DNA from: Saprospirales bacterium | GTDB taxonomy: Bacteria > Bacteroidota > Bacteroidia > Chitinophagales > Saprospiraceae | Length of the DNA: 64,000 nucleotides | Assembly (NCBI GenBank): GCA_016719895.1 | Contig: JADJYG010000031.1 | Coordinates: 130,288-194,287 of the forward strand | Direction: 5' to 3' | Shown: positions 1 to 64,000 of the stretch, piece after piece | Layout: every line of letters begins with the position of its first letter | Numbering within the stretch: the first letter of the stretch is position 1 | The notes under the pieces: generated by a model | Database searches by the model: none | Told to the model about the DNA's origin: nothing | Seen by the model: only the letters and a program-made list of their open reading frames with translations | Position numbers and translations under genes: made by a program

Positions 1-233
1 TGTTGCAGGGCAACTGCCTGCTCGAACAGGGCAATGCCCCGGCTGCCATCGAAGCCTTTCAACTGGTGCCGCCCAAAGCAAAGGGCCCTTACCAGCAGGC
101 CCGTTGGTACCTGGCACTGGCCTATTTAAAACTGGAGGATACCGAAGCAGCTACTGCCGTTCTGCGCGAAATAGCCGCAGTGGCCAACCATCCACACCAG
201 GAAGACGCGGCAAAAATACTGGGCATCGAATAG
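1..233 (+). CDS. TPR-like repeat protein, C-terminal fragment (5' end outside window)
   Basis: Frame is open from the window edge to the stop at 231-233. A/L-rich helical-hairpin sequence (ARWYLALAYLKLEDTEAATAVL) is typical of TPR. No credible start is visible. Confidence 0.4.
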   Translation, partial: LQGNCLLEQGNAPAAIEAFQLVPPKAKGPYQQARWYLALAYLKLEDTEAATAVLREIAAVANHPHQEDAAKILGIE

Positions 234-263
234 GCGCTTCGCCCGGGGTTTTCAGACGGTTTC

Positions 264-1328
264 TTAGTCTTTTACTTGTAAAAACGCAAAGGCTAACTCC
301 AGCCCCCGCACCTGCGCTTCTACATAGGCCTGCAACGCGGCATAATCGCCCCGGGCATGCTTCAAAAATCCGGACGCCTGGCCATACACGGCCGGAAGTC
401 CGGATTTTCGTATCAGATAGTAGCCGTCCATAAAATCGCCGACACCTCCGGAAATAATGAGGTGTTTGACCAGGTGTTTTTTCCCCAGTGCAAAATACAG
501 CCGGTTGGCATGTTCCACCATTTCAGCCGCGGTATGGCCGACGCGTGCAAATTTTTCAAAAACCTGTTGTTTGACGGGGTCGCTGCGCAAGAGTTCCAGT
601 TTCGCAAAATTGGTGCCGCCGGCTGCTGCAAACTCAAGGGCGGCCAAGGGCAACTGGAATAATTCGCGCATGCTGACCGGGCCCATACCCTGACCGACTT
701 CTTTGACGATAACAGGGAAGCCGGCCGCTTTCACCAGGGCGGCAACCGTTTCAATTGGCGGCCGCCGAAACCGGTCGCCTTCGGGCTGCATGGCCTCCTG
801 GAGCGGGTTGAGGTGGATGATCAGCCCGTCGGCCCGGAGCCGCTGCAACAGCGCTTCCATGACGCGCAATTCCCCGCGGGCAAGCAGTTCTTCCACTTGT
901 GCGATGCCCAGGTTGGCGTATAGCGGCAGGTCAGGCCCAATTATATCCCGCACATCGAAATCGGGCATACAGGTATCGGCATACAGCAACTGCCGGCAGG
1001 ACCCCAGTCCCATACCCATGCCAAATTCTCCACAGGCGCGCGCCAGGTTCCGGTTGATATGGCGCGCCTGTTCCGTACCGCCGGTCATCGACGATACCCA
1101 AACAGGGGTGCGCAGGGTTTTACCAAGGAACTGCAGAGGCGGAATACTGCCCGGCTCCGGGTGCGCCGCCAGGGCGGGTTCGTAGTGGAAGCGCTTGTCC
1201 AGTTCCAGGGGCCCGACCTGGCTCTGGAAGGCCAGGTCAATATGATCTTTTTTTCGGGAGCCGGCCTTCGGGTCCGGGTCGGGCGTTGTATGCTCTGGCG
1301 TCATGCTGCACAATTGGTTTTGGTACAT
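264..1328 (-). CDS. fni: type 2 isopentenyl-diphosphate delta-isomerase (FMN-dependent IDI-2)
   Basis: 354-aa product from the ATG at 1328; the track ORF 264..1574 adds an implausible R/P-rich 82-aa leader. Family motifs present: VSSMTGG, GLGSCR, VKEVGQGMG, AAGGTNF, IISGGV. Confidence 0.85.
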   Translation of the reverse strand: MYQNQLCSMTPEHTTPDPDPKAGSRKKDHIDLAFQSQVGPLELDKRFHYEPALAAHPEPGSIPPLQFLGKTLRTPVWVSSMTGGTEQARHINRNLARACGEFGMGMGLGSCRQLLYADTCMPDFDVRDIIGPDLPLYANLGIAQVEELLARGELRVMEALLQRLRADGLIIHLNPLQEAMQPEGDRFRRPPIETVAALVKAAGFPVIVKEVGQGMGPVSMRELFQLPLAALEFAAAGGTNFAKLELLRSDPVKQQVFEKFARVGHTAAEMVEHANRLYFALGKKHLVKHLIISGGVGDFMDGYYLIRKSGLPAVYGQASGFLKHARGDYAALQAYVEAQVRGLELAFAFLQVKD

Positions 1329-1639
1329 GGTAAAGGTACTGGTTTCCAAATCTGGAGAGAACAACAATTGAGCGGTATTGGTTGTGTCCGGCGGGCAGGC
1401 GACGCGGCGCACCGCTCCGGTATCCCTCCCTGCAGGCCGAAACGGCCGGCGGGCAACAGGCCTCCGTCCGTGCAATCCGGATAAATTGCGGGCGTGCCGG
1501 CGAGTCCAAAAACATAACCATTTGAAAAGAGGAGCTTTCAGACGGTTTCTTATAGTCAAAAAATGAAATTTCACTACTTTTGCGCCTCTTTTGGCTTCAC
1601 ACCCCGGTCATTTAAACTTATCAAATACGTCACAACAAG

Positions 1640-3922
1640 ATGGATTCTTTGGTTTACTTACTTCCGTTATTTGGTGTTGCAGGGCTGTTGTACATGCTTA
1701 TTCTGCAGAATTGGGTTAAAAAACAAGACGCTGGCGATGAAAAGATGCGCGTCATAGCCGGTCACATCGCCGACGGCGCAATGGCCTTTTTAAAAGCAGA
1801 GTACCGGGTGCTGACTATTTATGTGATCGTAGCCGGCGCACTGTTGGGCTGGCTGAGCACCCAGGTAACCACCAGCCACCCGCTGATCGTTTTCGCCTTT
1901 GTGATGGGCGCCGCCTTTTCGGTACTGGCCGGTTTCTCCGGCATGCGGATTGCCACCAAGGCAAACGTACGCACCACACAGGCCGCCCGCACCAGCCTGG
2001 CCAAAGCGCTCAAGGTGTCGTTCAACGGCGGCTCGGTCATGGGGCTCGGCGTAGCCGGCCTGGCCGTATTGGGCCTGAGCGCTTTGTTTGCGCTGTTTTT
2101 CAATTTTTTCATGGGCGGCGTATATGGCGCCGACGGGCCCCGCGCCATGAGCCGGGTGCTGGAAGTGCTGGCGGGTTTCTCGCTCGGCGCTGAATCGATC
2201 GCACTGTTTGCCCGCGTGGGCGGCGGTATTTATACCAAGGCTGCCGATGTCGGCGCCGACCTGGTAGGCAAGGTAGAAGCCGGTATTCCGGAAGACGACC
2301 CGCGCAACCCCGCCACAATTGCCGACAACGTGGGCGATAACGTAGGCGATGTAGCCGGTATGGGCGCCGACCTCTTCGGCTCTTACGTAGCCACGATGCT
2401 GGCGGCTATGGTGCTGGGCAATTCAGTGATCCGGGACAATGGCGGCATACAGGATGCCTTTGGTGGGATCGGGCCGATCCTGCTGCCGATCCTGATCGCT
2501 GGCCTGGGGGTTATCTTCTCCATCATCGGCATGAACCTGGTGCGCGTGAGCGATACCGCCGAAGCCACTGCGGGCACGGTGCAAGGCGCACTGAACCGGG
2601 GCAACTGGATCAGCATCATCCTCACCGGTATTGCCTGTTTTCCGGCTATTCAATGGATGCTGCCGGAAACCATGACCATGAATTTTTTCGGACAAGGGGC
2701 GCGGGCAGTGAGTAGCATGAGCGTATTTTATGCCGTCGTGGTCGGTCTTGTGGTCGGCGCACTCATCTCGGCTATCACGGAATATTACACCGGCCTGGGC
2801 AAGAAACCGGTGCTGAATATCGTACAACAGTCGGCCACCGGCCATGCCACCAATGTCATTGCCGGCCTGGCCACCGGCATGATGTCGACCTGGATGCCAA
2901 TTGTACTCTTCTCCGGGGCTATTTGGGGCGCTTATGCGTTGGCGGGCTTCTATGGCGTTGCCATTGCCGCTTCCGCTATGATGGCTACTACGGCCATGCA
3001 GCTGGCGATCGACGCCTTCGGCCCCATTGCCGATAACGCCGGCGGTATTGCCGAAATGAGCGAGCTGCCAAAGGAAGTACGCGAAAAAACCGACGTGCTC
3101 GACTCGGTAGGCAACACCACGGCAGCCATCGGCAAAGGCTTTGCCATTGCGTCAGCCGCCCTGACGGCGCTCGGACTTTTTGCCGCCTATGTCGATTTCA
3201 CCGGCATCGACGGGATCAATATTTTTAAGGCCCCGGTGTTGGCAGCCCTTTTTCTGGGCGGGATGATCCCGGTGGTATTTTCGGCATTTGCCATGCAAAG
3301 CGTGGGAAGAGCCGCAATGGACATGGTAAATGAAGTGCGCCGCCAGTTCCGCGAAATTCCCGGTTTGTTGGAGGGGCATGGAAAAGCGGAATACGGCAAG
3401 TGTGTGGAAATATCGACCAGCGCCGCCCTTCGCGAAATGATGCGCCCGGGGCTGGTCGCTATCGTCACGCCCGTTTTGGTGGGCCTTGTTCCGGGTTTTT
3501 TGTCGGGCGACATGCGCCTGGGCGCTGAAATGCTGGGCGGTTATATGGCCGGCGTAACGGTAAGCGGCGTCATGTGGGCAATCTTCCAGTCGAACGCCGG
3601 CGGCGCCTGGGACAATGCAAAGAAATCCTTCGAAAAAGGCGTAAATATCGATGGAAAAACCTACTACAAAGGCTCCGACCCGCACAAAGCGGCGGTGACC
3701 GGCGATACAGTGGGCGACCCGTTCAAGGATACTTCGGGCCCATCGATGAATATCCTGATCAAACTTTCCTGCCTGGTGGGCCTGGCTATTGCGCCGATCC
3801 TGGGCGGTCATACGGAAGCGGAATCGTCGTCCATACCGCAGCCTGAAAAACAGGAGTTGCGCATGAGCCAGGAAGATTTGTCCCGGCAACAACCGGCAGC
3901 TCCGGTTCGGCAAGGCGAATAA
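1640..3922 (+). CDS. hppA: membrane-bound proton/sodium-translocating pyrophosphatase
   Basis: 760-aa polytopic membrane protein with diagnostic M-PPase motifs [31 protein letters not shown] and [22 protein letters not shown]. Confidence 0.95.
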
Positions 3923-3953
3923 GGAGCCGGCAGGCTCTGCCAAAATTCAACAT

Positions 3954-4003
3954 GGAGGCCCGGTGGATTTCATAAATGGACCCCACCGGGCCTCCGCGTT
4001 TTT
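3954..4003 (+). terminator. rho-independent terminator of hppA
   Basis: Perfect 13-bp stem ggaggcccggtgg (3954-3966) / ccaccgggcctcc (3983-3995), followed by gcgttttt. Lies 30 nt after the hppA stop. Confidence 0.65.
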
Positions 4004-4322
4004 AAGCATCGTATCCTGCTATACTACAGGCAAACGCCCCAATCAGCAGGATGCCGTGGAGCGCTTGCACTAGGTAAAAAAACAGGTTTTGGCGACAGAT
4101 ATTTCCGACGGCTTAAATGCAGGGAAGAGAAGCGCTTGCGGCAGCGCGCCTGATATCATGAAACGCAATGATGGTACAAAGATGCCCCGGCCACCGGATT
4201 CAAAAAACTACGCTTTTTTGCGTTTTTCCGGGCGCCGCCGCCTGGGCAAAATAAAAAAACCCTTCCCTGAAAGCGCTTCAGCGAAGGGATAGTGTTCGTT
4301 TTTCGGTTTTGCCGGTTTCCTC

Positions 4323-5513
4323 CTATTCGCGTTGTTTAACAAGCGGGAATACCTGGCGGTCAACTTCCGTTTGGAGGTGTAAATAATATATACCGGCCGG
4401 CAGGCCGGCTCCCTCTATGACGGTTTCATACCGGCCGGCGGTTTTTATCGTACGCGGTTCAATATCCCGCACTTTACGGCCCAGGGCATCGCACAACAAA
4501 ATCGCCACAGGGCCATCGGTTTGGAGCTGATATTCCAGCCGGGTGGATTCGGCAAAGGGGTTGGGGCTTGGATAGCGGCTGAACAGTAATTTTTCCGTGC
4601 GCGCTTCCGTTTTTTGCAGAACTTCGGCCTTTGTAACCGGTCCCGGTTTGATTTTTTGCATCGGCGGTGTGGTACCGGCGCCCTGATTGCAAGACTTGTA
4701 TGACCCCACCGGCTGCTGGAACACAAGTTCAACAATAGCCGTTTCATTGGTGGTCTCGGGCACTACCGAAGTTATTCTGAAAATGGGCAGATTACACCCG
4801 AAGCTGTTGTAATTCCCGAAACAACATTCGCCGGCAAGCCCATTCAGGTTGAATGCTTTTAACGTATAGCGGGAATATGGATCCTCTAACTCTTCAAAAT
4901 AAACAGTGCTCTCGTTGAAGTTATAAACTAACCCGTACCGCAACAGCATTTCGGTGCCATTGAAATTATAGCGGAATTCTGCAATGTAACCGTTGTTCAG
5001 CGGCTGGCCCGGAACGCTGGTGGACTTGGGCACAACGACTTCAAAGGATTCGCCAACATTTATTTCCCTGGAATCGTCAGGCGTGCATTCAAAGATATTA
5101 AGGACGATATCGGAAATGATAATGGTACTGCCCCGGACTTCAACTTTCCCTCCGGGAGGGCCCTGCGGGCAAAAGGACGCGCCGATGAAAAAGATAAAAT
5201 TATGCCCATAGGGCAAGGAGGTGTACGTATACGTATCGCCTTGCGTTACGACATTCGGAAGTGGGGCGCCCGTTGTTAAGTCGGCACCGCTGAGCCAGTA
5301 ATAGAGCCCCGGCGTATTTTCTGTCCATTGGAGCGTTATACTGCTGACAGAGGCTGTGGCAGCATGAAAATTGGAGGGCGGCGGCGCCGAACAGTTGGCT
5401 TCCACGGAAGAAACCGGGCGGCGTTCGGGTACATTACTGTACAGCGCCGGGCGGACGGGGGCCCACATGGCGAAGAGCAGTAGCAGGAGGCTCCTGAGCG
5501 TTAATTCTTTCAT
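4323..5513 (-). CDS. secreted protein with FN3-like domain and T9SS type-A C-terminal sorting domain
   Basis: N-terminal signal peptide MKELTLRSLLLLLFAMWAP. FN3-like segment PPSNFHAATASVSSITLQWTE. C-terminal roughly 80 aa (YPSPNPFAESTRLEYQL...GIYYLHLQTE) matches the Por secretion-tail pattern. Confidence 0.75.
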   Translation of the reverse strand: MKELTLRSLLLLLFAMWAPVRPALYSNVPERRPVSSVEANCSAPPPSNFHAATASVSSITLQWTENTPGLYYWLSGADLTTGAPLPNVVTQGDTYTYTSLPYGHNFIFFIGASFCPQGPPGGKVEVRGSTIIISDIVLNIFECTPDDSREINVGESFEVVVPKSTSVPGQPLNNGYIAEFRYNFNGTEMLLRYGLVYNFNESTVYFEELEDPYSRYTLKAFNLNGLAGECCFGNYNSFGCNLPIFRITSVVPETTNETAIVELVFQQPVGSYKSCNQGAGTTPPMQKIKPGPVTKAEVLQKTEARTEKLLFSRYPSPNPFAESTRLEYQLQTDGPVAILLCDALGRKVRDIEPRTIKTAGRYETVIEGAGLPAGIYYLHLQTEVDRQVFPLVKQRE

Positions 5514-5668
5514 CTAAACTCGTTTTTTTACCTGATTAATAATTTTCGACAAAAGTCTGCTAAATCATTTTCCTTCACCACTACGATTTTTTCCATTTTT
5601 CCGAAATATTCGTTCCCCTGATTTCGAATAATCCGCATAACCAATATACCGGTTTATTCCTGCCCATC

Positions 5669-7117
5669 ATGCTCAACCGAAAATTGCTGGAGGTCCTGAA
5701 ACGCCTCGATAAAACACAAAACCGGCGTTTACGCGTGTTTTTGAGCTCGCCGTACTTTAACGCCGGATCATTGGCGGGTGAGGTAATCCGGCTATGCGAC
5801 TATATTTTGGAACACGACGCGGAAGAAAATCATCCGGCACTGGCAAAAGAAGCCGTATTTCAGATATTTTTTCCCGGCCGGCCTTATCCGGAAAAAAGTA
5901 AAAGCCCCCTCGACAATCTTTCATCCGAATTATTCCGGTTGGTGCGCAAGTTCATGGTTCAGGCTGAAATGGAGGCCGAACAGGAAGGTATTTATCAATT
6001 TCTGGCCATGGCCAGGTTTTACCGCAAATACGGTTTGGAGGACCGGTTCTGGCAAAATATGCAAGCCGCCCGGAAAGCGCAAGAAACGTCGTCCTTGCGC
6101 GATGCACAGCATTATTACCACCAGTTTTTAATTGAAGAAGAAGAAGTTGCCTTTCGCGGGCTGTACAATACGTTTGAAGACGATACGAATTTGAACACTT
6201 CACAGCATAACCTCGACCTGTTTTACTCCATTTTAAAGTTGGAATACGCCTGTGCCCTGCGATATCAGAATATGGTGGCCCAGCTCGAACCGGCGTACCA
6301 GGATGTTTTACAGGAAACCATTCTGGCCCTGACCCAGCCCGGCGCCCCCCTGGATGTGCCTACCAACCAGATTTACCACCTCATTTTGCGCTTGCTGGAT
6401 AAACCCGCCGAGCCCGGTTTGCTGGAAGAGCTGGATACCTTGCTGGAGCAAAATAAAGCGCGGATTTCCCCGGATCGCTTCCGGAATTTCAAGGCATACT
6501 ACCGGGTTTTTTGGATACAACGCTACCGGCTGGCCGGCGACAAACAAACCTTACAGCGCGCTTTTGATATATACAGGGAGCACCTCGAACAAGGGCACTT
6601 TTATTTCGACGGCATGATTCAGGTCTTTCAATTCCGCAACCTGGTATCCATCGGGCTCCGGCTGGGCAAAGCGGATTGGGTGAAAAAATTTTTGGATGAG
6701 CACCCGCCGGAACGCATCTGCGCCACCCGTTTCCCCGCCGAAATTTACAGTATCAGTGTTTCGGAACTCGCCCTGTACCGGAAAGCTTATGGCGAAGCGC
6801 AGGAAAACCTGGTCTTCCGGCATTTTGAAAACCCGCTGTTCAGCATTGCGGCAGATATCCTGCTCATCAAAATATACTACGAAACCCAGAACGAGTTGCT
6901 GGATTTCCGCATGAAAGCGCTCGAGCAGAAAATCCGGCGTTCTAACCTCAACAGGACGATGAAAAACGGCCATTATTATTTCCTGAAAAAACTGGACAAA
7001 CTCGTCAAATATGGCTGGCAAAGCAACAACCCCAAACGCCTGAAGCTGATCGAGGAGATCAAAAACACCCCGGATATCGTGGCGCGCGAGTGGCTGCTGG
7101 AAAAGTTGGAGCGATAA
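5669..7117 (+). CDS. hypothetical all-helical (TPR-like) protein
   Basis: 482-aa ORF with coding-like composition and repeated helical hairpins. No motif I can assign to a family. Confidence 0.55.
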   Translation: MLNRKLLEVLKRLDKTQNRRLRVFLSSPYFNAGSLAGEVIRLCDYILEHDAEENHPALAKEAVFQIFFPGRPYPEKSKSPLDNLSSELFRLVRKFMVQAEMEAEQEGIYQFLAMARFYRKYGLEDRFWQNMQAARKAQETSSLRDAQHYYHQFLIEEEEVAFRGLYNTFEDDTNLNTSQHNLDLFYSILKLEYACALRYQNMVAQLEPAYQDVLQETILALTQPGAPLDVPTNQIYHLILRLLDKPAEPGLLEELDTLLEQNKARISPDRFRNFKAYYRVFWIQRYRLAGDKQTLQRAFDIYREHLEQGHFYFDGMIQVFQFRNLVSIGLRLGKADWVKKFLDEHPPERICATRFPAEIYSISVSELALYRKAYGEAQENLVFRHFENPLFSIAADILLIKIYYETQNELLDFRMKALEQKIRRSNLNRTMKNGHYYFLKKLDKLVKYGWQSNNPKRLKLIEEIKNTPDIVAREWLLEKLER

Positions 7118-7317
7118 GGACGTCCCGGCTATTTTAAAGATTCATCGGGCGCACTGAACGCATACGAACAAATTCTGGCCTGGGCGGTTGCAAAAAGCGT
7201 ACAATACAAACAGCAAGCGCTCAATACCGATGGGAGAGCGATATTGCAGTGCGTAATCTGCTCATTTTTCAGCCTGGATTCTGTATCTGCAGAAATTTGA
7301 AATTGGCAAAGCCCCCC

Positions 7318-9804
7318 TCACTCCTGCCAATACACCCGTTTCACCCGCTCTGAAATATTCGTAAACACCTCGTACGGAATGGTTTGCAGGCAGGCGGCCA
7401 ACTCCTGCACCGGCGGGTTTTCGCCGAATACCACCACTTCGTCGCCTTCACGGGCTTCGGGCACTCCGCTCACATCCACCATCGTCATGTCCATGCAGAC
7501 GTTGCCGATGGTAGGCGCGCGGCGGCCGTGCAGCAGCACCTGGTAGCGGCCGTTGCCGGCCAGGCGCAGCAGGCCATCGGCGTAGCCAATGCTGATGGTG
7601 GCGATGCGGCTGGGGCGGCGGAGGGGGCCGTTGCGGTTGTAGCCGATCGTTTCGCCGGCCGCAACGTCCCTGATCTGGCTGATCGTGGCCTTGAGGGTGT
7701 TCACCACCTGCAAGTGCTCCTTCAGGCCGCCCGCGCCGACGCCGTAGAGGCCGATGCCCAGCCGGACCATGTCGAACTGGTATTCCGGAAAACGCGCCAT
7801 GCCGCCGGTGTTGGCTATGTGGCGCAGCGGGCGGTAGCCGAGCGCGGCCTGTATCTGGTCGTACATAGCGAGGAAGGCTGCCGCCTGCCGGTGGGTGAAC
7901 GCGTCGTGCGCCGGCGCGTCGCTGGCCGCCAGGTGCGAGAAGACCGACATGATCCGGAGATTAGGATGCGCCGACAGGCGTGCCATCAGCGCTTCGATAT
8001 CGCCCGGTTCGAAGCCCAGGCGGTGCATGCCGGTATCCAGCTTGAGATGTACGGCCATTTCGCGGGTTTTCCCGGCAAAGTGCAGGAGTTCATCCAGCAA
8101 TGCCAGGCTGTACACCTCGGGCTCCAGGCGGTAGCGCGCCAAGGCGTCGAAGCTGGCCGGTTCGGGGTTGAGCGCCAGGATGGGCAGGCGCACGCCGGCA
8201 TGCCGCAGTTCGATGCCCTCGTCGGCATACGCCACGCCAAGGTAATCCACCTGGTGGAATTCGAGCAGTTTGGCCACCTCTGCCGACCCGCTGCCGTAAC
8301 CGGCTGCCTTCACCATAGCCATCATTTTGGTGCCCGGTCGCAGCAGGCGGTTGTACACGTTCAGGTTGTGCGCCAGCGCGCTGAGATTGACCTCCAGTAC
8401 CGTTTTGTGGGCTTTCTGTTCGAGCCGCCGGGCGATGCGCTCGAAGGCAAACAAACGCCCACCCTTGATCAGGACCAGCTCGTCGTGAAAATCGTGTCGC
8501 TGCAGATCGTGTAAAAACGCCGCAGTGTCGGGGAAAAAAAATGCCGGCAGGCCGGGCGGCAGCTGATGGCCCAGGGCGGCGATATCTGCCCCGATACCAA
8601 TCAGCCGGCCCACTCCGTGCTCCGCGAGCATGGCGGCCACCGGGCCGTAGAGCTGCTTTTTGGCAGGGCCGCTTTGTAAAAAATCGGATAGGATGAGGGT
8701 AACCGGCCTGTTGGGCGACTGTTGCCGGGCAAACTGCAAGGCGATGCGTAGCGACGCCGGGTCATTGCTGTAGGCATCGTTGATAATCGTGCAGCGGTTG
8801 ATCCCGGCTTTCAGTTCAAGGCGCATTTCCACCGGTTCAAGGCGTTTGAGCCGACGGCTGAAGTCGGACGCCGGCAGTCCCAGGGCCAGCAAGGCCGCGA
8901 TACAATGGCAGGCATTTTCAATGGAGGCGGCGTCCGAAAAGGGGATTTCGAGGATGGAAACCGGCTTGCCAGGCGTGTCAGGGTGTATGCGAAACCTCGT
9001 TTTGCCGGCGGAAAATTGAAAATCAGAAAACCGCAGGGCAGCCGTACGGCCCTCCTTCGACCAGGAGAAGCCATTCCGGCCGGGCCGTTCCGCGATCCAG
9101 GCCTGCGCCGCAGCCGCAATAGCCGGGTGATCGGCGCTGTAAACCAGGAGGCGTGCGGTATCGAACAATTGCATTTTTTCCTGCAATTTGACGGTATCGG
9201 AAGGAAAGCCTTCGCGGTGCGCCGGGCCGAGGTTGGTGATCAGGCCGATGTCTGGCCGGATCACGCGGGCCAGGCGCTGCATCTCGCCAATCTGGGAAAT
9301 ACCGGCTTCAAAAATACCCAGATCGTGCTCTTCGCAGGTTTGCCACACCGAAAGCGGTACGCCCACCTGGGAGTTGTAGCTTTTCGGGCTCCGCACGATA
9401 TGCCGCTTGGCATGCGCCAGCTGGTAGAGCCATTCTTTCACCACCGTTTTGCCGTTGCTGCCGGTAATGCCGATCACGGGCAGGGTAAATTGCGCGCGGT
9501 GGTGCGCAGCCAGCGTTTGCAGGGCCTCCAGCGAATCGGTGACCAGCAGCACCCCGGCGTCTGGCAACTGCGCCAGATCAATCTCCCGGCAAACAACAAA
9601 ATGCCGCACCCCGGCGCGGTAAACGTCTGGTATAAACCGGTGCCCGTCGTGCCGTTGGCCGGGCAGGGCAAAAAACAACGACACCGCAGGAGCGGTGATG
9701 CTCCGGCTGTCGAGCAACAAATGCTCCACAGGGGCTTCCGGGTGTTTTTTTTGCAGCCAGCGGGCGTGGATGATGGGTTGAATTTGCTGCAGGGTGTAGG
9801 TCAT
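7318..9804 (-). CDS. murF: bifunctional UDP-MurNAc-tripeptide--D-Ala-D-Ala ligase (MurF) / alanine racemase (Alr)
   Basis: 828 aa. The N-terminal half carries the Mur ligase P-loop GITGSNGKTVVKEW. The C-terminal half carries the PLP-lysine region AMVKAAGYGSG and VCMDMTMVDV of alanine racemase. Confidence 0.9.
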   Translation of the reverse strand: MTYTLQQIQPIIHARWLQKKHPEAPVEHLLLDSRSITAPAVSLFFALPGQRHDGHRFIPDVYRAGVRHFVVCREIDLAQLPDAGVLLVTDSLEALQTLAAHHRAQFTLPVIGITGSNGKTVVKEWLYQLAHAKRHIVRSPKSYNSQVGVPLSVWQTCEEHDLGIFEAGISQIGEMQRLARVIRPDIGLITNLGPAHREGFPSDTVKLQEKMQLFDTARLLVYSADHPAIAAAAQAWIAERPGRNGFSWSKEGRTAALRFSDFQFSAGKTRFRIHPDTPGKPVSILEIPFSDAASIENACHCIAALLALGLPASDFSRRLKRLEPVEMRLELKAGINRCTIINDAYSNDPASLRIALQFARQQSPNRPVTLILSDFLQSGPAKKQLYGPVAAMLAEHGVGRLIGIGADIAALGHQLPPGLPAFFFPDTAAFLHDLQRHDFHDELVLIKGGRLFAFERIARRLEQKAHKTVLEVNLSALAHNLNVYNRLLRPGTKMMAMVKAAGYGSGSAEVAKLLEFHQVDYLGVAYADEGIELRHAGVRLPILALNPEPASFDALARYRLEPEVYSLALLDELLHFAGKTREMAVHLKLDTGMHRLGFEPGDIEALMARLSAHPNLRIMSVFSHLAASDAPAHDAFTHRQAAAFLAMYDQIQAALGYRPLRHIANTGGMARFPEYQFDMVRLGIGLYGVGAGGLKEHLQVVNTLKATISQIRDVAAGETIGYNRNGPLRRPSRIATISIGYADGLLRLAGNGRYQVLLHGRRAPTIGNVCMDMTMVDVSGVPEAREGDEVVVFGENPPVQELAACLQTIPYEVFTNISERVKRVYWQE

Positions 9805-9838
9805 GGATGCGTGGTGGAATCGCAGGAATTAAAAACCA

Positions 9839-9908
9839 AACCTGTCAGGTCGTTTTTGGCTTGGAATTGCCCGGGGACTATTCCAAGCCAAAAACGACCT
9901 GACAGGTT
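9839..9908. repeat. long perfect palindrome (29-bp arms, 12-nt spacer) with AACCTGTCAGGT termini
   Basis: Arm 9839-9867 is the exact reverse complement of arm 9880-9908. Lies in the divergent murF-alr/tsaE intergenic region. Shares its terminal 12-mer with the palindrome at 36309-36400. Confidence 0.9.
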
Positions 9909-9948
9909 ATAAAATTACAACGCCGTACCTTTGTAAAAAATAAATCCG

Positions 9949-10374
9949 GTGGAAATAATCGTGCACACCCTGGCTGAACTCTACGAAGCGATGCCGCAGC
10001 TGGCAGAAACGATAGGCGCACGGCGCAAAGTAGCCCTTTACGGGCCAATGGGCGCCGGCAAAACCACCCTGGTTCAAGCCTTTTGCCGCTACCTGGGCGT
10101 GGAAGACAGGCCCGTCAGCCCGACGTTTTCGCTCGTCAACGCCTACAGCTACCGCGACGCCGACGGCCGGCCGGCCCTCGTACACCACCTCGACCTGTAC
10201 CGGCTGGCCACCCTGGAGGAAGCCCTGGAGATTGGCCTCGGGGAACTGCTGGACGACCCCTGGTATTGTTTTATCGAATGGCCGCAGCTGATCGAAGCTA
10301 TACTACCTGGCGGCACTGCAAAAATTCAATTGCACATTTTAAGCGAAACCGCGCGGCGGCTGCTAATTTTGTAG
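9949..10374 (+). CDS. tsaE: tRNA t6A37 threonylcarbamoyl-adenosine biosynthesis ATPase TsaE
   Basis: 141 aa with Walker A LYGPMGAGKTTLVQAF and the PTFSLVN, HLDLYRL and IEWP motifs typical of YjeE/TsaE. GTG start. Confidence 0.85.
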   Translation: MEIIVHTLAELYEAMPQLAETIGARRKVALYGPMGAGKTTLVQAFCRYLGVEDRPVSPTFSLVNAYSYRDADGRPALVHHLDLYRLATLEEALEIGLGELLDDPWYCFIEWPQLIEAILPGGTAKIQLHILSETARRLLIL

Positions 10375-10412
10375 ATTCCAGCTCCCGATACCTTCATTTT
10401 ATACCAGAATAC

Positions 10413-11618
10413 ATGGAAACGCTCGCCACCACTTTTGGCCAATTGGCCACCCAAACGGAAACGCTTGAAGTATCGCGCAAACACCAGCCGCTCTTCATCG
10501 GCATTCCGAAGGAAACGACTCTCCAGGAAAACCGTGTGGCCCTGGTGCCGCATTCGGTGGCTACGCTGGTGGCAAACGGGTACCGGATATTGGTAGAAGC
10601 GGGCGCCGGCCAAAAAGCCAAATTCAACGATCACGACTATTCCGAAGCCGGGGCCGAAATTGCACAGAGCCGGGAAAAAGTGTACCAAGCTGACCTGCTG
10701 GTCAAAGTAGCCCCACCTACGCTCGAAGAGATCGACCTGATGCGGCCCAACCAGGTGGTTATTTCGCCCATCCACCTGCCGTTACTCCATCCGGAATATA
10801 TCACCAAGCTGCAAAAGCGCCGGGTCATCGCCCTGGCGATGGAATATATCCGCGACGATGAAACCGGCGTATTCCCGATCGTACGCGTGATGAGCGAGAT
10901 CGCCGGTACCAGCGCTATACTCATCGCCGCCGACCTGTTGTCGACTGCCCGTGGTGGCAAGGGCGTGTTGCTGGGTGGCATTGCCGGAGTGCCGCCGGCC
11001 AAGGTCATCATTTTGGGCGCCGGCGTGGTGGCGGAGTTTGCGTCGCGCACCGCCATCGGCCTGGGCGCCGAGGTACGGATATTTGACAACAACGTATACA
11101 AGCTGATGCGTCTGCAAAAACACGTAGGCCGACAGTTGCACACCTCCGTCATCAATCCGATGCACCTGCGCGAGCAATTAATCACTGCCGATGTGGCCAT
11201 CGGGGCCATGCACTCCGGCCACGGCCGCACGCCGGTGGTCGTACCGGAAGATATCGTACGGGCTATGAAACCCGGTTCTGTCATTGTGGACGTCAGCATC
11301 GACCAGGGCGGCATTTTCGAAACCTCTCAAACGACAAGCCTCGAAAAGCCGACCTTCGTCAAACACGGCGTTATCCATTATTGTGTGCCCAATATACCTT
11401 CCCGCGTGGCGCGCACCGCCTCCGACGCGATCAGCAATATCATTACCTCGCTTTTACTTAAGGCCGAGTCGGGGGGTATCCTTTCGCTTATCACCAGCCA
11501 CGAAGGTTTGCGCAACGGCGTGTACACCTACAAAGGCTGCCTGACCAACGCTTACCTGGGCGAACGCTTTCAGTTGAAAAGCACAGACCTGGATTTGTTG
11601 ATCACCTCCGATTTTTAG
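10413..11618 (+). CDS. ald: alanine dehydrogenase family NAD(H) oxidoreductase
   Basis: 401 aa from the ATG at 10413; the track ORF from 10083 adds an R/P-rich leader that overlaps tsaE. N-terminal IGIPKETTLQENRVALVP and Rossmann segment KVIILGAGVVAEFA match the AlaDH/PNT family. Confidence 0.8.
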   Translation: METLATTFGQLATQTETLEVSRKHQPLFIGIPKETTLQENRVALVPHSVATLVANGYRILVEAGAGQKAKFNDHDYSEAGAEIAQSREKVYQADLLVKVAPPTLEEIDLMRPNQVVISPIHLPLLHPEYITKLQKRRVIALAMEYIRDDETGVFPIVRVMSEIAGTSAILIAADLLSTARGGKGVLLGGIAGVPPAKVIILGAGVVAEFASRTAIGLGAEVRIFDNNVYKLMRLQKHVGRQLHTSVINPMHLREQLITADVAIGAMHSGHGRTPVVVPEDIVRAMKPGSVIVDVSIDQGGIFETSQTTSLEKPTFVKHGVIHYCVPNIPSRVARTASDAISNIITSLLLKAESGGILSLITSHEGLRNGVYTYKGCLTNAYLGERFQLKSTDLDLLITSDF

Positions 11619-11648
11619 CGTTGCCGCACGCGGGACAAAAATCCGCCG

Positions 11649-12581
11649 CTACTGGTCCCAGCATTCCCGGGCGAGCAGGTTGGCAAATTCTGGGTCGCGC
11701 AGCAGCCGCTGGTACGATTCGCGGTTGTTATGCAGGTTTTGGTGGGGCAAAGCGGTTTGAAAGATCAAATCGGCCAGCCGGCGCCAGCCTTTGTGCCGGA
11801 GGGTGAGCTTAGCCACGCACAAGCCATGGCCGGCAGTGGCGCTGGGGTGCGCCTGCACTTCTGCCAGGCGGGCTTCCTCCAGGTAAACAGCCAGTGTTTG
11901 ATCCGTCGGAAGGTCGAAATCGACCCGGTGAATTTGCGGTTCCGAAGGCAGGTAATGCACGGCGAACGCATCGCGGTCGTGCAGCGGAAAACCATTGGGC
12001 AGGATGATCTGCCCGGTATCGGGCACGTAAAAACGCCCGGAAACCTGGTCGTTCGCTTCGGTGGTGAATCCGTAAAAAACCTGGCGGGACAATGCCACTT
12101 CCACCAGCACCAACCGGGCTACGGCGCTGCGCCCCCCGGCGCGCAGCCGTTGTTCGTTTTCCGGTGTCAGGCGGCTGGTCAGCCCCGTGCCGGCGATACG
12201 TTTTTCCGCCTGCCGGTGGTTATACCAGCGCAACCCGAAAAAAACACAGGAAACGACTAAAACCAGGCCGGTAACCAGGATCGCCATATACTTGCGGTTG
12301 CGGCGTTCATCGGCCTTGCGCAGGCGGTTGCGCGGTGTATCCACCGTTTTATTTACCTGAAAATCATACGAAAACCCTACTTTCTCTTTATACACATATA
12401 CCTCGCACAGTTCATCTTCGACAAAAAAAGAGTAGATGCGGGATTCTTTCACCGAAAAATCGACCTGAACGATGCGGGCGTCGCAATGCAGCAGCAAGTG
12501 TCCCGCACGGTCGCTGTGGTACAAGCCGATCCGGTGGCGGCCGCCGAAGTCATCCAGGTAAACCCAACCAACCTGTGCCAT
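11649..12581 (-). CDS. hypothetical membrane-anchored protein
   Basis: 310-aa ORF with one central TM segment (YMAILVTGLVLVVSCVFFGL). No family assignment. Confidence 0.55.
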   Translation of the reverse strand: MAQVGWVYLDDFGGRHRIGLYHSDRAGHLLLHCDARIVQVDFSVKESRIYSFFVEDELCEVYVYKEKVGFSYDFQVNKTVDTPRNRLRKADERRNRKYMAILVTGLVLVVSCVFFGLRWYNHRQAEKRIAGTGLTSRLTPENEQRLRAGGRSAVARLVLVEVALSRQVFYGFTTEANDQVSGRFYVPDTGQIILPNGFPLHDRDAFAVHYLPSEPQIHRVDFDLPTDQTLAVYLEEARLAEVQAHPSATAGHGLCVAKLTLRHKGWRRLADLIFQTALPHQNLHNNRESYQRLLRDPEFANLLARECWDQ

Positions 12582-12772
12582 GAAGCGGTGTATACGTTGA
12601 TTTTCGAGCGTGAAGTATTGCGGCCGATTGGGGTAGTGGTTAAACGATTGTCGCGGAATTTGTTGTGAAAGGTAAATCGAATTTCAAAAATTTTAAGTGG
12701 CGCGCATAAAGAACGGCAGGCCCGGTAGGTCCGGATCTGCCGCCTGGTATGTAGCCCGCAAGGATTGCGCGA

Positions 12773-14116
12773 TCAAGCGATCTCCGAACCAACCCGTTTT
12801 TTCCCTTTCACTTTTGGCCGGCCTACACTGATATACTGGAAACCCAGGCTTTTCATTTGTTCGATGTCGTACACATTGCGGCCGTCGAAAATCACCGGTT
12901 CTTCCAGCAGGTCCTGCATGCGTTCGAAATCGGGTGTGCGAAACTCGCCCCACTCCGTCGTTATGGCCAGGCAATCGGCATTTTTAAGGGCTTCGTACAT
13001 GTTTTGCGCGGGTTTTATTTTATCGCCATAAATCGCTTCCACATTTGCCATGGCTTCCGGGTCAAAGGCTTGCACGCGGGCGCCTGCGGCCAGCAATTCG
13101 TCGATCATCACCAGGGCAGGCGCCTCCCGGATATCGTCGGTGTTGGGCTTAAAGGCCAGCCCCCACACGGCAATGGTTTTGCCCGCGAGATTGTTTTTGA
13201 AAAAGCGCCGGATTTTTTTGGTCAGGGTGCTTTTTTGCGCAGCATTCACCTTCATCACCGCTTTCAGTATCTTGAAATCGTAACTGTGCTCGCTGGCTGT
13301 TTTAGCCAGGGCTTGCACGTCTTTGGGGAAGCAGGATCCGCCATAACCGATGCCCGGGAAAAGAAAACGCTTGCCGATACGGCTGTCGCTGCCGATGCCG
13401 ATGCGCACCTGGTCGACGTTGGCGCCGAGTTTTTCGCAGAGGTTGGCGATTTCATTCATAAAGGAAATACGCGCAGCGAGGTAGGCATTGGCGGCATATT
13501 TGGTCATTTCGGCCGAGCGTTCATCCATAAAATAGATCGGATTGCCCTGCCGGACAAACGGCTCGTAAAGTTGTTTCATCAAGCGGCGCGCCTTTTCGCT
13601 GCGGACGCCCACCACTACGCGGTCGGGCTTTAGAAAATCTTCCACGGCGACGCCCTCGCGTAAAAACTCGGGGTTCGACACCACGTCGAACATTTTCTTC
13701 GGCAGTTTTTCCGCCAGGATAGCAGACACTTTTTCGGCGGTTCCAACCGGCACGGTGCTCTTGTCCACCACCACCTTGTACTCCCGGATCATACCCGCCA
13801 ATTCGCGCGCCACCCCCATGATAAAGGAGAGGTCGGCGCTGCCGTCGCCGCCGGGAGGTGTCGGCAAAGCCAGAAAGATGATCTGACTATGCTCCACGGC
13901 CGCGCGCAGGTCGGTGGTGAAAGACAGCCGGCCCTCTTTCGTGTTGCGCTCGAACAGGACGTCCAGGCCGGGTTCGTAAATCGGAACTTCGCCGTTTTTA
14001 AGGCGTTCGACTTTCTGTTTGTTGATATCAACGCAGATGACGTTGTTGCCCGTTTCGGCAAAGCAGGTGCCAGTAACCAACCCTACATAACCGGTACCAA
14101 CTACGGCAATATTCAT
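12773..14116 (-). CDS. ugd: UDP-glucose 6-dehydrogenase
   Basis: N-terminal Rossmann MNIAVVGTGYVGLVTGTCFAETG, catalytic-Cys motif GGSCFPKD and C-terminal UDP-binding region. Confidence 0.9.
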   Translation of the reverse strand: MNIAVVGTGYVGLVTGTCFAETGNNVICVDINKQKVERLKNGEVPIYEPGLDVLFERNTKEGRLSFTTDLRAAVEHSQIIFLALPTPPGGDGSADLSFIMGVARELAGMIREYKVVVDKSTVPVGTAEKVSAILAEKLPKKMFDVVSNPEFLREGVAVEDFLKPDRVVVGVRSEKARRLMKQLYEPFVRQGNPIYFMDERSAEMTKYAANAYLAARISFMNEIANLCEKLGANVDQVRIGIGSDSRIGKRFLFPGIGYGGSCFPKDVQALAKTASEHSYDFKILKAVMKVNAAQKSTLTKKIRRFFKNNLAGKTIAVWGLAFKPNTDDIREAPALVMIDELLAAGARVQAFDPEAMANVEAIYGDKIKPAQNMYEALKNADCLAITTEWGEFRTPDFERMQDLLEEPVIFDGRNVYDIEQMKSLGFQYISVGRPKVKGKKRVGSEIA

Positions 14117-14260
14117 ATTCTGAAGTATTTTGTCAAATTTATTTAAATGGCCCGCAAAGATAACGCGCCAAATCCTGTTTTTCCAGCAGGGGAATTATTC
14201 CCTGCATAATGAAATAATATTTGGACTAAACCAATACATTTGGACAACTGAAAATCTGTA

Positions 14261-15400
14261 GTGGTTATGTCCCTTGTATTCCACCGTACTTTCCACCTGT
14301 TTTGGGCGACCGGTTTTCTGGTTTGCCTTCGCTGCTGCCCCCTTTCCGCACAAACGCTGAAAGACGGGGATAATATCGTGCCAAACCCGGGATTTGAGCG
14401 CTTCGTCAGCCCGCCGGTAGGCTGGTCGTACAAAGGCGCCTATTTTGCCCAGGTGGTTAAATATTGGTTCAGCGCCACCACCGCCAGCCCCGATGTGTAT
14501 GGTCCCGGTGTAAAAGTACCGCAGGACTGGGCGGACAAGGGTTTTGGCGAGCAGGCGGCACACCAGGGCCGCTGCATGGCCGGGCTAACGCTCTACGGCT
14601 GTACCAACGGCAAGCCGCATTGCCGCGAGTATGTGGAAATCCAGCTGGCCGAGCCGCTCGTGCCGGGCCAAACCTACCACGTCGAGTTTTGGGTTACCCA
14701 CCTCAAACGCTCGCTGCAGATCAACAAGTTGGGCGCTTATTTTTCAGAAAAACGCATCCAGCGGCAATCCGACGAATTGCTGGCCCTTGCGCCGCAATTT
14801 GTCGCCGGGAAATTAGTGGTCGCGCCCGGCGGCAGGTGGGTCAAACTCAGCGGCCAGTTTCAGGCCGCCAATGAAGCGGAGTACCTGACCCTCGGCAATT
14901 TTTCAGAGGACAGCGCCACCCAAACCAGTGCCTACCGTGCCGACTGCTTTAACTATGCCTATTATTACATCGACGATGTCCTGGTAAAAAAAGTGCCGCC
15001 TTTCGCGGCGGTACCCATCAAATCCGACGACCTGACCCGGCAACCGCTCGAAGAAGGGAAAGCCATTCAGTTGAAAGATATTTACTTTGAATTCGACAAA
15101 CACGAACTGATGCCCCGCTCGTACGTCGAGTTGAATAAATTGCTCCGGATATTGCGCGAAAACCCCGGCGTTCACATCCAGATTGTGGGGCATACCGATA
15201 ATATCGGAAAGCCGGATTACAACAAGTACCTGTCGCGGAAACGGGCTAAATCAGTGGCGCTGTTTTTGATGGAAAACGGAATTTCCGCCAGGCGCCTGCG
15301 TTACCATGGCGAAGGCGAAAGCCGGCCGGTAGCGACCAACGACAGCGAGGAGGGGCGTTTTAAAAACCGGCGGGTCGAGTTTGTGATCCTGAAGCGCTGA
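14261..15400 (+). CDS. OmpA-family peptidoglycan-binding protein
   Basis: Signal peptide, then a C-terminal OmpA_C domain (IVGHTDNIGKPDYNKYLSRKRAKSV...NRRVEFVIL). Confidence 0.8.
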   Translation: MVMSLVFHRTFHLFWATGFLVCLRCCPLSAQTLKDGDNIVPNPGFERFVSPPVGWSYKGAYFAQVVKYWFSATTASPDVYGPGVKVPQDWADKGFGEQAAHQGRCMAGLTLYGCTNGKPHCREYVEIQLAEPLVPGQTYHVEFWVTHLKRSLQINKLGAYFSEKRIQRQSDELLALAPQFVAGKLVVAPGGRWVKLSGQFQAANEAEYLTLGNFSEDSATQTSAYRADCFNYAYYYIDDVLVKKVPPFAAVPIKSDDLTRQPLEEGKAIQLKDIYFEFDKHELMPRSYVELNKLLRILRENPGVHIQIVGHTDNIGKPDYNKYLSRKRAKSVALFLMENGISARRLRYHGEGESRPVATNDSEEGRFKNRRVEFVILKR

Positions 15401-15440
15401 CGCCGGCTGCACGTCTGATCTGTAACCAATTCTTTTTGCT

Positions 15441-16334
15441 ATGCAACAAAAACACTTCCTTCCGGCGCTTTTTGCGCTGTTTGCCGGGCTGCTGACAGCC
15501 CAACAAGTACCCGACACGACCTTCGCTTACCCAGTCGCACAACCCCGTTTTGCCGCCGGAAGCGGGCCGGCCGTTTGGCTGGATGAAGCACACTTCAATT
15601 TCCACACGCTTGCCGGGCGGTATGCTTCTTTTGGAAAACTGCTCCGGCAGGATGGCTACCAACTGACCTCCAACCGCCTGCCGTTTACGCCAGCCAACCT
15701 GGCCGATTGCCATATTCTGGTGATTGCCAATGCCCTCGATAGCACAAGCAATACCGCCTGGGTACTGCCCAACCGCTCGGCCTTTAGCCCCGCAGAGATA
15801 CAGGCCGTACGCGACTGGGTGTTTGGTGGCGGGCGCTTGTTCCTCATCGCCGACCATATGCCTTTTGCCGGTTCGGCGCAGGACCTGGCTCGCGCCTTCG
15901 GCGTCGAAATGCTCAATTGCTTTGCTTCAGACAACCGCAGCCGCGCCTGCGAACGGTTTTTCCGGAGCAACAATACCCTGCTCGACAACGAAATAACCCG
16001 GGGAATCGATACGGTCGTGACCTTCACCGGCAGCGCCTTCAAACTACCTAAAGGCGCCCAACCCGTGCTGGCTTTGCACCACTACACCCTGCTGTCGCCC
16101 CAGGTCGCCTGGCAATTCACCGAAACCACGCCGCACCGCGACAGTCGCGGGTGGTATCAACTGGGCTACCTCCGCTACGGGAAAGGAAAAGTGGTCGTTT
16201 CGGGGGAAGCCGCCATGTTCTCCGCCCAGCTGACCGGCCCCAACCGGAACCCCGTCGGCATGAATCAGCCGGAAGCCCGGCAAAATCCAAAGCTCCTGTT
16301 GAACATCCTGCATTGGCTGGACGAAAAACAATGA
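15441..16334 (+). CDS. hypothetical secreted protein
   Basis: 297 aa with signal peptide MQQKHFLPALFALFAGLLTAQ. Coding-like composition; no family recognised. Confidence 0.6.
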   Translation: MQQKHFLPALFALFAGLLTAQQVPDTTFAYPVAQPRFAAGSGPAVWLDEAHFNFHTLAGRYASFGKLLRQDGYQLTSNRLPFTPANLADCHILVIANALDSTSNTAWVLPNRSAFSPAEIQAVRDWVFGGGRLFLIADHMPFAGSAQDLARAFGVEMLNCFASDNRSRACERFFRSNNTLLDNEITRGIDTVVTFTGSAFKLPKGAQPVLALHHYTLLSPQVAWQFTETTPHRDSRGWYQLGYLRYGKGKVVVSGEAAMFSAQLTGPNRNPVGMNQPEARQNPKLLLNILHWLDEKQ

Positions 16335-16558
16335 GTGCGCCAGCGTACCGCCTGCAAGGCACTGTCTGGCATCGTTTCAACAAAAAGGACTTTTCATTTT
16401 TCCAGGCAACGTGGAAATATCTGCACCGATAAACATATGTTTGCGCCCATATTTATGGGTGAAATTTTATAAAAAACAGAACCCTTTCCAAACCAGAAAC
16501 GGTGTTCGGATAATCAACGCCTTCTCCATTCCTTCGCCGGACACATAACGGTTACCCA

Positions 16559-17875
16559 ATGCAACTCGACACCTTCGAAGTCATCGGCGGCACGCCCCTG
16601 CACGGCGAGCTCCACCCCCAGGGCGCTAAAAATGAAGCCCTCCAAGTCATCAGCGGCGTACTGCTCACGGACGAGCCGGTTACGGTTTCCAATATTCCGG
16701 ACATTCTCGACGTCAACAAACTGATCGAACTCCTGCGCGGCCTGGGCGTCACGGTAGAACAACTGGCGCCGGACACCTACCGGTTTTGCGCCGGCTCGCT
16801 CGACATCGATTACCTGCGTTCCGACACGTTTATGAAAGATGCCCAGCGCCTGCGCGGCTCCGTGATGCTCATCGGCCCCCTGCTCGCGCGTTTCGGCCGG
16901 GCTGCCCTGCCCAAACCCGGCGGCGACAAAATCGGCCGCCGCCGGCTCGATACCCACTTCCTGGGCTTCCAGCAGCTGGGCGCCGAATTCAAATACGACG
17001 ACGAAAAGGACATCTACTACGTGCAACAGCCCAACGGCGGCCTCCGGGGCGCTTATATCCACCTGGATGAAATTTCGGTGACCGGCACCGCCAACGTGGT
17101 CATGGCAGCCGTGCTGGCCCGGGGCAAAACCACCCTCTACAACGCCGCTTGCGAACCCTACGTACAGCAACTCTGCCGTATGCTCAACGCCATGGGCGCC
17201 AAAATTGACGGCGTCGGCTCCAACCTCCTCCACATCGACGGCGTGGAACAACTCGGCGGCGCCCAGCACCGCTGCCTGCCCGACATGATCGAAGTGGGCA
17301 GTTTTATCGGCCTGGCGGCCATGACACAGTCCGACATAACGATCAAAAACGCCGGGGTCGATCACCTGGGCATCATTCCGCACACTTTCGATCGGCTGGG
17401 CATCGCCATAGAGCGCCAGGGCGACGACCTCCACATCCCCCCGCACGAGCACTACGAAATCAGCACGTTTATCGACGGCTCTATCCTGACCATTTACGAC
17501 GCCCCCTGGCCGGGCTTTACGCCCGACCTCATGTCGATCGTGCTGGTAGTGGCCACACAGGCGCGCGGCAGCGTGCTCGTTCACCAGAAAATGTTTGAAA
17601 GCCGCCTGTTTTTCGTGGATAAACTGATCGACATGGGCGCCCAGATCATCCTCTGCGACCCGCACCGCGCCACCGTCATCGGGCTCGACCGCCGCTCCCA
17701 ACTGCGCGGCATCGAAATGACCTCGCCCGATATCCGCGCCGGGCAGGCGCTGCTGATCGCCGCCCTTTCGGCCAAAGGCAAAAGCGTCATCCACAACGTC
17801 AACCAGATCGACCGTGGCTACCAGTATATCGACAAGCGCCTGAACGCCATTGGCGCCCGGATATCGAGGATTTGA
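16559..17875 (+). CDS. murA: UDP-N-acetylglucosamine 1-carboxyvinyltransferase
   Basis: 438 aa, alignable end to end with MurA (KNEALQVI, PGGDKIGRRRLDTH, RAGQALLIAAL). The active-site loop carries Asp (codon 16925-16927) where E. coli has Cys115. Confidence 0.95.
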   Translation: MQLDTFEVIGGTPLHGELHPQGAKNEALQVISGVLLTDEPVTVSNIPDILDVNKLIELLRGLGVTVEQLAPDTYRFCAGSLDIDYLRSDTFMKDAQRLRGSVMLIGPLLARFGRAALPKPGGDKIGRRRLDTHFLGFQQLGAEFKYDDEKDIYYVQQPNGGLRGAYIHLDEISVTGTANVVMAAVLARGKTTLYNAACEPYVQQLCRMLNAMGAKIDGVGSNLLHIDGVEQLGGAQHRCLPDMIEVGSFIGLAAMTQSDITIKNAGVDHLGIIPHTFDRLGIAIERQGDDLHIPPHEHYEISTFIDGSILTIYDAPWPGFTPDLMSIVLVVATQARGSVLVHQKMFESRLFFVDKLIDMGAQIILCDPHRATVIGLDRRSQLRGIEMTSPDIRAGQALLIAALSAKGKSVIHNVNQIDRGYQYIDKRLNAIGARISRI

Positions 17876-18021
17876 GCGTATTTATGCCGTTTTTCGCCCC
17901 CGGGTTTTGAAGAAGCAAGAAGATTTCCTGCGGTGTTTTCAATAAAGCGCGCTACCTTTGTCTGCTGATTACCCCCAAACCACAACCCGATGCACAATAA
18001 TCCGATCGATTTTTTGAGGAA

Positions 18022-20625
18022 ATGAAGGTTTCGCTGAATTGGATTCGAGAATTTCTCGACCTAGATAAAACACCCGAAGAAATCGCCGACATATTGACCT
18101 CGCTGGGCCTGGAAGTGGAAGGATGGGATGCCGTGAAACCATCGCCGGTAGACTTGGATAAAGTCGTAACCGGCCGGGTTTTAGAGTGTGTACGCATACC
18201 GGATACCGACCACCTTTCAGCCACCAAAGTAGATGTTGGCGATGGCACGATCCGCTCCATTGTGTGCGGCGCGCCAAACGTTGCGGCCGGCCAGTATGTG
18301 CTGGTCGCTCTTCCTGGCACAAATGTACGGAGTAAAGACGGCCAGCTGTTCGAGATCGGCGAGCGCAAGGTGCGCGGCGTGCCCTCGCAGGGCATGATCT
18401 GTGCGCAAGACGAGTTGGGCATCGGCCACGACCATTCCGGCATCATGGTCCTGCCGGAAGGCGTCCGCCTGGGTATATCCGCCGCACAATACCTCCAGCT
18501 CGCCACTGATGTGGTGTATGAGATCGGACTGACCCCCAACCGCGCCGACGCAACCAGTCACCTGGGCGTGGCGCGCGATCTGCTGGCCTGGGTCCGCCAC
18601 CACGAAAACCCGCAAGCTACTCTCCGGCTTCCGGCCGCACCGCCGGTTTCTGTACCTGACCCAGGCCAGGGCACAACGATCGAAGTACACGTCGAAAATA
18701 CGGAAGCCTGCTCCCGCTATACCGGTGTGTTGCTCCAGGGGGTGCAGGTACAGGAAAGCCCCGGCTGGCTGAAAGACCGGTTGCTGGCCCTGGGCCAACG
18801 GCCGATCAACAACGTAGTGGACGCGACCAACTACGTGCGCCTCGAACTCGGCCAACCCCTGCATGCCTTCGATGCCACCCGGATACAAGGCAATAAAATA
18901 CGGGTAAAAACCCTGCCCGCCGGCACTATTTTTAAAAGCCTGGACGAAGTGGACCGCCAACTCTCCGCTGACGACCTGATGATCTGCGACGGCGACTCGA
19001 ACCCCATGTGCATCGGCGGCGTTTTCGGCGGCGCCACCAGCGGCGTGACGATGGGCGCCTCCAGTGTTTTCCTGGAAAGCGCTCGCTTCAACCCCTCCTG
19101 GATCCGCCGCTCCATGTTGCGCCACAACCTGCGCACCGACGCAGCCTGGGCCTTTGAAAAGGGCGTGGACCCCAACGGCTGCCGCATAGCGCTGCAACGT
19201 GCCGTCGACCTTATTCGCCAACTCGCCGGCGGCGAAATAGCCTCTGCAGTGACGGACATCTACCCGAAACCCGTGGAGCCGGCCCGCATACCGGTGGAAT
19301 ACGGCCGGATCAACAGCCTCATCGGCGAAAACCTGCCCCCTGCAACGGTTAAAAATATCCTGGCCGCCCTGGAGATCGGCGTGGAATCGGAAACAACTGC
19401 CGGCTTCACTGCCGTGGCGCCGACCAACAAACCCGACGTCGTCCGTGAAGCCGACATCGTAGAGGAAATCCTACGGATATACGGTCTCGATACCGTAGCC
19501 ATGCCGGCACAGTTGCGTACCAATATGGAGATCAGCCCGCGCCCCGACCCCGACGCCGTGCGCAACCTGGCTGCTGATTTTCTGGCCGCCAACGGGTTCT
19601 ACGAGTGCATGAGCCTCTCGCTCAGCAATTCGGCCTACTATACCGGCGAAAATGCCCCGCTTCCATTCCCAAAAGAAATGCTGGTGTATGTGCACAACAC
19701 CGCCAACCAGGGGCTCGATTGCCTCCGGCCCAGTATGCTGTTTGGCGGCCTGGAGACCATCCGCCACAACCAAAACCGCCAAAATCCGGATTTGCGTCTG
19801 TTTGAGTTTGGGAAAACGTATGCAAGCCCCCCCCGGCCCCCCCATGAGGGGGGGAGTAGCGTGTTGAGGGATGCTCCAGGAAAGGGTATTAATAGCCCCG
19901 CTCCCCTCGATGAGGGGGGAATGGGGGATGCTCCAGGAAAGGGTATTAATAGCCCCGCTCCCCCCCACATGGGGGGGCCGGGGGGGGCCTCCGAAACATC
20001 CCGCCTCGCCATCTTCCTCACCGGAGCCCACCACCCGGAAAGCTGGCAGCCGGGACCAAAAACAGCGGTCGATTTTTATACGCTTAAAGCATACGTACAG
20101 AATCTGCTGGCGCGCCTGGGGGTGAGCGGCTACCAGGAAACCGTTGTACAGGAAACACGGTTCCGGGTAGCGCTTCGGTATCACCGCGGCCCGAAGGAAT
20201 TCGTGACGTTTGGCCGTGTGCTACCGGCTATTGCCAAAAAGATGGACGTTAAAAATGCCGTCTATTACGCCGATTTTAATTTTGATAACATACTGCCGGC
20301 GTTGGCAGCCAACCGGATACAGTTTCAGGAGATGAACCGTTTTCCGGTGGTCCGCCGCGACCTGGCACTGGTGCTGGACCGCGGAGTGACCTTTGCGGAA
20401 ATCCGCCAACTGGCCGGCAAAACCGTGAAGAAGCTACTGAAAGAGGTCAATTTGTTCGACATTTTTGAGGATGACGAAAGGCTCGGCGCGGGAAAAAAAT
20501 CCTACGCTGTGAGTTTCCTTTTTGAAGACCCGCAAAAAACGCTACAGGATAAAGAAATCGATGCCCTGCTACAACAATTGCAGCAGGTATTCGAACAACG
20601 ACTAAACGCAACCATTCGCAAATAA
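18022..20625 (+). CDS. pheT: phenylalanine--tRNA ligase beta subunit
   Basis: 867 aa with N-terminal tRNA-binding fold (VVTGRVLECVRIPDTDHLSATKVDVGDG), B3/4, B5 and C-terminal FDX-ACB domains. Contains an in-frame repeat insertion at about 19827-19987. Confidence 0.95.
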   Translation: MKVSLNWIREFLDLDKTPEEIADILTSLGLEVEGWDAVKPSPVDLDKVVTGRVLECVRIPDTDHLSATKVDVGDGTIRSIVCGAPNVAAGQYVLVALPGTNVRSKDGQLFEIGERKVRGVPSQGMICAQDELGIGHDHSGIMVLPEGVRLGISAAQYLQLATDVVYEIGLTPNRADATSHLGVARDLLAWVRHHENPQATLRLPAAPPVSVPDPGQGTTIEVHVENTEACSRYTGVLLQGVQVQESPGWLKDRLLALGQRPINNVVDATNYVRLELGQPLHAFDATRIQGNKIRVKTLPAGTIFKSLDEVDRQLSADDLMICDGDSNPMCIGGVFGGATSGVTMGASSVFLESARFNPSWIRRSMLRHNLRTDAAWAFEKGVDPNGCRIALQRAVDLIRQLAGGEIASAVTDIYPKPVEPARIPVEYGRINSLIGENLPPATVKNILAALEIGVESETTAGFTAVAPTNKPDVVREADIVEEILRIYGLDTVAMPAQLRTNMEISPRPDPDAVRNLAADFLAANGFYECMSLSLSNSAYYTGENAPLPFPKEMLVYVHNTANQGLDCLRPSMLFGGLETIRHNQNRQNPDLRLFEFGKTYASPPRPPHEGGSSVLRDAPGKGINSPAPLDEGGMGDAPGKGINSPAPPHMGGPGGASETSRLAIFLTGAHHPESWQPGPKTAVDFYTLKAYVQNLLARLGVSGYQETVVQETRFRVALRYHRGPKEFVTFGRVLPAIAKKMDVKNAVYYADFNFDNILPALAANRIQFQEMNRFPVVRRDLALVLDRGVTFAEIRQLAGKTVKKLLKEVNLFDIFEDDERLGAGKKSYAVSFLFEDPQKTLQDKEIDALLQQLQQVFEQRLNATIRK
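19827..19987. mobile_element. MITE-like insertion inside pheT, read through in frame
   Basis: 17-bp terminal inverted repeats: C8GGC7 (19827-19843) and G7CCG8 (19971-19987). C7-ATGA-G7 and C7-ACAT-G7 hairpins sit at the ends. An internal 39-nt direct repeat (19868-19906, 19925-19963) has a 57-nt period. Confidence 0.6.
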
Positions 20626-20835
20626 ATGACCGCACACCCGCTCCCGATCGAAAGCGAGGGGAAACGGCAGCCGGATTTGCAAAGCATTTTTTATAAAACG
20701 AGTTGAAACGAACGGCCAATGGATGGGGTGTTGTGCATGCAGTACGCTGGATTGGAACGATTTATGCTGGAATATGCTGTTCCATATAAGCGTGCCGCAT
20801 TTGCCCGGCGCTTTTTACTACCGACCGATTACACC

Positions 20836-21093
20836 ATGGCATACGAAACACAAGCAAATCATACCACTCAGGTCACCGTCCTGATCGCCGGGCGGCCCTA
20901 TCTGCTGCATATCAATAGTGCAGATGAGGCACTCCTACACCGCCTGGCCAAAGAGATAAACGACAAGGTGGCGGCTTTCCAGGCCGGCCAGCCGTCGCGC
21001 GACCTGCAGGATTGTTTCGCCCTTGCCTTGCTGACATACGCCCTTGAATTGCAGCGGACCGCCCAGCGGCCCCAGGCAGTAGCCGCGTATTAA
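20836..21093 (+). CDS. zapA: cell division protein ZapA
   Basis: 85 aa from the ATG at 20836. VTVLIAGRPYLLHINSADEALLHRLAKEINDKV fits the ZapA pattern. Located directly upstream of rny, as in many Bacteroidota. Confidence 0.7.
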   Translation: MAYETQANHTTQVTVLIAGRPYLLHINSADEALLHRLAKEINDKVAAFQAGQPSRDLQDCFALALLTYALELQRTAQRPQAVAAY

Positions 21094-21244
21094 CCGGGCG
21101 CGTTCATCTCGTTTTTACCCGTCTGTTTCATCGTGTTCTCCAGCGTGCAGTTGCTGGCTGGAGAATACTGCTTTATTGAATACCAAGCGAATAAAAAAAC
21201 TCGCTAATGCCATATATGTTTAACAATTAAATGCACAACCCAAT

Positions 21245-22927
21245 ATGGAGCTCGTTATAGGAATCATTATAGGATTGGTCGTCGGCGGTATTGCCGCGTA
21301 TTATTTTGCCAGCCAGACGATAAAAAAATCGAATCAGAAAGCCATCGAGGAGGGGAACCGCCAGGCCGACCTGGCCATTCAGGAAGCCCGGCTCACCGCC
21401 AAACGCATCACCGATGAAGCGGCCGTTCAGGCCGAAAAAATTGTAGGCAGGGCTGAGGCCGAAAACGAACGGATCAAGCAGCAGAAAATTCAGGAGGCCA
21501 AAGAACGCTACACGCAAATGCGCAGCCAGTTTGACAGCGAAAAAGCACAGCACCAGATCAAACTGAAGGAGATGGAGATAGAGGTGGTCAGCCAGCAGAA
21601 AGACCTGCAAACACAGCAGGAACTGTTCCAGGCAAAAGTGGACGAAATAAACGCGCGAAAGGCCGATATCGAAATCAAAGAAGCCGAGATTACCACGTTG
21701 CGGGAAAACCTCGACAAACAGATGAAAATTGTCCAGAAGAAAAAAGAGGAACTCGACGCCGCCAACGAAGAGCGCATCAAAGCGCTGGAAAAGATCGCGC
21801 AACTCAACCAGCAGGACGCCAAAGATCAGCTGCTGGAAGCCGTGCGCGCCAAGAGCGAGAGCGAGGTGATGGCGATCGTGAAAGAGGCGGTCAGCCAGGC
21901 CAAACTAAATGCCAGCAAGGAAGCCAAAAAAATTGTCATCCAAACGATCCAGCGTATGGCCGCCGAGTTTACCATCGAGAATACCGTTTCGGTGTTCAAC
22001 CTGGAAAACGACGACATGAAAGGGCAGATCATCGGCCGCGAAGGCCGCAATATCCGCGCGTTGGAAGCCGCCACCGGGGTGGAGATCATCGTAGACGATA
22101 CGCCGGAAGCAATCGTGATCTCATCGTTCGACCCCATCCGCCGCGAGGTGGCACGCCTGTCGCTCCAACGCCTGGTAGCCGACGGCCGCATCCACCCGGC
22201 GCGTATCGAAGAGGTGGTGGCCAAGGTGCGCAAACAACTGGAAGAGCAGATCATCGAAATCGGCGAACGCACCGTGATCGAGCTCGGCATCCACGGCCTC
22301 AACCCCGCCCTGGTGCGCATGGTGGGCCGCATGCGTTTCCGCTCCTCCTACGGCCAAAACCTGCTCAAACACTCCGTCGAAACGGCCGACCTCTGCGCCA
22401 TCATGGCCGCCGAACTGGGCCTCAACCCCAAGCAGATCAAAATGGCCAAACGCGCCGGCCTGCTGCACGATATCGGCAAAGTAGCCGAAGAAGAAACCGA
22501 ACTGTCGCACGCCCTCGTCGGCATGAAACTCTGCGAACAGTACGGCGAACACCCCGTGATCATCAACGCTGTGGGCGCCCACCACGATGAGATCGAGATG
22601 AACAACATTATCTCGCCGATCATCCAGGCCTGCGACGCCATTTCCGGCGCCCGCCCCGGCGCCCGCCGCGAGATTCTCGAAAACTACCTCAAGCGGATCG
22701 GCGAACTCGAAGACCTCGCCATGGGCTATGAAGGCGTCGCCAAAGCCTTCGCCATGCAAGCCGGCCGCGAACTGCGCGTGATCGTCGAAGCCGACAAGGT
22801 CAGCGACCAGTACGCCGACGACCTGTCGTTTATGATCTCACAAAAAATCCAGGACGAAATGCAGTACCCCGGCCAGATCAAAGTGACGGTCATCCGGGAA
22901 AAACGGGCCGTGGCCTATGCGCGGTAG
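21245..22927 (+). CDS. rny: ribonuclease Y
   Basis: N-terminal TM, long coiled coil, KH domain ([22 protein letters not shown]) and HD domain (GLLHDIGK). Confidence 0.95.
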
Positions 22928-22962
22928 GATTTCGGGCATGCTGGAGATTTTCAGACAAACGC

Positions 22963-23721
22963 TCAAATCTCCAACAACCGGAACAGCACCGGTTTTGACG
23001 GGCTGGCATCCAGGTCGAACGAGACTGTTTGCAGGTTGAGCAGGTAAAGACCGTCTTTTACCGTGTCCGGCACGTAAATAAGTTCCGTGATGGTGCAGTG
23101 CTTGCGCACAGCGTGCGGGTACTGCCAAAAGGCATGGTGCGCCCGCAACAGGCCGGCGTCTTCTTCCCGGTCCACCGAGGGCAGGTCAAGAAGGAGGTGT
23201 TGAATCCCGCATTCAACTAAAAAACGGGCGGCATCCCAATGCAGGTAGGGCGGATTGGCGCCGGAATAATTCCGCCGCTTTTTCAGGTCGTCATTGGGCA
23301 ACGTGCGCAGCACAAGCGCGCTGGCCTCGTCCTTGCCTAAAACTTCTTCCAACTGGTCGCGAAAAATGACCCGGTCGCCCTCGTCGCCGGAGGGTCTGGG
23401 GTACACGCTGACCAGCTTGGCCGCAAAATGGTGCGCCTGTAAACATTCGGGCAAGACAAACCGTTCGCGGGCAATATGCCCCACGCATTCCGTATGGGTG
23501 CCATTGCCGTGCGGATTGAACCGGACATTAAAAAAATTGACCGGGCCGCCCCGGGCCGTGCTGCCGACAAAGCTGTCCATTACCACCGGACTAAATTCCA
23601 CCGGGGGCGCCCAGAAACAATTGGGGTTATCCGGGCCATCGCGCAGGGGAATGGAAATGTCGATGGGTTGCGACAGATCGGCTGTGTATGTTCGATGCCC
23701 TAAGGTCAGGTTGATTTGCAT
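22963..23721 (-). CDS. cyclase-family protein (kynurenine formamidase-like metal hydrolase)
   Basis: 252 aa from the ATG at 23721. Contains a HxGTHxExxxH-type motif (PHGNGTHTECVGH) characteristic of the putative cyclase/arylformamidase family. Confidence 0.65.
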   Translation of the reverse strand: MQINLTLGHRTYTADLSQPIDISIPLRDGPDNPNCFWAPPVEFSPVVMDSFVGSTARGGPVNFFNVRFNPHGNGTHTECVGHIARERFVLPECLQAHHFAAKLVSVYPRPSGDEGDRVIFRDQLEEVLGKDEASALVLRTLPNDDLKKRRNYSGANPPYLHWDAARFLVECGIQHLLLDLPSVDREEDAGLLRAHHAFWQYPHAVRKHCTITELIYVPDTVKDGLYLLNLQTVSFDLDASPSKPVLFRLLEI

Positions 23722-23744
23722 GCAAGAACCGGGTTTTTTTACAT

Positions 23745-26700
23745 CTATTGGACCAGCAGGCGGACGCATGCCGTTTGCATGCCGCTCGTCAGGCGCAGCC
23801 AGTACACCCCCGGCGGAAGACTCGCCAGGTCGATGGTGGTGGAAAACACGCTGTTCAGTTGGGGGTATATCTGCTGTTGGATCAGCCGGCCGGCCGTGTC
23901 GAAAACGTCGGTACGCAGGGGACCTGCCGGCGCTTTGTGCAGGATGAAGTGAAAACGGCCGGCGCTTGGGTTGGGCTGTACGGCCAGGCCCCAGGCTTCA
24001 GCCGGCGCGGCCGTGCCGACAAAATTGACCACAATATTTTCGACAATCGCGATACAACCATTGGCGTCACGCACCCGGACGGCGTATGTAGCATTCGCTA
24101 CACCGGCAAATACCGGCGAAGTCTGGTAAACGATGCCGTCGAGGCTATACTCCAAGGCGCCGGCGCCGCCGGCGGCCGTCACGTAGATGGTGTCGCTGCT
24201 GACGGTTGCCGAGGCGGTCAGCGCAGGCGGGTCAAGCAAGGTAAAAGAATATGGAATAGTGTCGCCGGCAGCGTCCGTTATGAGCAGGGTGTACGATCCG
24301 GCCGTCAGGCTGTCGAGGGCGCAGGGGCCGCTATTTAAGGTGCAGCTGTATGGCGGTGTTCCACCGCTAACCGTGTAGATCAACTGACCGGAGGCCTCCC
24401 CTGCGCACAATGGGTTGCTGCCGGTAGCCTGCACGCTCATCGGAATATAATGCATCACAAATGGGACGGCCTGGACGCAGTCATTTCCGTCCGCTACGGT
24501 CAGCGTATGCGCGCCGTTTGGCAGATCCGTAAAGGCGCTGTTATCTTGCGGCAAACCGCCATCCAGGGTGTATTCGTACGGCGGTACGCCACCCGACACC
24601 TGCACCAGGATATCGTTGGCGGTCTGGACGATGCTGACGTTGAGCGGGTCCGGTTGCGAAAGGGTCAGCTCCTGACTTTGGACTACGGTACCGGCTGCGT
24701 CGAGTACGTAAAAGGCGTACGTCCCGGCGCCGATTGGCCCGAACAGGCTGCCGGGCTGGTACGTACCGCCACCCAGGCTGTAGGTATAGGGCGGTATGCC
24801 GCCGCCGGCGGCGACCTCAATCGAAACGGTTTCGCCGTAGCACAGAATGGCGCCGGCAATGCGCAATTCCAGGATTTCCAGCGGCGGTACGTCTACTACG
24901 GCGCCCACGGTGGCCGTGCAGCCGTTGGCATCGCGAACAGTGACGGTGTAAGGGCCATTGGCCAGGTTTCCGAAGGTAATATCAAATTGAAATTGCTGCC
25001 CGTCGAGGCTGTATTCCAGCGCGCCCGTGCCCCCCGTGGCGGTCACGATAATCGCGTTGAGATTCACCGCCGCGCTGGCTTCGATGACCGGCGGATCGGT
25101 CAGCGCAGCGGCATTGGAGGTGGCCGTATTTCCGGAATCGTCCCGGACGGTCACCGCGAACGTCCCGGCACTCAATCCGGAGAATGTATTACCGGGTTGG
25201 AAAACGGCGCCGTCGAGGCTGTACGTATAGGGCCCGACCCCGCCCGACACACTGGCGGTTACTGCGCCATTCGACCCGCCATGGCAGGCGATGGCGGCGA
25301 TGATGTTGATCTGGACGATCAACTGATCCACCGCCACGGTGGCGGTTGCCGTGCCCGTGCAGCCGTTGGCATCGCGTACGGTAAGAGTATAGAGGCCGTT
25401 GGCAACGTTTTCGAATAGCGGCTCATTTTGGAAAACCAGCCCGTCGAGGCTGTACGCCAGCGGCGCCGTACCGCCGGTCGCCTGGGCTGTGATATCGTCA
25501 GCCAAGACGCTTGCGGCCACGAGAATAGCAGCTGGATTATCGATATTCAGCGTATCGGAGCCCGCCATAAATCCGTTTTGATCGGTCACGGCAACCGAGT
25601 AGACGCCGGCTGCCAGGCCGTCGAATATGTTGCCGGCTTGCGGTGTGCCGCCGTTCAACCGGTAGGAATAAGGCGGCGTTCCACCCGTCACCGTTACGGC
25701 AATCTGAGCGTTGTTGCCGTCGTGACACTGAAGGGCTTGCAGCAGTTGAGCGGACACCTCCAGGTCGTTTTGCAGGATGATGATACTAAACGTTTGGCCG
25801 TGAAGCCATCCGTTGGTACTGAGGTCGGCAACATCGAACAGGAACGTATCGGCAATAGCAGGGGTGCCATTATGGGTGTAGCTGACCCGCCCGGCGAGGA
25901 TGTCTGCCTGGGTAAAAACGCCGCCGGGTTCCAGGTTAGCGTTGTCGAGTTGGAGCGTACCGTGTTGAGGTAGCGACAGCAGGGTAAACATGCCGTCGTC
26001 AGCATTGGCGCTGGCAATATTCAACATCAGGTTGGCGGCGGTAATATCGGCGGAAGCCCCGCTGGCAACGGTAAGGGGTTGGTTCAGGAGCAGTTCGGTT
26101 GGCGGAATTGTGTCAAAAAAGCAAAAAGAAAGGCTCCAGGCGTTGAGCGCGCCGCCGTCCTCCGGAAAATTATCGGTGATGGAAAGCGTCCAGACGCCCT
26201 GTGCATTGGCAAGGTTAAAGCGGTCGAGGGATTCGACCGGCTGATAGGCGCCGTTGAGCGCCGGCAGGTTGCCGCAGGTATTCTCCAGGTCGGCGGCCGT
26301 TTGTGCGGCTTCGTCGTCCAATTGGAGGCTCAGGTTGTCTCCATTGCAGCCGCTGCTTGTTGCCGGGAACCCGGGCTGGTCCAGCAGCAATGCCGAGGTG
26401 TTGTCGGGGGCTACGAGGGTTGCCACCAAGTCGCCTACCCAGGTATGGTTGACCTGCATGCTGAGGTTGACATCCGCAACAAACCGGTTGGCCGGCACAC
26501 TGATTTCTGAAATTACAGTGGCAACGTTGGCAGTGGGGATCACCACGGGCACATCAGTGCTGTTGAAGGCAAAGGAGCACTCCGGTCGCGCAGTTTGAAA
26601 GGCAAAAACGGCAGAAAAACCACTTTGTGCGCAGGCATTCTCCCCGTTTACGCGCCAATAATATACCGTGGCGGTGTCCAGCCCACTCAAGCCGGTAGCA

Positions 26701-29114
26701 GGGCTGGCGCTTGGCTGATCAAATACGATTGTACCAGCTGCAAAGGAAGGGTTGGTGGCTACCTGTACCTGATATTGCAGGGCATTGGGTACCGCGCTCC
26801 AGCTCAGTGCAGCGTTGGGGATGACACCGGATGCTCCATCGGCCGGGCTGAGCAGCAAGGGTATTTCCGGAGCGCTGTCGAGTACCGCAAGATCAACGAT
26901 ACGGGTGCGCACGATAGCGCCGCTGGCAGCGGTTATGGTAAGCGTGTAAATACCCGGCTGATCGAGACCGTTTAGTTCAATGCCGGCACTGTTTCCGGGT
27001 GTGAGCGGGTTGGGGTTGATCGCAATGCCGGCGCCTGGCGGCGCTCCACTTACGTCGATTGTAACCGGGTCGTTAAACCCGCCTATGCTGCTGGTGGATG
27101 CAGAAAAAGACAACGGTTCGCCAGAACATACTTGTTGGTTGGGGCTGACCGATAAATCCAGCAGGAATGTTGGTGCCGGCGGTATTTCGATCTTGAAATT
27201 TTGATTGGAAATATCAAAGAAAACATTTCCAACGGCCTGTACCATCACCCTGCAGGTGGCGGAAACGGCATTGGGCACATCTACCTGCGCGGCGCCGGTA
27301 TTGGGAACATTGCCAGCCAGCACAGTCGGGTAGGTAAGGCCGCCATCGGTAGACAGCAGGATGCGCACTTGTGCACAACTCACGGGCGCAGCAGTCGTAT
27401 TAGCCACATCCCAGCTGACGGTTTGCGACGATCCGACAAGCCAGGTCACGGCCGTGTTTGGCGCCGTAACGATGAAAGGGCCTGCCGTGCCGGATACCGC
27501 CAGGTTCATGTTATCCTCTGCCGTGCAACCGCCGGTATTTCGGTTGTCGCGCACGGTGACACGAAACGTCATCGCCCGGGCCACCCCGGGCAGCTCTTCC
27601 CAAGTGGGGTCAGTGTTGGCCGCCAGATCGGCCAGGCGTGGGAAATACCGGGTAGGCGAAGCCGTGGGGTCGAAGGAGCGAAACATGGGCCCGTCGGTGT
27701 TGGTAGACAAGGGCGGCATCAGCGCTTGTGCATGGTCCATTTGTTCCCAGCAGTAGGTCAAACTGTCGCCATTGGCATCATTTCCGGTTGCCGTCAACGC
27801 AAAAGGGGTGGATTTGGGGATGGTGTAATTGGCCCCGGCGTCCACGGCCGGCGCATTATTGCCGGTATTGACCTTTAGCGGGCACACATTGCCCTGCCCA
27901 GCTGTTGTATAGGCGCCGATTTCCTGCAAGCTGATCGCATGAAAATAGGCGTCGCTATTGGGTTGTACATTGGGCGAACAGACGCCCGCATAAGCCATGA
28001 TAGTGGAGCCGCTGCCTGGTTCGAAGGCCGTACCGGGGTTGATATTTCCGCTACAACTGTTATTGAAGCAGTGGTTTGCGCCAAATTGATGGCCCATCTC
28101 GTGCGCCACATAGTCCACGTCGAAGGGGTCGCCGACGGGTTGGCTAAGGGCGGTGACGCCGCGGGCTTTTACAGAGTTGCCACACACAACGCCCAAGCTG
28201 GCCACACCGCCGCCGCCTACTCCGAACACGTGCCCGATATCGTAATTGGCTGCGCCGACAACGGTATTGCACTTGGTTTGGTTTTGACCGATCATCGACG
28301 AAACATTTCCATTGGTATAGCCATCGGTGGCCGGATCGAGAAATACCAGCACGTTATTATTGGCGAACAGTTGCAAGCTGACGGAGAGGTCGCGTTCGTA
28401 AATACCGTTTACCCGGTTGATGGTGGTATTCATGGCCGCCAGCGCCAAAGGAATAGTGCCGCCATGAAAAGCGGCATATTCGGCCGTACAGGCCAATGCC
28501 AGGCGGTATTGCCGGAACATACAATCGCCCTGTATTTCCGGCGCTTCATTTTTGGCCGGCCCGGACGGTAGTTCCACGATACCATCCACAGCGCAGACAA
28601 ATCCTTTTTTAGGAACAGCCAAATCACTTTTTTTATACACGATGCAATGCTCCGGGCCGTTTTGCCGGTACGGATCAATAAAGACCGGTTCATGCCGGCC
28701 GGAGCGGATCATCGCGTGAAATCCGTGTGGAGTCAGGTCGCATTTGAGCGAGGCGCCCGGGTCGTCGACGCCGACACCGGTGTAACAGCGTATCTCCGGG
28801 TATTGGGCTTGCAGTGCGGGCGCCATAACCGGCGATTCGGTCAGGCGAAAACGCCCCCATCCCCCATCCGGCAGCGGCAGCGGCAGTACGACTTCCTGAT
28901 CGGCAGCGGCGGCTGTAAAACGCATGGGCGCGGCGGAAAGCAGCGTCCGGAGTTGCGCCAGATCGAGTAATACCATGCGATAGCTGCGGGGAGCGGTTTC
29001 CCGTTGGCTGGCCGTAGCGGGTATATTTTGTTCAGAAAGATCGGTCCAAATACCTTGGCTGTACAGCGCGTACCCTTGCAAAAAGAGCAAAATACAGAGG
29101 AGACGATTCAACAT
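23745..29114 (-). CDS. giant secreted zinc metalloprotease (reprolysin/M12B-like) with P-domain, about 10 SprB-like repeats and T9SS type-A CTD
   Basis: Signal peptide; zinc motif HEMGHQFGANH; proprotein-convertase P-domain (VNHTWVGDLVATLVAPD). Tandem roughly 75-aa repeats each contain C.G..NG......GG..PY.YSLDG. C-terminal sorting domain (PNPSAGRFHF...GVYWLRL). Confidence 0.85.
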   Translation of the reverse strand: MLNRLLCILLFLQGYALYSQGIWTDLSEQNIPATASQRETAPRSYRMVLLDLAQLRTLLSAAPMRFTAAAADQEVVLPLPLPDGGWGRFRLTESPVMAPALQAQYPEIRCYTGVGVDDPGASLKCDLTPHGFHAMIRSGRHEPVFIDPYRQNGPEHCIVYKKSDLAVPKKGFVCAVDGIVELPSGPAKNEAPEIQGDCMFRQYRLALACTAEYAAFHGGTIPLALAAMNTTINRVNGIYERDLSVSLQLFANNNVLVFLDPATDGYTNGNVSSMIGQNQTKCNTVVGAANYDIGHVFGVGGGGVASLGVVCGNSVKARGVTALSQPVGDPFDVDYVAHEMGHQFGANHCFNNSCSGNINPGTAFEPGSGSTIMAYAGVCSPNVQPNSDAYFHAISLQEIGAYTTAGQGNVCPLKVNTGNNAPAVDAGANYTIPKSTPFALTATGNDANGDSLTYCWEQMDHAQALMPPLSTNTDGPMFRSFDPTASPTRYFPRLADLAANTDPTWEELPGVARAMTFRVTVRDNRNTGGCTAEDNMNLAVSGTAGPFIVTAPNTAVTWLVGSSQTVSWDVANTTAAPVSCAQVRILLSTDGGLTYPTVLAGNVPNTGAAQVDVPNAVSATCRVMVQAVGNVFFDISNQNFKIEIPPAPTFLLDLSVSPNQQVCSGEPLSFSASTSSIGGFNDPVTIDVSGAPPGAGIAINPNPLTPGNSAGIELNGLDQPGIYTLTITAASGAIVRTRIVDLAVLDSAPEIPLLLSPADGASGVIPNAALSWSAVPNALQYQVQVATNPSFAAGTIVFDQPSASPATGLSGLDTATVYYWRVNGENACAQSGFSAVFAFQTARPECSFAFNSTDVPVVIPTANVATVISEISVPANRFVADVNLSMQVNHTWVGDLVATLVAPDNTSALLLDQPGFPATSSGCNGDNLSLQLDDEAAQTAADLENTCGNLPALNGAYQPVESLDRFNLANAQGVWTLSITDNFPEDGGALNAWSLSFCFFDTIPPTELLLNQPLTVASGASADITAANLMLNIASANADDGMFTLLSLPQHGTLQLDNANLEPGGVFTQADILAGRVSYTHNGTPAIADTFLFDVADLSTNGWLHGQTFSIIILQNDLEVSAQLLQALQCHDGNNAQIAVTVTGGTPPYSYRLNGGTPQAGNIFDGLAAGVYSVAVTDQNGFMAGSDTLNIDNPAAILVAASVLADDITAQATGGTAPLAYSLDGLVFQNEPLFENVANGLYTLTVRDANGCTGTATATVAVDQLIVQINIIAAIACHGGSNGAVTASVSGGVGPYTYSLDGAVFQPGNTFSGLSAGTFAVTVRDDSGNTATSNAAALTDPPVIEASAAVNLNAIIVTATGGTGALEYSLDGQQFQFDITFGNLANGPYTVTVRDANGCTATVGAVVDVPPLEILELRIAGAILCYGETVSIEVAAGGGIPPYTYSLGGGTYQPGSLFGPIGAGTYAFYVLDAAGTVVQSQELTLSQPDPLNVSIVQTANDILVQVSGGVPPYEYTLDGGLPQDNSAFTDLPNGAHTLTVADGNDCVQAVPFVMHYIPMSVQATGSNPLCAGEASGQLIYTVSGGTPPYSCTLNSGPCALDSLTAGSYTLLITDAAGDTIPYSFTLLDPPALTASATVSSDTIYVTAAGGAGALEYSLDGIVYQTSPVFAGVANATYAVRVRDANGCIAIVENIVVNFVGTAAPAEAWGLAVQPNPSAGRFHFILHKAPAGPLRTDVFDTAGRLIQQQIYPQLNSVFSTTIDLASLPPGVYWLRLTSGMQTACVRLLVQ

Positions 29115-29250
29115 ACCGGGTTAGATTTTAGCGGTGGAAGCGGATTTACTGCGAAGGGGAAAGCACGTGGAGACCACAAAAGGCCAAAACGGTTTCATCC
29201 CGAAATATAGCGCCTCTGCGCATTGCTGAAAACGGGGGAATTCAATTTAG

Positions 29251-30021
29251 TCAGCCAGCAACCAAAATATAAAAGAAGTATTCATATTCGTTTGTGGCAA
29301 ATTTGTTGAACGTCGGCGTCCCCTCTGTGGCGGCGAACTGCTTCCCCAGCCGGTGCAGAAACCTCGGCGCCAGCTTCTTTATTAAATATTCCCTTTCGGA
29401 GGAAGACAGTTTTAACGCTTCCACAACACTCGTCGAGATCATTTCGGCCTTAATAAATTTAAGGTTTGCGGCTTCCAGTTTATTGTTTAGTTCTTCCAGT
29501 TCATTTTTATGCCTGAAATCGGAAAAAAGAAAAAATCCCCCAGGGCGCAATACCCGGTATACCTCGCTTAAAAACTTATCTATCCTGGAATAGCGATGGG
29601 AGGATTCGATATTGATCACCACATCGAACGTATGATCCTGAAAAGCCAGGGATTCGGCATTGCCCTGTAAAAACGCGATCCCTTCCTTTGAATAATATTT
29701 ACTGCAAAAATCAATGGCTTTATCGCACAAATCCAACCCGGTTACCGACTTCGGCGATAAATAGCGGTTGATGTAGGACAAGCCGCCGCCGCGCCCGCAG
29801 CCGATTTCCAGAATACTTTTCCCCTTAACATCTACCCCCGTTGCAACATGATCATACAGCTGTGCGGAGTACCGGTTCGCTTCATCCTTTGCGTCCAGGT
29901 TGATTCTGTGGCCGTCTTTCGAATAACCGTAGTTCATAAAGATGACCTCAGAGTTTTTGTCGGCCGTACTGACATACCAATACCAAATCCTGAAAAAGGC
30001 GGAGACTAGTTTTTCTCTCAT
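29251..30021 (-). CDS. class I SAM-dependent methyltransferase
   Basis: Motif I ILEIGCGRGGGLSY, followed by motif II/III spacing (FDVVINIES, LRPGGFF). Confidence 0.8.
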   Translation of the reverse strand: MREKLVSAFFRIWYWYVSTADKNSEVIFMNYGYSKDGHRINLDAKDEANRYSAQLYDHVATGVDVKGKSILEIGCGRGGGLSYINRYLSPKSVTGLDLCDKAIDFCSKYYSKEGIAFLQGNAESLAFQDHTFDVVINIESSHRYSRIDKFLSEVYRVLRPGGFFLFSDFRHKNELEELNNKLEAANLKFIKAEMISTSVVEALKLSSSEREYLIKKLAPRFLHRLGKQFAATEGTPTFNKFATNEYEYFFYILVAG

Positions 30022-30243
30022 GTCCTGAAAATTATAAATCGTTTACCTGTAAAAAAACTGTTCAATAAAAACCAGGCACAATTGGAAGGCCCAAGAGTCG
30101 GTTGCAGATTCTTGTCAAGGGGATTGTTCAAAATGAACGCAGCGAAATAGGAAAGATCCGGTAGCTGGCATAAAGATTAAAAAAAAGGGATGGAGAACCC
30201 GCTGGAACTCCCCCTTTTTCGATAAAATATTTTTGCCCCATGC

Positions 30244-33200
30244 TCACCGCAACACGGTAACGTCTCCCCTTCGGTATTTCCGCTCGTCGCCGTTGCACAA
30301 CACTTCCAGTAGCCACAGGTAGACATCTGAGGGGGCGGGTTCGCCGAAGGTGGTGCCGTCCCAGGCTGCATTCGGGCCCGAAGCATCGTACACCTTTTGG
30401 CCCCAGCGGTTGTAGATGGTCAGCCGGGCAATCACTTCCACGCCTTCGTAGGGCACTACGGTAAAGGTATCGTTTACCTTGTCGCCATCGGGTGTGAACA
30501 CATTGGGGATGCGGATACGCGCGGGGTCGCAAGGCGGGAAAGGCGCTACCCGGTATATCAGGGTGTCCTTGCAGCCGTCGCCCGTGCGCAGCGCCAGTGT
30601 GTATTCCATGGTATCCGGTGGCGACGCGAAGGGGCTCTGGCAGGTCGTGCAGCTGAGGTATTCGGCTGGTGCCCAAAGATAACTGGCATACCCGTCGGGT
30701 CCGGGGAGCTGGACCGAACCGCCCAAAACGAAGTAGAATGTGTCGGGGTCCGGAAGCTCGGGTACCATAAATGTCGACAGCACGATGCAGTGCGTACTGT
30801 CGCAACCAAGGCTGGATTCGAAGGTCTCGCAATAGACGCCGGCTTCGGTCACCGGCTTGCCAAATATCAGCAGGGTATCCGCAACGCACTTGCTGATGGC
30901 CTCTTCCGTATTCGGCACCACTTCCAGCCGGAGGTACACCAAGGTATCACAACCGGTTGTTATAGCGGGCCGGATATCCGAATACAAGCCGGGAGTCTCC
31001 GTCAGGGCGCCAAAAATATCGACCGGCGTGCCCTGGCAGGTGCGCAGGACGCCCAGATCGAGCGTATCCGCGGGCAGTACCGCCACCGTGAGCGAGTCGG
31101 TGAGCGTGCAACCGGCTGCATTGGTGGCTGTCACGAAGTAGGTGGCGCCCTGGGCCGGCTGCAGGATCTGTACCGGCGCATTGGGGTTGCTGATGCCGGG
31201 GCCTTGCCAATTCCAGGATAGGGCCGGGGTGGTTTGCAGGGTGATCGTTTCGTTCCGGCAAATCGCCGGCTCCACCGGCTGCAAAACCGGGGCATCGTTG
31301 ATCTGCACGTCGTAGTGGTAGGTCACCAGGCAAGAGGGCCCCTGATCGGCCAAAGTGAGCTGGTACAATCCGGCAGCCATTGGTTCGAAGGCAAATGCCG
31401 AACAGCCGGTGCAGGGCAGGCCGGGCACGCCCGACCAGGCGTAACTGTGCCCCGCTGCAGTGGGCAGCCCCAGCGGTACCGGCTCGCCCAGGCAGCGCTC
31501 CAGCAGCGCGAACAACACGGTATTTACCGAAACCGGGATGGCGCTGACCGGACAAACGCAGTTTAGTTTGGTCGGCAACACCACCAGCAGGTGGCACAAG
31601 CTATCGGGTGCAGGCAGGCCGTTCAACGGGATGCTCAACATTCCGCCGGGTTCCAGTATGGCATTCAGGTCGCCGACGGTGTACAACAATTCGTCGCCGG
31701 CGTCGTGTTTGCCGTTGAGGTTGACGTCGTAAAAGAACTGCAGGATATCGATTTCAAACGGCGCCAGTGCGTTGCTATTGGCCACGGTTACGGTATAATT
31801 GACTTTGCCGTCGGGCTGGATACTTAGCGTGGCCCCGGTGAGCGCGACGCCGGCGGCGGGCGGCGGAAACTGGTAGCTGTTTTCCCCGGTAATGACATAC
31901 ACCTTGCAATCGGCCTGTATGGCCGGGCAATACGCAACAGTCTGTTGCCGGGCTTGCATTCGCAAAACGGCGGCTTCGCAAGCCGGGGCAGCGGGCGTTG
32001 TGACGGCAAACGTAAAGGTAATTACAGAACCGGCGGACAGGCCGGCGGGCATCGGCCATCGCAAGCCGGCCGGGCTCAGCGCCGGCTGCCCGGCGGGTGC
32101 ATGGACGCCGGGTTGGTAAGAGCCGGAAACATAAGAAAACCCCGGTGGAAGCAGGGCATAGATGCTGTCGCCGGACAGGGCCGGTCCCGTTGTGAAAAGT
32201 GTGACCGCTATCGTGCGTTCAGTGGCGCAGGGCGACAGGCCGGCAGTCCCTTGTTCGGCGATGATTACCTGGAGGGTGTAAGTTGGCGCCAAACCTTCCA
32301 CCAGAATGGGATCGCTGGCTTTGCGCAGGGTATTGGTCGGCCGGCCGCACGACCACTCCGCCCGGGCGCCGAAGATCAGTTGGGCATAGGAAACGACACC
32401 ACACGCCGCGATGACCTTGAACCGGATTTGCAGGGCGTTTTTGGTCAGTTGAAAGGCGCCGGGCAAGCTGTTGGCCTCCAACAAGCCGGCCAGGTTCCAT
32501 TCCAACAAATTATTCCCGGCGGGTATGGGGTCGGGAATGTCGATAAAAGCGCTGTCCACCGGGTAAGCCATCTGGCAGGAGCCGGACAGGAGTTGAAGCC
32601 CTGCCGGCAATTCTATGTTCACAACGGGCTCATACGCATGACCGAAGTCGGCATTGGAGAGTTCCAGGATAAAATAATCGGAGGTATCGCAGAGGGGGAC
32701 GTTGACCGGGAAATCTTTCAGTTCCAGTTCGATTTCCGGATTCAGCGGCTGGAAAAGCAGGACCAGGGTATCCTGCGCGCAGGAGGCCGGGCCCGATTGA
32801 AGGTGGGGCTGGCAATCCCAGCCGTAAATGATGCGCAACTGCTGGGGGTCGCAAGTAGTGTTGACACCGTTGATTTGCAAGCTGTTGGTTCCGAGTATGG
32901 GCAGGTTGCCCAGTTGATAAATGCCGTCGACCGCTGCAATGGCCGTACTGCTTCCACCTGCGGTTATGGTCAGGCCACTCAGGCCGCCTTCGGGGTTGAG
33001 CAGCTGTATCCAGTAATTCGGGGCGGTAACGGGCGCCAGGTTTTGCAGTAAAATATCCACGGAAACGGAATCAGTCGGAAAATTCAGCGTCAGTTCATCG
33101 GTCGTGAGGGTATCCTTGGCGTGGTTGCTGAAAAAGCCAATTTTGCTTTCCAACACATACACCAGCGAATCGGATTTTATCATACAACCCGGGAAATCCA

Positions 33201-36200
33201 ACGTGACCCACTGTGCGGAGGAATCCGGCTCGCTAAAGGTGCAACTCGGCGCAAATGACACCCGGGTACGCAGGCTATACCCTTCGTCGGGCGGACTGAG
33301 GTAGGCCGGGGAAAAATCGATGCGCAGCATCGAATCCGGAATGGTCTGAAACGGCAGCGGAATATTTTGAAGGACCGGCACGTTTTCCTGCAGGTTCAGA
33401 AATAACAATTCGGCGGACAGCGGTTCCAAGCCAGGCGGCATGATCAGGTCGTAACTGGAAATTTTCGACAAGGGCCGCACTTCGAAAGGGAAAAGGTTTT
33501 CCCGGGCGATCCGGATATTATAGGCAAACGGCGTGACTTGTACGGAGTGTTCACAGGGTTTTATACCGAAAGACGCTTTCGTGAGCGAGTCGGCAAAACC
33601 CGAATACTGAAACATCAGGGTGTCGTAACGGCGGTAATTGTGCCTTCGGTAAAGATCATTGAGGTTATAACCCACTTCGAAATTGATAAGGGGCGGGAAG
33701 TTCTGTTTGCAGTTGGGCGCGTAGTTTACCCCCAGTTTCAGGTCAATCTGCAATTGCACCGAGTCGCCGCTTTCCAGCAGAAAACCGGGAGGGACGTACC
33801 CGGAATCGCTCAACAGGTCCATGCGGGGGTTGAAGGGGTAATTCATAGAGGCCAACTCATCGATAACGGAAGCTGGTTTGGAGTTGACCACGGCCACCCG
33901 CCCGTACCGCTTATCCAACGGGAATATGCTGGCCAAAGGGCAGTAGTAAACCGCCTGGGCGCTGGAATCCCAAATGGTCATTGTAGCGGCAGCAATGCTG
34001 ATAAAGTCTTTATCGGTAAACCCGTTTCGGGCGGCATCCGTTTGGTTCGGCCCGATATTAAAGGTATCGAATACGCCGGCATACCCGAAATCGCTGCGGA
34101 TAATTTCGGCAAACAACTGGTAAAACAATCCCTTTATGCTATCGCCGCAGACGATTTTTGCAGCCAGGATATTGCGCAGTGTATCGCCAGGCAGAAACCG
34201 GTCGCGCCGCACCTTACCCATATCCAGCATACCGGCGGGGTCGGCTACGCGGTTGTTGTTGTTGTCCGGAAGGCCATAATTGAGGCGGTACGCCTCGTGG
34301 TGCTGCCGCATCTCAAAACACCCCTCGCCCGGGCCAACGACAACGGGTATGCTATCCTGTGGCCCGCCCGGGCCACCGGGGCATTGGCATGCGGTATGCA
34401 GTTCGAAAGCATCGCAGGCTGGTACGGCGCAATCCAGACCGGCATCGAGGCTGCGTGTGAGCAAGGCTGCTGTTTTCGGCTCATAGCCGCAGCCATAACA
34501 GGCTTCCGGCTCGTACACCACAAAATCGACGCCGGGTTCCGTACTTCCGCCGCCTGCATAGATGTACGAGGCATCGTCGCGACAGGTGTTTTTCAGGCAA
34601 AAATTGACAACAAAAAAGGTGTCAGACAAGGGCAATTCGAACGCTGCAAGCACCCGGTGTATGGGGTAGTCTGTGGTCATAGTATCATCGGAAAACAACA
34701 CCGGCATTTTACCATCCAGGAGCAGCGGACAATCAGGCGACCATTCCAGCCCGACGGGCAAGTCAAACTTCAGCCAAACATAGCCGCTGTCGGAAAGCAG
34801 GCGGTTGGAGTTCAGCCGGTATTGAAACGGGTAGGTTTGATTGTCCTCCAGGCATTCGCCGATGTTATAGGCCACGGCGGCATTCAGGTAATCCCCGGGT
34901 TTCGGTTCGAATACGACGGTGTCGGCTACTATAAATCCGCCGGGCGGGCAGGGTTTGTTGTAATAATAATTCAGGCGGATCTTTGGCAAAAACTGGGTGC
35001 AGGCAGGCAGGCAATAGTAGGTGTTGAAGGTGATCTCCAGGGTGTCGAATCCCTGCATTTCGGGGATATACAAGGTTATAAATGCCGAATTCGTATCGTT
35101 GCATACCGGCATGACAAAATCCTCGGCCAGGTTGGGTATCAGTGGGGAAGAAGCGCCATTTTGGTGGATTTGAAACGAATTTTTATCCATCCCGAGGGCA
35201 GTGGGCGCTTCGGAATTGATTTGCAGGATCAGGTTGGTAGCTGGGCCGGGGCCTTCGTTGATCATGCGCAGGCGCATTTTATGCGGTGTTTCCGCACAAA
35301 TTTCCCAAGGCAGGGCGTATTGTGTCAGGAAGCTCAGTTTAGGCTGGTAGCTGGAGGGCAGCACCACCACATCGGCATAGGTGCTGTCGGCCTGGCAGGG
35401 CGCTGCCGCCGCCGTGCAGCTCCAGGCGGCAGCGAGGTTCGAGCGGCAGGTAAAGCCCGGGAAACCGCAGTCGGTGACCGTGATTTGTTGTTTGATCAGG
35501 GCTGTTTCGCCAAACTCCAGCAGGTTGTCGCCATCGCCGAACGCGGTAAAAAAGGCGCCGTCGAAATAGGCGGAATAATGTGCAGGCAAATCTTGCTGCG
35601 CGGCGGCGCCCGCTACCTGAATACTGATGCCGGCGGGGTGTGAATCGGTCAGGAATAAATGCTGCACGGCGCCAAGCCGGGTATTCCGCACGTGCAGCGT
35701 GCGCATCAGCATCTGGCCTTTTTCACCGTAAATCGAGTCGTTGTCCACCTGTGTAATCACCAGCAAGCCGGTTTGAATCTGGAATTTGGTGGTGGCGACT
35801 TGCTCCGTCGCCGCCCCGGCGCGCACGCGCAATACCAGGTTAAATAGCTGGGCGGAGTTGATGGCCGCTACAAGGCCGCAGGTGGCAGCCAGCCGCAGCT
35901 GTACCGTAAGGGGCGTATTGGGGGGGAGCGCCGGCAGGGCCAGCACGGGTTTTTCCAGGTTGGCGATATCGAACTCGGACGCGCCGGCGACGCTTCCGGG
36001 CAGGTATTCCAGTCCCGGCGGCAGCTCCAGGTCGAGGAAGGCGTCGTTTACAGGGGCAGCGGTATTGTTCAGTATCGTCACGCTGAGCGTATCGGCAGCG
36101 CAAACCACCAGTTGGTCCGGATTTTTATAGGATATATTGAATGTTTGGGCGGAAAGCAGGGATGCAATAGCGCAGCAAAACGCCAGGAGGAGCGTAGATT

Positions 36201-36207
36201 TAAGCAT
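30244..36207 (-). CDS. giant cell-surface protein with gliding-motility-associated (T9SS type-B) C-terminal domain
   Basis: Start taken at the ATG at 36207 (MLKSTLLLAFCCAIASLLSAQ signal peptide). The track start at 36390 lies inside a palindrome. The C-terminus IPNVFTPDGDKVNDTF...IYNRWGQKVY...WDG is the CHU_C/type-B sorting domain. Confidence 0.85.
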   Translation of the reverse strand: MLKSTLLLAFCCAIASLLSAQTFNISYKNPDQLVVCAADTLSVTILNNTAAPVNDAFLDLELPPGLEYLPGSVAGASEFDIANLEKPVLALPALPPNTPLTVQLRLAATCGLVAAINSAQLFNLVLRVRAGAATEQVATTKFQIQTGLLVITQVDNDSIYGEKGQMLMRTLHVRNTRLGAVQHLFLTDSHPAGISIQVAGAAAQQDLPAHYSAYFDGAFFTAFGDGDNLLEFGETALIKQQITVTDCGFPGFTCRSNLAAAWSCTAAAAPCQADSTYADVVVLPSSYQPKLSFLTQYALPWEICAETPHKMRLRMINEGPGPATNLILQINSEAPTALGMDKNSFQIHQNGASSPLIPNLAEDFVMPVCNDTNSAFITLYIPEMQGFDTLEITFNTYYCLPACTQFLPKIRLNYYYNKPCPPGGFIVADTVVFEPKPGDYLNAAVAYNIGECLEDNQTYPFQYRLNSNRLLSDSGYVWLKFDLPVGLEWSPDCPLLLDGKMPVLFSDDTMTTDYPIHRVLAAFELPLSDTFFVVNFCLKNTCRDDASYIYAGGGSTEPGVDFVVYEPEACYGCGYEPKTAALLTRSLDAGLDCAVPACDAFELHTACQCPGGPGGPQDSIPVVVGPGEGCFEMRQHHEAYRLNYGLPDNNNNRVADPAGMLDMGKVRRDRFLPGDTLRNILAAKIVCGDSIKGLFYQLFAEIIRSDFGYAGVFDTFNIGPNQTDAARNGFTDKDFISIAAATMTIWDSSAQAVYYCPLASIFPLDKRYGRVAVVNSKPASVIDELASMNYPFNPRMDLLSDSGYVPPGFLLESGDSVQLQIDLKLGVNYAPNCKQNFPPLINFEVGYNLNDLYRRHNYRRYDTLMFQYSGFADSLTKASFGIKPCEHSVQVTPFAYNIRIARENLFPFEVRPLSKISSYDLIMPPGLEPLSAELLFLNLQENVPVLQNIPLPFQTIPDSMLRIDFSPAYLSPPDEGYSLRTRVSFAPSCTFSEPDSSAQWVTLDFPGCMIKSDSLVYVLESKIGFFSNHAKDTLTTDELTLNFPTDSVSVDILLQNLAPVTAPNYWIQLLNPEGGLSGLTITAGGSSTAIAAVDGIYQLGNLPILGTNSLQINGVNTTCDPQQLRIIYGWDCQPHLQSGPASCAQDTLVLLFQPLNPEIELELKDFPVNVPLCDTSDYFILELSNADFGHAYEPVVNIELPAGLQLLSGSCQMAYPVDSAFIDIPDPIPAGNNLLEWNLAGLLEANSLPGAFQLTKNALQIRFKVIAACGVVSYAQLIFGARAEWSCGRPTNTLRKASDPILVEGLAPTYTLQVIIAEQGTAGLSPCATERTIAVTLFTTGPALSGDSIYALLPPGFSYVSGSYQPGVHAPAGQPALSPAGLRWPMPAGLSAGSVITFTFAVTTPAAPACEAAVLRMQARQQTVAYCPAIQADCKVYVITGENSYQFPPPAAGVALTGATLSIQPDGKVNYTVTVANSNALAPFEIDILQFFYDVNLNGKHDAGDELLYTVGDLNAILEPGGMLSIPLNGLPAPDSLCHLLVVLPTKLNCVCPVSAIPVSVNTVLFALLERCLGEPVPLGLPTAAGHSYAWSGVPGLPCTGCSAFAFEPMAAGLYQLTLADQGPSCLVTYHYDVQINDAPVLQPVEPAICRNETITLQTTPALSWNWQGPGISNPNAPVQILQPAQGATYFVTATNAAGCTLTDSLTVAVLPADTLDLGVLRTCQGTPVDIFGALTETPGLYSDIRPAITTGCDTLVYLRLEVVPNTEEAISKCVADTLLIFGKPVTEAGVYCETFESSLGCDSTHCIVLSTFMVPELPDPDTFYFVLGGSVQLPGPDGYASYLWAPAEYLSCTTCQSPFASPPDTMEYTLALRTGDGCKDTLIYRVAPFPPCDPARIRIPNVFTPDGDKVNDTFTVVPYEGVEVIARLTIYNRWGQKVYDASGPNAAWDGTTFGEPAPSDVYLWLLEVLCNGDERKYRRGDVTVLR

Positions 36208-36308
36208 GGGATCACAAGTCGGGTTACCAATGAACGAATGTTCAAATATAAGGGATTGCCGGGTAGCCGTGCAATACCGGGTCAAATTCTTTGTTCGTCC
36301 CTCGTCCA

Positions 36309-36400
36309 AACCTGACAGGTGGTATTTAAAAAAACAGCCGGTTTTGCGTGCGCTTTGCGCCGCAAAACCGGCTGTTTTTTTAAATACCACCTGTCAGGTT
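36309..36400. repeat. perfect 40-bp-arm palindrome (12-nt spacer) with AACCTGACAGGT termini and a bidirectional-terminator core
   Basis: 36309-36348 is the exact reverse complement of 36361-36400. The inner part is A7-cagccggttttgcg / cgcaaaaccggctg-T7. A degenerate solo left arm lies at 36733-36775. Confidence 0.9.
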
Positions 36401-36678
36401 ACAAAAGCAGTCAGAATATTCTGAATGACCTGCTTAACTGCGTCAATATCATACCCCTCACCTCGCTGAAGCCCGGCCGCACTGTTTATCCGAATGAGGT
36501 ATTTCTACCCGCCAACAGTAGCGGTCTTCCCAACGACTCCATCGCCCTTTACCATCAAATTCGGACTATCGATAAAAAAAGACTTAGCCTGGAATACGGC
36601 GCTATTGCAGAGGAAGCGGTGAAAAACGATATTGTAGATGCCATTTGTTTTCAATTGGGCATTGTGAGATCGTTGTAG
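36401..36678 (+). pseudogene. mazF: 5'-truncated PemK/MazF-family toxin gene
   Basis: The translation NCVNIIPLTSLKPGR...PNDSIALYHQIRTIDKKRLSLEYGAI...IVDAICFQLGI matches the C-terminal roughly 80 aa of MazF/PemK (PlTs..., QIRTIDK-RL). The N-terminal roughly 25-30 aa, the start codon and a partner antitoxin are missing. The palindrome abuts the break. Confidence 0.6.
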
Positions 36679-36896
36679 CGGATCCTTTCCGCCGTTGCCA
36701 GCGGAGACCGCTCCGGTCGGGGCAGGGGTGTACTCCAAACCTGACAGATGGCAATAAAAAAGCGGCAGAACTTTCAGTCTGGGCCTACTCATACTGCCGC
36801 CCTATCCCCGGACAAGCTGGGTTTTTCGTCCCGACACGTTACCGCCGAGCCTCGGCTTCGCATAAGCAGCTCGCGAGTCAACCCCACCCCCACCCC

Positions 36897-36998
36897 TCCC
36901 CAACTGGGAGGGGAGCCGTAGATTACACCGCGACTTCCTCCGTAGAATGGGTCGTAGAGTACTCTACGACCACTCTACGGCTCCCCTCCCAGTTGGGG
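36897..36998. repeat. 25-bp perfect inverted repeat with a nested 20-nt palindrome
   Basis: ccccaactgggaggggagccgtaga (36897-36921) pairs with tctacggctcccctcccagttgggg (36974-36998). The inner palindrome gtcgtagagtactctacgac lies at 36951-36970. Confidence 0.85.
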
Positions 36999-37337
36999 CT
37001 GCCGATTACCCACATTTTGAAGAAATTTTTCTTGATAAGATGGTATGTGCCAGCCCCCGAAGGGGTCGAATTTGAATAGCCCCGCATGAAATGCGGGGGG
37101 GGGAATACGACGCGACACAACCGCGGTACTGCCGAGCGTGTGCTGTGCATAAATCCGATCTTCCTCCCTTTCTCCCGCGCTTGTCATAGACTGTCACTCT
37201 AGGAAAACACGAGAGCACGCAGGGCAGGATCCTGAATTCAAGCGCGGAGAATCCGCGGGTTGGTAGCCACCCAAAACGGTTGCCCTTGATCAACCGCTCC
37301 GCGGTTGTAAAACGGTTTGCCCTTTCAACCCCGCATT

Positions 37338-37411
37338 GTTGCCGTTGTTGGCGTCCCGCCAACAACTCACCGGAAGGAGAGGCGTTGTTGGCGCGATGCC
37401 AACAACGGCGG
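37338..37411. repeat. double-hairpin GCCGTTGTTGGCG / CGCCAACAACGGC element, long form, copy 1
   Basis: gttgccgttgttggcg-tcc-cgccaacaac ... gcgttgttggcg-cgat-gccaacaacggcgg. Near-identical to 38632-38705; a short form lies at 38142-38175. Confidence 0.85.
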
Positions 37412-37466
37412 AAAATTGGCTTAGCGCCAGATTCAGGCTATATTTGCTATCGAAATTCGAAATGAC

Positions 37467-37778
37467 ATGAAAAGCAATACGATTCACAATTTGGATAAAA
37501 AGCAAATCCTTGCCATATTGACACAACACCGTGAAGCGTTGAAAGATATGGGTGTAGAACGAATAGCTTTGTTCGGCTCTTATGCCCGTGGAACCGCCCG
37601 GCCCGACAGCGACGTGGATTTGCTTGTAGAACTTAAGGAACCCAAATACTTACTCCTCCTCCAACTGACGGACTATCTCAGCGAACTGCTCGGACATAAG
37701 GTTGACTTGATACGCCAGGGCCCGCACCTGAAACGACGCTTTATGGAAGCCGTAGAAAAAGACCTCGCTTATGTCTGA
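37467..37778 (+). CDS. mntA: MNT-type nucleotidyltransferase antitoxin
   Basis: 103 aa with the minimal nucleotidyltransferase motif LFGSYARGTARPDSDVDLLVE. Overlaps the downstream DUF86 gene by 8 nt. Confidence 0.85.
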   Translation: MKSNTIHNLDKKQILAILTQHREALKDMGVERIALFGSYARGTARPDSDVDLLVELKEPKYLLLLQLTDYLSELLGHKVDLIRQGPHLKRRFMEAVEKDLAYV

Positions 37779-38121
37779 TATCCTGCTCAACCGGCTTGCA
37801 ACCATCATTGAAGCACTTGAACTAATAGAGCGCCGTATGGTCAAAATAAAAAAAGCAGATGCCTTTGTGGACACCGAAGAAGGTCAGCTTATCATGGATG
37901 CGATTGCTATTCGGCTTCAGGTGATCGGAGAAACCACCAAAAAAATTGACCTGCAGCAACCGGACTTCTTGCCTTCTATCGGAATAGACCCTAAGCCTAT
38001 CATCCGCTTCAGGGATTTTATTTCACACCATTACGACGAAGCGGACTATGAAGTGCTCTTCGAAATCTGCACGAACCACTTGCCCTTGTTAAAGGCGAAA
38101 TTAGAGAAGCAAAAAAGATAG
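37771..38121 (+). CDS. hepT: HepT-like (DUF86) ribonuclease toxin
   Basis: 116 aa with an Rx4HxY motif (RFRDFISHHY) near the C-terminus. Paired with the MNT gene. Confidence 0.85.
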   Translation: MSDILLNRLATIIEALELIERRMVKIKKADAFVDTEEGQLIMDAIAIRLQVIGETTKKIDLQQPDFLPSIGIDPKPIIRFRDFISHHYDEADYEVLFEICTNHLPLLKAKLEKQKR

Positions 38122-38141
38122 ACGACCCTGTACCTTCATTG

Positions 38142-38175
38142 GTTGCCGTTGTTGGCGCGACGCCAACAACGGCGG
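38142..38175. repeat. GCCGTTGTTGGCG hairpin element, short form, copy 2
   Basis: Perfect 13-bp stem: 38145-38157 / 38161-38173 with loop cga. Carries the same flanks (gttgcc... ...ggcggaaaa) as copies 1 and 3. Confidence 0.85.
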
Positions 38176-38195
38176 AAAAATCTGGAAACACACGC

Positions 38196-38591
38196 ATGAA
38201 AAAGATCATACTCGAAACCCGCTACGTGCTGGCTGTGAAAGACCTGCAAGCCTCGGTTCATTTTTACGTCGAAAAATTAGGCTTCACTATCGATTGGGCG
38301 CAGGATGGCTGGCACCAACTGCGCCGGGAGGGTATCGTCGTCATGCTCGGCGAATGCGCCGACGACGTGGCGGCTTTTGAAACCCGCAACCATTCCTATT
38401 TCGCCTATATCCTGGTCGATGCGCCGGATGCCTTGTTCGGAGAGTTCCATGCCAAAGGCGTGGAGGTCTTGTCCTTCCCCACGGACAAACCCTGGGGCAT
38501 GCGTGAATTCGGAATTCGAACCATTGACGGGCACCGCATCACGTTCGGGCAGGAGCTGCTGAAATCCGATGTCGCGTCGGGCAACTTCTAA
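38196..38591 (+). CDS. VOC-family (glyoxalase/bleomycin-resistance) protein
   Basis: 131 aa from the ATG at 38196. Beta-alpha-beta-beta-beta module signatures (LAVKDLQASVHFYVEKLGF ... PWGMREFGIRTIDGHRITF). Confidence 0.8.
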   Translation: MKKIILETRYVLAVKDLQASVHFYVEKLGFTIDWAQDGWHQLRREGIVVMLGECADDVAAFETRNHSYFAYILVDAPDALFGEFHAKGVEVLSFPTDKPWGMREFGIRTIDGHRITFGQELLKSDVASGNF

Positions 38592-38631
38592 AATCTGCAA
38601 TCTTAAATCAAATATGGTTTGACGGGAAATG

Positions 38632-38705
38632 GTTGCCGTTGTTGGCGTCCCGCCAACAACTCCCCGGAGGGAGAGGCGTTGTTGGCGCAACGCCAACAAC
38701 GGCGG
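38632..38705. repeat. double-hairpin GCCGTTGTTGGCG element, long form, copy 3
   Basis: gttgccgttgttggcg-tcc-cgccaacaac-tccccggagggagag-gcgttgttggcg-caa-cgccaacaacggcgg. Confidence 0.85.
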
Positions 38706-38840
38706 AAAAGCGCGAATCGTACTGACCTCGTAGAGGTCAAATATTGGTAGTAGAATAAATGTCCCGACATCCTCGCACGACCTCGGTACTGCCGAGCGTG
38801 TGCTGTGCATAAATCCGGAATCTTCCCTACCCCCTTTTTT

Positions 38841-38952
38841 TCTCCCCCCGCGCTTGTCATTCTGAAAGAACCTGTCCACTCTACGAGGAATAAACACGAG
38901 ATGCACGCGTAGAGTGGACAGGTTCTTTCAGAATGACAAGCGCGGGGGGAGA
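38841..38952. repeat. 45-bp perfect inverted repeat (22-nt spacer)
   Basis: 38841-38885 (tctccccccgcgcttgtcattctgaaagaacctgtccactctacg) is the exact reverse complement of 38908-38952. A degenerate single-arm copy lies at about 37171-37220. Confidence 0.9.
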
Positions 38953-39381
38953 AAAGGGAGCACAGCTTGGGGTGGCGGGTTATGCGTAGCCGAGGCTCGG
39001 CGGTACCGAGGTCAGGTGATACTTTTTCATATCAAGATGTGGGTAATCGGGAGTCCCGAGGCCTCGGGAGAGGGGTGGGGTCGACTCGCAGCCGGCAATA
39101 TGCGCAGCACACGCTCGGCGGTATAGTGTCAGGAACGGGACAAACACCTGTTCAGTGGAGGCCATCCAGCCCTCCTGTGAGCTGCAAGGAAAAAGAACAG
39201 AGGCGGAAGCCAACAGAGGCGGAATGCCGAACGGGGTCCGGCGATACATATATACGAACCAAATTTCCCCATATATGCATTCAGCGGCGACACATAGACG
39301 CTTCGCGTGTATATATATGCCATATATGCTGCGCCTATATATGCGCTTTCGGATAAGCAATGCTTTTACGCGTAGGGGTGC

Positions 39382-39420
39382 GCAAGTATCGGCGTGACTT
39401 AGAGTCACGCCGATACTTGC
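39382..39420 (-). terminator. strong hairpin downstream of the nSTAND gene (terminator-like)
   Basis: Perfect 18-bp stem gcaagtatcggcgtgact (39382-39399) / agtcacgccgatacttgc (39403-39420), 54 nt past the stop at 39474. No clear U-tract, so terminator function is tentative. Confidence 0.45.
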
Positions 39421-39473
39421 ACAAAGAGCCTGCCCCGAGTCCTCGGGGGTAAAAGGGTAAAAGAGCCAAAGGG

Positions 39474-42188
39474 TTATTTTGTCCTGGCCAGACGGAAACC
39501 CGTGCTGTAGTCGCGATAACCGGGTGCGTCGTAGTAGCGATACGCCACACGGCAGCTCTGCGGGTAGTTCCCCCACGACCCGCCGCGAATGACACGGTAG
39601 GAGCCCTCCTCAGGTCCGGCTGGATTAATCTGCGGATTACCGGTATCCTTGTACGCACCATACCAATCCCAGCACCATTCCCATGCGTTGCCGCTCATAT
39701 CATAAAGGCCGGGGGCGTTGGCTTGCAGACGCTGCACCGGGCGGCTACGGCTGCCGGAGTTTTTATAGTACCAGCCCACCAACTCTAAAGAATCGCTGCC
39801 CGCATACCGGTAATCATCCCGCCCGCGGTTGGTGGCGGCGTATTGCCATTCGGCCCCGGTGGGCAGGCGAAAGCCGTTGGCCCAGCCTTTTGCAGTGGCG
39901 GGCGTAACAATGCAATCCTCTTTGCCGGTTGAATCAATTATATACACCGGCTGTAAGCCTGCCTGTTCGCTGCGCCAGTTGGCAAAAACCACCGCATCGC
40001 ACCACGACACATTCACCACCGGGTTATCTCCTTCACTGCCCCAGACCGGTTTTTCGGGCATTTCATAGCCCGATGCCTGGCAAAACAGGTAGTATTGCCA
40101 CCAGGTGGTTTCGGTGGCGGCTATGCGGAAGGAGGAGACGGTGGCGCGGTAGGCGAATATTGTTGTATCCTTACGATTATATTCCTTCAAATCAAAACTG
40201 CCGCCCTCGATGGGGATCATCGTGCCGAAGTAGCGGGTGTGCATGTTGTCGGCCAGGCGGGCAACCCGATCATCGCCGCCCGGTGTGTCTTTTGAGAAAG
40301 ACGCCGTTATTTTTTGTTTTTCGAGGCCAGCCAATTGCTGCATCACCTCCGCCATGCTGGCGGCGCGGGCAGTCTGGCCCGTGTGGTAATCCACGAAAGC
40401 GATTTCGTACAGCGCCTGCGCCACTTCGGTCTTGCGCTGGCCGAGAGCGGCGGCTTTCAGGAGGCTGGCGCGGGCGTTTTCGTATTCGAGGCGGTAAACA
40501 TCATTTCGGGCTTTTTCCAGCAGGCTGCCCACCACCTCGGCTTTGGCGGCATTGGCTTTGGCCTGTTCCTGCAGGGCTTTGAGTTCGGCTGCTTCGGCGG
40601 CCGTGAGGGCGGCGGTAGCTTCTTTTTCCTTGAGTTCGGCGTAGCGGGTTTTTACGGCGGCGGTGTCGATGGCGGCCCGGGCGGCGCTGTCGGCGCGTTG
40701 GGCGTCGAGGGTTTTGGCTTCGGCAAGCCGGTTTTTTTCGGCGGCATCGCGGGCGCTCCACAGGGCCCAGCCGAGCAGCAGGAGCGCGCCGAGGCCGATG
40801 GCGAGGCTGCGGTTGCGCGCGCGGCGGATTTTTTCGCGTTCGCGGCGCTGGGCTTCGGCTTCCGCCCGCGCCCGCTCGCGTTCGGCGGCTTCGCGTTCGG
40901 CGCGGCGGCGCTCCTCGCGGGCGGCCAGTATGGCGCCCATGAGGGTGTCGTGGCTGATCTCGTAGTGGGTGCCGCGGGCGGTTTGTTCGCGGCGCACGAG
41001 GAAGGCGTTCACCAGCGCGTCGAGCAGGGCCGGGGGCAGGGCGCGGCCGTGTTTGGCGTGGAGGTTGGCGGCCAGGGCGTCGCCGTCCATGCTGAGGCGG
41101 CGGGCTTCGCCCTTGGCCTCGTCCACGTACAGCAGTTCTTCCTCCAGCAGCAGGCGGGCCGTGCGCTCCTGTTCGGCGTCGGCCAGGCTGCCGATGCGGG
41201 CGGCGTAGTAGTTTTCGAATATTTTTTCAAAATCGGGCAGGTCGGCCGCGGCGATGGTTACGGCTTTTTCGCCGCGGCGGTTGCGCGTGCGCACGGCGTC
41301 TTCGATGCTCTGGCACACGATCTGGAGCTGGAACGATTCAATCTGGCCGGCCTCCTCGCCGGCGCTGCCGCTGGCGAGCTCGTCCACGATGCGCTGCAGG
41401 GCAGCGGGTTGGAACGCGAAGGGCAGGGTGTCGAAGCGGGGGTCATCGGCGGCGGCGGGGCGCACCATGGCGGCTTCGGCCTGTTCGGCGCGCAGGCCGC
41501 GCAGCTCGTAGCGCTTGCGCAGGATGTCGGGCAGTTCCTGCCGCATCGAGTCGAGCAGGTGCAGGCGGTCGGAGCGGATGGCAAACACGGCGTGCACGTC
41601 GAGGGGCTGGGAGAGCTGGTCCTGGGCGGCCTCGTCGAGGCGGTCGAACTCGTGGAAGGCCGCCTGCGGGATTTCGGTGTAGAGCAGTTCGGAGATTTCC
41701 TGCCGGAACTGCTGCTGCTGGTCGGCCGGGTAGAGGAAAAACTCTTCGAACTGGTCGAACAGCAGGACGAAGGCCACGGGCGTGCCGCCAGCCGGCTGGC
41801 GGCGCTTGAATTCGCGCCAGAGCGTGCGGCCGGTGGGCAGGTTGTCGTAGAATGCCGTGCCGGGTGCGGGTGGGCAGGCGCGTTCGAGTTCGGCGAGCAG
41901 GGCGTCTTTGGGCGGCAGGCTTTCGCCGCGGGCGTAGGCGCCCAGGCGGATGGCGATGGGCACGCAGGTTTTGCCGCGGAAAGCGGCGGGGAGTTTGGGC
42001 AGCACGCCGGCGTTGAGCAGCGAGCTTTTGCCGTGGCCCGATTTGCCAAACAGCACGAGCAGGCGCTCGAGTGCGGTGAGGCGGAGCAGGTCGGCGATCT
42101 CCTGGTCGCGGCCGAAGAACAGGTGTTCCTGTTCGCGTTCGAAGGGCGTCACGCCCGGGTAGCGTCGGGAGAGGCGGGCGGTGTTCAT
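39474..42188 (-). CDS. nSTAND-type P-loop NTPase with coiled coil, single TM segment and C-terminal FGE-sulfatase (SUMF1) domain
   Basis: 904 aa from the ATG at 42188, which forms an ATGA overlap with the upstream stop. The track ORF from 42653 adds an R/P-rich out-of-context leader. Motifs: YPGVTPFEREQEHLFFGRDQE; Walker A GKSGHGKSS; Walker B VLLFDQFEE. Charged coiled coil; TM SLAIGLGALLLLGWALWS (nt 40755-40808). FGE-fold motifs RLPTGAEWQYAA, GNAWEWCWDWY, RVIRGGSW and GFRLAR. Confidence 0.85.
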   Translation of the reverse strand: MNTARLSRRYPGVTPFEREQEHLFFGRDQEIADLLRLTALERLLVLFGKSGHGKSSLLNAGVLPKLPAAFRGKTCVPIAIRLGAYARGESLPPKDALLAELERACPPAPGTAFYDNLPTGRTLWREFKRRQPAGGTPVAFVLLFDQFEEFFLYPADQQQQFRQEISELLYTEIPQAAFHEFDRLDEAAQDQLSQPLDVHAVFAIRSDRLHLLDSMRQELPDILRKRYELRGLRAEQAEAAMVRPAAADDPRFDTLPFAFQPAALQRIVDELASGSAGEEAGQIESFQLQIVCQSIEDAVRTRNRRGEKAVTIAAADLPDFEKIFENYYAARIGSLADAEQERTARLLLEEELLYVDEAKGEARRLSMDGDALAANLHAKHGRALPPALLDALVNAFLVRREQTARGTHYEISHDTLMGAILAAREERRRAEREAAERERARAEAEAQRREREKIRRARNRSLAIGLGALLLLGWALWSARDAAEKNRLAEAKTLDAQRADSAARAAIDTAAVKTRYAELKEKEATAALTAAEAAELKALQEQAKANAAKAEVVGSLLEKARNDVYRLEYENARASLLKAAALGQRKTEVAQALYEIAFVDYHTGQTARAASMAEVMQQLAGLEKQKITASFSKDTPGGDDRVARLADNMHTRYFGTMIPIEGGSFDLKEYNRKDTTIFAYRATVSSFRIAATETTWWQYYLFCQASGYEMPEKPVWGSEGDNPVVNVSWCDAVVFANWRSEQAGLQPVYIIDSTGKEDCIVTPATAKGWANGFRLPTGAEWQYAATNRGRDDYRYAGSDSLELVGWYYKNSGSRSRPVQRLQANAPGLYDMSGNAWEWCWDWYGAYKDTGNPQINPAGPEEGSYRVIRGGSWGNYPQSCRVAYRYYDAPGYRDYSTGFRLARTK

Positions 42189-43348
42189 GCGGCGTTGAGG
42201 ATGTCGGTGGCGTTGGCGAGGATGTCGGCGGCCAGTTTGTTGCGGGCGGCCTGGCGGGCGTCGGGGTGGAGCGTGTCCTGTTGTTCGTTGAAGTCGGCGT
42301 GGCGGCTTTTGAGCAGCGACACGGCGGTTTTGCCGGCGTCGGTTTGGGCGGCGGCTTCGAGTTCGTTGAGGGCGTTGGTGAAGTCGTTTTCCTCCACGTA
42401 CTGGCGCACGAAGGCCAGGCGGGCGTCGAAGGGACGGTCGGTGCGGCGCACGAGGGAGGGGTGTTCGGCGCGGAAGGCGTCGAGCAGGTCGCGCAGGAAA
42501 TCGTCCTGTGCGGCCCAGTCGAGCGGGGCCATATGGAAATGGCCTTCGAAGAAGCGCTTGAAGTCGGCGCTGGGATAGTCGGGCTGGGCGGCGAATTTTT
42601 CGCGGTTTTCGATGATTTCGGTCAGGAGCTGGATGAGCATCTGGGTATGCCATTTTTCCAGTTCGAAGCCGAGGAAGATAAACTTGTCGGCGTCGGCCAG
42701 GGCGTCGGTGAGGCCTTTGGGCAGGCGGCTGGTGTCGAGCACGCTTTTCATGTACTTGTACAGGTCCTCGTAGTCGAGGATGATGGATTCGTGGTCGTCC
42801 ACCGAGCCGCAGAGGTTGTACACCAGGGGTTTTTGGAGGGTGGGCGGGGCTACTTTGCGGACCTCCTTGTTGCCGCCCACAAAAAAGCCCGTCTGGTGCT
42901 GGGTCTGCCAGGCGGCCAGGCTGGCCGAGAGGAATTTATCGGGTGTGGTGCTGATGACGAGGTGCAGGGGCAGTTGGGCGAGCAGGCGGAGGGTTTCGGC
43001 GTTTTCGGCCTGGAACTCCGGGTCGGTCCAGAGGTTGCGGAGCCATTCCTTGGCTTTTTTTTTCACGCGGATGCGGGCGGAGGTGCCGGAGAAGAGGAAG
43101 AGGGCTTCCTGTTCGTAGTAGAGTTCGATGTCGCCGGGTTTGGCGAGTTCGAGCAATTGTTCGCGCAGGTAGCGCTGCACGGGCACGCCGCGGAAGCGGA
43201 GCAGGTTGGGGCCGGCGAGCAGCACGCAGCCGGTGTTTTTGATGCTTTCGACGGTATCGTCGAGATCGAAGACGGGAAGAGGAAGGGCCATAGGCGCGTT
43301 CAAATGTGTGTTTTTGGCGGGATTAAAAGTAGCGTTTTTTGTATACAT
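42185..43348 (-). CDS. SIR2-like (SIR2_2 family) protein with C-terminal helical adaptor (EAD-like) tail
   Basis: The order of blocks matches SIR2_2: GCVLLAGPNL, LHLVISTTPD, VYNLCGSVDDHESIILDYEDLY, FIFLGFELEKW. A roughly 100-aa helical tail follows (LLKSRHADFNEQQDTLHPDARQAARNKLAADIL). An alternative start lies at 43291 (MALPLPVF). Confidence 0.65.
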   Translation of the reverse strand: MYTKNATFNPAKNTHLNAPMALPLPVFDLDDTVESIKNTGCVLLAGPNLLRFRGVPVQRYLREQLLELAKPGDIELYYEQEALFLFSGTSARIRVKKKAKEWLRNLWTDPEFQAENAETLRLLAQLPLHLVISTTPDKFLSASLAAWQTQHQTGFFVGGNKEVRKVAPPTLQKPLVYNLCGSVDDHESIILDYEDLYKYMKSVLDTSRLPKGLTDALADADKFIFLGFELEKWHTQMLIQLLTEIIENREKFAAQPDYPSADFKRFFEGHFHMAPLDWAAQDDFLRDLLDAFRAEHPSLVRRTDRPFDARLAFVRQYVEENDFTNALNELEAAAQTDAGKTAVSLLKSRHADFNEQQDTLHPDARQAARNKLAADILANATDILNAA

Positions 43349-43962
43349 CGCTTTATGGTAATCCGACTTCCCGGTTCAGGTCAAACTCAACGAGTCTGAC
43401 GAAACGGTATCCAAAACGATTTACACCAGGGCTGAGCAGAAAAATCTCGCTGATTTATTCGGGTTTTGATTTTGGGTGTACCAGTGTCGAAAACAGGAAG
43501 GCGGGCTAAGCGGCTTTCCCTCGTTAACGAGACGTTAAAAAAATACTCCTGTATAACCCTATTTAAGTTGCTTAAAATCAATTAGTTGCACTTGTTTTTA
43601 ATTTTCATTGGTACAGAATTTAGTGCAATAAATTTTTTCTCTTACCCGCGTTTTTCTGTCAAATTTCTACGCTGCCGGGGCATCTCCTCCCCTTCTGGCG
43701 CCACTGCATTAAAGCCTTTCCCAGTGATTTTCTTCGCTGTTTGATGGTTGCTGGCAACATATCGCCGCAGCAAATCGGCCAACCCTTAAGTATGTTTTTC
43801 CAACACCAGCCTTAACAAAAGTCGCAAGATTTATGTCTGGTTGAAACAAAATGTTTTTAAAAACGAATCGGTACGCTATATTTGCCACTGTCTTAAAAAA
43901 CAGACCGATTACTCATGAAGTCGACCAAGGTTGTCCAGTTATGCATCCGGTTAAGGCTAATA

Positions 43963-44460
43963 TTACTTGCTAAGAGTGGCAGCCACATCATTGAGACCCA
44001 AAAGGTTGACGAGGTCGATTGTGGGAAACCGGACAATGACTCTCAGGTAAACACTGACGACCAGACCCAATTGATCCAACCGCTTTAACTCCGGGTAATC
44101 CACGAATGCTTGCGCACAGGCTAACTTGAGCATATATATTTGATTGGTGCTCAACTCGGCCGGATACTGTTGTAAAACGAATTCGTACAACTGCTCCACC
44201 TCCTCTTCCGTGGGCTCACCGCGCAGTTCTAAAGATTTATTTTTTCCTAAGTATTTCTCTCCTTCGCCTGTCATAATCCACAACGGATTGACATTGGCAT
44301 CATTCAAAAGTCGCTCTAAGTGTTCCAGGCGCAAGTTTCCTTTGCCCTCACCCTTTAGAATATTTGAATAGTAGGACGCCTCAATGCCCATCAATTCTGC
44401 CATTTGGGCCTTATTTAAGCCCAAATCCCGCCTAATTTCTTCTAACCTGTCTGTTTTCAT
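43963..44460 (-). CDS. XRE-family HTH transcriptional repressor (CI-like)
   Basis: N-terminal HTH LGLNKAQMAELMGIEASYYSNILKGE. Divergent from a small HTH gene across a 115-bp AT-rich region. Confidence 0.8.
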   Translation of the reverse strand: MKTDRLEEIRRDLGLNKAQMAELMGIEASYYSNILKGEGKGNLRLEHLERLLNDANVNPLWIMTGEGEKYLGKNKSLELRGEPTEEEVEQLYEFVLQQYPAELSTNQIYMLKLACAQAFVDYPELKRLDQLGLVVSVYLRVIVRFPTIDLVNLLGLNDVAATLSK

Positions 44461-44477
44461 ACCGCGATAAGGGTAAT

Positions 44478-44524
44478 AATTAAAAATATCTAAACTATTT
44501 TTTGATAATTTAAAATATCTGAAT
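44478..44524. promoter_or_regulatory. candidate operator repeats in the repressor/cro intergenic region
   Basis: Two near-identical boxes, aatTAAAAATATCTaaa (44478-44494) and aattTAAAATATCTgaa (44507-44524), lie between divergent genes. Confidence 0.4.
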
Positions 44525-44575
44525 ATTTTTGCCCTGTCAATTCACAAATCAAAACGCAAAGAACGCAAAAAAGGA

Positions 44576-44839
44576 ATGACCAAATCCGCTGATATCGTTC
44601 AACTGCGCATGGAACTTCGGGCGAAGTTCCGGCAAGAATATGGCTCAGTGACTGCTTTTTGCAGAGAGCGGGGCATCTCGCCGGAATGGCTTCGGTTGGT
44701 ATTTGCGGGGAGGTATGAGGGATATGATTTGCTGGTCGAAGCCGCCGAATTTCTAAGCCGCTATAAGGAAGAGAAACAGGCTCAACGGCTGCAAAAACAG
44801 CGCTATTTTGCCGAAAAGGTAGCCAATTTGCCGCTCTAA
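44576..44839 (+). CDS. small Cro/CII-like DNA-binding protein (putative)
   Basis: 87 aa with an HTH-like segment (SVTAFCRERGISPEWLRLVFAG). Its position opposite the repressor supports the call. Confidence 0.5.
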   Translation: MTKSADIVQLRMELRAKFRQEYGSVTAFCRERGISPEWLRLVFAGRYEGYDLLVEAAEFLSRYKEEKQAQRLQKQRYFAEKVANLPL

Positions 44840-44887
44840 TTCAAAACAATTTGAGTAAAAATTTAATACAACCAATTTACGCGACTT

Positions 44888-45313
44888 ATGATCTCTCTCA
44901 GTCAACAGGAACTTCAGCAGCTGGAATCACAAATAAACGAGGTCTTGATGAATGTGATCGGCAAGGCGGGAGGTATCCTTTCCGGCATGGCCGTCAGCCC
45001 GCATTGGATCAGCCACACCGATGCGATGCAAAAACTGGGCTGGCCGAAGATCCTGCTGAAAAGAGGCGTGGAATTGGACCACTTGCACCCTATCGTAATT
45101 CCCGGCACCGGTGGTACGCAGTACGACCTGGAGGAACTGATGCGCTACAAGCATTTTCTGATGGACGAGCGGCGTGAAAGCCGGCTCCACCCACATTACA
45201 TATCCAATTTTCTGGCACAATCACAACCTGACACGCATGTATTACCTGACAATTCTCAAAAAGGACGCCCGGGAAATCGGCTACCTGGTCGCCGAAAGTC
45301 CGTTTCGCGATAG
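44888..45313 (+). CDS. hypothetical protein (possible excisionase/MerR-like HTH)
   Basis: 141-aa ORF. The central segment WISHTDAMQKLGWPKILLKRGVE resembles an excisionase-type HTH. The C-terminal roughly 35 aa look non-coding and overlap the next ORF. Confidence 0.4.
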   Translation: MISLSQQELQQLESQINEVLMNVIGKAGGILSGMAVSPHWISHTDAMQKLGWPKILLKRGVELDHLHPIVIPGTGGTQYDLEELMRYKHFLMDERRESRLHPHYISNFLAQSQPDTHVLPDNSQKGRPGNRLPGRRKSVSR

Positions 45314-45479
45314 CAAAGAACAGGACGAGCATATCGACATCCGCTTAGACCAGACCACGGAAGAAGAAGCGGTGCTCGAAGCTACGAAATTTGTCGAAAG
45401 GCACCGCCTGACCTATTGGGAGGTGCACCACGTCGTACAGGTAGCGGGCTGTCACATCACCAACGGTGATTGGGATTAA
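45237..45479 (+). CDS. hypothetical protein
   Basis: 80 aa from the ATG at 45237 with coding-like composition (MYYLTILKKDAREIGYLVAE...). Overlaps the tail of the previous ORF, so one of the two boundaries is wrong. Confidence 0.35.
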   Translation: MYYLTILKKDAREIGYLVAESPFRDSKEQDEHIDIRLDQTTEEEAVLEATKFVERHRLTYWEVHHVVQVAGCHITNGDWD

Positions 45480-45516
45480 TTTTTTTGCCCCAGCAGTTGC
45501 ACATGCGGGGCATACA
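45480..45516. repeat. 37-nt T7 + hairpin repeat, copy A
   Basis: TTTTTTTGCCCCAGCAGTTGCACATGCGGGGCATACA matches 49591-49627 at 33 of 37 positions. Intergenic, 70 nt upstream of the 45588 start. Confidence 0.85.
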
Positions 45517-45587
45517 TACGACCAACAGCAAAACGCTCATATCCGGTGGCCCCGAGGACTCGGGGCCGCCACTTTTCTCCTTTCGTT

Positions 45588-47396
45588 ATGACGGCATCCA
45601 AGTCGAATTCCCGCCCCACTCCGAATGCTTGGGAGCAGGAACACCACAACCTGCAACGTATCCTGAACCTCGACATCAACCTGCGCCGGGAAGAACTCAA
45701 AGACGCCCTCCTGGACTACGAGGATGCGCACCCGGGCAACAACCTGGTGGGCAGTAAGGTGTACGAATTCCTGCGGCACTGCCAGAACATCGTCTGGAAG
45801 CAATTGGCTGAACTGGCCGTGTCTAATCCGGCGGAATACGAGCTGTGGCGCGCCGGCCAGCGCGGCCACTGGCCCTTGCAGACCAACAACGTCGCCCACG
45901 GGATGCTGCTCCGGCTTTCGGAAGGCCGGCGGGCGCAACTGCACGAAGTGGGCGCCGCCATCGAGCGCACCAAATCCGGGATGCCGGTGATTTCCGATAA
46001 CATTCGTCGCACGGTCCAAAACTGGCGCCGCAAAACGACGGCTGCCTGGGTCACGCAAAGCGGCGACACGCTGAAAGGTTTCCCGTTCTTCCTGTCCTGG
46101 ACGCGCCTCAACCGTGCCGGAGAGCCCGATCCCAAAGGCCGTGGCAACGTGATCGGCTTGGTCAATTTGACCTGGATTTTCGGCCCGGAATGGGCAGATG
46201 CCACGGGCGAAAATGCGACCGATTCCGAGCCAAATGCGGCGGGACAACAGGAAAAAATTTCCACAATTCCCCCAATAATTAAAACCGTTGAAAAAAAGAA
46301 GAAGGAAGAGGAGCGGCTTTCCGCTGAAGCGGAAGACGTTTTTTTCCAGTCGGCAAAGCCGACAGAACCGGGGGTAAAAACCGCCCAACAGCAAGGAACG
46401 CCCTCCGGTGATTCCGGGCAAATTTTTGAGCAAAAAAATATTGCGGCTCCCCCGCCCGCTGCCGGCGGCGGCGCGCTGGCACGGGCGGCCGTGCTGTGGC
46501 AATTCCTGTTGGCCCGGATTTACCTGCCACTTTTGGGGACTGGCCGGATCCGGCATAGTTCTGAAAATGCCTACTTGAAGGACCATTTCATGTCCTACAC
46601 CGCCCAAAAATGCGTGGAATTGCTCGTCGAAAACCTGCATTCAGCCCGAAATGCGGGCGATGTCACCCTCGAAGAGGCCGAAATGCGGCTTCGTCAAGCC
46701 ATCGAAAGCCAGGCCAAATACCTGGAAGACAATCCTGAAACCTGGGTACTAACACCCGAAAAGTTCATGCGGCCGGATCGTCCACACGGCACCCTGCTGA
46801 GCGCCCTGCGATTGTTCGTGAAAGAACCGCACACCCCGCAAATTCCGCCCGAAAACCCGGAAAACGAATCCGCCCGCGAGCGCAAAAACCGGCTGTATGC
46901 CCACTTGCTCTCCCTCGGCGCCAACCGCACCCATCCCGGCACCTTCTCCCGTTGGTATTCCGAATACGGCCCGCAGCACCTGGAGGCCTGCATGACCTAC
47001 ATGGCCCAGCAAGCCGAACGCCGACGCCAGGCTGGAAAGCCGCAAAAACGGGAATTCGACAGCAACCGGGGCGGCGCTTCGGCCTATTTCGCCAGCCTGA
47101 TCGCCCGTTTCGATAGCCAGGGTGTACAACGCGAACTGGAACTTTCCGAACGGCAAAAAATCAAAAATGCGCTCTGGGAAAAGGTCTTCGCCATGCAAGC
47201 CAAGCAGACTTCGCCCGAAATAGAACAGCTCCGGGCAGATATGTCGGTGATCTACCACCGCATGTGCGCGGAGCCGGATTTCCGCGACGCTACCCTGCGC
47301 GACACCAACGCTTTTTTCCAAATGCGGATCGAAAACTACACCACGCCGACTTTCATCGTGCTGGCACACCACGTCCTTCAACAGCAACACAACTGA
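45588..47396 (+). CDS. large hypothetical protein (candidate replication-module protein)
   Basis: 602 aa from the ATG at 45588. No recognisable motif. First gene after the hairpin repeat and upstream of dnaB. Confidence 0.55.
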   Translation: MTASKSNSRPTPNAWEQEHHNLQRILNLDINLRREELKDALLDYEDAHPGNNLVGSKVYEFLRHCQNIVWKQLAELAVSNPAEYELWRAGQRGHWPLQTNNVAHGMLLRLSEGRRAQLHEVGAAIERTKSGMPVISDNIRRTVQNWRRKTTAAWVTQSGDTLKGFPFFLSWTRLNRAGEPDPKGRGNVIGLVNLTWIFGPEWADATGENATDSEPNAAGQQEKISTIPPIIKTVEKKKKEEERLSAEAEDVFFQSAKPTEPGVKTAQQQGTPSGDSGQIFEQKNIAAPPPAAGGGALARAAVLWQFLLARIYLPLLGTGRIRHSSENAYLKDHFMSYTAQKCVELLVENLHSARNAGDVTLEEAEMRLRQAIESQAKYLEDNPETWVLTPEKFMRPDRPHGTLLSALRLFVKEPHTPQIPPENPENESARERKNRLYAHLLSLGANRTHPGTFSRWYSEYGPQHLEACMTYMAQQAERRRQAGKPQKREFDSNRGGASAYFASLIARFDSQGVQRELELSERQKIKNALWEKVFAMQAKQTSPEIEQLRADMSVIYHRMCAEPDFRDATLRDTNAFFQMRIENYTTPTFIVLAHHVLQQQHN

Positions 47397-47398
47397 TC

Positions 47399-48121
47399 AT
47401 GCAGACCGCCACCGCCACCCGCCGCCCGCCCCGCAAACGCCGCAAAACCCGTTGGCAATACGGCCCGGAATCCGAGTTCAAAATGCTGGTGTTCACCGGC
47501 GACCGCTGGCTCGCGCCGCTGTACTCGCACGACGTACCCAACAAGGCCATCGCCAGGGGAACGCGGGCCGAATTCTCCCAGGCGCAAAAGATCGAGCGGC
47601 TCCAGCAGTTGTTCGCCAAAGGCGGCACCCGGGGAAATGCGTTCAGCCCGCTGGCCGTCACCTTTGCGGTGATTTTGCCCAACTTTGGGAAAATGACCGA
47701 CGCGGTGTCGCGCTGGTCGCCGCATTCCGGTTGGCAAGCAGCGCAGCGAAAAGCACCCTCCCCTCTTCCGAAATGCGCGTGGCGACTATGGCTGGCCGGC
47801 AGCCCGAATTACACGTTCCGGGCCGATCCCCAATGCGGCGAGTTCCGGCAATTTGCGGCGGATTTTGCGGCGAGTAAGCCGGATTTAGTTGCCCGCTTTG
47901 CCGATCCGGAATCCGGCGAATTGCCGCATTCCTTCTTAGTCGCGGCTTTCCTGGGCGAAGTTGCCCGGCGATTGCAAGCCAAACAGAAATACGCCCGCGC
48001 CTATATCTATCACGGCGAATCCACACAACCCGTTTTGCGTGTTGATCTGGCTTCCGGCCGCTTATGTGGCATCGGCCAGGGCGGCGGCTGGGTCTCACCC
48101 GAATTTTTCTTTACGCTTTAA
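47399..48121 (+). CDS. hypothetical protein
   Basis: 240 aa from the ATG at 47399, 2 nt after the upstream stop. Basic N-terminus (RRPPRKRRKTRW). Confidence 0.5.
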   Translation: MQTATATRRPPRKRRKTRWQYGPESEFKMLVFTGDRWLAPLYSHDVPNKAIARGTRAEFSQAQKIERLQQLFAKGGTRGNAFSPLAVTFAVILPNFGKMTDAVSRWSPHSGWQAAQRKAPSPLPKCAWRLWLAGSPNYTFRADPQCGEFRQFAADFAASKPDLVARFADPESGELPHSFLVAAFLGEVARRLQAKQKYARAYIYHGESTQPVLRVDLASGRLCGIGQGGGWVSPEFFFTL

Positions 48122-48217
48122 TCCGCCAAACCCATGCGCGATCAACGGCCCAACTCTTCCCGCGAATACCCGTCCAGAATGCGGCAAAATCCGGCCCAAA
48201 TGCGGGAAGATGCCGGC

Positions 48218-49747
48218 ATGTCGCAATATGTTTTTGGCAAAATCCCGCCGCAGGCCCTGCCCCTGGAAGAAGCCGTCCTGGGCGCGCTGATGATTGACCG
48301 GGAAGCGATGAACATTGTCTCGGATTTGCTCACGCCCGAGGCATTTTACACACCCGCACACCAGGCCATCTACCAGGCGATAATGCGGCTACACGACCAG
48401 CAACACCCCGTGGACCTTCTCACCGTGACCGAGGAACTGCGCAAATGCGGCGAGTTGGAGCGCGCGGGTGGCAGTTATTACTTAGTGGAACTGACCAACC
48501 GCGTGGCATCTGCGGCCAACATCGAGTATCATAGCCGCATTATCCAGCAAAAACACATCCAACGGCAGATCATCGCCACCGGCGCCAAAATGGTGAAGGA
48601 CGGCTACGAAGACACCATCGACTGTTTCGCTGCGCTCCAAAATGCGGAGCAGGGTTTATTCGCCATTACCCAAAATACGCTGTCTCGCTCCAGCACCAAG
48701 GTGGCGTCTCTCGCATTTTCAACGTTCAAACAGATTGAACAGAATGCCCTGAAAGCACGAACGGGCGATGGCATCACCGGAAAATCATCCGGCATTGCGG
48801 AAATAGATGCCCTGACCGGCGGCTGGCACGACTCCGACCTGGTGATCCTCGCCGCCCGGCCAGGAATGGGTAAAACCGGATTTGCGCTTTCGGTGGCGAT
48901 AAATGCGGCGAAATGCGGTATTCCCGTCGCATTTTTCAGTTTGGAAATGGCCAATATGCAATTGGTCATGCGCATGATGGCTATGCTGGGCGAGGTTAAC
49001 GGTCAAAAAATGCGGGACGGCAAACTCTCCGATGAGGATTTGATGGTCCTGGCCGGAGCCGCCGAACAGCTGCATAACCTGCCCATCTACCTGGACGATA
49101 CACCCGGCATCAGCATCCCGGAAATGCGGGCCAAATGCAGGCGGCTCAAGCGGCAACACGATATTCAATTGGTCATCGTGGATTACCTGCAACTGATGAC
49201 CCTCACGCCCGGCGGCATGGAAAACAAAAACGCCAACCGCGAGCAGGAAGTGTCCGGTATCAGCCGGGCCTTGAAGGGCCTGGCCAAGGAACTGAACGTG
49301 CCGGTCATCGCATTGTCGCAGTTGAGCCGGGCCGTGGAAACACGCGGTGGCGCCAAGCGCCCGCAACTCTCCGACCTGCGTGACAGCGGCGCGGTGGAGC
49401 AGGATGCGGACATCGTATCGTTCATCTACCGGCCCGAATACTACGGCATTCTGGAGGATGAAGCCGGCGAATCGCTCAAAGGCATTGCCGAGATCATCTT
49501 CGCCAAAAACCGGCACGGCGATACCGATACGGTGAAAGTGAAATTTGAAAAACAGTTCACCCGCTTTTCGACGCTGGAAAACCACCCGCATTTTTTTGCC
49601 CCGGTAGTTGCAAATGCGGGGCATAGACAAAGTGGCACGCCCAATAATCCGGCGAGTTTGGGCGGCGACGCTGCCTTTCCCGACAGCCCGCCGCCCTACG
49701 GCGGGATAAAACCCACCAGCCGCAACGACAAGGACATTCCATTTTAA
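48218..49747 (+). CDS. dnaB: replicative DNA helicase DnaB (element-encoded)
   Basis: Start at the ATG at 48218 (MSQYVFGKIPPQALPLEEAVLGALM). Walker A ARPGMGKTGFALS, Walker B LVIVDYLQLM and SQLSRAVETRGG. Long Bacteroidota-style C-terminal tail ending in PF. Confidence 0.9.
   Translation: MSQYVFGKIPPQALPLEEAVLGALMIDREAMNIVSDLLTPEAFYTPAHQAIYQAIMRLHDQQHPVDLLTVTEELRKCGELERAGGSYYLVELTNRVASAANIEYHSRIIQQKHIQRQIIATGAKMVKDGYEDTIDCFAALQNAEQGLFAITQNTLSRSSTKVASLAFSTFKQIEQNALKARTGDGITGKSSGIAEIDALTGGWHDSDLVILAARPGMGKTGFALSVAINAAKCGIPVAFFSLEMANMQLVMRMMAMLGEVNGQKMRDGKLSDEDLMVLAGAAEQLHNLPIYLDDTPGISIPEMRAKCRRLKRQHDIQLVIVDYLQLMTLTPGGMENKNANREQEVSGISRALKGLAKELNVPVIALSQLSRAVETRGGAKRPQLSDLRDSGAVEQDADIVSFIYRPEYYGILEDEAGESLKGIAEIIFAKNRHGDTDTVKVKFEKQFTRFSTLENHPHFFAPVVANAGHRQSGTPNNPASLGGDAAFPDSPPPYGGIKPTSRNDKDIPF
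49591..49627. repeat. 37-nt T7 + hairpin repeat, copy B (inside the dnaB 3' tail)
   Basis: TTTTTTTGCCCCGGTAGTTGCAAATGCGGGGCATAGA. Stem tgccccg/cggggca with a 13-nt loop. Confidence 0.85.
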
Positions 49748-49760
49748 AACATCCCAAGCT

Positions 49761-50135
49761 ATGACACCACTCCTGGAACAACACCCGGCGGGTCTGCACG
49801 TCGCCCGCGCACATGAAGTGCCGGATTATTCCGGCGCTACAGCGCTAAAACGCCGCATTATCCGGCACAAAGCGCCGCATTTCAATCCAACCAGCCGCAT
49901 TTCCTTGCACATACTGGACTGGATCGGCCGTGCACAACTCAAACCTATCGTGCCCTGCGAATGGCTGCACACAAAAGCCCTCCGACTCGCCTTATGCTGC
50001 AATCCCTACCCCACCGGTCCCTGCGACCGATGGCTGCTGTGCCGGCCCGATGGTGTGGCTTGCTTCACGGCTGCATCCCCGGAAATCGCCCGCCTGCATT
50101 TCTATTCTATCACCGGTAGCCTTCATGCTGCCTAA
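49761..50135 (+). CDS. hypothetical protein
   Basis: 124-aa ORF co-directional with the block. Cys-rich. No family recognised. Confidence 0.4.
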   Translation: MTPLLEQHPAGLHVARAHEVPDYSGATALKRRIIRHKAPHFNPTSRISLHILDWIGRAQLKPIVPCEWLHTKALRLALCCNPYPTGPCDRWLLCRPDGVACFTAASPEIARLHFYSITGSLHAA

Positions 50136-50146
50136 AAATCCCTGCT

Positions 50147-50578
50147 ATGAACAACCATAAAAAATCACCGCGCTACGCCGTGTCCTGGTGGCTTTGGAAC
50201 GGCGAAACCTTTGAACGCCACGACCTTGAAGTGGAAGCTGTGGAGATCGCCAAATGCGGCAAGTACCGCTTTTTTCGAATCGCAAATGCGGTGAATAATC
50301 CAAAGCCCGGCCGCGAATGGCTTATTGCCGAGGGCGGCACCGGATATGTGCTGGCCTACGGTCCGGATGCACAGACGGCGCTCAAAGTGGCGCGTGGGCG
50401 CTTTCAGTTTGAAAAGGAAGGGATTCGGGAAGCGGATGTGACTTGTTTTATTCAGGGGCATTTGAACTCCTTGCAACGACACGTAGGCCACTTACCGCAT
50501 TTCCAACTTCCCGCGCCGCATAAGAACATCACTCCGATCCTTCAAGCGGGAGAAATGCTCCTCGCCCAACTCATCTGA
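50147..50578 (+). CDS. hypothetical protein
   Basis: 143-aa ORF with coding-like composition, tightly packed between neighbouring genes. Confidence 0.5.
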   Translation: MNNHKKSPRYAVSWWLWNGETFERHDLEVEAVEIAKCGKYRFFRIANAVNNPKPGREWLIAEGGTGYVLAYGPDAQTALKVARGRFQFEKEGIREADVTCFIQGHLNSLQRHVGHLPHFQLPAPHKNITPILQAGEMLLAQLI

Positions 50579-50584
50579 ATTATC

Positions 50585-52159
50585 ATGACCTGCATCTCGA
50601 AAAATGCGGCGAAATCGCCGGATTTCCTGCTTATCGACTTGTTTTGCGGCGCCGGCGGTACTTCCACCGGCGCCGAGAAAAGCGGCGTTTGTAAAGTAAT
50701 CGCCGCAATCAACCACGATCCGCTGGCGATTAAAAGTCACGCGGCAAATCACCAGGGCGTATTGCACCTGACCGAAGATATCCTCCAGGCTGACATCACG
50801 CCGATTCAAAATGCGGTCGATTATTGGAAAATGCGGTACCCCGACGCCGCATTGGTATTATGGGCCAGTTTGGAATGCACTAATTTTTCCAATGCAAAGG
50901 GGGGCTTGCCCCGCGATGCGGATTCCCGCGCACTCGCGGACGGCCTTTTCCGGTATATCGACGCATTACAGCCGGATTATCTGCTCATCGAGAACGTGGA
51001 AGAGTTCATGGCTTGGGGGCCTTGTATTCCAAAGGTGATTCAATGCACGGACGGCGACTATTGCCCGCTTCACTTCGACCGGAAAAAAGGCAAAATGCGG
51101 CCCTACCTGGTTCCGGAAAGCCGCAAATCCGGCAAGGACTATGTGCGCTGGGTAAAAAAGGTACAGTCGCTCGGCTACTGCCACGACTGGCGTTTGCTAA
51201 ATGCGGCGAATTTCGGTGGCGTGACCATCCGGGAGCGGTATTTCGGCGCATTTTGGCGGCCTGGCGCCGCATTTTCATGGCCGGAACCTACGCACGTAAA
51301 ACGTCCGGCCAGCGGCAACCTGTTCCGGGAAAAACTGAAACCCTGGAGGCCGGTAGCCGAGGTGCTGGATTTCCCGGATTTGGGCCGCAGCATTTTCGAC
51401 CGCAAAAAGCCGCTGGTGGATCGCACTTTGCGGCGAATTCTGTCGGGTTTGCGGAAATACCATACAAAGCCGTCTGTGATGACCTGCAACTCGCCCGGCT
51501 ATTGTACCGGCGTCGATCAACCGGTGGGCGCCGTCACCACCGCCGGTCATAAGGCGCTGATAACGCCCATGCTGCAATCGTACTTTGGCAACGGACAGTG
51601 TTCGTCGGTCAAACAACCGGCTCCCACCTGCACGACGAAAGACCGCATGGCCTTAGTCAGTCCGATTTCCTGGATAGACCGGAATTTCATCAGCGGGCGC
51701 TCGCAGAGCGTTGCCGAGCCGGCGGGTAGCCTGCTCACGGTGCCGAAGATGAATCTGTGTTCCGCATTCCTGGTCAACCCGCAATTTCAAAGTGCCGGAA
51801 GCCCGGTGAGCGCCCCGGCTCCCACCATCATAGCCCGGCAAAAGTCCTATCCCCTATCCCTGGCTACACCGGTACTGGATGGCCCACCAAAATGGCAGGA
51901 AAATCCCGGCGATTCCCAGGTAATGCGAGAACTAAAGGCATTTATGCGGGCGCATGGCATTGCCGACATTTACATGCGGATGTTGAAAGTGATCGAATTG
52001 AAACGTATCCAGGGCTTTCCCGACCACTATGTTTTATACGGTCCGCAGCATGAGCAAAAGAAATTCATCGGAAATAGCGTCGAGACAGGTGTGGTGAAGG
52101 CCTGGTTTCAGGCGATGTCGGAGGCAAAGCAGGCGGAGCTTCAAAAAGCAGTTGCATAG
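50585..52159 (+). CDS. DNA (cytosine-5)-methyltransferase
   Basis: Motif I DLFCGAGGTSTG; catalytic-Cys variant motif ASLECTNFSNAKGG; ENVEEF; C-terminal QGFPDHYVL and IGNSVETGV. Confidence 0.85.
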   Translation: MTCISKNAAKSPDFLLIDLFCGAGGTSTGAEKSGVCKVIAAINHDPLAIKSHAANHQGVLHLTEDILQADITPIQNAVDYWKMRYPDAALVLWASLECTNFSNAKGGLPRDADSRALADGLFRYIDALQPDYLLIENVEEFMAWGPCIPKVIQCTDGDYCPLHFDRKKGKMRPYLVPESRKSGKDYVRWVKKVQSLGYCHDWRLLNAANFGGVTIRERYFGAFWRPGAAFSWPEPTHVKRPASGNLFREKLKPWRPVAEVLDFPDLGRSIFDRKKPLVDRTLRRILSGLRKYHTKPSVMTCNSPGYCTGVDQPVGAVTTAGHKALITPMLQSYFGNGQCSSVKQPAPTCTTKDRMALVSPISWIDRNFISGRSQSVAEPAGSLLTVPKMNLCSAFLVNPQFQSAGSPVSAPAPTIIARQKSYPLSLATPVLDGPPKWQENPGDSQVMRELKAFMRAHGIADIYMRMLKVIELKRIQGFPDHYVLYGPQHEQKKFIGNSVETGVVKAWFQAMSEAKQAELQKAVA

Positions 52160-52272
52160 GCATTTGATGGGGACTTGGGTATAAACCAGGCATGTATGAT
52201 AAAAACGTAGAAAATAATCAAAAATAATACACATATTTGCAACGAAATTTTAAACCAAAATACACTGCACCC

Positions 52273-52827
52273 ATGAAAAACCTGTTTATCCTTCTGCCCT
52301 TGCTGTGCCTGACCCTATCGCTGAACGCACAGCAACTGCAACCCGCCATCGTTAAAGCCGTCCACGACGGCGACAGTTACAAACTCTCTTTCGCAAATGC
52401 TGAAAAGCCCGATAGCGCCGTTTGGGTGCGTCTCTACGGCGTAGATGCGCCGGAAGTGCGTTTTCCGGGCGTCATCCCCTTCGATCAACCCTACAGCCGC
52501 GCCGCTGCCGACAGCGTTCGCCAACTCATCAAAGGTCAAACGGTGCTGGTCAAGTACCGGTATTCCGATGTGTACAAACGTCCGGTATGTGAAATATTCT
52601 TCACTGTGAAAAATCCGGAGCAGGCGCCCGACACGCTTGATTTGGCGCAGTATATCGTCTCGAAAGGCTGGGCCTGGTACAGGGCGGAGCAGAAAAACAC
52701 GAAGGCGAATAGCTTGATGAAAAAGATTCAGGCGTATGCGAAGGGGCAGAAAGTGGGGCTTTGGGGGGAGAAGGGACGAGCGGTAAGGCCGGACACGTTT
52801 CGGAGGAGGTTTCGGACTAACAACTAA
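52273..52827 (+). CDS. secreted thermonuclease (SNase)-family nuclease
   Basis: Start at the ATG at 52273 with signal peptide MKNLFILLPLLCLTLSLNAQ. SNase motifs VHDGDSYKL and VRLYGVDAPE. Confidence 0.8.
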   Translation: MKNLFILLPLLCLTLSLNAQQLQPAIVKAVHDGDSYKLSFANAEKPDSAVWVRLYGVDAPEVRFPGVIPFDQPYSRAAADSVRQLIKGQTVLVKYRYSDVYKRPVCEIFFTVKNPEQAPDTLDLAQYIVSKGWAWYRAEQKNTKANSLMKKIQAYAKGQKVGLWGEKGRAVRPDTFRRRFRTNN

Positions 52828-53003
52828 AAAATACCTGATACCATTAAATCGGCTATACCACTTGCCCTATGGACGCTGGGCGTGTCATTGATGTATGTAC
52901 ACGCATGCATCAATGACAGGGCAATGTTTACAACTTTTTGTTGTTCAAAATCTTTGAAGCCGTACCTTTACATCGGTTTCAAATTAAATTTACCTCATTT
53001 CCC

Positions 53004-53957
53004 ATGAATGCCCACGAACGTTACTTCGCACGAATCCTATTCAGGAACAAAGTCCTTGAATCAAAGGGCATGGAGTTTCAGCGCTTTTTTGTGGAAGTAA
53101 TGAGTAGTGCCAATCCTAACTTCCGAAATCCAAAACCACATGGAAAAAAAGGAGATGGGAAATGTGACGGCTACGACGTCAAAACAGGGCAGTTTTATCA
53201 AGTATATGCACCGGAAAAGCCGGCAGAGCCAAAGCAAATTACAAAGGCAGCGACTAAACTTAAAGAGGCTTTCGAAGGCTTGCTAAAAGAGTGGGGTACA
53301 TTTACAGAAGTAAAAGAGTTCTTTTTCGTTTACAATGATCTATTTTGGGGAGGTGTATATCCAGAGATTGATAGGCACTTGAGTGAACTACGTGAAAAAC
53401 ATGGAGTCCCATGCTTATTGTTTCTATCTAAAGATTTGTATAAGGTTTTTGAAACATTGGATGCCGATGCAAAGGCCAATTGCCTTCAATGTTTGATCCC
53501 TGAGTCAACAGTCAGTAATTCAATGGTCAGTTTTGAAGCATTAAATGAAGTGATTGAACACATTGTAGCATTGCCTTATATCCCATCCAAACCGGGAAGT
53601 ATCGTGCTTAACCCTGAATTTCTAAGAAAAATCGAATTCAATGCACTAACCCAACCTGTCGCCGATTTATTAAAACGAGGGGCTTACCAAGTTGGCGCAC
53701 TGAATCGCTATTTTGAACTGGATACGGATTTGAAAGTAATTTTGCAGCAAAAATTTTCAGGCCTTTATGAAGAAGGCAAACAAAAAATTACTAGCGCTAG
53801 CCCTGAACAAAGCGACGAGTTGTTTTTTTATATCTTTGAAAAGGCTTGCCCCGAGCACCCGAAGAAGTATTTTGGCGATGCTGTAGAGGTGCTGATGTCT
53901 TATTACTTTGAATGCTGCGATATTTTTGAACCGCCGAAAACCACGCTTTTTGACTGA
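53004..53957 (+). CDS. ABC-3C system effector-type protein (N-terminal restriction-endonuclease-like region plus helical C-terminal domain)
   Basis: 317 aa from the ATG at 53004. The N-terminus EFQRFFVEVM...GKKGDGKCDGYDVKTGQFYQVYAP resembles Mrr-like PD-(D/E)xK cores. First gene of a tightly packed three-gene low-GC cassette. Confidence 0.55.
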   Translation: MNAHERYFARILFRNKVLESKGMEFQRFFVEVMSSANPNFRNPKPHGKKGDGKCDGYDVKTGQFYQVYAPEKPAEPKQITKAATKLKEAFEGLLKEWGTFTEVKEFFFVYNDLFWGGVYPEIDRHLSELREKHGVPCLLFLSKDLYKVFETLDADAKANCLQCLIPESTVSNSMVSFEALNEVIEHIVALPYIPSKPGSIVLNPEFLRKIEFNALTQPVADLLKRGAYQVGALNRYFELDTDLKVILQQKFSGLYEEGKQKITSASPEQSDELFFYIFEKACPEHPKKYFGDAVEVLMSYYFECCDIFEPPKTTLFD

Positions 53958-53959
53958 AC

Positions 53960-54205
53960 ATGATTTTGCCGAATAAACATATTACTGTTTCGCAGTCGAT
54001 CTGGGGCCTCGCGGCTTTTCTGCTGACGTTTTTGGAATCGCCCAAAACGGTGGACGAACTTTGGGCAAAGTTTGAAAAAATAAACGACACCCAGCAATTC
54101 CCGGCAAAACACTCTTTTGAACGGGTCGTGCTGGCGCTCGATTTTTTATACCTGATTGATGCCATTGATGTAACCCAGGAAGGAAAAATTAAACGATGCG
54201 CCTGA
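53960..54205 (+). CDS. ABC-3C middle component (small helical/wHTH-like protein)
   Basis: 81 aa. Starts 2 nt after the upstream stop and overlaps the downstream ATPase gene by 10 nt. Its size and position are typical of ABC-three-component middle components. Confidence 0.55.
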   Translation: MILPNKHITVSQSIWGLAAFLLTFLESPKTVDELWAKFEKINDTQQFPAKHSFERVVLALDFLYLIDAIDVTQEGKIKRCA

Positions 54206-55938
54206 TTGAGCTGACTGCAAATCAAGAGTCTTTTAATACGATCTCGTTTAACCGGACGGGACTGTCTCTGATTTTGGCTTCGCAAAAGGTGGACGACGCT
54301 CAGAAAACGTATAACAGCACAGGCAAGTCGCTTTCCATTGCCTTGACCCATTTTTGTTTAGGTTCTAGTTCGATAAAGCAATTAGAAAAGCACCTGTCGG
54401 GCTGGGAATTCTCCCTGACCTTTGAAATAAACGGCGTGGAATACACGAGCCGTCGGGCAACCGACAATCAAAATCAAATTTTCCTGAACGATACCAAATA
54501 CCGTCTTGGCGACTTCAACGCTTTTTTATTTGATTTGCTTTTTGAGCCGGTAGACGACCTTGATTCCATTTCTTTTCGTTCGTTGATTTCGCGTTTCATA
54601 CGTCCCGGAAGGGGTAGTTACAAAGACGCAACTACATTTATTGATAAAGAGAAAAAACCGTACGCTGAACTGCTTAATAACACCTATCTGCTGGGTTTAG
54701 ACCCTAAACTTGTTTTTGACAAGTACAAACTAAAGAAAGACCTTGAGGAGGCGGAATCTTTTAATAAGCAATTTATCAAAAAGCCTGAATTTCAAAAACT
54801 TGTATCCGACTCGGGTGGCAAAAATATTGACATCAGCATTCGCAATCTCAAAGACGATGCTGAGCGACTTAAACAGGCGTTGGATACATTTGTGGTGGCA
54901 GATGATTACCACCTCATTAAGCAGGAAGCCGATGATTTTGCCCGACTAATTGCGGAACGACAAAATGAAATCACCCGGCTTCAAAATGCCGTTAACAATA
55001 TTGAAACCACACTCGCCCTACGTAAAGATGTCCCCGTTGAAAAAGTACTTCGCTTGTACGAAGAGGCGCGGGTAGAACTGCCTGAAATGTTGAAAAAAAA
55101 CATACAGGAGGTAGAGCAGTTTCACAAGTCATTACTTTCCGACCGCAGTAATCGCCTTACAAAGGAAAAGCAATTGTTTGAAAAGCAAATCCAGCAATTG
55201 ACAACGGAGATTGGCGCATTGGGTGAGCAGCAAGGTAGACGCTTGCAAATGTTGAAAGGTAAGGGCGCATTGGATCAATACATGGCTTTGAGCCAAAAAC
55301 TGTCTGAAACAGAGGAGCGGTTGCAGCGTTATGAACTCTTCCGGGATATTACCACCCAACAGAAAAATAAAATCAATGAGATTCAAATTGGTCTCAAAGC
55401 GGGCAATATCGCGGCTAATAATTATCTAACAGAAACCGCCATGCCCGTTTTAGAGGAAAACATTTCGATGTTTCAATCCATCGTTCGGCAATGCTATGAC
55501 GATAAAAACGCAGGTATTGAAATTGAAAACAACGAAGGCAACAATCAAATCCGTTTCAATATAAATCCCTTCATTGACTCGGATGGCGGCGGCGGTATCA
55601 ATAAGGTCAAGATTTTTTGTTTTGACTGGACACTTTTGCTTGCTCAACACTGTCACAAGGTGAAATTCATCTGGCACGACAGCCTGATTTTTGAAGGCGT
55701 TGATCCGCGCCAGCGCGCTACACTACTCAAATTCGCCTACGAGGAATCAGAAAGACGTGGTTTTCAGTACATCATCGCCCTGAATCAGGACGAATTTGAA
55801 GCCGCCCGAAGAGACCTCGAAAGCCTTAGTCCGGGGTTGCCAGATAAAATCCTGAAACGCAGGGTGTTGGAGTTGACGGATGAGTCGGATGCTAATAAGT
55901 TGTTGGGGGTTTATGTGGAGATGAATTTGATGCGGTAG
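54196..55938 (+). CDS. DUF2326-type ABC ATPase with coiled-coil insert (ABC-3C ATPase)
   Basis: 580 aa. N-terminal degenerate Walker A YNSTGKSLSIALTHFCLG. A roughly 300-aa coiled coil splits the head. C-terminal Walker B/D-loop region FIWHDSLIFEGVD. Confidence 0.7.
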   Translation: MRLIELTANQESFNTISFNRTGLSLILASQKVDDAQKTYNSTGKSLSIALTHFCLGSSSIKQLEKHLSGWEFSLTFEINGVEYTSRRATDNQNQIFLNDTKYRLGDFNAFLFDLLFEPVDDLDSISFRSLISRFIRPGRGSYKDATTFIDKEKKPYAELLNNTYLLGLDPKLVFDKYKLKKDLEEAESFNKQFIKKPEFQKLVSDSGGKNIDISIRNLKDDAERLKQALDTFVVADDYHLIKQEADDFARLIAERQNEITRLQNAVNNIETTLALRKDVPVEKVLRLYEEARVELPEMLKKNIQEVEQFHKSLLSDRSNRLTKEKQLFEKQIQQLTTEIGALGEQQGRRLQMLKGKGALDQYMALSQKLSETEERLQRYELFRDITTQQKNKINEIQIGLKAGNIAANNYLTETAMPVLEENISMFQSIVRQCYDDKNAGIEIENNEGNNQIRFNINPFIDSDGGGGINKVKIFCFDWTLLLAQHCHKVKFIWHDSLIFEGVDPRQRATLLKFAYEESERRGFQYIIALNQDEFEAARRDLESLSPGLPDKILKRRVLELTDESDANKLLGVYVEMNLMR

Positions 55939-55951
55939 GGCAGCGGAGATT

Positions 55952-56017
55952 TGAGATGGTCTAAAAACCGGACACGAAAATTCATAAATTCGTGTCCGGT
56001 TTTTTTAGACCATCTCA
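55952..56017 (+). terminator. rho-independent terminator of the ABC-3C cassette within an extended palindrome
   Basis: Core stem ccggacacgaa (55968-55978) / ttcgtgtccgg (55989-55999), followed by T7 (56000-56006). The outer arms tgagatggtcta / tagaccatctca extend the stem. Confidence 0.7.
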
Positions 56018-56441
56018 GGTTGGTTTGGTTCTCCAGTGTTTATTCCCCCCAGATGATTACGCACCAGGGCATGGCGCGGCGGAGGAATTCGATGTCTGAT
56101 TTTTTGAGAGGGTTAAAGTCGCGGATGTGGTCAAAAAATTGGGCGGTAGCCATAAACCGTTGGATTTTTCGGCTGAAAAATAACAACAAAGGCGAATATA
56201 CAGTACCCGGTAGATAATGGGTATGGCTAAAATGATTTTTGAACAGCCCCCTAATGGTTTGTTACTGCGTCGTACGCCGCTAATATCCGGTACCGCCCTT
56301 CAAACCCGGCAGAAAACATCTATTTAGTTCTGCCGCCACGGGGGGCGGAATTCAATAGCACCCTGGGTTATTTATTTTCCCAAACTGGGTGGGGGAAGGT
56401 GGGGGGGATTCCCCCCAAGGTTGCCGCTAAAATTCCTCATT

Positions 56442-57116
56442 TTAGCGAAGCGCCGCGCCTTGCACAGCGGCCCATACCTCCACCTTCCGCCCCCGAAACC
56501 CAAAATCCCCCGCCCCCAACTCCCGCCCATAAAACCCACACAACCCCACATAATACCCCACCGCCCGCCGAAAACACCGACTCTCCTCCATCTTCCTATT
56601 CTTCAACCGCGCCACATCCGCCACCCGCGCCTTAAACCGCCCCATCGCCACGCCCGGCGACAGCCGCTCCTCCGTCTTGCCCCAGCGGAAAACGATCACC
56701 GACCTCGATAAACCTTCCAAATCGCACTCCACCACAATCGAAGCCGAATCAGGGTTCTGCATCGAAACAGTACCCACAATTGGGACAGACGAGCGAACCA
56801 GCGTTTTTTTTTCAGGGCCACCGGTGGGCGCCGGCGGTTCGGGTGGCGTCGCGGCCGGATCCGGCTCGATGACAACCGGTGGCGTTACGGGCAATGAACC
56901 CGATTGGGTATCCACTGGCGGTTTGAGAATCGTTCGCTCCGGTTTAGGCGCCACAGCGGGCGCCTGTGCGGCCAGAAGTTCCTGCCGCTGCTTTTCTGCA
57001 CCTTCCAGGGCGGCCTGGAACGCGGCGCGCTGGGCTTCGCTCAGTTGCGGGTCGTTTACCCGGCGTTTGAAGGTTTTGATGTGTTCGTCCAATTCGGCGA
57101 GTGTCATATCAAACAA
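56442..57116 (-). CDS. hypothetical protein
   Basis: 224-aa ORF with a helical N-terminus, a Pro-rich linker and a C-terminal beta-like region. The 3' boundary is uncertain. Confidence 0.45.
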   Translation of the reverse strand: MFDMTLAELDEHIKTFKRRVNDPQLSEAQRAAFQAALEGAEKQRQELLAAQAPAVAPKPERTILKPPVDTQSGSLPVTPPVVIEPDPAATPPEPPAPTGGPEKKTLVRSSVPIVGTVSMQNPDSASIVVECDLEGLSRSVIVFRWGKTEERLSPGVAMGRFKARVADVARLKNRKMEESRCFRRAVGYYVGLCGFYGRELGAGDFGFRGRKVEVWAAVQGAALR

Positions 57117-58591
57117 ATTGAATAGTGGTTTCTAATTCCCGGATCAACAGATCAATCTGGGCTTTATCCCGGATGAAATTCCGGGCGGCCAGCAGGTCGT
57201 CTATCAAGGCCCGGATGAAGGTTTCGTCGATGATGAATTTGGCGCCTGGGGTTTGATTTTCAAGGCGTTTATCCGCTCCGCCGCGCTCCCCTCCCGTCAG
57301 GTCAAAAAAAAACTGGGCCTGGTGTTTGTCGGCCGTCCAAAGGCCGCTGTTCTCGAACAGCAAGCGGGCGGTTTTTAGCACCCGCAGCGATTGGCGTACC
57401 TCGTTCAGGTCGCGGTGTTTCAGGGCGAGGTAGATCGCCATTTCGTTTACGCCCTGGTTGTTGGTCACGAACTGGAATACTTCCTGGCAGAGATCGGTTT
57501 GCACCTTGGCCAGCAGGTCTTTTTTGGCCGCGTCGCGGATTTCATCCTCCGGCAGCCAGTCGTAGATTTTCGCCCGGACGGTCCACAGGGCGTTGTTCAG
57601 CCCGTTGCCGATGGTTTTGAATATCTCGATCAGCGGGCTTTCGCCGTCGGGGTGCTTCTCGTCGAACTTGAGCGCGCGGTACTGCCGCATCCCGTGGCAG
57701 ATATGCCACAGGAACATACCGGCCAGGTAGATCAGGAACATGCCGCTTTTGCGCGATTCCTTGCGCGCCTCGTAGTCGCCCAGGGCACGAGTGTTGGCCT
57801 CGCTCGCCTGGGTTTGTTGCCCGAGCAGCAGGCTGCTTTGCTGGGCGGCGATGTCGGCCAGGGCTTTTTCCTTTTCGGCCAGGTTGCTGGTTTTGGGCAG
57901 GAACTCCGCCTTTGCGTTCGCGGCGTTTTTTCTCCAGTCCGGACAGCTGCGCGTTGATTTGCCGGGTTTCCACCTGCGCCCAGTTCGCCCCTACCCCGGC
58001 GAGGCGCTTCTTGCGCGATTCCAGCCGCCGCTTCTCCTTGTTGATCTCGGCATCCACCTTCGTACCCCAGGCGGCGCGTTCGCGGTCTTCGGCGGCTTTT
58101 TCGGCGTTGCGGGCCTTTTCGGCCAGGTTCAGCACCTTGTCGTGCGGGGCGGTGTCCACCACCTTTTCTTCCGGTTTGACCGTCATCCGTTCCACGGCCT
58201 CGTGGTTGCCTTCGCGGTTGACGATAAAATCCACGGTGCAGATGCCGGCCGTCAGGCAGAGGCACAGGATGCCGATCGTGATGTCCACCCCGGCCACGCG
58301 CTGGTTTTCGAGGCTTTGTTTTTCCGCCTTGGGCAGGAAAGCCGCGGCGATCATCCGGGTGCTGAAATGCACCGACACGCCGTTGAGCCGTTGCACCACA
58401 AACGCGATGACCACAGCCACCCACAGTCCGATGCCGGGAAACTGCGGTTCCAGCATCTTTTTCATGCCGTACACGCTCCCCAGTACCACCACAAGGAAGC
58501 ACAGGGAGGAAATAAGGGGAGAAAGCAGCAGCCGGAAGCGGCTGTTGAACGCGGCCCAATCTTGTGGGTTCCGACCTGGTGTAATATCCAT
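57109..58591 (-). pseudogene. membrane/coiled-coil protein gene interrupted by a +1 frame change in an A6 tract
   Basis: The frame of 58591 reads ...QINAQLSGLEKK and then becomes R-rich nonsense. The frame of 57741 is open upstream and reads K-NAANAKAEFLPKTSNLAEKEKALADIAAQQ...SGMFLIYLAG. The switch point is the T6 run at 57926-57931 (plus strand). Confidence 0.5.
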
Positions 58592-58615
58592 GTTGCCTAC
58601 TGTTTATGTGTTCGC

Positions 58616-59173
58616 TTATTCCTGGTAAGCCGGGGTTTCCTTCATAAAGAATCTGCCGATGTGCTCATCCCCAAAATGGTACTGGTCCGTGGCGCCCTTC
58701 ACCCGGTGGATGAAAACCGGGTTTTCCAGGTGACGCCGGATAATGTCCAGTACCTCTTGTTCGGCTTTCGCAGCGGGTCGGATTTCGGCGTTAATCAGCA
58801 GCGTCGCCAGTTGACGCAGCAGGTAGCCGGGGCCTTGTCGGGTTCGGCGCAGCGTTATCCGGCGGCGCTCGCACTCCTGGCGGATGTGCTCCTCGAAGGC
58901 CGTCTTGATGTCCTCCGACACTTCCAGCAAGCCGGTCATTTCCCCGATCCCGATTTCGCTCCCCTGCCCCACCATCCCGAGCCGGCTGAGCCGGTAGGCT
59001 TTGGGCAGGAATTCCACCACGAAGCGCGTTCGTTTCGTGTGCGCTCCGGCGCGCTCCAGCGCCCGGATTTCAAATAGCCACTTTCCGGTGGTCCCGGTTC
59101 CGCGTATTTCCAGAAACCGGACTTCCGTCCCCTCGAACGTCCGGTCGGCAAAACGCCCATGTTGTTGTCCCAT
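58616..59173 (-). CDS. hypothetical protein
   Basis: 185 aa from the ATG at 59173. First gene of the leftward block, divergent from the 59483 block. Confidence 0.5.
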   Translation of the reverse strand: MGQQHGRFADRTFEGTEVRFLEIRGTGTTGKWLFEIRALERAGAHTKRTRFVVEFLPKAYRLSRLGMVGQGSEIGIGEMTGLLEVSEDIKTAFEEHIRQECERRRITLRRTRQGPGYLLRQLATLLINAEIRPAAKAEQEVLDIIRRHLENPVFIHRVKGATDQYHFGDEHIGRFFMKETPAYQE

Positions 59174-59405
59174 AGCAATGTTTAAGTGTTGTAATCTGCA
59201 AGTTTTTGAGCCTATATAATGTTGCAACAAAGTTACTTATTTAGTCGCCAAATATGCAACGAATACCGCAAATTTGTTTCTGTAAAATGAAAGATCGCAG
59301 GGGAGCCGCTTTCGGCAGGATGTTTTCAAAACTTCGAACGAAAAGCGGCAAATACTCGGAACAAATCCGGCAAACAATTTACACCGATTCGATATATCGG
59401 TTTTT

Positions 59406-59482
59406 TACCGAAACCATGCCGAGACTTTACCGAAAATCTACCGGAACCTTTCCGAAAATTTACCGAAAATATTCCGAAAAAA
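59406..59482. promoter_or_regulatory. 11-bp phased tandem repeat array (T[A/T]CCG[A/G]AAA) abutting a start codon
   Basis: Copies start at 59406, 59428, 59439, 59450, 59461 and 59472, giving spacings of 22, 11, 11, 11 and 11 bp. The ATG of the next gene is at 59483. Confidence 0.7.
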
Positions 59483-60070
59483 ATGGCTGATAACTCCCTG
59501 ATAATGAACGGCGAAACAGAGACCTCGGCAGGAGCGGATCAATTGACCACCTGGCTCAAAGACCTCGACCGGCATCGCGACGCACTACTTACCGCTATTC
59601 GGGAGGGTAGGGTAAAAGTCACCACCACAGCGCGGTTTTCCCAACTTGCCGGGCGCCTGCGCGAAAACGCCAGGGCGTATGCAGACGCGGCCTTCAAAGT
59701 GAGCGAATTGACGACCCAAAAAGTCATCCTGACCAACACCATATATTATTTACTGAAATCCTGCGAACGCATCGCCGGCCACGCGGACAAGATCGGCGAA
59801 CTGATGGCCGTGTTGCCCCTCGGCGAAGCCCTCGACGCCAAAACGATCCTGAGCATCCTGCTGGACGGCAAAAAGCGGGACACCCTGATCGACAACGGCA
59901 AACTGCTCGCCGGCGCGTTCGAGGGCAGTTGGCTGGGCAGAATCGAGGTAAACGATTTGGCGCCCATCCTGGCGGAAGCCGGCATTGACTTCACCGCTTA
60001 TGCCCACCTGGTGGAAGTGCTGAAAAAACACCTTCCGGAAGAACCTAAAACCCAACTTCCCAATGGCTAA
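59483..60070 (+). CDS. hypothetical protein
   Basis: 195-aa helical ORF. First gene of the rightward block. Confidence 0.5.
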   Translation: MADNSLIMNGETETSAGADQLTTWLKDLDRHRDALLTAIREGRVKVTTTARFSQLAGRLRENARAYADAAFKVSELTTQKVILTNTIYYLLKSCERIAGHADKIGELMAVLPLGEALDAKTILSILLDGKKRDTLIDNGKLLAGAFEGSWLGRIEVNDLAPILAEAGIDFTAYAHLVEVLKKHLPEEPKTQLPNG

Positions 60071-61010
60071 ACGCGGCGGCAAAAACTTTAAAACGACCGT
60101 CGGGGCGGCGTTGGATGAAGCGCAGGTAGAGATGCCCGTGCTCGAACAAATCCTCAACGGCATCCCGATTGCCGGCGACGATATCCTGGCCGAACTGCTC
60201 GACGCTACCTCGGATCGCACCGTGGAGCCGGCCGTCCTGGCCGTGGCTGAAATCGTGGCCGCGCCCGGCGCCGAAACGCCCGAGGCCCTGCCCGAAGACC
60301 TCGGCGAAGAAACCGGCGCCCAGCCGGAATTCATCGAGCGGGTAGAGGCCATTCGCCAAAAAGGCGCTCGCAGTTTGACGGAAGCCGAAGAAATCGCCAA
60401 ACGGGAAATGCCCCAAAATACCCCCGAGGCCCCCGCCTTGACCAATGGTAATCCCCCCGAGGAGGCATCGTCAGCCGGCAGCCCGCCGGCTGACGCGCCT
60501 CCGCTGACCGCCCTGGACTCCGAACTAAACAGCATTGCCGCCCAGGAACTGGTGGACTGGTACGACATCCTCCAATCCGTGCTGGCGGTGTGGTCTTACG
60601 ACTTTTTCAGTACGCCCAAGAAGGCCGTGCAGACGGTCGAAGAGTTGTACCCGAAAATTGCCGCCGGCAAAGCGAATCCCGGTGAAAAGGCGCTGTACGA
60701 AAAGGCGCAGGAGGCGGTACTCGGTTTCACGAAGCGCAAAACCTCCTTTGCTGAACAGGTAGCCATGAGCGAGGGATTGAAACAGCGCACGGTGCGGCTG
60801 TTGGACAAAATCCTCGAAGCGCGGCAGGTGCGTATCCCGCCGGAACTGCTGCTGGGCTTCCTGCTGCTCACGCCGCTGGTGGTGAACGGCGGTAAAATCC
60901 TGCTGGAAAAGATCGGCTTCAACAATGCGGATAGCATCCTGGATAAGTTCACCACATTCGTGAACACCCAGGAGGCCGGCTACTGGAACGACAAACAACC
61001 TTCTTCATAA
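60063..61010 (+). CDS. hypothetical protein with acidic central region
   Basis: 315-aa ORF overlapping the upstream gene by 8 nt. Confidence 0.5.
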   Translation: MAKRGGKNFKTTVGAALDEAQVEMPVLEQILNGIPIAGDDILAELLDATSDRTVEPAVLAVAEIVAAPGAETPEALPEDLGEETGAQPEFIERVEAIRQKGARSLTEAEEIAKREMPQNTPEAPALTNGNPPEEASSAGSPPADAPPLTALDSELNSIAAQELVDWYDILQSVLAVWSYDFFSTPKKAVQTVEELYPKIAAGKANPGEKALYEKAQEAVLGFTKRKTSFAEQVAMSEGLKQRTVRLLDKILEARQVRIPPELLLGFLLLTPLVVNGGKILLEKIGFNNADSILDKFTTFVNTQEAGYWNDKQPSS

Positions 61011-61065
61011 CCCCCAGGCCAAACCCCAAAAACCGGCCCCAAAAACCTTTTTTAACCCTTCGCCC

Positions 61066-61884
61066 ATGCAGTCGATATATGATGGACTGGACAACTCGAA
61101 AGACCCCAAACAACGGGACTACTGCTCCATGTGTGTATTCGGCGACCTGGGCAAGGGCAAAAGCACCTTCATCCGGCAGCAAGCCAAGTTCTATATCGAG
61201 CGCACCCGCGACAAAAAAGTGCCTCGCAAAGTGCTGATCTGCGATCCTTCGCAGGCTACCGCCTTCGACGAGTTCCCGCAGATCACGCTGACCGAACTGA
61301 AATACGGCGTGATCAATCCGCAAACGCGCAAGGCCCAGCGCTGGGATCGCGGCATCCGGGTGTTGCGCAACGTGAAATGGAAAGACCCGTCCTGGTTTCA
61401 AATCCTGAGCACCTGGTTCCGCAACGGGCTGGTCATCCTGGACGAGAGCCGCAACTACATCCCGCAAAAGAGCGAGATGCCCGAGGAACAGATCGAGTTT
61501 TTCACCATCCACCGCAACAACTGCATCGACGTGATGGTGGTGAGCCACGACTTTATGAGCATGAACCTGCTCCTTAGAAAGGCTTTCCGCATTTACATCG
61601 TGTTCCGCACCGGCGACAAGCCCAACCACGAAGCCTGGTTCACGGTCCGAACCCTGCCCGAGGAGTTGTACGCGATCTGGACCACCTTGCAACGCCTGCG
61701 CAGTCCGGCGGCGAAGATGTCGCCCTTCGTGCTGTATGACCGGGAAACCGGGCGCACCAAACTCTACGCGGATCTCGACAAACTGGAAATACTGGTGCCG
61801 GACCCGGAAAACCCGGCCCTACACCAAAGCATACCGTACCGGAAATTCAATGGAAAACAAACCTTGATTACTAAAAACAACTGA
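61066..61884 (+). CDS. Zot-like P-loop ATPase (putative)
   Basis: Walker A GDLGKGKSTF, Walker B LVILDESRNY, and IHRNNCIDVMVVSHD, which resembles the HRH.G.D motif of Zot/pI-type ATPases. No C-terminal TM segment. Confidence 0.5.
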   Translation: MQSIYDGLDNSKDPKQRDYCSMCVFGDLGKGKSTFIRQQAKFYIERTRDKKVPRKVLICDPSQATAFDEFPQITLTELKYGVINPQTRKAQRWDRGIRVLRNVKWKDPSWFQILSTWFRNGLVILDESRNYIPQKSEMPEEQIEFFTIHRNNCIDVMVVSHDFMSMNLLLRKAFRIYIVFRTGDKPNHEAWFTVRTLPEELYAIWTTLQRLRSPAAKMSPFVLYDRETGRTKLYADLDKLEILVPDPENPALHQSIPYRKFNGKQTLITKNN

Positions 61885-61886
61885 CC

Positions 61887-62513
61887 ATGACCACAGATAC
61901 TTTGCCCGAAATAACCCCGCTCACCCCACCGGCAGAGCCGCCTTCTTTCATCAGCCAGCCCGTGGAGGACTGGACCGATGACGAAGTGATCTTCTTTTAC
62001 GATCTCTACCTGGCGACCAAGGCTGTTAGTGAATTGTCGGCCCGCGAACTGCAAATCACCGTCCGCTACGGCGACATTGCCAAACAACGTCGCGAACAGG
62101 CCGAGCAAACCGGTTTCGACGCGGAAGTGGAGGCCATCCGGCGCCAGGTGTACCTCCAGGTGGAACGCTACGGCATAGCCGCTTTGCTGGAGGAATACCA
62201 TAAACGTTCGTTTCCCGAAGTGGCCCGGGGTAATGCCTCGGAAGAAGTGCGCCTGATCGTCCGCTTCGGTCAGCGCGAGATCGAGCTGCGGGCCAGCGAC
62301 CTTGCCACGGCCTTCGGCGGATTTGCCAATCCCAAAACGCGGGATTTTACCCGCGCCCTCGATTCGGTATTGGCGCTGGCCAAAGCAGCCGCCACCCAGC
62401 AGCGCAACCGCATCGAACGCTCGAAAGGCCGCAACTGGGCCGGTTACACCAAAGACCTGCGCTGGTCGGCAGTGGTGAACAAAATGCGCGCCGAAGACGG
62501 TGAAACCCTGTAA
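61887..62513 (+). CDS. hypothetical protein
   Basis: 208-aa ORF starting 2 nt after the upstream stop. Confidence 0.5.
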   Translation: MTTDTLPEITPLTPPAEPPSFISQPVEDWTDDEVIFFYDLYLATKAVSELSARELQITVRYGDIAKQRREQAEQTGFDAEVEAIRRQVYLQVERYGIAALLEEYHKRSFPEVARGNASEEVRLIVRFGQREIELRASDLATAFGGFANPKTRDFTRALDSVLALAKAAATQQRNRIERSKGRNWAGYTKDLRWSAVVNKMRAEDGETL

Positions 62514-62527
62514 ACCTCAAAAACCTT

Positions 62528-62740
62528 TTGCACATGGAAAACATACCCCGTTGGGCCATCTGGCTGGCGCTCGCCCTGATCGCTGCGGCAGCCGCTTTTA
62601 CCATCACGGCCAGCCTCCGGCGGCTCAAAAACGAACGCAAGGCCCGGCAACTGCTCGATCAGGGCAAAGTGACCGTGGCGTTGTCGCCCGGCGAAATCCA
62701 GCAGATTGTTTCCGAGATCAAAAAATCTATCCAACCATGA
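62528..62740 (+). CDS. small single-pass membrane protein
   Basis: 70 aa with TM WAIWLALALIAAAAAFTITA followed by a basic stretch. Confidence 0.5.
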   Translation: MHMENIPRWAIWLALALIAAAAAFTITASLRRLKNERKARQLLDQGKVTVALSPGEIQQIVSEIKKSIQP

Positions 62741-62982
62741 CCCTCGAACTTACCCCGCAAACCCGCCGTATCGGCTCCATCGTGGCCTCGTTGCTGCTAT
62801 TGGCTTTGCTCATCACCTGGTTTGTCCAGCAAATCCGGGCAACGGCTGCCTACGCCCGCGCCTTGAACGGCATCGCCGAAGCCGCCCGGAAAGGCGAAAA
62901 CGTGACGGTACAGGTGGCTAACTTCAATTCCAACCCCCAACTACTGACCGATGGAAAACCTAAATCTGATGCCAAGTCCTGA
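62737..62982 (+). CDS. small single-pass membrane protein
   Basis: 81 aa from the ATG at 62737, which forms an ATGA overlap with the upstream stop. TM IGSIVASLLLLALLITWFV. Confidence 0.5.
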   Translation: MTLELTPQTRRIGSIVASLLLLALLITWFVQQIRATAAYARALNGIAEAARKGENVTVQVANFNSNPQLLTDGKPKSDAKS

Positions 62983-63556
62983 TGGGGTGGGCCGGATGCC
63001 CTGGAAACCTATCGGCATCCTGTTGCTCCTCGTTTTTTCGATATTGCTGGTGTTGTACCTGTTTTCCGTGCGGGCTAACCGGAAGTTGAAACAGTGCATT
63101 GTCGGTTTGACCGGCGAAAACGAAGCCTTACAGGAATCACTCGATGCTGGTAATACGGAATTGGATGCCTTGAAGCAAAGTGCCCAAACTACAACCGATC
63201 CCGAGCCGGCCCAGCCACCGGCCGGTTTTAGAATGCCGATTCTGAATCCCGGTCTGAAATTCAATATCCAACCGGATTTCAGTCTGCTTTACCCGGCTTT
63301 CAACGCCTGGAATACCGGAGAAACGCTGCGTGTACTGGCGGTGCTGGATCATGCCGGCACCTTTGGCGATTTCCGGCAGCTATCCAATGCGGAACCCTTC
63401 CCGGCTTGGGTATTTCAACTGTTCACCGTCGGCGGCGCCCTGTTGAAGGAAAGTCACCTGCCCATCACCGACGACGGGCAACCGGATGGGAAACGTATCG
63501 TGGCTGAAATCCGAACCCTTCTGGAAGCCGGCCTCGAAGAAACCACGAATACCTAA
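62951..63556 (+). CDS. membrane-anchored coiled-coil protein
   Basis: 201-aa ORF with TM IGILLLLVFSILLVLYLF. Start uncertain (alternatives at 62969 and 62996). Confidence 0.45.
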   Translation: MENLNLMPSPDGVGRMPWKPIGILLLLVFSILLVLYLFSVRANRKLKQCIVGLTGENEALQESLDAGNTELDALKQSAQTTTDPEPAQPPAGFRMPILNPGLKFNIQPDFSLLYPAFNAWNTGETLRVLAVLDHAGTFGDFRQLSNAEPFPAWVFQLFTVGGALLKESHLPITDDGQPDGKRIVAEIRTLLEAGLEETTNT

Positions 63557-63576
63557 AACCCTAACCCCTGAACACC

Positions 63577-63879
63577 ATGCCACAACCCTGCGAAGCCGCC
63601 TGTGTAGCCAATTGGCTCAACGAAAATCCCATCCGCCTGACCGTGGCTGCCGGCCGGGTGGCCAAAAGTGACCTGGCCAATGCGCTGCACATCACCACCG
63701 CGAGCCTGCGGCATAAAATCGCCATCCTCCGGGCTTCTGACCCTGCTTTCGACGACCTATACCAGGAAAAGTCCAAACGGACGGAATTGCCGGTGGATTT
63801 GGCGGAGGTGATTGTGCGGCAGTTGTTTGATGGGAATCCGCATGTGCGCCTGGAGTTTGTGCCGGCCGCGGTGGTGTAG
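63577..63879 (+). CDS. hypothetical protein
   Basis: 100-aa ORF, co-directional. No motif recognised. Confidence 0.4.
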   Translation: MPQPCEAACVANWLNENPIRLTVAAGRVAKSDLANALHITTASLRHKIAILRASDPAFDDLYQEKSKRTELPVDLAEVIVRQLFDGNPHVRLEFVPAAVV

Positions 63880-64000
63880 AAAATTCGGATAGTTTTGTTT
63901 TCATATTACGGGGCTGCTCCGCCGGAAGGGTGGGGTGGCTAAAGATACCGCTATGGTCTTTTTATTAATGGGGGTGAATGAAACAAACCCCTACTTCTTA

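Follow-up and report, generated by a model that had tools for sequence, protein, structure and literature searches.

A predicted two-gene conflict module of a Saprospirales bacterium pairing a SIR2-like protein with a membrane-spanning STAND NTPase that bears a DGR-type variable lectin domain

The DNA of a Saprospirales bacterium contains an operon of two minus-strand genes, A then B, that in our judgement probably encodes a self-contained conflict (immune) module resembling a transmembrane NLR in its build. Gene A codes for a SIR2-like protein and gene B for an nSTAND1 NTPase joined through a membrane helix to a C-type-lectin (CLec) domain of FGE fold (Table 1). Modules of this class have been predicted before (Kaur et al. 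2021; Doré et al. 2024); the transmembrane (TM) layout, the SIR2-EAD11 partner and the occurrence in Bacteroidota make this a new form. As a bacterial immune receptor of a predicted kind, it would detect threats located outside the cytoplasm.

In the proposed mechanism, the gene B protein would be anchored in the inner membrane, and its N-terminal part, the nSTAND1 NTPase with the helical arm, would lie in the cytoplasm. From there a charged, rigid helix would lead into one TM helix and then a helical stalk, which would display a TvpA-like lectin in the periplasm. The ligand-binding face of the lectin would be the last ~30 residues, a variable region (VR) rewritten by a diversity-generating retroelement (DGR) encoded elsewhere in the genome, and the population would therefore hold many receptor specificities. 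In the periplasm the lectin would bind a non-self ligand, which could be a phage tail or ejection protein, an enzyme that degrades the envelope, or a toxin or structure of a predator or competitor. The signal would then pass along the stalk and TM helix and free the STAND module to oligomerise in a nucleotide-dependent way. Once assembled, the module would recruit or activate the gene A protein, its constant cytoplasmic partner, via the EAD11 tail of gene A, and gene A would act on NAD+ or a related nucleotide, or nucleate an assembly, with cell arrest or death as the outcome.

The original prediction for this DNA described two minus-strand genes overlapping by ATGA in a GC-richer block, between a repeat and toxin-antitoxin zone and a mobile element, and all of these are found in the window (the whole 64-kb stretch analysed). 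The open reading frames span 42185-43348 (387 aa) and 39474-42653 on the minus strand. An in-frame ATG at 42188 in the second gives the 904-aa gene B protein, and this ATG overlaps the gene A TGA at 42185-42188 (gccgcATGAacacc). Homologous loci (L001-L009, L090 and L092) show this 4-nt overlap as well. Gene A probably starts at M20 (window position 43291), giving 368 aa, because 368-aa homologues begin at the equivalent Met; homologues of 366-369 aa share this start. The GC content is 0.63-0.69 in the operon versus 0.43-0.55 in the flanks. PemK-like, MNT and HepT genes and REP-like palindromes lie on one side, and on the other is an element with XRE repressor, DnaB, Dcm, SNase and ABC-3C genes. 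Some 50 nt past the gene B stop lies an inverted repeat that may be a terminator or a REP-like hairpin. A Saprospirales bacterium MAG encodes a protein, MBK8924234.1, with 100% identity to the gene B product.

Table 1. Features of the operon in window coordinates.
Feature	Position	Strand	Details
Gene A	42185..43291	-	SIR2_2-fold protein with C-terminal EAD11 helical tail; 368 aa from probable start M20
SIR2_2 Pfam match	42545..42958	-	aa 131-268 of the 387-aa ORF; E=3.9e-9, above gathering score
EAD11 helical tail	42215..42409	-	aa 314-378; Pfam E=4e-4, 20.7 bits, below gathering score 26
ATGA start/stop overlap coupling A and B	42185..42188	-	From sequence; 4 nt
Gene B	39474..42188	-	904 aa: nSTAND1, TM, stalk, predicted CLec (FGE-fold) receptor
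nSTAND1 NTPase module	40851..42161	-	aa 10-446; Pfam E=2.6e-29
Walker A	42021-42047	-	aa 48-56, GKSGxGKSS
Walker B	41742-41768	-	aa 141-149, FDQFEE
Charged R/E-rich single helix	40809..40946	-	aa 415-460; joins NTPase to membrane; sequence and AF2 helix 415-467
TM helix, predicted N-in C-out	40752..40808	-	aa 461-479; Kyte-Doolittle 1.77
Predicted extracytoplasmic helical stalk	40224..40751	-	aa 480-655; long helix, then TPR-like helical repeats; AF2
TvpA-like C-type-lectin (FGE-fold) domain	39483..40223	-	aa 656-902; Pfam FGE-sulfatase E=2.3e-41
DGR-type VR	39492..39584	-	aa 869-899; SW[GNY]PQ[S]CRVA[Y]R[YYDA]PG[Y]R[DYS]TGFRL
Inverted repeat	39379..39423	.	21 bp, 3-nt loop; ~50 nt downstream of gene B stop

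The two genes are translationally coupled, as the original prediction had it, and strongly co-conserved. A SIR2 gene adjoins the nSTAND1 gene in 12 of 15 unbiased genome loci, counting loci seeded by gene B that had room upstream; a thirteenth has a partial SIR2 copy and two have a TIR gene. The SIR2-EAD11 gene is directly upstream of nSTAND1 in L001-L009, L090-L095 and L096-L104. Since the contexts differ between loci, with infB/UDG in L001 and toxin-antitoxin genes and a mobile element in the window, the pair moves as a unit. A TIR gene occupies the gene A slot in L028 and L036, the latter retaining the catalytic Glu, and in L033 and L056 the NTPase itself bears an N-terminal TIR fusion. The effector may not always be the SIR2-like protein because L092 has a caspase-like third gene, coding for a 1067-aa protein.

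The SIR2-like, helical tail, nSTAND and FGE calls of the original prediction all hold and correspond to Pfam SIR2_2, EAD11 (sub-threshold in the window), nSTAND1 and FGE-sulfatase. EAD11 is clearly recorded in most gene A homologues, and the AlphaFold2 model of gene A (mean pLDDT 87.5) has a four-helix C-terminal tail (helices 290-366, 368-aa numbering). The best Foldseek matches are ThsA, KomC, DSR2 and Avs5, the first three with E-values from 3e-9 to 1e-6 and a TM-score of at most 0.68 (KomC), and PADLOC gave a weak ThsA match. The predicted SIR2-type partner therefore stands as an immune-SIR2 fold but not in its canonical catalytic residues. Gene A has AGPN where GAGxS is canonical, and alignments to KomC and SeThsA place STTPD at TTNYD and YNLCG at xKLHG. 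Thr replaces the TNxD Asn in the clade of the window's gene A, and Cys is found at the His of the HG motif. The catalytic His was absent at the equivalent position in 34 + 128 members of the gene A family, which have F, C, L, A, G or S instead. As the canonical GAGxS, TNxD-Asn and HG-His residues are missing, an NADase activity of gene A is, from its sequence, unproven and NAD+ depletion is not to be assumed.

The defence SIR2 NADases ThsA (Thoeris), KomC (Kongming) and DSR2 share the gene A fold. They need the catalytic Asn and His (deposited variants include KomC H146N and DSR2 H171A), where gene A has Thr and Cys, and unlike these systems gene A comes without a SLOG domain, ThsB or KomA/B. 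In the experimentally characterised Avs5 (AVAST type 5, SIR2-STAND; Mol Cell 2026, PMC12931631), a STAND ATPase also works with a SIR2-fold effector, and Avs5 filaments are among the gene A Foldseek matches. An Avs5 variant without the canonical HG histidine is an active NADase, the only known His-less active defence SIR2; it needs the polar Asn of an NG motif and keeps GAGxS and TTNxD (PMC12931631), whereas all three motifs deviate in gene A. Avs5 consists of one polypeptide, located in the cytosol, and detects a phage protein there, while in the present operon the SIR2-like protein has a gene to itself and an EAD11 tail, and the sensor is predicted to be extracytoplasmic and DGR-diversified.

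With three of three canonical SIR2 motifs degenerate, the receptor might work as proposed while the SIR2-like protein is catalytically dead. That protein could act as adaptor or scaffold, or it could bind nucleotide and so regulate the STAND switch. Toxic output would then come from membrane-proximal gene B oligomers, in-trans effectors or third-gene effectors. The family-wide loss of the His, the Thr for Asn in the window's clade and the caspase-domain third gene of L092 agree with this, as does the recurrence of inactive enzyme domains in such systems (Kaur et al. 2020, PMC7159879). We nevertheless think it unlikely: sister systems have active-looking TIR domains in the same slot and another candidate effector is absent from most loci. 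Gene A is 80-84% identical where the sensor half of its partner is 19-48% identical, and gene A is under strong purifying selection. Its invariant residues (G27-P28, P117-D118, N159, G162 and G208) are at the C-terminal ends of Rossmann beta-strands. In a Rossmann fold this strand edge is the ligand crevice, and invariant residues lining it are what is typically seen where an active or binding site has been kept.

The gene B NTPase is predicted to be functional because its Walker A and Walker B motifs are unchanged across 68 homologues. In the AlphaFold2 model of gene B (mean pLDDT 89.2), a 53-residue helix (415-467), the TM region and a 56-residue helix (510-565) are followed by helical repeats and a beta-rich FGE fold. 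The single TM helix expected from the original prediction is borne out, at aa 461-479, by hydrophobicity and family conservation. Of the 120 gene B homologues listed, the great majority have the hydrophobic helix, and in nearly all of those K/R is commoner in the 15 residues on its N-side than on its C-side. The TM hydrophobicity of the window's gene B is modest (1.77). In L047 and L050 the nSTAND1-TM protein is separate from the FGE proteins, which have signal peptides or lipoprotein boxes. The separate sensors of split variants have a helical module similar to the stalk after their signal peptide. The LRR-type third-gene products of L004 and L006 also bear signal peptides. Because the TM helix is conserved with a K/R-rich N side and the split sensors carry signal peptides, the earlier placement of the ATPase in the cytoplasm and the FGE-fold domain outside it (predicted periplasmic) is well supported.

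Computationally, STAND(nSTAND1)-FGS conflict systems were predicted by Kaur, Iyer, Burroughs & Aravind 2021 (eLife 10:e70394, PMC8195603). Like the present family, these have a central nSTAND1-clade STAND NTPase with a C-terminal FGS/FGE-fold lectin domain, frequent DGR association, several paralogues per genome and, at the N-terminus or adjoining it, effectors such as TIR that target NAD+. The FGS is there an intracellular invader sensor, with no TM helix or periplasm mentioned, whereas our TM helix and exported split sensors point to a sensor outside the cytoplasm; SIR2 is also not among the effectors listed for those systems. By the "EAD principle" the NTPase would carry a matching EAD, which is not the case here: EAD11 is on gene A only, and no EAD11-like segment was detected in gene B. 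DGR-diversified STAND "antigen sensors" of multicellular bacteria were described by Doré et al. 2024 (PNAS 121:e2316469121, PMC10907252) in Thiohalocapsa and the related DGR clade 5D, a scope that does not take in Bacteroidota or Saprospiraceae. Both families join nSTAND1 or NACHT to a CLec with a DGR VR, have remote targets that are diversified in trans, include some with TM segments and a predicted periplasmic CLec, and have been read as conflict systems. The Doré et al. effectors are trypsin-EAD8, TIR and peptidases, with neither SIR2 nor NAD among them; in the present family, by contrast, the TM helix is constant, and the sensor may be encoded apart as a secreted protein. Membership in the Aravind-type NTP-dependent conflict systems was correctly foreseen. 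The architecture, called uncharacterised, is so only in part: STAND-FGS and DGR-diversified STAND sensors were already described, while the SIR2-EAD11 partner and the family-wide TM topology are reported in neither Kaur 2021 nor Doré 2024. The locus is absent from PADLOC-DB v2.0.0, and PADLOC gave no Avs match for the locus and no defence-system match for gene B.

A sensor facing outside the cytoplasm would also suit a surface or periplasmic recognition device for social or competitive interactions rather than phage defence, again with programmed arrest or death as output. Filamentous Saprospiraceae might, for example, use it to tell kin from non-kin or to detect predatory bacteria or the toxins of competitors. 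Those antiviral STANDs that have been characterised recognise phage proteins in the cytosol, and DGR-diversified lectin domains elsewhere in bacteria are surface ligand-binding proteins, for example TvpA. Such systems have been tied to multicellular bacteria by Kaur et al. and Doré et al. We consider this quite improbable, since the neighbouring toxin-antitoxin genes, mobile element and ABC-3C are as in defence islands and SIR2/TIR partners are abortive-infection hallmarks. Nothing in the present data separates phage from non-phage ligands.

Returning to the conflict-module reading, the best solved relative of the sensor domain, by a wide margin, is TvpA, the Treponema denticola DGR variable protein (PDB 2Y3C), by sequence (phmmer E=1.5e-31 versus ~1e-15 for true FGEs) and by fold (Foldseek E=8.9e-20, 31% identity, versus ~3e-14). 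The FGE (SUMF1) fold originally predicted is thus confirmed, but not a SUMF1-like function; the domain is, judged from these matches and the Cys pair it lacks, a TvpA-like CLec variable domain and not an enzyme. TvpA and the gene B domain share the CLec fold of FGE type and a C-terminal VR, though TvpA is a stand-alone surface lipoprotein without NTPase, TM signalling module or effector partner. That gene B is an FGE/EgtB-type enzyme with the NTPase as a regulatory appendage, in an operon for metabolism or protein maturation, is barely credible despite the Pfam FGE-sulfatase match (E=2.3e-41), sub-threshold NCBIfam matches to EgtB, SenA and GldK and the GenBank annotation "SUMF1/EgtB/PvdO family nonheme iron enzyme", as the NCBIfam scores are all far under curated cut-offs (e.g. 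EgtB, 56.9 versus 360), TvpA is the top match in both sequence and fold, the FGE Cys pair (CxxxxC copper site) is missing from the domain, the DinB domain present in EgtB is not there and the C-terminus is hypervariable in the DGR pattern.

The DGR link of the sensor domain had been missed earlier. The last ~40 residues of gene B are a DGR VR whose diversification sequence comparisons demonstrate both for relatives and for the window locus. The hypervariable pattern is seen across gene B homologues, and the VR codons at TR-Asn positions are mostly NNC/NNT, with GGG and GCA as exceptions. No RT, TR or accessory gene was found in the 64-kb window; because RT and TR are missing there, the locus is predicted to be a remote DGR target. 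The predicted TR was not found in two metagenome scans. For ongoing diversification of exactly this locus the evidence is one strain comparison, with the near-identical syntenic L096, in which 15 of 93 VR bases differ versus 1.1% elsewhere; these are 15 of the 43 differences in gene B (binomial P=6e-12), all at codon positions explainable by TR adenines. The L096 VR also has a 1-nt insertion, possibly an assembly artefact. Beyond this pair, the cytoplasmic half of gene B is 76-85% identical to P0002-P0006 and the periplasmic half 19-48%, while P0011 has the reverse pattern. TR/VR pairs next to an RT occur in L013, L017 and L018, with 22/22, 18/21 and 20/25 mismatches, respectively, at TR adenines. 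Among the nine proteins of the P0005 cluster (at least 90% identity), 22 of 31 variable columns fall within the last 50 aa, where the AAC-accessible set accounts for 132 of the 135 residues at hypervariable columns.

Gene A and gene B lie on the minus strand and overlap by ATGA, the start codon of gene B sharing bases with the stop codon of gene A, as the original prediction had stated. The GC-richer block reported with them was also recovered, with a GC content of 0.63-0.69 in the operon vs 0.43-0.55 in the flanks. The longest ORF of gene A begins at 43348; the 368-aa homologues have their first residue at the position of M20 (43291), which is the probable start. Pfam backs each of the domains that had been named: SIR2_2 (E=3.9e-9, 37.2 bits vs a threshold of 24.5) and EAD11 (E=4e-4, under threshold, but recorded for most homologues) in gene A, and nSTAND1 (aa 10-446, E=2.6e-29) together with FGE-sulfatase (aa 656-902, E=2.3e-41) in the single polypeptide of gene B. 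We are highly confident in this identification of the operon's parts.

Features of the operon and its surroundings (window positions)
Feature	Position	Strand	Remarks
Surface protein gene	30244-36390	-	2048 aa; gliding-type CHU_C / T9SS C-terminal sorting domain (annotation of the syntenic gene)
Palindromic-repeat zone	36300-39430		dense
Perfect inverted repeat	36309-36400		40 nt
PemK/MazF-like toxin ORF	36319-36678		start inside the 40-nt palindrome
CGTTGTTGGCG-N4-CGCCAACAACG	37343-38709		five copies
MNT nucleotidyltransferase and HepT RNase toxin-antitoxin pair	37467-38121		
Glyoxalase/bleomycin-resistance-type gene	38139-38591		
Perfect inverted repeat	38838-38955		48 nt
Variable region (VR)	39492-39584		gene B aa 869-899
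Gene B	39474-42188	-	904 aa; N-terminus MNTARLSRRYPGVTPFE; MBK8924234.1, Saprospirales MAG, 210-kb contig
Gene B start/gene A stop overlap	42185-42188	-	gccgcATGAacacc
Gene A	42185-43348	-	SIR2_2 fold with EAD11 tail
Putative integrated element	43963-55938		adjoins the operon
XRE-type repressor	43963-44460	-	
DnaB helicase	48134-49747		
C5 cytosine methylase	50585-52159		
SNase nuclease	52237-52827		
CTD10 protein of ABC-3C systems	52938-53957		
DUF2326	54196-55938		

Co-conservation of the two genes was checked in loci from a genome collection, which are unbiased as to gene A because gene B was the only query. A SIR2 gene lies within 400 nt upstream in 12 of the 15 loci with more than 1.15 kb of upstream sequence. 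A partial SIR2 gene copy is found upstream in L019. A TIR gene (~505 aa) occupies the place of the SIR2 gene in L028 and L036, with the catalytic Glu kept in L036, and the nSTAND1-FGE proteins of L033 and L056 carry an N-terminally fused TIR domain. Contigs with gene A homologues also carry gene B homologues, and an nSTAND1 gene follows the gene A homologue in all loci fetched through gene A. Most of these have the 4-nt overlap, with a short gap instead in L094/L095 and L099-L102. The operon homologues in L001 and L103 have rimP-nusA-infB on one side, with UDG on the other in L001, and the window operon, like that of the syntenic metagenomic strain L096, is surrounded by toxin-antitoxin genes, repeats, and a mobile element. 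As the genomic context differs between loci, the gene pair travels as a unit. Two proteins combine both parts in opposite orders (P0097, 837 aa, nSTAND1 then SIR2-EAD11; P0153, 611 aa, SIR2 then nSTAND1); they were given no weight as true fusions, as their contigs are short (2-3.4 kb) and they may be read-through or frameshift artefacts.

The nSTAND1 match of gene B (PF20703) scores 103.5 bits vs a gathering score of 27.1 and covers profile positions 2-370 of 379. Walker A (GKSGxGKSS) and Walker B (FDQFEE) are invariant in 68 homologues, and more than 70 full-length homologues have the same nSTAND1 and FGE architecture. The STAND(nSTAND1)-FGS systems of Kaur et al. 2021 carry EADs or effectors (among them TIR, caspase, trypsin, and kinases) and are linked to diversity-generating retroelements (DGRs) (PMC8195603). 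Gene B, in which the STAND NTPase is followed in one chain by an FGS/FGE-fold lectin at the C-terminus, belongs to this STAND NTPase-FGS class. It does not follow their EAD principle: the NTPase starts at residue 10 in Pfam, with no N-terminal effector or EAD, and EAD11 is on gene A only. An adjacent effector-like gene, gene A, is nevertheless present and co-conserved. Alignment of the EAD11 tail to the gene B family with hhalign gave a probability of 0.2% and no EAD11-like segment in gene B; gene A and gene B are therefore not coupled by homotypic EAD-EAD pairing in the manner of Kaur et al. A shared adaptor was likewise not found by hhalign of the family against the upstream TIR-type (L028) and unknown (L029) proteins. 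In PADLOC-DB v2.0.0, gene B matched no family at E<=0.1 and gene A only weakly matched ThsA (E=6e-4, 16.5 bits) and PDC-S25 (E=0.059). With no significant match to Thoeris, Avs, DSR, or other systems there, the operon falls outside the named anti-phage systems of that release. Membership in Thoeris was rejected given the weak score and the lack of a SLOG domain and of ThsB.

The AF2 model of gene B (mean pLDDT 89.2) comprises the NTPase and arm, a 53-residue charged helix, and a TM region of low confidence, followed by a 56-residue helix, TPR-like repeats, and the FGE fold. Most of the best 120 homologues by far have a single hydrophobic helix near residues 450-500, among them short forms (550-610 aa) without the FGE domain. 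Lys and Arg are commoner in the 15 residues before the helix than in those after it in nearly all of the 120. By the positive-inside rule the K/R-rich side of a TM helix is cytoplasmic, which places the NTPase in the cytoplasm. Independent support for this topology comes from split variants with exported sensors. In L047 and L050, the gene order is SIR2-EAD11, nSTAND1-TM with a ~90-aa extracytoplasmic helical tail, then one to three separate FGE-domain proteins, each beginning with a signal peptide or lipoprotein box. The third gene in L004-L009 and L090 codes for an LRR-like protein, and the L004 and L006 products have signal peptides. Kaur et al. 2021 took the FGS for a sensor inside the cell, without reference to a TM helix (PMC8195603), whereas in gene B a TM helix separates the NTPase from the FGS domain and split homologues export the FGS or LRR sensor. 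On these sequence signals, the sensor of gene B is predicted with good confidence to be extracytoplasmic, in agreement with the single TM helix and outside FGE-like domain first proposed. Other third genes encode an LRR protein followed by three Kelch beta-propeller proteins (L094, 3811-9168) or a 1067-aa caspase (Peptidase_C14) protein (L092, 9784-12987).

The profile match upheld the FGE/SUMF1 fold of the original prediction, but the domain is a DGR variable lectin and not an enzyme. Its closest solved relative is TvpA (2Y3C), a DGR variable protein of Treponema denticola, both by sequence (E=1.5e-31 vs ~1e-15 for real FGEs) and by fold (8.9e-20 vs ~3e-14). The Cys pair of the FGE copper site (CxxxxC) is not conserved, with 'LCHESYC' of the T. 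curvata FGE aligning with a gap to 'GNYPQSC', and NCBIfam models (EgtB, GldK, and others) score gene B at 57-70 bits vs cut-offs of 350-544. A true FGE/EgtB/PvdO enzyme was rejected on these grounds, which corrects a systematic database label, 'SUMF1/EgtB/PvdO family nonheme iron enzyme', borne by hundreds of proteins.

The C-terminal ~40 residues of the homologues conform to RGGSW-xxx-xx-x-CRVA-x-R-xxxx-P-xx-R-xxx-x-GFRL, in which the x positions are hypervariable and N/D/Y-rich. Three related loci (L013, L017, and L018) encode a reverse transcriptase (RT) with the DGR hallmark GNLTSQ...YMDD and have a template repeat (TR) 1.7-2.1 kb downstream of the VR. The TR/VR mismatches fall at TR adenines in 22/22, 18/21, and 20/25 cases, respectively, and L013 and L017 have the SIR2 gene upstream as well. 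The cis DGR of L013 (12651-14242) pairs an RVT_1 RT with an HRDC-domain accessory protein, not one of the Avd type, and its TR (14114-14242) directly follows the RT gene.

DGR-type variation is also seen in the window VR. DNA identity between the window and L096 is 97.6-99.9%. Gene B differs at 43 positions, 15 of them within the 93-nt VR, a rate of 16% vs 1.1% elsewhere in the gene (binomial P=6e-12). All 15 are in codons explainable by adenines of an unseen TR (codon pairs include GGG/AGC, AGC/TAC, TAT/GAT, TAC/GAC, TAC/AGC, GAC/AAC, and AGC/AAC), and the window codons at TR-Asn positions are mostly NNC or NNT, the exceptions being GGG and GCA. In a sister clade, the P0005 cluster, paired with an 84%-identical gene A, nine proteins of at least 90% identity have 22 of their 31 variable columns within the last 50 residues. 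Of the residues in the hypervariable columns, 132 of 135 fall in the set of 15 residues accessible from AAC; elsewhere in the protein K/E/Q/M/W account for 21%. Gene B thus has the features of a DGR target: its VR lies at the C-terminus of a CLec/FGE-type fold, and the variability is limited to AAY-template codons. The L096 VR (8737-8939) contains a 1-nt insertion that changes the reading frame and lengthens the ORF to 930 aa (P0301). The insertion may be a real product of the DGR, or the metagenome consensus may be a chimera that mixes several VR alleles.

No RT was seen on the P0005-cluster contigs. In the 64-kb window, no TR was detected by blastn-short or relaxed blastn with the last 327 nt of gene B, and a six-frame scan for GxxxSQ...YxDD gave no DGR RT, while finding 11 in related loci. 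Searches of the window by tblastn found neither an RT or HRDC accessory gene, using the L013 proteins, nor further FGE, nSTAND1, or SIR2 copies. It would therefore be a remote DGR target, a situation documented for other systems by Doré et al. 2024 (PMC10907252). The predicted TR reads TGG AAC AAC NAC CCG CAG AAC TGC CGA GAG GCG AAT CGC AAC AAC AAC GCA CCC GGT NAT CGC AAC AAC AAC ACG GGT TTC. Two exact-pattern scans of metagenome contigs for the predicted TR, with N at the variable codons, returned zero matches; they also missed the syntenic JGI contig, the samples being evidently absent. The DGR link sharpens the finding first made from the sequence and makes it more interesting.

Conservation along gene B is uneven. 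Its cytoplasmic half is 76-85% identical to P0002-P0006, five homologous proteins, and gene A is 77-84% identical to its counterparts, while the stalk and lectin of gene B are only 19-48% identical. Against P0011 the pattern is reversed (NTPase 42%, lectin scaffold 69%). As the identity boundary falls at the TM helix, these comparisons indicate that extracytoplasmic modules have been exchanged on a conserved signaling chassis.

The AF2 model of gene A (pLDDT 87.5, pTM 0.78) has a Rossmann-type domain followed by a helical tail, and its top PDB matches are all immune SIR2 NADases (ThsA, KomC, DSR2, and Avs5). The SIR2-like fold assigned in the original prediction was thus upheld, but the canonical catalytic motifs are missing. 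Aligned to KomC and SeThsA, gene A has AGPN for GAGxS, STTPD for TTNYD, and YNLCG for xKLHG, with Cys in place of the catalytic His. At the His-equivalent position, 34 close family members have A/C/G/S/T/F and 128 representatives of 50%-identity clusters have F/C/L/T/A/M/I; a His or Asn before the Gly occurs in none of either set. The catalytic-Asn position is N, T, or S across the family, whose own motifs are G-P, (N/T/S)-P-D, and a non-His/Asn residue followed by G. In Avs5, Asn can replace the HG histidine with activity kept, while Ala or Gln there abolishes defense, GAGxS and TTNxD being kept (PMC12931631). Gene A accordingly lacks the SIR2 NADase catalytic motifs (GAGxS, T(T)NxD, and HG or the Avs5 Asn).

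This is a large family: 573 representatives of 50%-identity clusters were found at E<=1e-30. Its invariant residues (G27-P28, P117-D118, Y158-N159, G162, G208, and W214) are at the C-terminal ends of beta-strands in the model. In Rossmann-type folds these strand ends form the usual ligand crevice, and we infer that gene A retains a nucleotide-binding or non-canonical catalytic site. A large SIR2-fold family is thereby exposed that has lost residues thought essential to sirtuin chemistry and kept strong constraint. Putative NAD+/nucleotide degradation by gene A is possible, though on balance doubtful.

The class as a whole is already known as a computational prediction. Doré et al. 2024 reported natural DGR diversification of nSTAND1/NACHT-CLec targets in Thiohalocapsa, including trans targets, and predicted a periplasmic CLec for some (PMC10907252). 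Their systems have no SIR2 or NAD effector and no Bacteroidota, unlike the window operon with its SIR2-EAD11 partner in Saprospiraceae. FGE-sulfatase-like sensors are listed, but not characterized, in a 2026 preprint on STAND clades, and a literature search combining DGR, STAND, and SIR2 returned nothing beyond these two works and Kaur et al. 2021. The description of the architecture as uncharacterized therefore stands as regards experiments but not as regards computational prediction (Kaur 2021, Doré 2024). The original reading was largely right, tempered by these earlier descriptions and by the degenerate SIR2 active site. The new features are the conserved TM helix with exported sensor, the separate His-less SIR2-EAD11 partner, the predicted remote DGR targeting, and the Saprospiraceae home.

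A conflict or immune role for the operon is probable. In the proposed mechanism, a ligand in the periplasm would be bound by the VR face of the lectin and the signal carried via the stalk and TM helix. The nSTAND1 domain would then oligomerize in a nucleotide-dependent manner, the SIR2-EAD11 protein would be recruited or activated next, and growth arrest or death would result. As a whole, a cell-envelope antigen receptor consisting of a DGR-hypermutated periplasmic lectin, a TM helix, an NLR-like ATPase, and a His-less SIR2-fold executioner is a tentative proposal. If true, invaders or competitors would be detected before cytoplasmic entry, with receptor diversity at the population level like that of lymphocyte receptors, and the His-less SIR2-EAD11 family would be a new catalytic or signaling variety of the sirtuin fold. 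To our knowledge, the experimentally characterized bacterial STAND/NLR-like immune proteins (Avs, bNACHT, and others) all sense phage proteins in the cytoplasm. A STAND protein with a DGR-rewritten sensor outside the inner membrane would mean a different logic, outside-in and anticipatory recognition. The module is compact (two genes), abundant in Saprospiraceae, and modular: the effector slot is SIR2-like or TIR, and the sensor is fused or secreted and an FGE-lectin, LRR, or Kelch protein. With these properties it is amenable to experiment and could potentially be engineered into a programmable receptor.

The closest genome-collection homologue of the operon adjoins a region (L010, 5610-9115) encoding a cytoplasmic TIR-FGE fusion of 411 aa with a VR-like C-terminus (7880-9115), with TIR-like and FGE fragments nearby; FGE-lectin conflict genes therefore cluster. 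In the window, the repeat zone beside the operon also has several dispersed 25-42-nt repeats, and its repeats look like REP/MITE-type elements. The PemK/MazF-like, MNT/HepT, and glyoxalase-type genes within it are all kept in L096. No tRNA gene was found in the window at 36-64 kb. The putative integrated element includes several ORFs without a Pfam match, and its CTD10 and DUF2326 genes suggest a second predicted conflict system. Divergence from L096 is very uneven over window positions 34000-48323: identity is 99.87% in the gene for the T9SS-type giant protein (34000-37126), and differences amount to 2-3% per 250 nt in the part of the mobile element at 45.5-48 kb.

Follow-up and report, generated by a model that had tools for sequence, protein, structure and literature searches.

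Among the nearest described relatives of the array reported here are the iterons found in replication origins of phages and plasmids, e.g. those of lambda O and ori-lambda inside the O gene or the type I iterons, 8 bp long, of satellite phage P4. In both cases the replication module contains short repeated words, bound by an initiator or, here, by a putative one, and some of these words fall within the gene that encodes this (putative) initiator. Copies are direct or inverted and keep helical phase, and an AT-rich stretch adjoins some clusters (here in the o602 linker region, and at a non-coding cluster in the related prophage L008). Known iterons are, however, few (4-12), clustered within a few hundred bp and mostly 17-22 bp long, whereas the present array has about 76 sites, each with a core of 8 bp, at synonymous positions over 6.7 kb and six genes, and the initiator is only a candidate.

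Lambda Xis, P2 Cox and 186 Apl are small winged-helix recombination-directionality or switch proteins with arrays of boxes. The present sites resemble these boxes in being short, asymmetric direct repeats in helical phase, a layout suited to cooperative binding in a filament-like manner, and o141, itself small, basic and winged-helix-like, is likewise encoded in the early part of the lytic operon, although its fold assignment is not significant. Those arrays, located at attP or the lysis-lysogeny switch, comprise 3-7 boxes; here, dozens of sites lie across replication genes. Chi, uptake sequences (USS/DUS) and KOPS share with our word that a short 8-mer is over-represented and that its density rather than its position is maintained, but they are strand-polar words of whole host chromosomes. 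The word studied here is essentially missing from host DNA and keeps to one phage module of 6.7 kb; it is specific to phage lineages and non-polar in its degenerate form.

In cluster A mycobacteriophages (L5, TipsytheTRex), stoperators are 13-mers in promoters and short intergenic gaps genome-wide, which are bound by the immunity repressor and act in a strictly orientation-dependent manner (PMC9283540). Like the sites described here, they number more than 20, are short and asymmetric, serve a monomeric phage protein (here a putative one), are dispersed over transcribed prophage regions and favour one orientation, here among exact copies. Unlike stoperators, our sites are 8-mers, almost all intragenic, limited to one operon, orientation-neutral as a degenerate motif, and unaffected by exchange of the immunity repressor, as seen in the relatives L004-L009. 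The locus is most likely a dense protein-docking array of a kind not described before.

Abundance and placement of the word

The word lies in a temperate phage whose left arm is contained in the DNA analysed; the surrounding genome is that of a member of the Saprospiraceae/Lewinellaceae (Bacteroidota). The window, i.e. the whole 64-kb stretch of DNA that was analysed, contains 27 exact copies of AAATGCGG, 24 of which (19 on the plus and 5 on the minus strand) lie inside 46232-51274; the other 59 kb hold only three, at 20795(-), 37089(+) and 61587(-). Our recount agreed with an earlier, sequence-only reading of this DNA in the number, strands and implied positions of the 24 copies, and in finding only two in the 43 kb of host DNA to the left of the phage, where the word is thus not enriched. 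The single copy which that reading noted in the rest of the element exists, but at 61587 instead of 61597, and the variant CAATGCGG starts at 47831, not at 47830. Its chance expectation of about 0.15 copies per 5 kb was too low: dinucleotide shuffles gave 6.4 copies per 64 kb (about 0.5 per 5 kb) and a local order-3 Markov model 2.4 per 6.7 kb, which corresponds to a 10- to 48-fold excess over the range of both models.

The word fills one operon (Table 1). Exact copies in the methyltransferase gene (six) are all found within its first 700 bp, and o240 contains nine one-mismatch copies and no exact one. Plus-strand exact copies split 9/6/3 over the three reading frames, one copy being non-coding; the use of all three frames had been claimed before, and the readings K-C-G, N-A-E and M-R given for dnaB were correct. 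The array sits mostly at silent codon positions, with about one word (close variants included) per 90 bases. When the six genes of the word-rich zone were shuffled with codon usage and amino acids kept (n=2000), a check that the sequence-only reading had proposed, the mean was 4.4 copies (sd 1.75, maximum 10), compared with 23 genic copies observed. Together with the synonymous-site conservation and comparative data given below, this backs the earlier view that the word is short and that the DNA rather than the encoded protein is under selection; the word is confined to the replication module.

Table 1. Features of the replication module and its surroundings (window coordinates)
Feature	Position	Strand	Remarks
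Full enriched zone, WWT[G/C]CGG[C/G/T]	45501..51979	.	begins a short way upstream of o602 and extends to the methyltransferase gene's end
Exact-copy span, AAATGCGG/CCGCATTT	46232..51274	.	from positions and shuffles
CI-like HTH repressor	43963..44460	-	immunity region
Divergent AT-rich switch region	44461..44575	.	own operator-like repeat TTAAAAATATCTAAA / TTTAAAATATCTGAA; no copy of the word
o141	44888..45313	+	small and conserved, encoded a short way upstream of the zone; structure model
o602	45588..47396	+	first gene of the zone; conserved two-domain protein of unknown fold (alignment and model)
o240	47399..48121	+	conserved protein of unknown function, encoded where a helicase loader gene would sit, with o602 on one side and DnaB on the other
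DnaB-type replicative helicase	48218..49747	+	PF03796 3.7e-100, PF00772 3.2e-32; 8 exact copies
o124	49761..50135	+	small conserved ORF; 2 exact copies, both on the minus strand
o143	50147..50578	+	small conserved ORF; 3 exact copies; in all relatives including distant ones
C5 cytosine DNA methyltransferase	50585..52159	+	last gene of the zone; missing from several word-keeping relatives
AAATGCGA and AAATGCGG, 21 bp apart, then a 60-70 bp AT-rich stretch (GC 0.30)	46211..46310	+	in the part of o602 coding for the disordered linker
Three tandem sites GAATGCGG, AAATCCGG, AAATGCGG in the dnaB leader	48177..48205	+	non-coding; starts 48177, 48187, 48198
Tandem pair, 10 bp apart, inside dnaB	48901..48918	+	codes INAAKCG; kept in 9-10/12 genomes
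Inverted pair CCGCATTT-N18-AAATGCGG	49586..49619	.	near the dnaB 3' end
Three sites TAATGCGG, AAATGCGG, AAATGCGG in o124	49853..49902	-	22- and 20-bp spacing

Degenerate form, helical phasing and site clusters

When the word was relaxed to WWT[G/C]CGG[not A] (last base C, G or T), 76 copies were found over 45500-52200, one per ~88 bp. The zone had a density of 11.3/kb, the left-hand 43 kb one of 1.5/kb and the remaining phage one of 2.1/kb. One-mismatch and degenerate copies reach from 45501 to about 51980; the island recognized earlier is real, and somewhat wider than thought. The 19:5 strand bias is limited to exact copies and gone for the degenerate motif (39 plus, 37 minus).

Same-strand spacings of the degenerate word peak at 10, 21, 32 and 42 bp, in keeping with the 10.5-bp helical repeat (Rayleigh p 7e-5, n=32 short-range pairs), and a 3-bp signal is absent. 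A weak replication of the phasing came from distant relatives (p about 0.003, from partly non-independent sets). With 19 of 24 exact copies on the coding strand, an mRNA-level signal was considered, by which an RNA-binding protein or a sequence-specific endoribonuclease would target the replication transcript. Phasing at 10.5 bp is, however, a property of duplex DNA, the degenerate motif has no strand preference, the enriched word of the distant relative L174 is split 7+/13-, and copies on the two strands are equally conserved (the minus-strand site at 49875 in o124 is kept in 12/12 genomes), which makes a signal in the RNA highly improbable.

Several sites form clusters (Table 1). In the dnaB leader, where the sequence-only reading had seen the word at 48177 and 48198, the latter is exact, but the former is a one-mismatch form and a third site lies between them. 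These sites are spaced by 10 and 11 bp, the last one ends 13 nt before the ATG, and they are conserved in relatives, the first being an exact copy in L004-L010. The AT-rich stretch in the disordered linker of o602, a linker defined from the alignment and structure model, is a possible unwinding element; a role as origin would be conjecture. A non-coding cluster in L008 packs five sites into about 120 bp and adjoins a roughly 100-bp AT-rich stretch.

Conservation, turnover and gene exchange in related prophages

Eleven related prophages (77-99% DNA identity) carry 3.35 copies/kb in the module compared with 0.074/kb outside it (121 kb of flanks). The total per module stays at 17-26 copies, although individual sites turn over: L010 has only 11/24 sites in common, yet about 20 module copies (19-21 by the bounds used). 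Density, not site position, is maintained. In every pairwise comparison the word was retained more often than background 8-mers, e.g. 14/17 against 0.26 in L008. Alignment of homologues, another check proposed earlier, revealed that the word is kept at synonymous sites: third codon positions within it had a mean pairwise identity of 0.888 with 68% invariant, compared with 0.696 and 32% elsewhere (p 9e-10).

These data largely refute the idea of a functionless by-product, whether of ancestry, of composition, of codon or amino-acid usage or as a relic of a word-rich donor genome. Close relatives do have much sequence in common by descent, but the observed count was never reached by codon-preserving shuffles, synonymous conservation within the word is well above background, sites are gained as well as lost at a constant total, distant relatives are enriched at different positions, and recently inserted genes inside or adjoining the zone are without the word. 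We regard this explanation as scarcely credible.

In distant relatives, whose o602 is 38-48% identical, related words are enriched, namely AATGCGG (L040, L043, L169), TTTTGCGG (L039), AAAGCGG (L173) and AATCCGG (L174; a total of 20, with 18 inside the module and an expectation of about 0.8). They occur at non-homologous positions, and such lineage-specific words fit a co-evolving, phage-encoded reader. A host protein, nucleoid-associated or a replication factor, which the phage recruits or titrates, would explain why all co-resident and heteroimmune relatives have the same word, as expected if hosts had the reader in common, and why the search turned up no phage reader. Against it stand the lack of enrichment in 43 kb of adjacent host DNA and 121 kb of relatives' flanks (about 160 kb of host flanks in all) and the change of the word with phage lineage (G/C switch, TTTT or AAA tract), for which a phage-encoded reader is the simpler account; a host reader is therefore rather improbable.

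The word tracks o141, o101, o602, o240, dnaB and o143, and is independent of the immunity genes and the methyltransferase. In L004-L009 the CI-like repressor is replaced by unrelated genes and the Cro-like HTH is swapped, with the word unchanged; L004-L006, L008, L023, L173 and L175 have the word at full density with the methyltransferase missing from the module. Together with the unenriched host DNA, these exchanges argue against Chi, uptake, methylase-context, RNA-level and repressor-operator readings.

Recognition by the C5 methyltransferase, as suggested earlier, or by another modification enzyme, e.g. for epigenetic control of the module, has in its favour that the word contains GCGG or CCGG and that a C5 methyltransferase gene closes the zone here and in L040, L043 and L174. 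The relatives that keep the word without this gene contradict it, the 4-mer [G/C]CGG alone is barely enriched (52.7 vs 42.7 per kb), phasing and module restriction are left unexplained, and a specificity prediction for the methyltransferase gave no result; we consider methylation very unlikely. The two other hypotheses rejected, a Chi-like guard of replicating phage DNA against host RecBCD/AddAB and an uptake or packaging word, are slightly less probable still. The GCGG end, as in the AddAB Chi sites named in the sequence-only reading, and the bias among exact copies favour Chi, but host DNA is unenriched, the degenerate motif and the distant relatives show no strand bias, phage lineages differ in their words, the array spans just 6.7 kb although the phage genome is longer, and helical phasing would be irrelevant to a translocating nuclease. 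Only the remaining one of the four hypotheses, a dense binding array for an element-encoded DNA-binding protein, fits the phasing, strand-equal motif, non-coding clusters and lineage variants. Altogether, the earlier interpretation is partly supported.

Putative role and candidate readers

We infer that the sites are bound by a protein, which protein this is, and that replication rather than regulation is the purpose. In our preferred reading, which has about an even chance of being right, they are phased binding sites on double-stranded DNA for a conserved phage protein and act as dispersed iterons. The word would be the core of a short asymmetric site, in the family an A/T tract followed by [G/C]CGG and in this phage AAAT[G/C]CGG. 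Some 76 of these would be embedded on both strands, mostly at synonymous positions, in the o602-o240-dnaB-o124-o143-methyltransferase operon. Because neighbouring sites share one face of the helix, the bound proteins could interact along the DNA and might build one large nucleoprotein complex over the module. Its likeliest role would be that of a cis-acting organiser or origin zone recruiting the o240/DnaB machinery. Sites would be confined to the module because it is the unit of exchange between phages, so that binding protein and sites would be inherited together. No characterised origin resembles an 8-bp site dispersed through 6.7 kb of coding sequence, which counts against an origin role. 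Moreover, L040, L043 and L169 have a separate classical clustered iteron, AACATGGG, which may be their true origin, leaving the dispersed word another job.

The same sites could instead control transcription, a phage protein throttling or silencing the early replication operon by autoregulation or stoperator-type roadblocks. The zone is one co-directional operon and stops at its end, three phased sites directly precede the dnaB start codon, exact copies are biased 19:5 toward the coding strand, and the separate iteron of L040-type relatives would suit this role. A precedent exists in cluster A mycobacteriophages, where the repressor blocks elongation at its asymmetric sites, of which there are more than 20 (PMC9283540). 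Stoperator action is orientation-dependent, however, and the bias disappears in the degenerate motif and in L174; the immunity repressor was exchanged with the word unchanged, and the first three genes of the operon are without any site. Transcription control is thus an unlikely, if serious, competitor of dispersed iterons.

As to the reader, the sequence-only reading had pointed to the element's small HTH proteins. The CI-like repressor and Cro-like HTH are out, since both were swapped without a change of the word; most likely candidates are the conserved o141, small and winged-helix-like, and the highly conserved N-terminal domain of o602. The latter protein is a 100% match to the NCBI hypothetical protein IPM81_22570 (Saprospirales bacterium), and searches of PDB, BFVD and Pfam detected no fold or sequence relative. 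Among its invariant residues N, R, T, W and G predominate and acidic ones are scarce, which in our reading of the alignment suggests a binder rather than an enzyme. The o141 model has an N-terminal helix, a beta-alpha-alpha-beta-beta-alpha core of winged-HTH topology and a basic C-terminal tail (KGRPGNRLPGRRK). Its best fold matches were all winged-helix DNA binders, at non-significant E values of 0.1-1, and the o141 homologue of L173 gave a faint match to PF12728 (HTH_17).

The word-rich replication module

An exact search of the 64-kb window returned 27 copies of the word AAATGCGG (CCGCATTT when read on the minus strand). Twenty-four lie within 46232-51274, 19 on the plus and 5 on the minus strand, and the remaining three are at 20795, 37089 and 61587. 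The copy count and position list of the sequence-only reading were borne out by this search apart from two slips (61597 should read 61587 and 47830 should read 47831), and the site at 48177 departs from the word by one mismatch. With dinucleotide composition preserved, shuffled versions of the window contained 6.4 ± 2.5 copies per 64 kb, i.e. about 0.5 per 5 kb, and a local order-3 Markov model predicted 2.4 copies in 45500-52200 compared with 24 observed (z 13.9). Except for 1 non-coding copy, the exact copies are intragenic (23/24), and across the copies the word is read in all three frames of the window genes, as had been proposed. When synonymous codons were shuffled within each of six genes, keeping proteins and codon usage unchanged, a mean of 4.4 copies was obtained (sd 1.75; no more than 10 in any of 2000 trials), compared with 23 genic copies observed; the claimed over-representation thus withstood codon-preserving shuffling. 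A non-functional origin of the word is contradicted by these results and retains next to no probability. AAATGATG, an altered form of AAATGCGG, would serve as a control sequence for the word.

The stretch 45500-52200 contains 76 copies of the degenerate form WWT[G/C]CGG[C/G/T] (39 on the plus and 37 on the minus strand), with AAATCCGG as the most frequent variant in the window. Sites of this form occur from 45501 to 51979, on average 85 bp apart, and their density in the module is 11.3/kb versus 1.5/kb in the left 43 kb and 2.1/kb in phage DNA outside the module. Given the 39:37 balance of the degenerate sites, the 19:5 skew of the exact copies is most simply explained by coding constraint and not by functional polarity. 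A window scan found no copy of the word between 43500 and 45500, and one copy lies in the 7.6 kb of phage DNA that the window holds beyond the module.

From about 43.5 kb onward the window covers a temperate phage's left arm, the main features of which are compiled in the table. The AT-rich switch region between the repressor and the Cro-like gene has a repeat of its own, AAAATATCT. The module is followed by a gene for a secreted SNase-like nuclease, by an ABC-3C-type defence cassette of low GC content and by other conserved phage genes; this downstream part has a single word copy. The protein encoded by o602, one of the phage ORFs of the replication operon, matches a hypothetical protein from a Saprospirales MAG at 100% identity, and the closest loci belong to Saprospiraceae and Lewinellaceae MAGs. 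Distant relatives have a tyrosine integrase, lysis genes and the gene order o602-o240-DnaB-x-methyltransferase as in the window, which indicates that the element is a prophage with its integrase at the far end, beyond the window. A Mu-like transposable phage, prompted by weak BcepMu gp16 and TniB-like matches, was considered and dropped because the relatives have tyrosine integrases.

Features of the phage left arm (window coordinates)
Feature	Position	Strand	Remark
CI-like HTH repressor	43963-44460	-	faces Cro-like gene over AT-rich switch region
Cro-like HTH gene	44576-44839		
o141	44888-45313		followed by o101
o602	45588-47396		word-rich gene
o240	47399-48121		word-rich gene
DnaB helicase	48218-49747		word-rich gene; followed by o124 and o143
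C5 cytosine methyltransferase	50585-52159		last word-rich gene

Maintenance of the word in related prophages

A DnaB-based scan yielded 11 long related loci and two fragments, all 77-99% identical at the DNA level across the module. Each of the long loci carries 17-27 word copies, all of them in 5-7 kb around dnaB, and taken together the 11 loci have 3.35 copies/kb in the module versus 0.074/kb in 121 kb outside. A Chi or uptake word, as suggested in the sequence-only reading, would be expected in the host: Chi is over-represented and skewed on host chromosomes, and USS/DUS occur about once per kb throughout host genomes. The window word behaves like neither. Host DNA is not enriched, with 2 copies in 43 kb, about the chance level, and 0.074/kb in the 121 kb of relatives' flanks, which cover part of the genome; likewise, TGCGG outside the module (3.1/kb) stays near the composition estimate (about 2.8/kb). 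Both functions are contradicted by these counts and appear highly improbable. At 37089, the host copy forms one arm of the perfect palindrome CCCCGCAT-GAA-ATGCGGGG (37080-37100); this resembles an ordinary terminator-type hairpin, so the copy has no relation to the phage array.

When 12 genomes were aligned, several sites proved to be present in 12/12, others had changed to one-mismatch variants, and new copies had appeared at other near-match positions. Among eight non-redundant genomes, third codon positions within the word showed a mean pairwise identity of 0.888 with 68% invariant, compared with 0.696 and 32% elsewhere in the same genes (Mann-Whitney p 9e-10), while first and second codon positions differed little between inside and outside. 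The expectation that the word is kept at synonymous sites was thus confirmed. In every pairwise comparison the word was retained better than all other 8-mers of the same genes, e.g. 11/24 versus 0.155 in the related prophage L010 and 14/17 versus 0.26 in L008. L010 has only those 11/24 sites in common with the window, yet its module contains about 20 copies (19-21 by the bounds used), which indicates that density is conserved rather than individual positions. The word is missing from recently inserted genes: the Dam-like methylase gene of L010 and, in the window, the cargo formed by SNase and ABC-3C genes. The L010 insert (12380-13220) encodes an N6-adenine methyltransferase with a DPPY motif between o143 and the C5 methyltransferase, and the 1.6-kb gap has no word copy, unlike its neighbours.

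Two single MAGs each harbour two related prophages of the family, L010 and L011 in JADJWX01 and L001 and L008 in CAUJEY01. The JADJWX01 pair has homologous repressor and Cro-like genes, 84-98% identical to those of the window; in the CAUJEY01 pair the immunity regions differ, and L008 has no homologue of the window repressor or Cro-like gene. The word is common to all four, raising the possibility of cross-talk between co-resident prophages.

Distant phages (o602 38-48% identical; 42-55% GC) enrich the word or a variant of it in the same module at non-homologous positions. Exact copies of AAATGCGG number 6-8 in each of L039, L040 and L043 versus about 0.2 expected, and TGCGG is the most over-represented 5-mer in their modules; L039 favours TTTTGCGG. 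AATGCGG is enriched in L169, AATCCGG(C) takes its place in L174 (20 copies, 18/20 in the module versus about 0.8 expected), L175 uses both AATCCGG and AATGCGG, and L173 uses AAAGCGG. Together with the commonest window variant, this defines the family-level signal as an A/T tract followed by [G/C]CGG in lineage-specific versions. The low-GC relatives show no strand bias (L174, 7 plus and 13 minus; L039, 3 plus and 3 minus). A reader encoded by the host fits poorly with lineage-specific variants, and the roughly 160 kb of host DNA covered is not enriched; we regard such a reader as improbable.

Searches for further relatives gave few hits. Distant blastn against 50,697 phage records found no phage relative of the module, with only short DnaB and methylase matches, and IMG/VR scans with o141 and o602 alignments found none. 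A two-word pattern (2-26 bp apart) occurred in IMG/VR at chance level only, with ≤6 copies per locus and none together with o602. A metagenome scan added 8 further loci. Looking up the exact DnaB sequence, from either of two candidate starts, gave no match. The literature search for the word returned primer sequences only.

Helical phasing and candidate readers

Among same-strand sites separated by 8-64 bp, the spacings cluster at 10, 21, 32 and 42 bp. For the few dozen pairs of the window a Rayleigh test at 10.5 bp gave R 0.55 (p 7e-5), and 3-bp periodicity was absent; opposite-strand pairs were phased as well, with another offset. The pooled distant relatives showed weaker phasing at the same period (p about 0.003), three of them being mutually related so that the sets are not fully independent. 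Non-coding DNA also carries clusters. The dnaB leader contains three sites with 10- and 11-bp spacing, the last ending 13 nt 5' of the start codon. In L008, where the methyltransferase gene is replaced (7652-7990), five sites (three CCGCATTT, one AAATGCGG and one TAATGCGG) occupy about 120 bp of non-coding DNA followed by about 100 bp of AT-rich sequence, an arrangement that looks like an origin or operator. At 46211-46310, in the o602 region coding for a disordered linker, a pair of sites spaced by 21 bp is followed by 60-70 bp of AT-rich sequence. The helical phasing, the use of both strands and the non-coding clusters point to a protein that recognises double-stranded DNA on one helix face, and its binding is probably cooperative.

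An RNA-level signal is contradicted by the data and extremely unlikely. A role as hairpins or terminators was also rejected: a few copies form stem-loop halves (50252/50266, 50602, 51267 and the host copy at 37089), and most have no partner. An RNA polymerase pause, considered because the word contains TGCG, was rejected since there is no conserved G 10-11 nt upstream of the putative pause and the relatives show no strand bias.

The word tracks o141, o101, o602, o240, DnaB and o143, all of which are present in every relative including the distant ones. In L004-L009 the repressor and Cro-like gene are swapped for unrelated genes while the word is unchanged, which excludes the immunity proteins as readers. 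Of the earlier proposal of an element-encoded binding protein, the general idea fits the array features, whereas the immunity HTH proteins are ruled out. The methyltransferase is absent from the module in L004-L006, L008, L023, L173 and L175, again with the word unchanged, so a methylase-dependent role is unlikely. The suggestion that the word provides a methylation context for the C5 methyltransferase, whose specificity was not predictable from PDB relatives, is contradicted by these modules, although an enzyme might be encoded elsewhere in those genomes, and we rate it as very improbable.

The o602 model has two well-predicted domains and a disordered linker (pLDDT 74 overall). A PDB profile search and Foldseek against PDB and BFVD identified no sequence or fold relatives in PDB, BFVD or Pfam. 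An exhaustive HMM search of 1.8 billion representatives returned only about 19 same-length relatives (representative clusters), among which there were no domain fusions or Pfam domains. Among the invariant residues of o602, N, R, T, W and G are frequent and acidic ones scarce, a pattern that we infer to fit a binder better than an enzyme. In the o141 model, an N-terminal helix and a basic tail flank a confidently predicted beta-alpha-alpha-beta-beta-alpha core (pLDDT about 88-90). The top Foldseek matches of the model are all winged-helix DNA-binding proteins, at non-significant E values (0.1-1); o141 itself has no Pfam match, and the L173 homologue matches PF12728 HTH_17 faintly. For o141, o101, o602, o240, o124 and o143 nothing was found in Pfam, PHROGs or NCBIfam (to E 0.1 for NCBIfam and 10 for Pfam). 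PDB profile searches gave no match, and the homologue search with o240 returned unnamed hypothetical proteins only. In addition, within 44888-45479, about 74 nt are read in two frames, by o141 and by the conserved portion of o101, which starts at about 45240. Both frames are kept in L007, and the two may be a true overlapping gene pair covering the basic tail of o141.

The best explanation, to which we assign about an even chance, is that a conserved protein encoded by the phage binds the word at an array of phased sites. Most likely the array would serve the o240/DnaB replication machinery as a dispersed iteron or organiser zone, with the candidate reader, o602 or o141, being co-inherited with the sites when modules are exchanged between phages. 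The need to keep binding protein and sites linked during such exchange would account for the confinement of the word to the module. Alternatively, the same sites might throttle or silence the operon. This transcriptional role is rather unlikely, but gains from a separate clustered iteron, AACATGGG, in L040-type phages, which is maybe their real origin. The AACATGGG repeat is of a classical type, with 7-8 copies in both orientations over about 800 bp in L040 (15929-16747), L043 (14505-14918) and L169. Located where the methyltransferase gene ends and in the gene after it, this repeat probably constitutes a compact origin or a set of operators. The window showed no comparable cluster. L175 contains 11 copies of TACCCCG.

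A bolder version of the binding-site array is doubtful, though conceivable: a family of temperate Bacteroidota phages would write a lineage-specific 'bar code' in silent positions of their replication genes, and a new-fold o602 or o141 would coat the 6.7-kb module as a distributed origin/loading zone or as a self-marking chromatin-like domain linking initiator and sites. Such a domain might serve shielding of the module or cross-control between co-resident prophages.

Known site arrays and genomic surroundings

The lambda ori lies inside the O gene, and P4 has 8-bp type I iterons. Iteron origins share with the window array repeated words in phase with the helix. They are compact (a few hundred bp) and adjoin an AT-rich unwinding element, whereas the window array is not compact and offers partial analogues only, i.e. 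two sites with the AT-rich stretch at 46211-46310 and five sites with AT-rich DNA in L008. Box arrays of the Xis/Cox/Apl type have a small basic winged-helix reader, with which the topology of the o141 model is compatible, its E 0.1-1 matches being non-significant. These boxes are located at attP or the lysis-lysogeny switch, and the word is missing from 43500-45500.

Stoperators of cluster A mycobacteriophages are >20 asymmetric 13-mers in promoters and intergenic gaps, bound in an orientation-dependent manner by a monomeric immunity repressor (PMC9283540). The window shares with them many short asymmetric sites in transcribed prophage DNA (24 exact, about 76 degenerate). It differs in three respects: stoperator orientation is tied to transcription, whereas the degenerate sites are balanced (39:37; L174, 7 plus and 13 minus; L039, 3 plus and 3 minus); the stoperator consensus co-varies with immunity, whereas the word is unchanged when the repressor is swapped; and stoperators occupy promoters and short gaps genome-wide, whereas 23/24 exact copies lie in genes of one operon. 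Being not compact, not polar, not tied to the immunity repressor and almost entirely intragenic, the array is set apart from iterons and stoperators. As judged from sequence, it would count as a variant of the dispersed protein-binding word arrays of phage genomes and as a member of neither group.

If true, the bar-code reading would describe a mode of phage genome organisation without a characterised counterpart. Provided that the sites are indeed binding sites, a phage can overlay essential genes with a dense second code, about one protein-binding site per 90 bp, selected at synonymous positions, and this code would co-evolve with the phage lineage. The system is a tractable case for reconciling overlapping protein-coding and binding-site constraints. 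It bears on how replication modules keep initiator and sites linked through mosaic exchange, and on the functions of o602, o240, o141 and o143 in Saprospiraceae phages, the hosts of which are abundant filamentous bacteria of activated sludge. Module-restricted, helically phased words of a W-tract and [G/C]CGG provide a signature for finding such modules in metagenomes.

Some features of the surroundings were also recorded. The staphylococcal-nuclease homologue (52237-52827), with a Bacteroidota-type signal peptide, is present in most relatives and lies just beyond the word-rich zone without a word copy. Behind it, two genes with ABC-3C-type defence domains (CTD10 PF20275, DUF2326) form a low-GC block (about 0.42-0.44) at 52938-55938, which is missing from all related prophages and marks a variable cargo slot directly after the replication operon and SNase gene. 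In the conserved downstream phage region, 61066-61884 matches a TniB-like AAA ATPase weakly (E 5.9e-5), and the remainder of 56.4-64 kb has no recognisable families. To the left of the prophage end (about 43.5 kb), the minus strand of 39474-43348 encodes a SIR2-like protein that carries an EAD11 domain and a 1059-aa fusion of a STAND NTPase with an FGE-sulfatase domain, which looks like a defence island adjoining the integration site. The GC content of 40-43 kb is unusually high (0.66).
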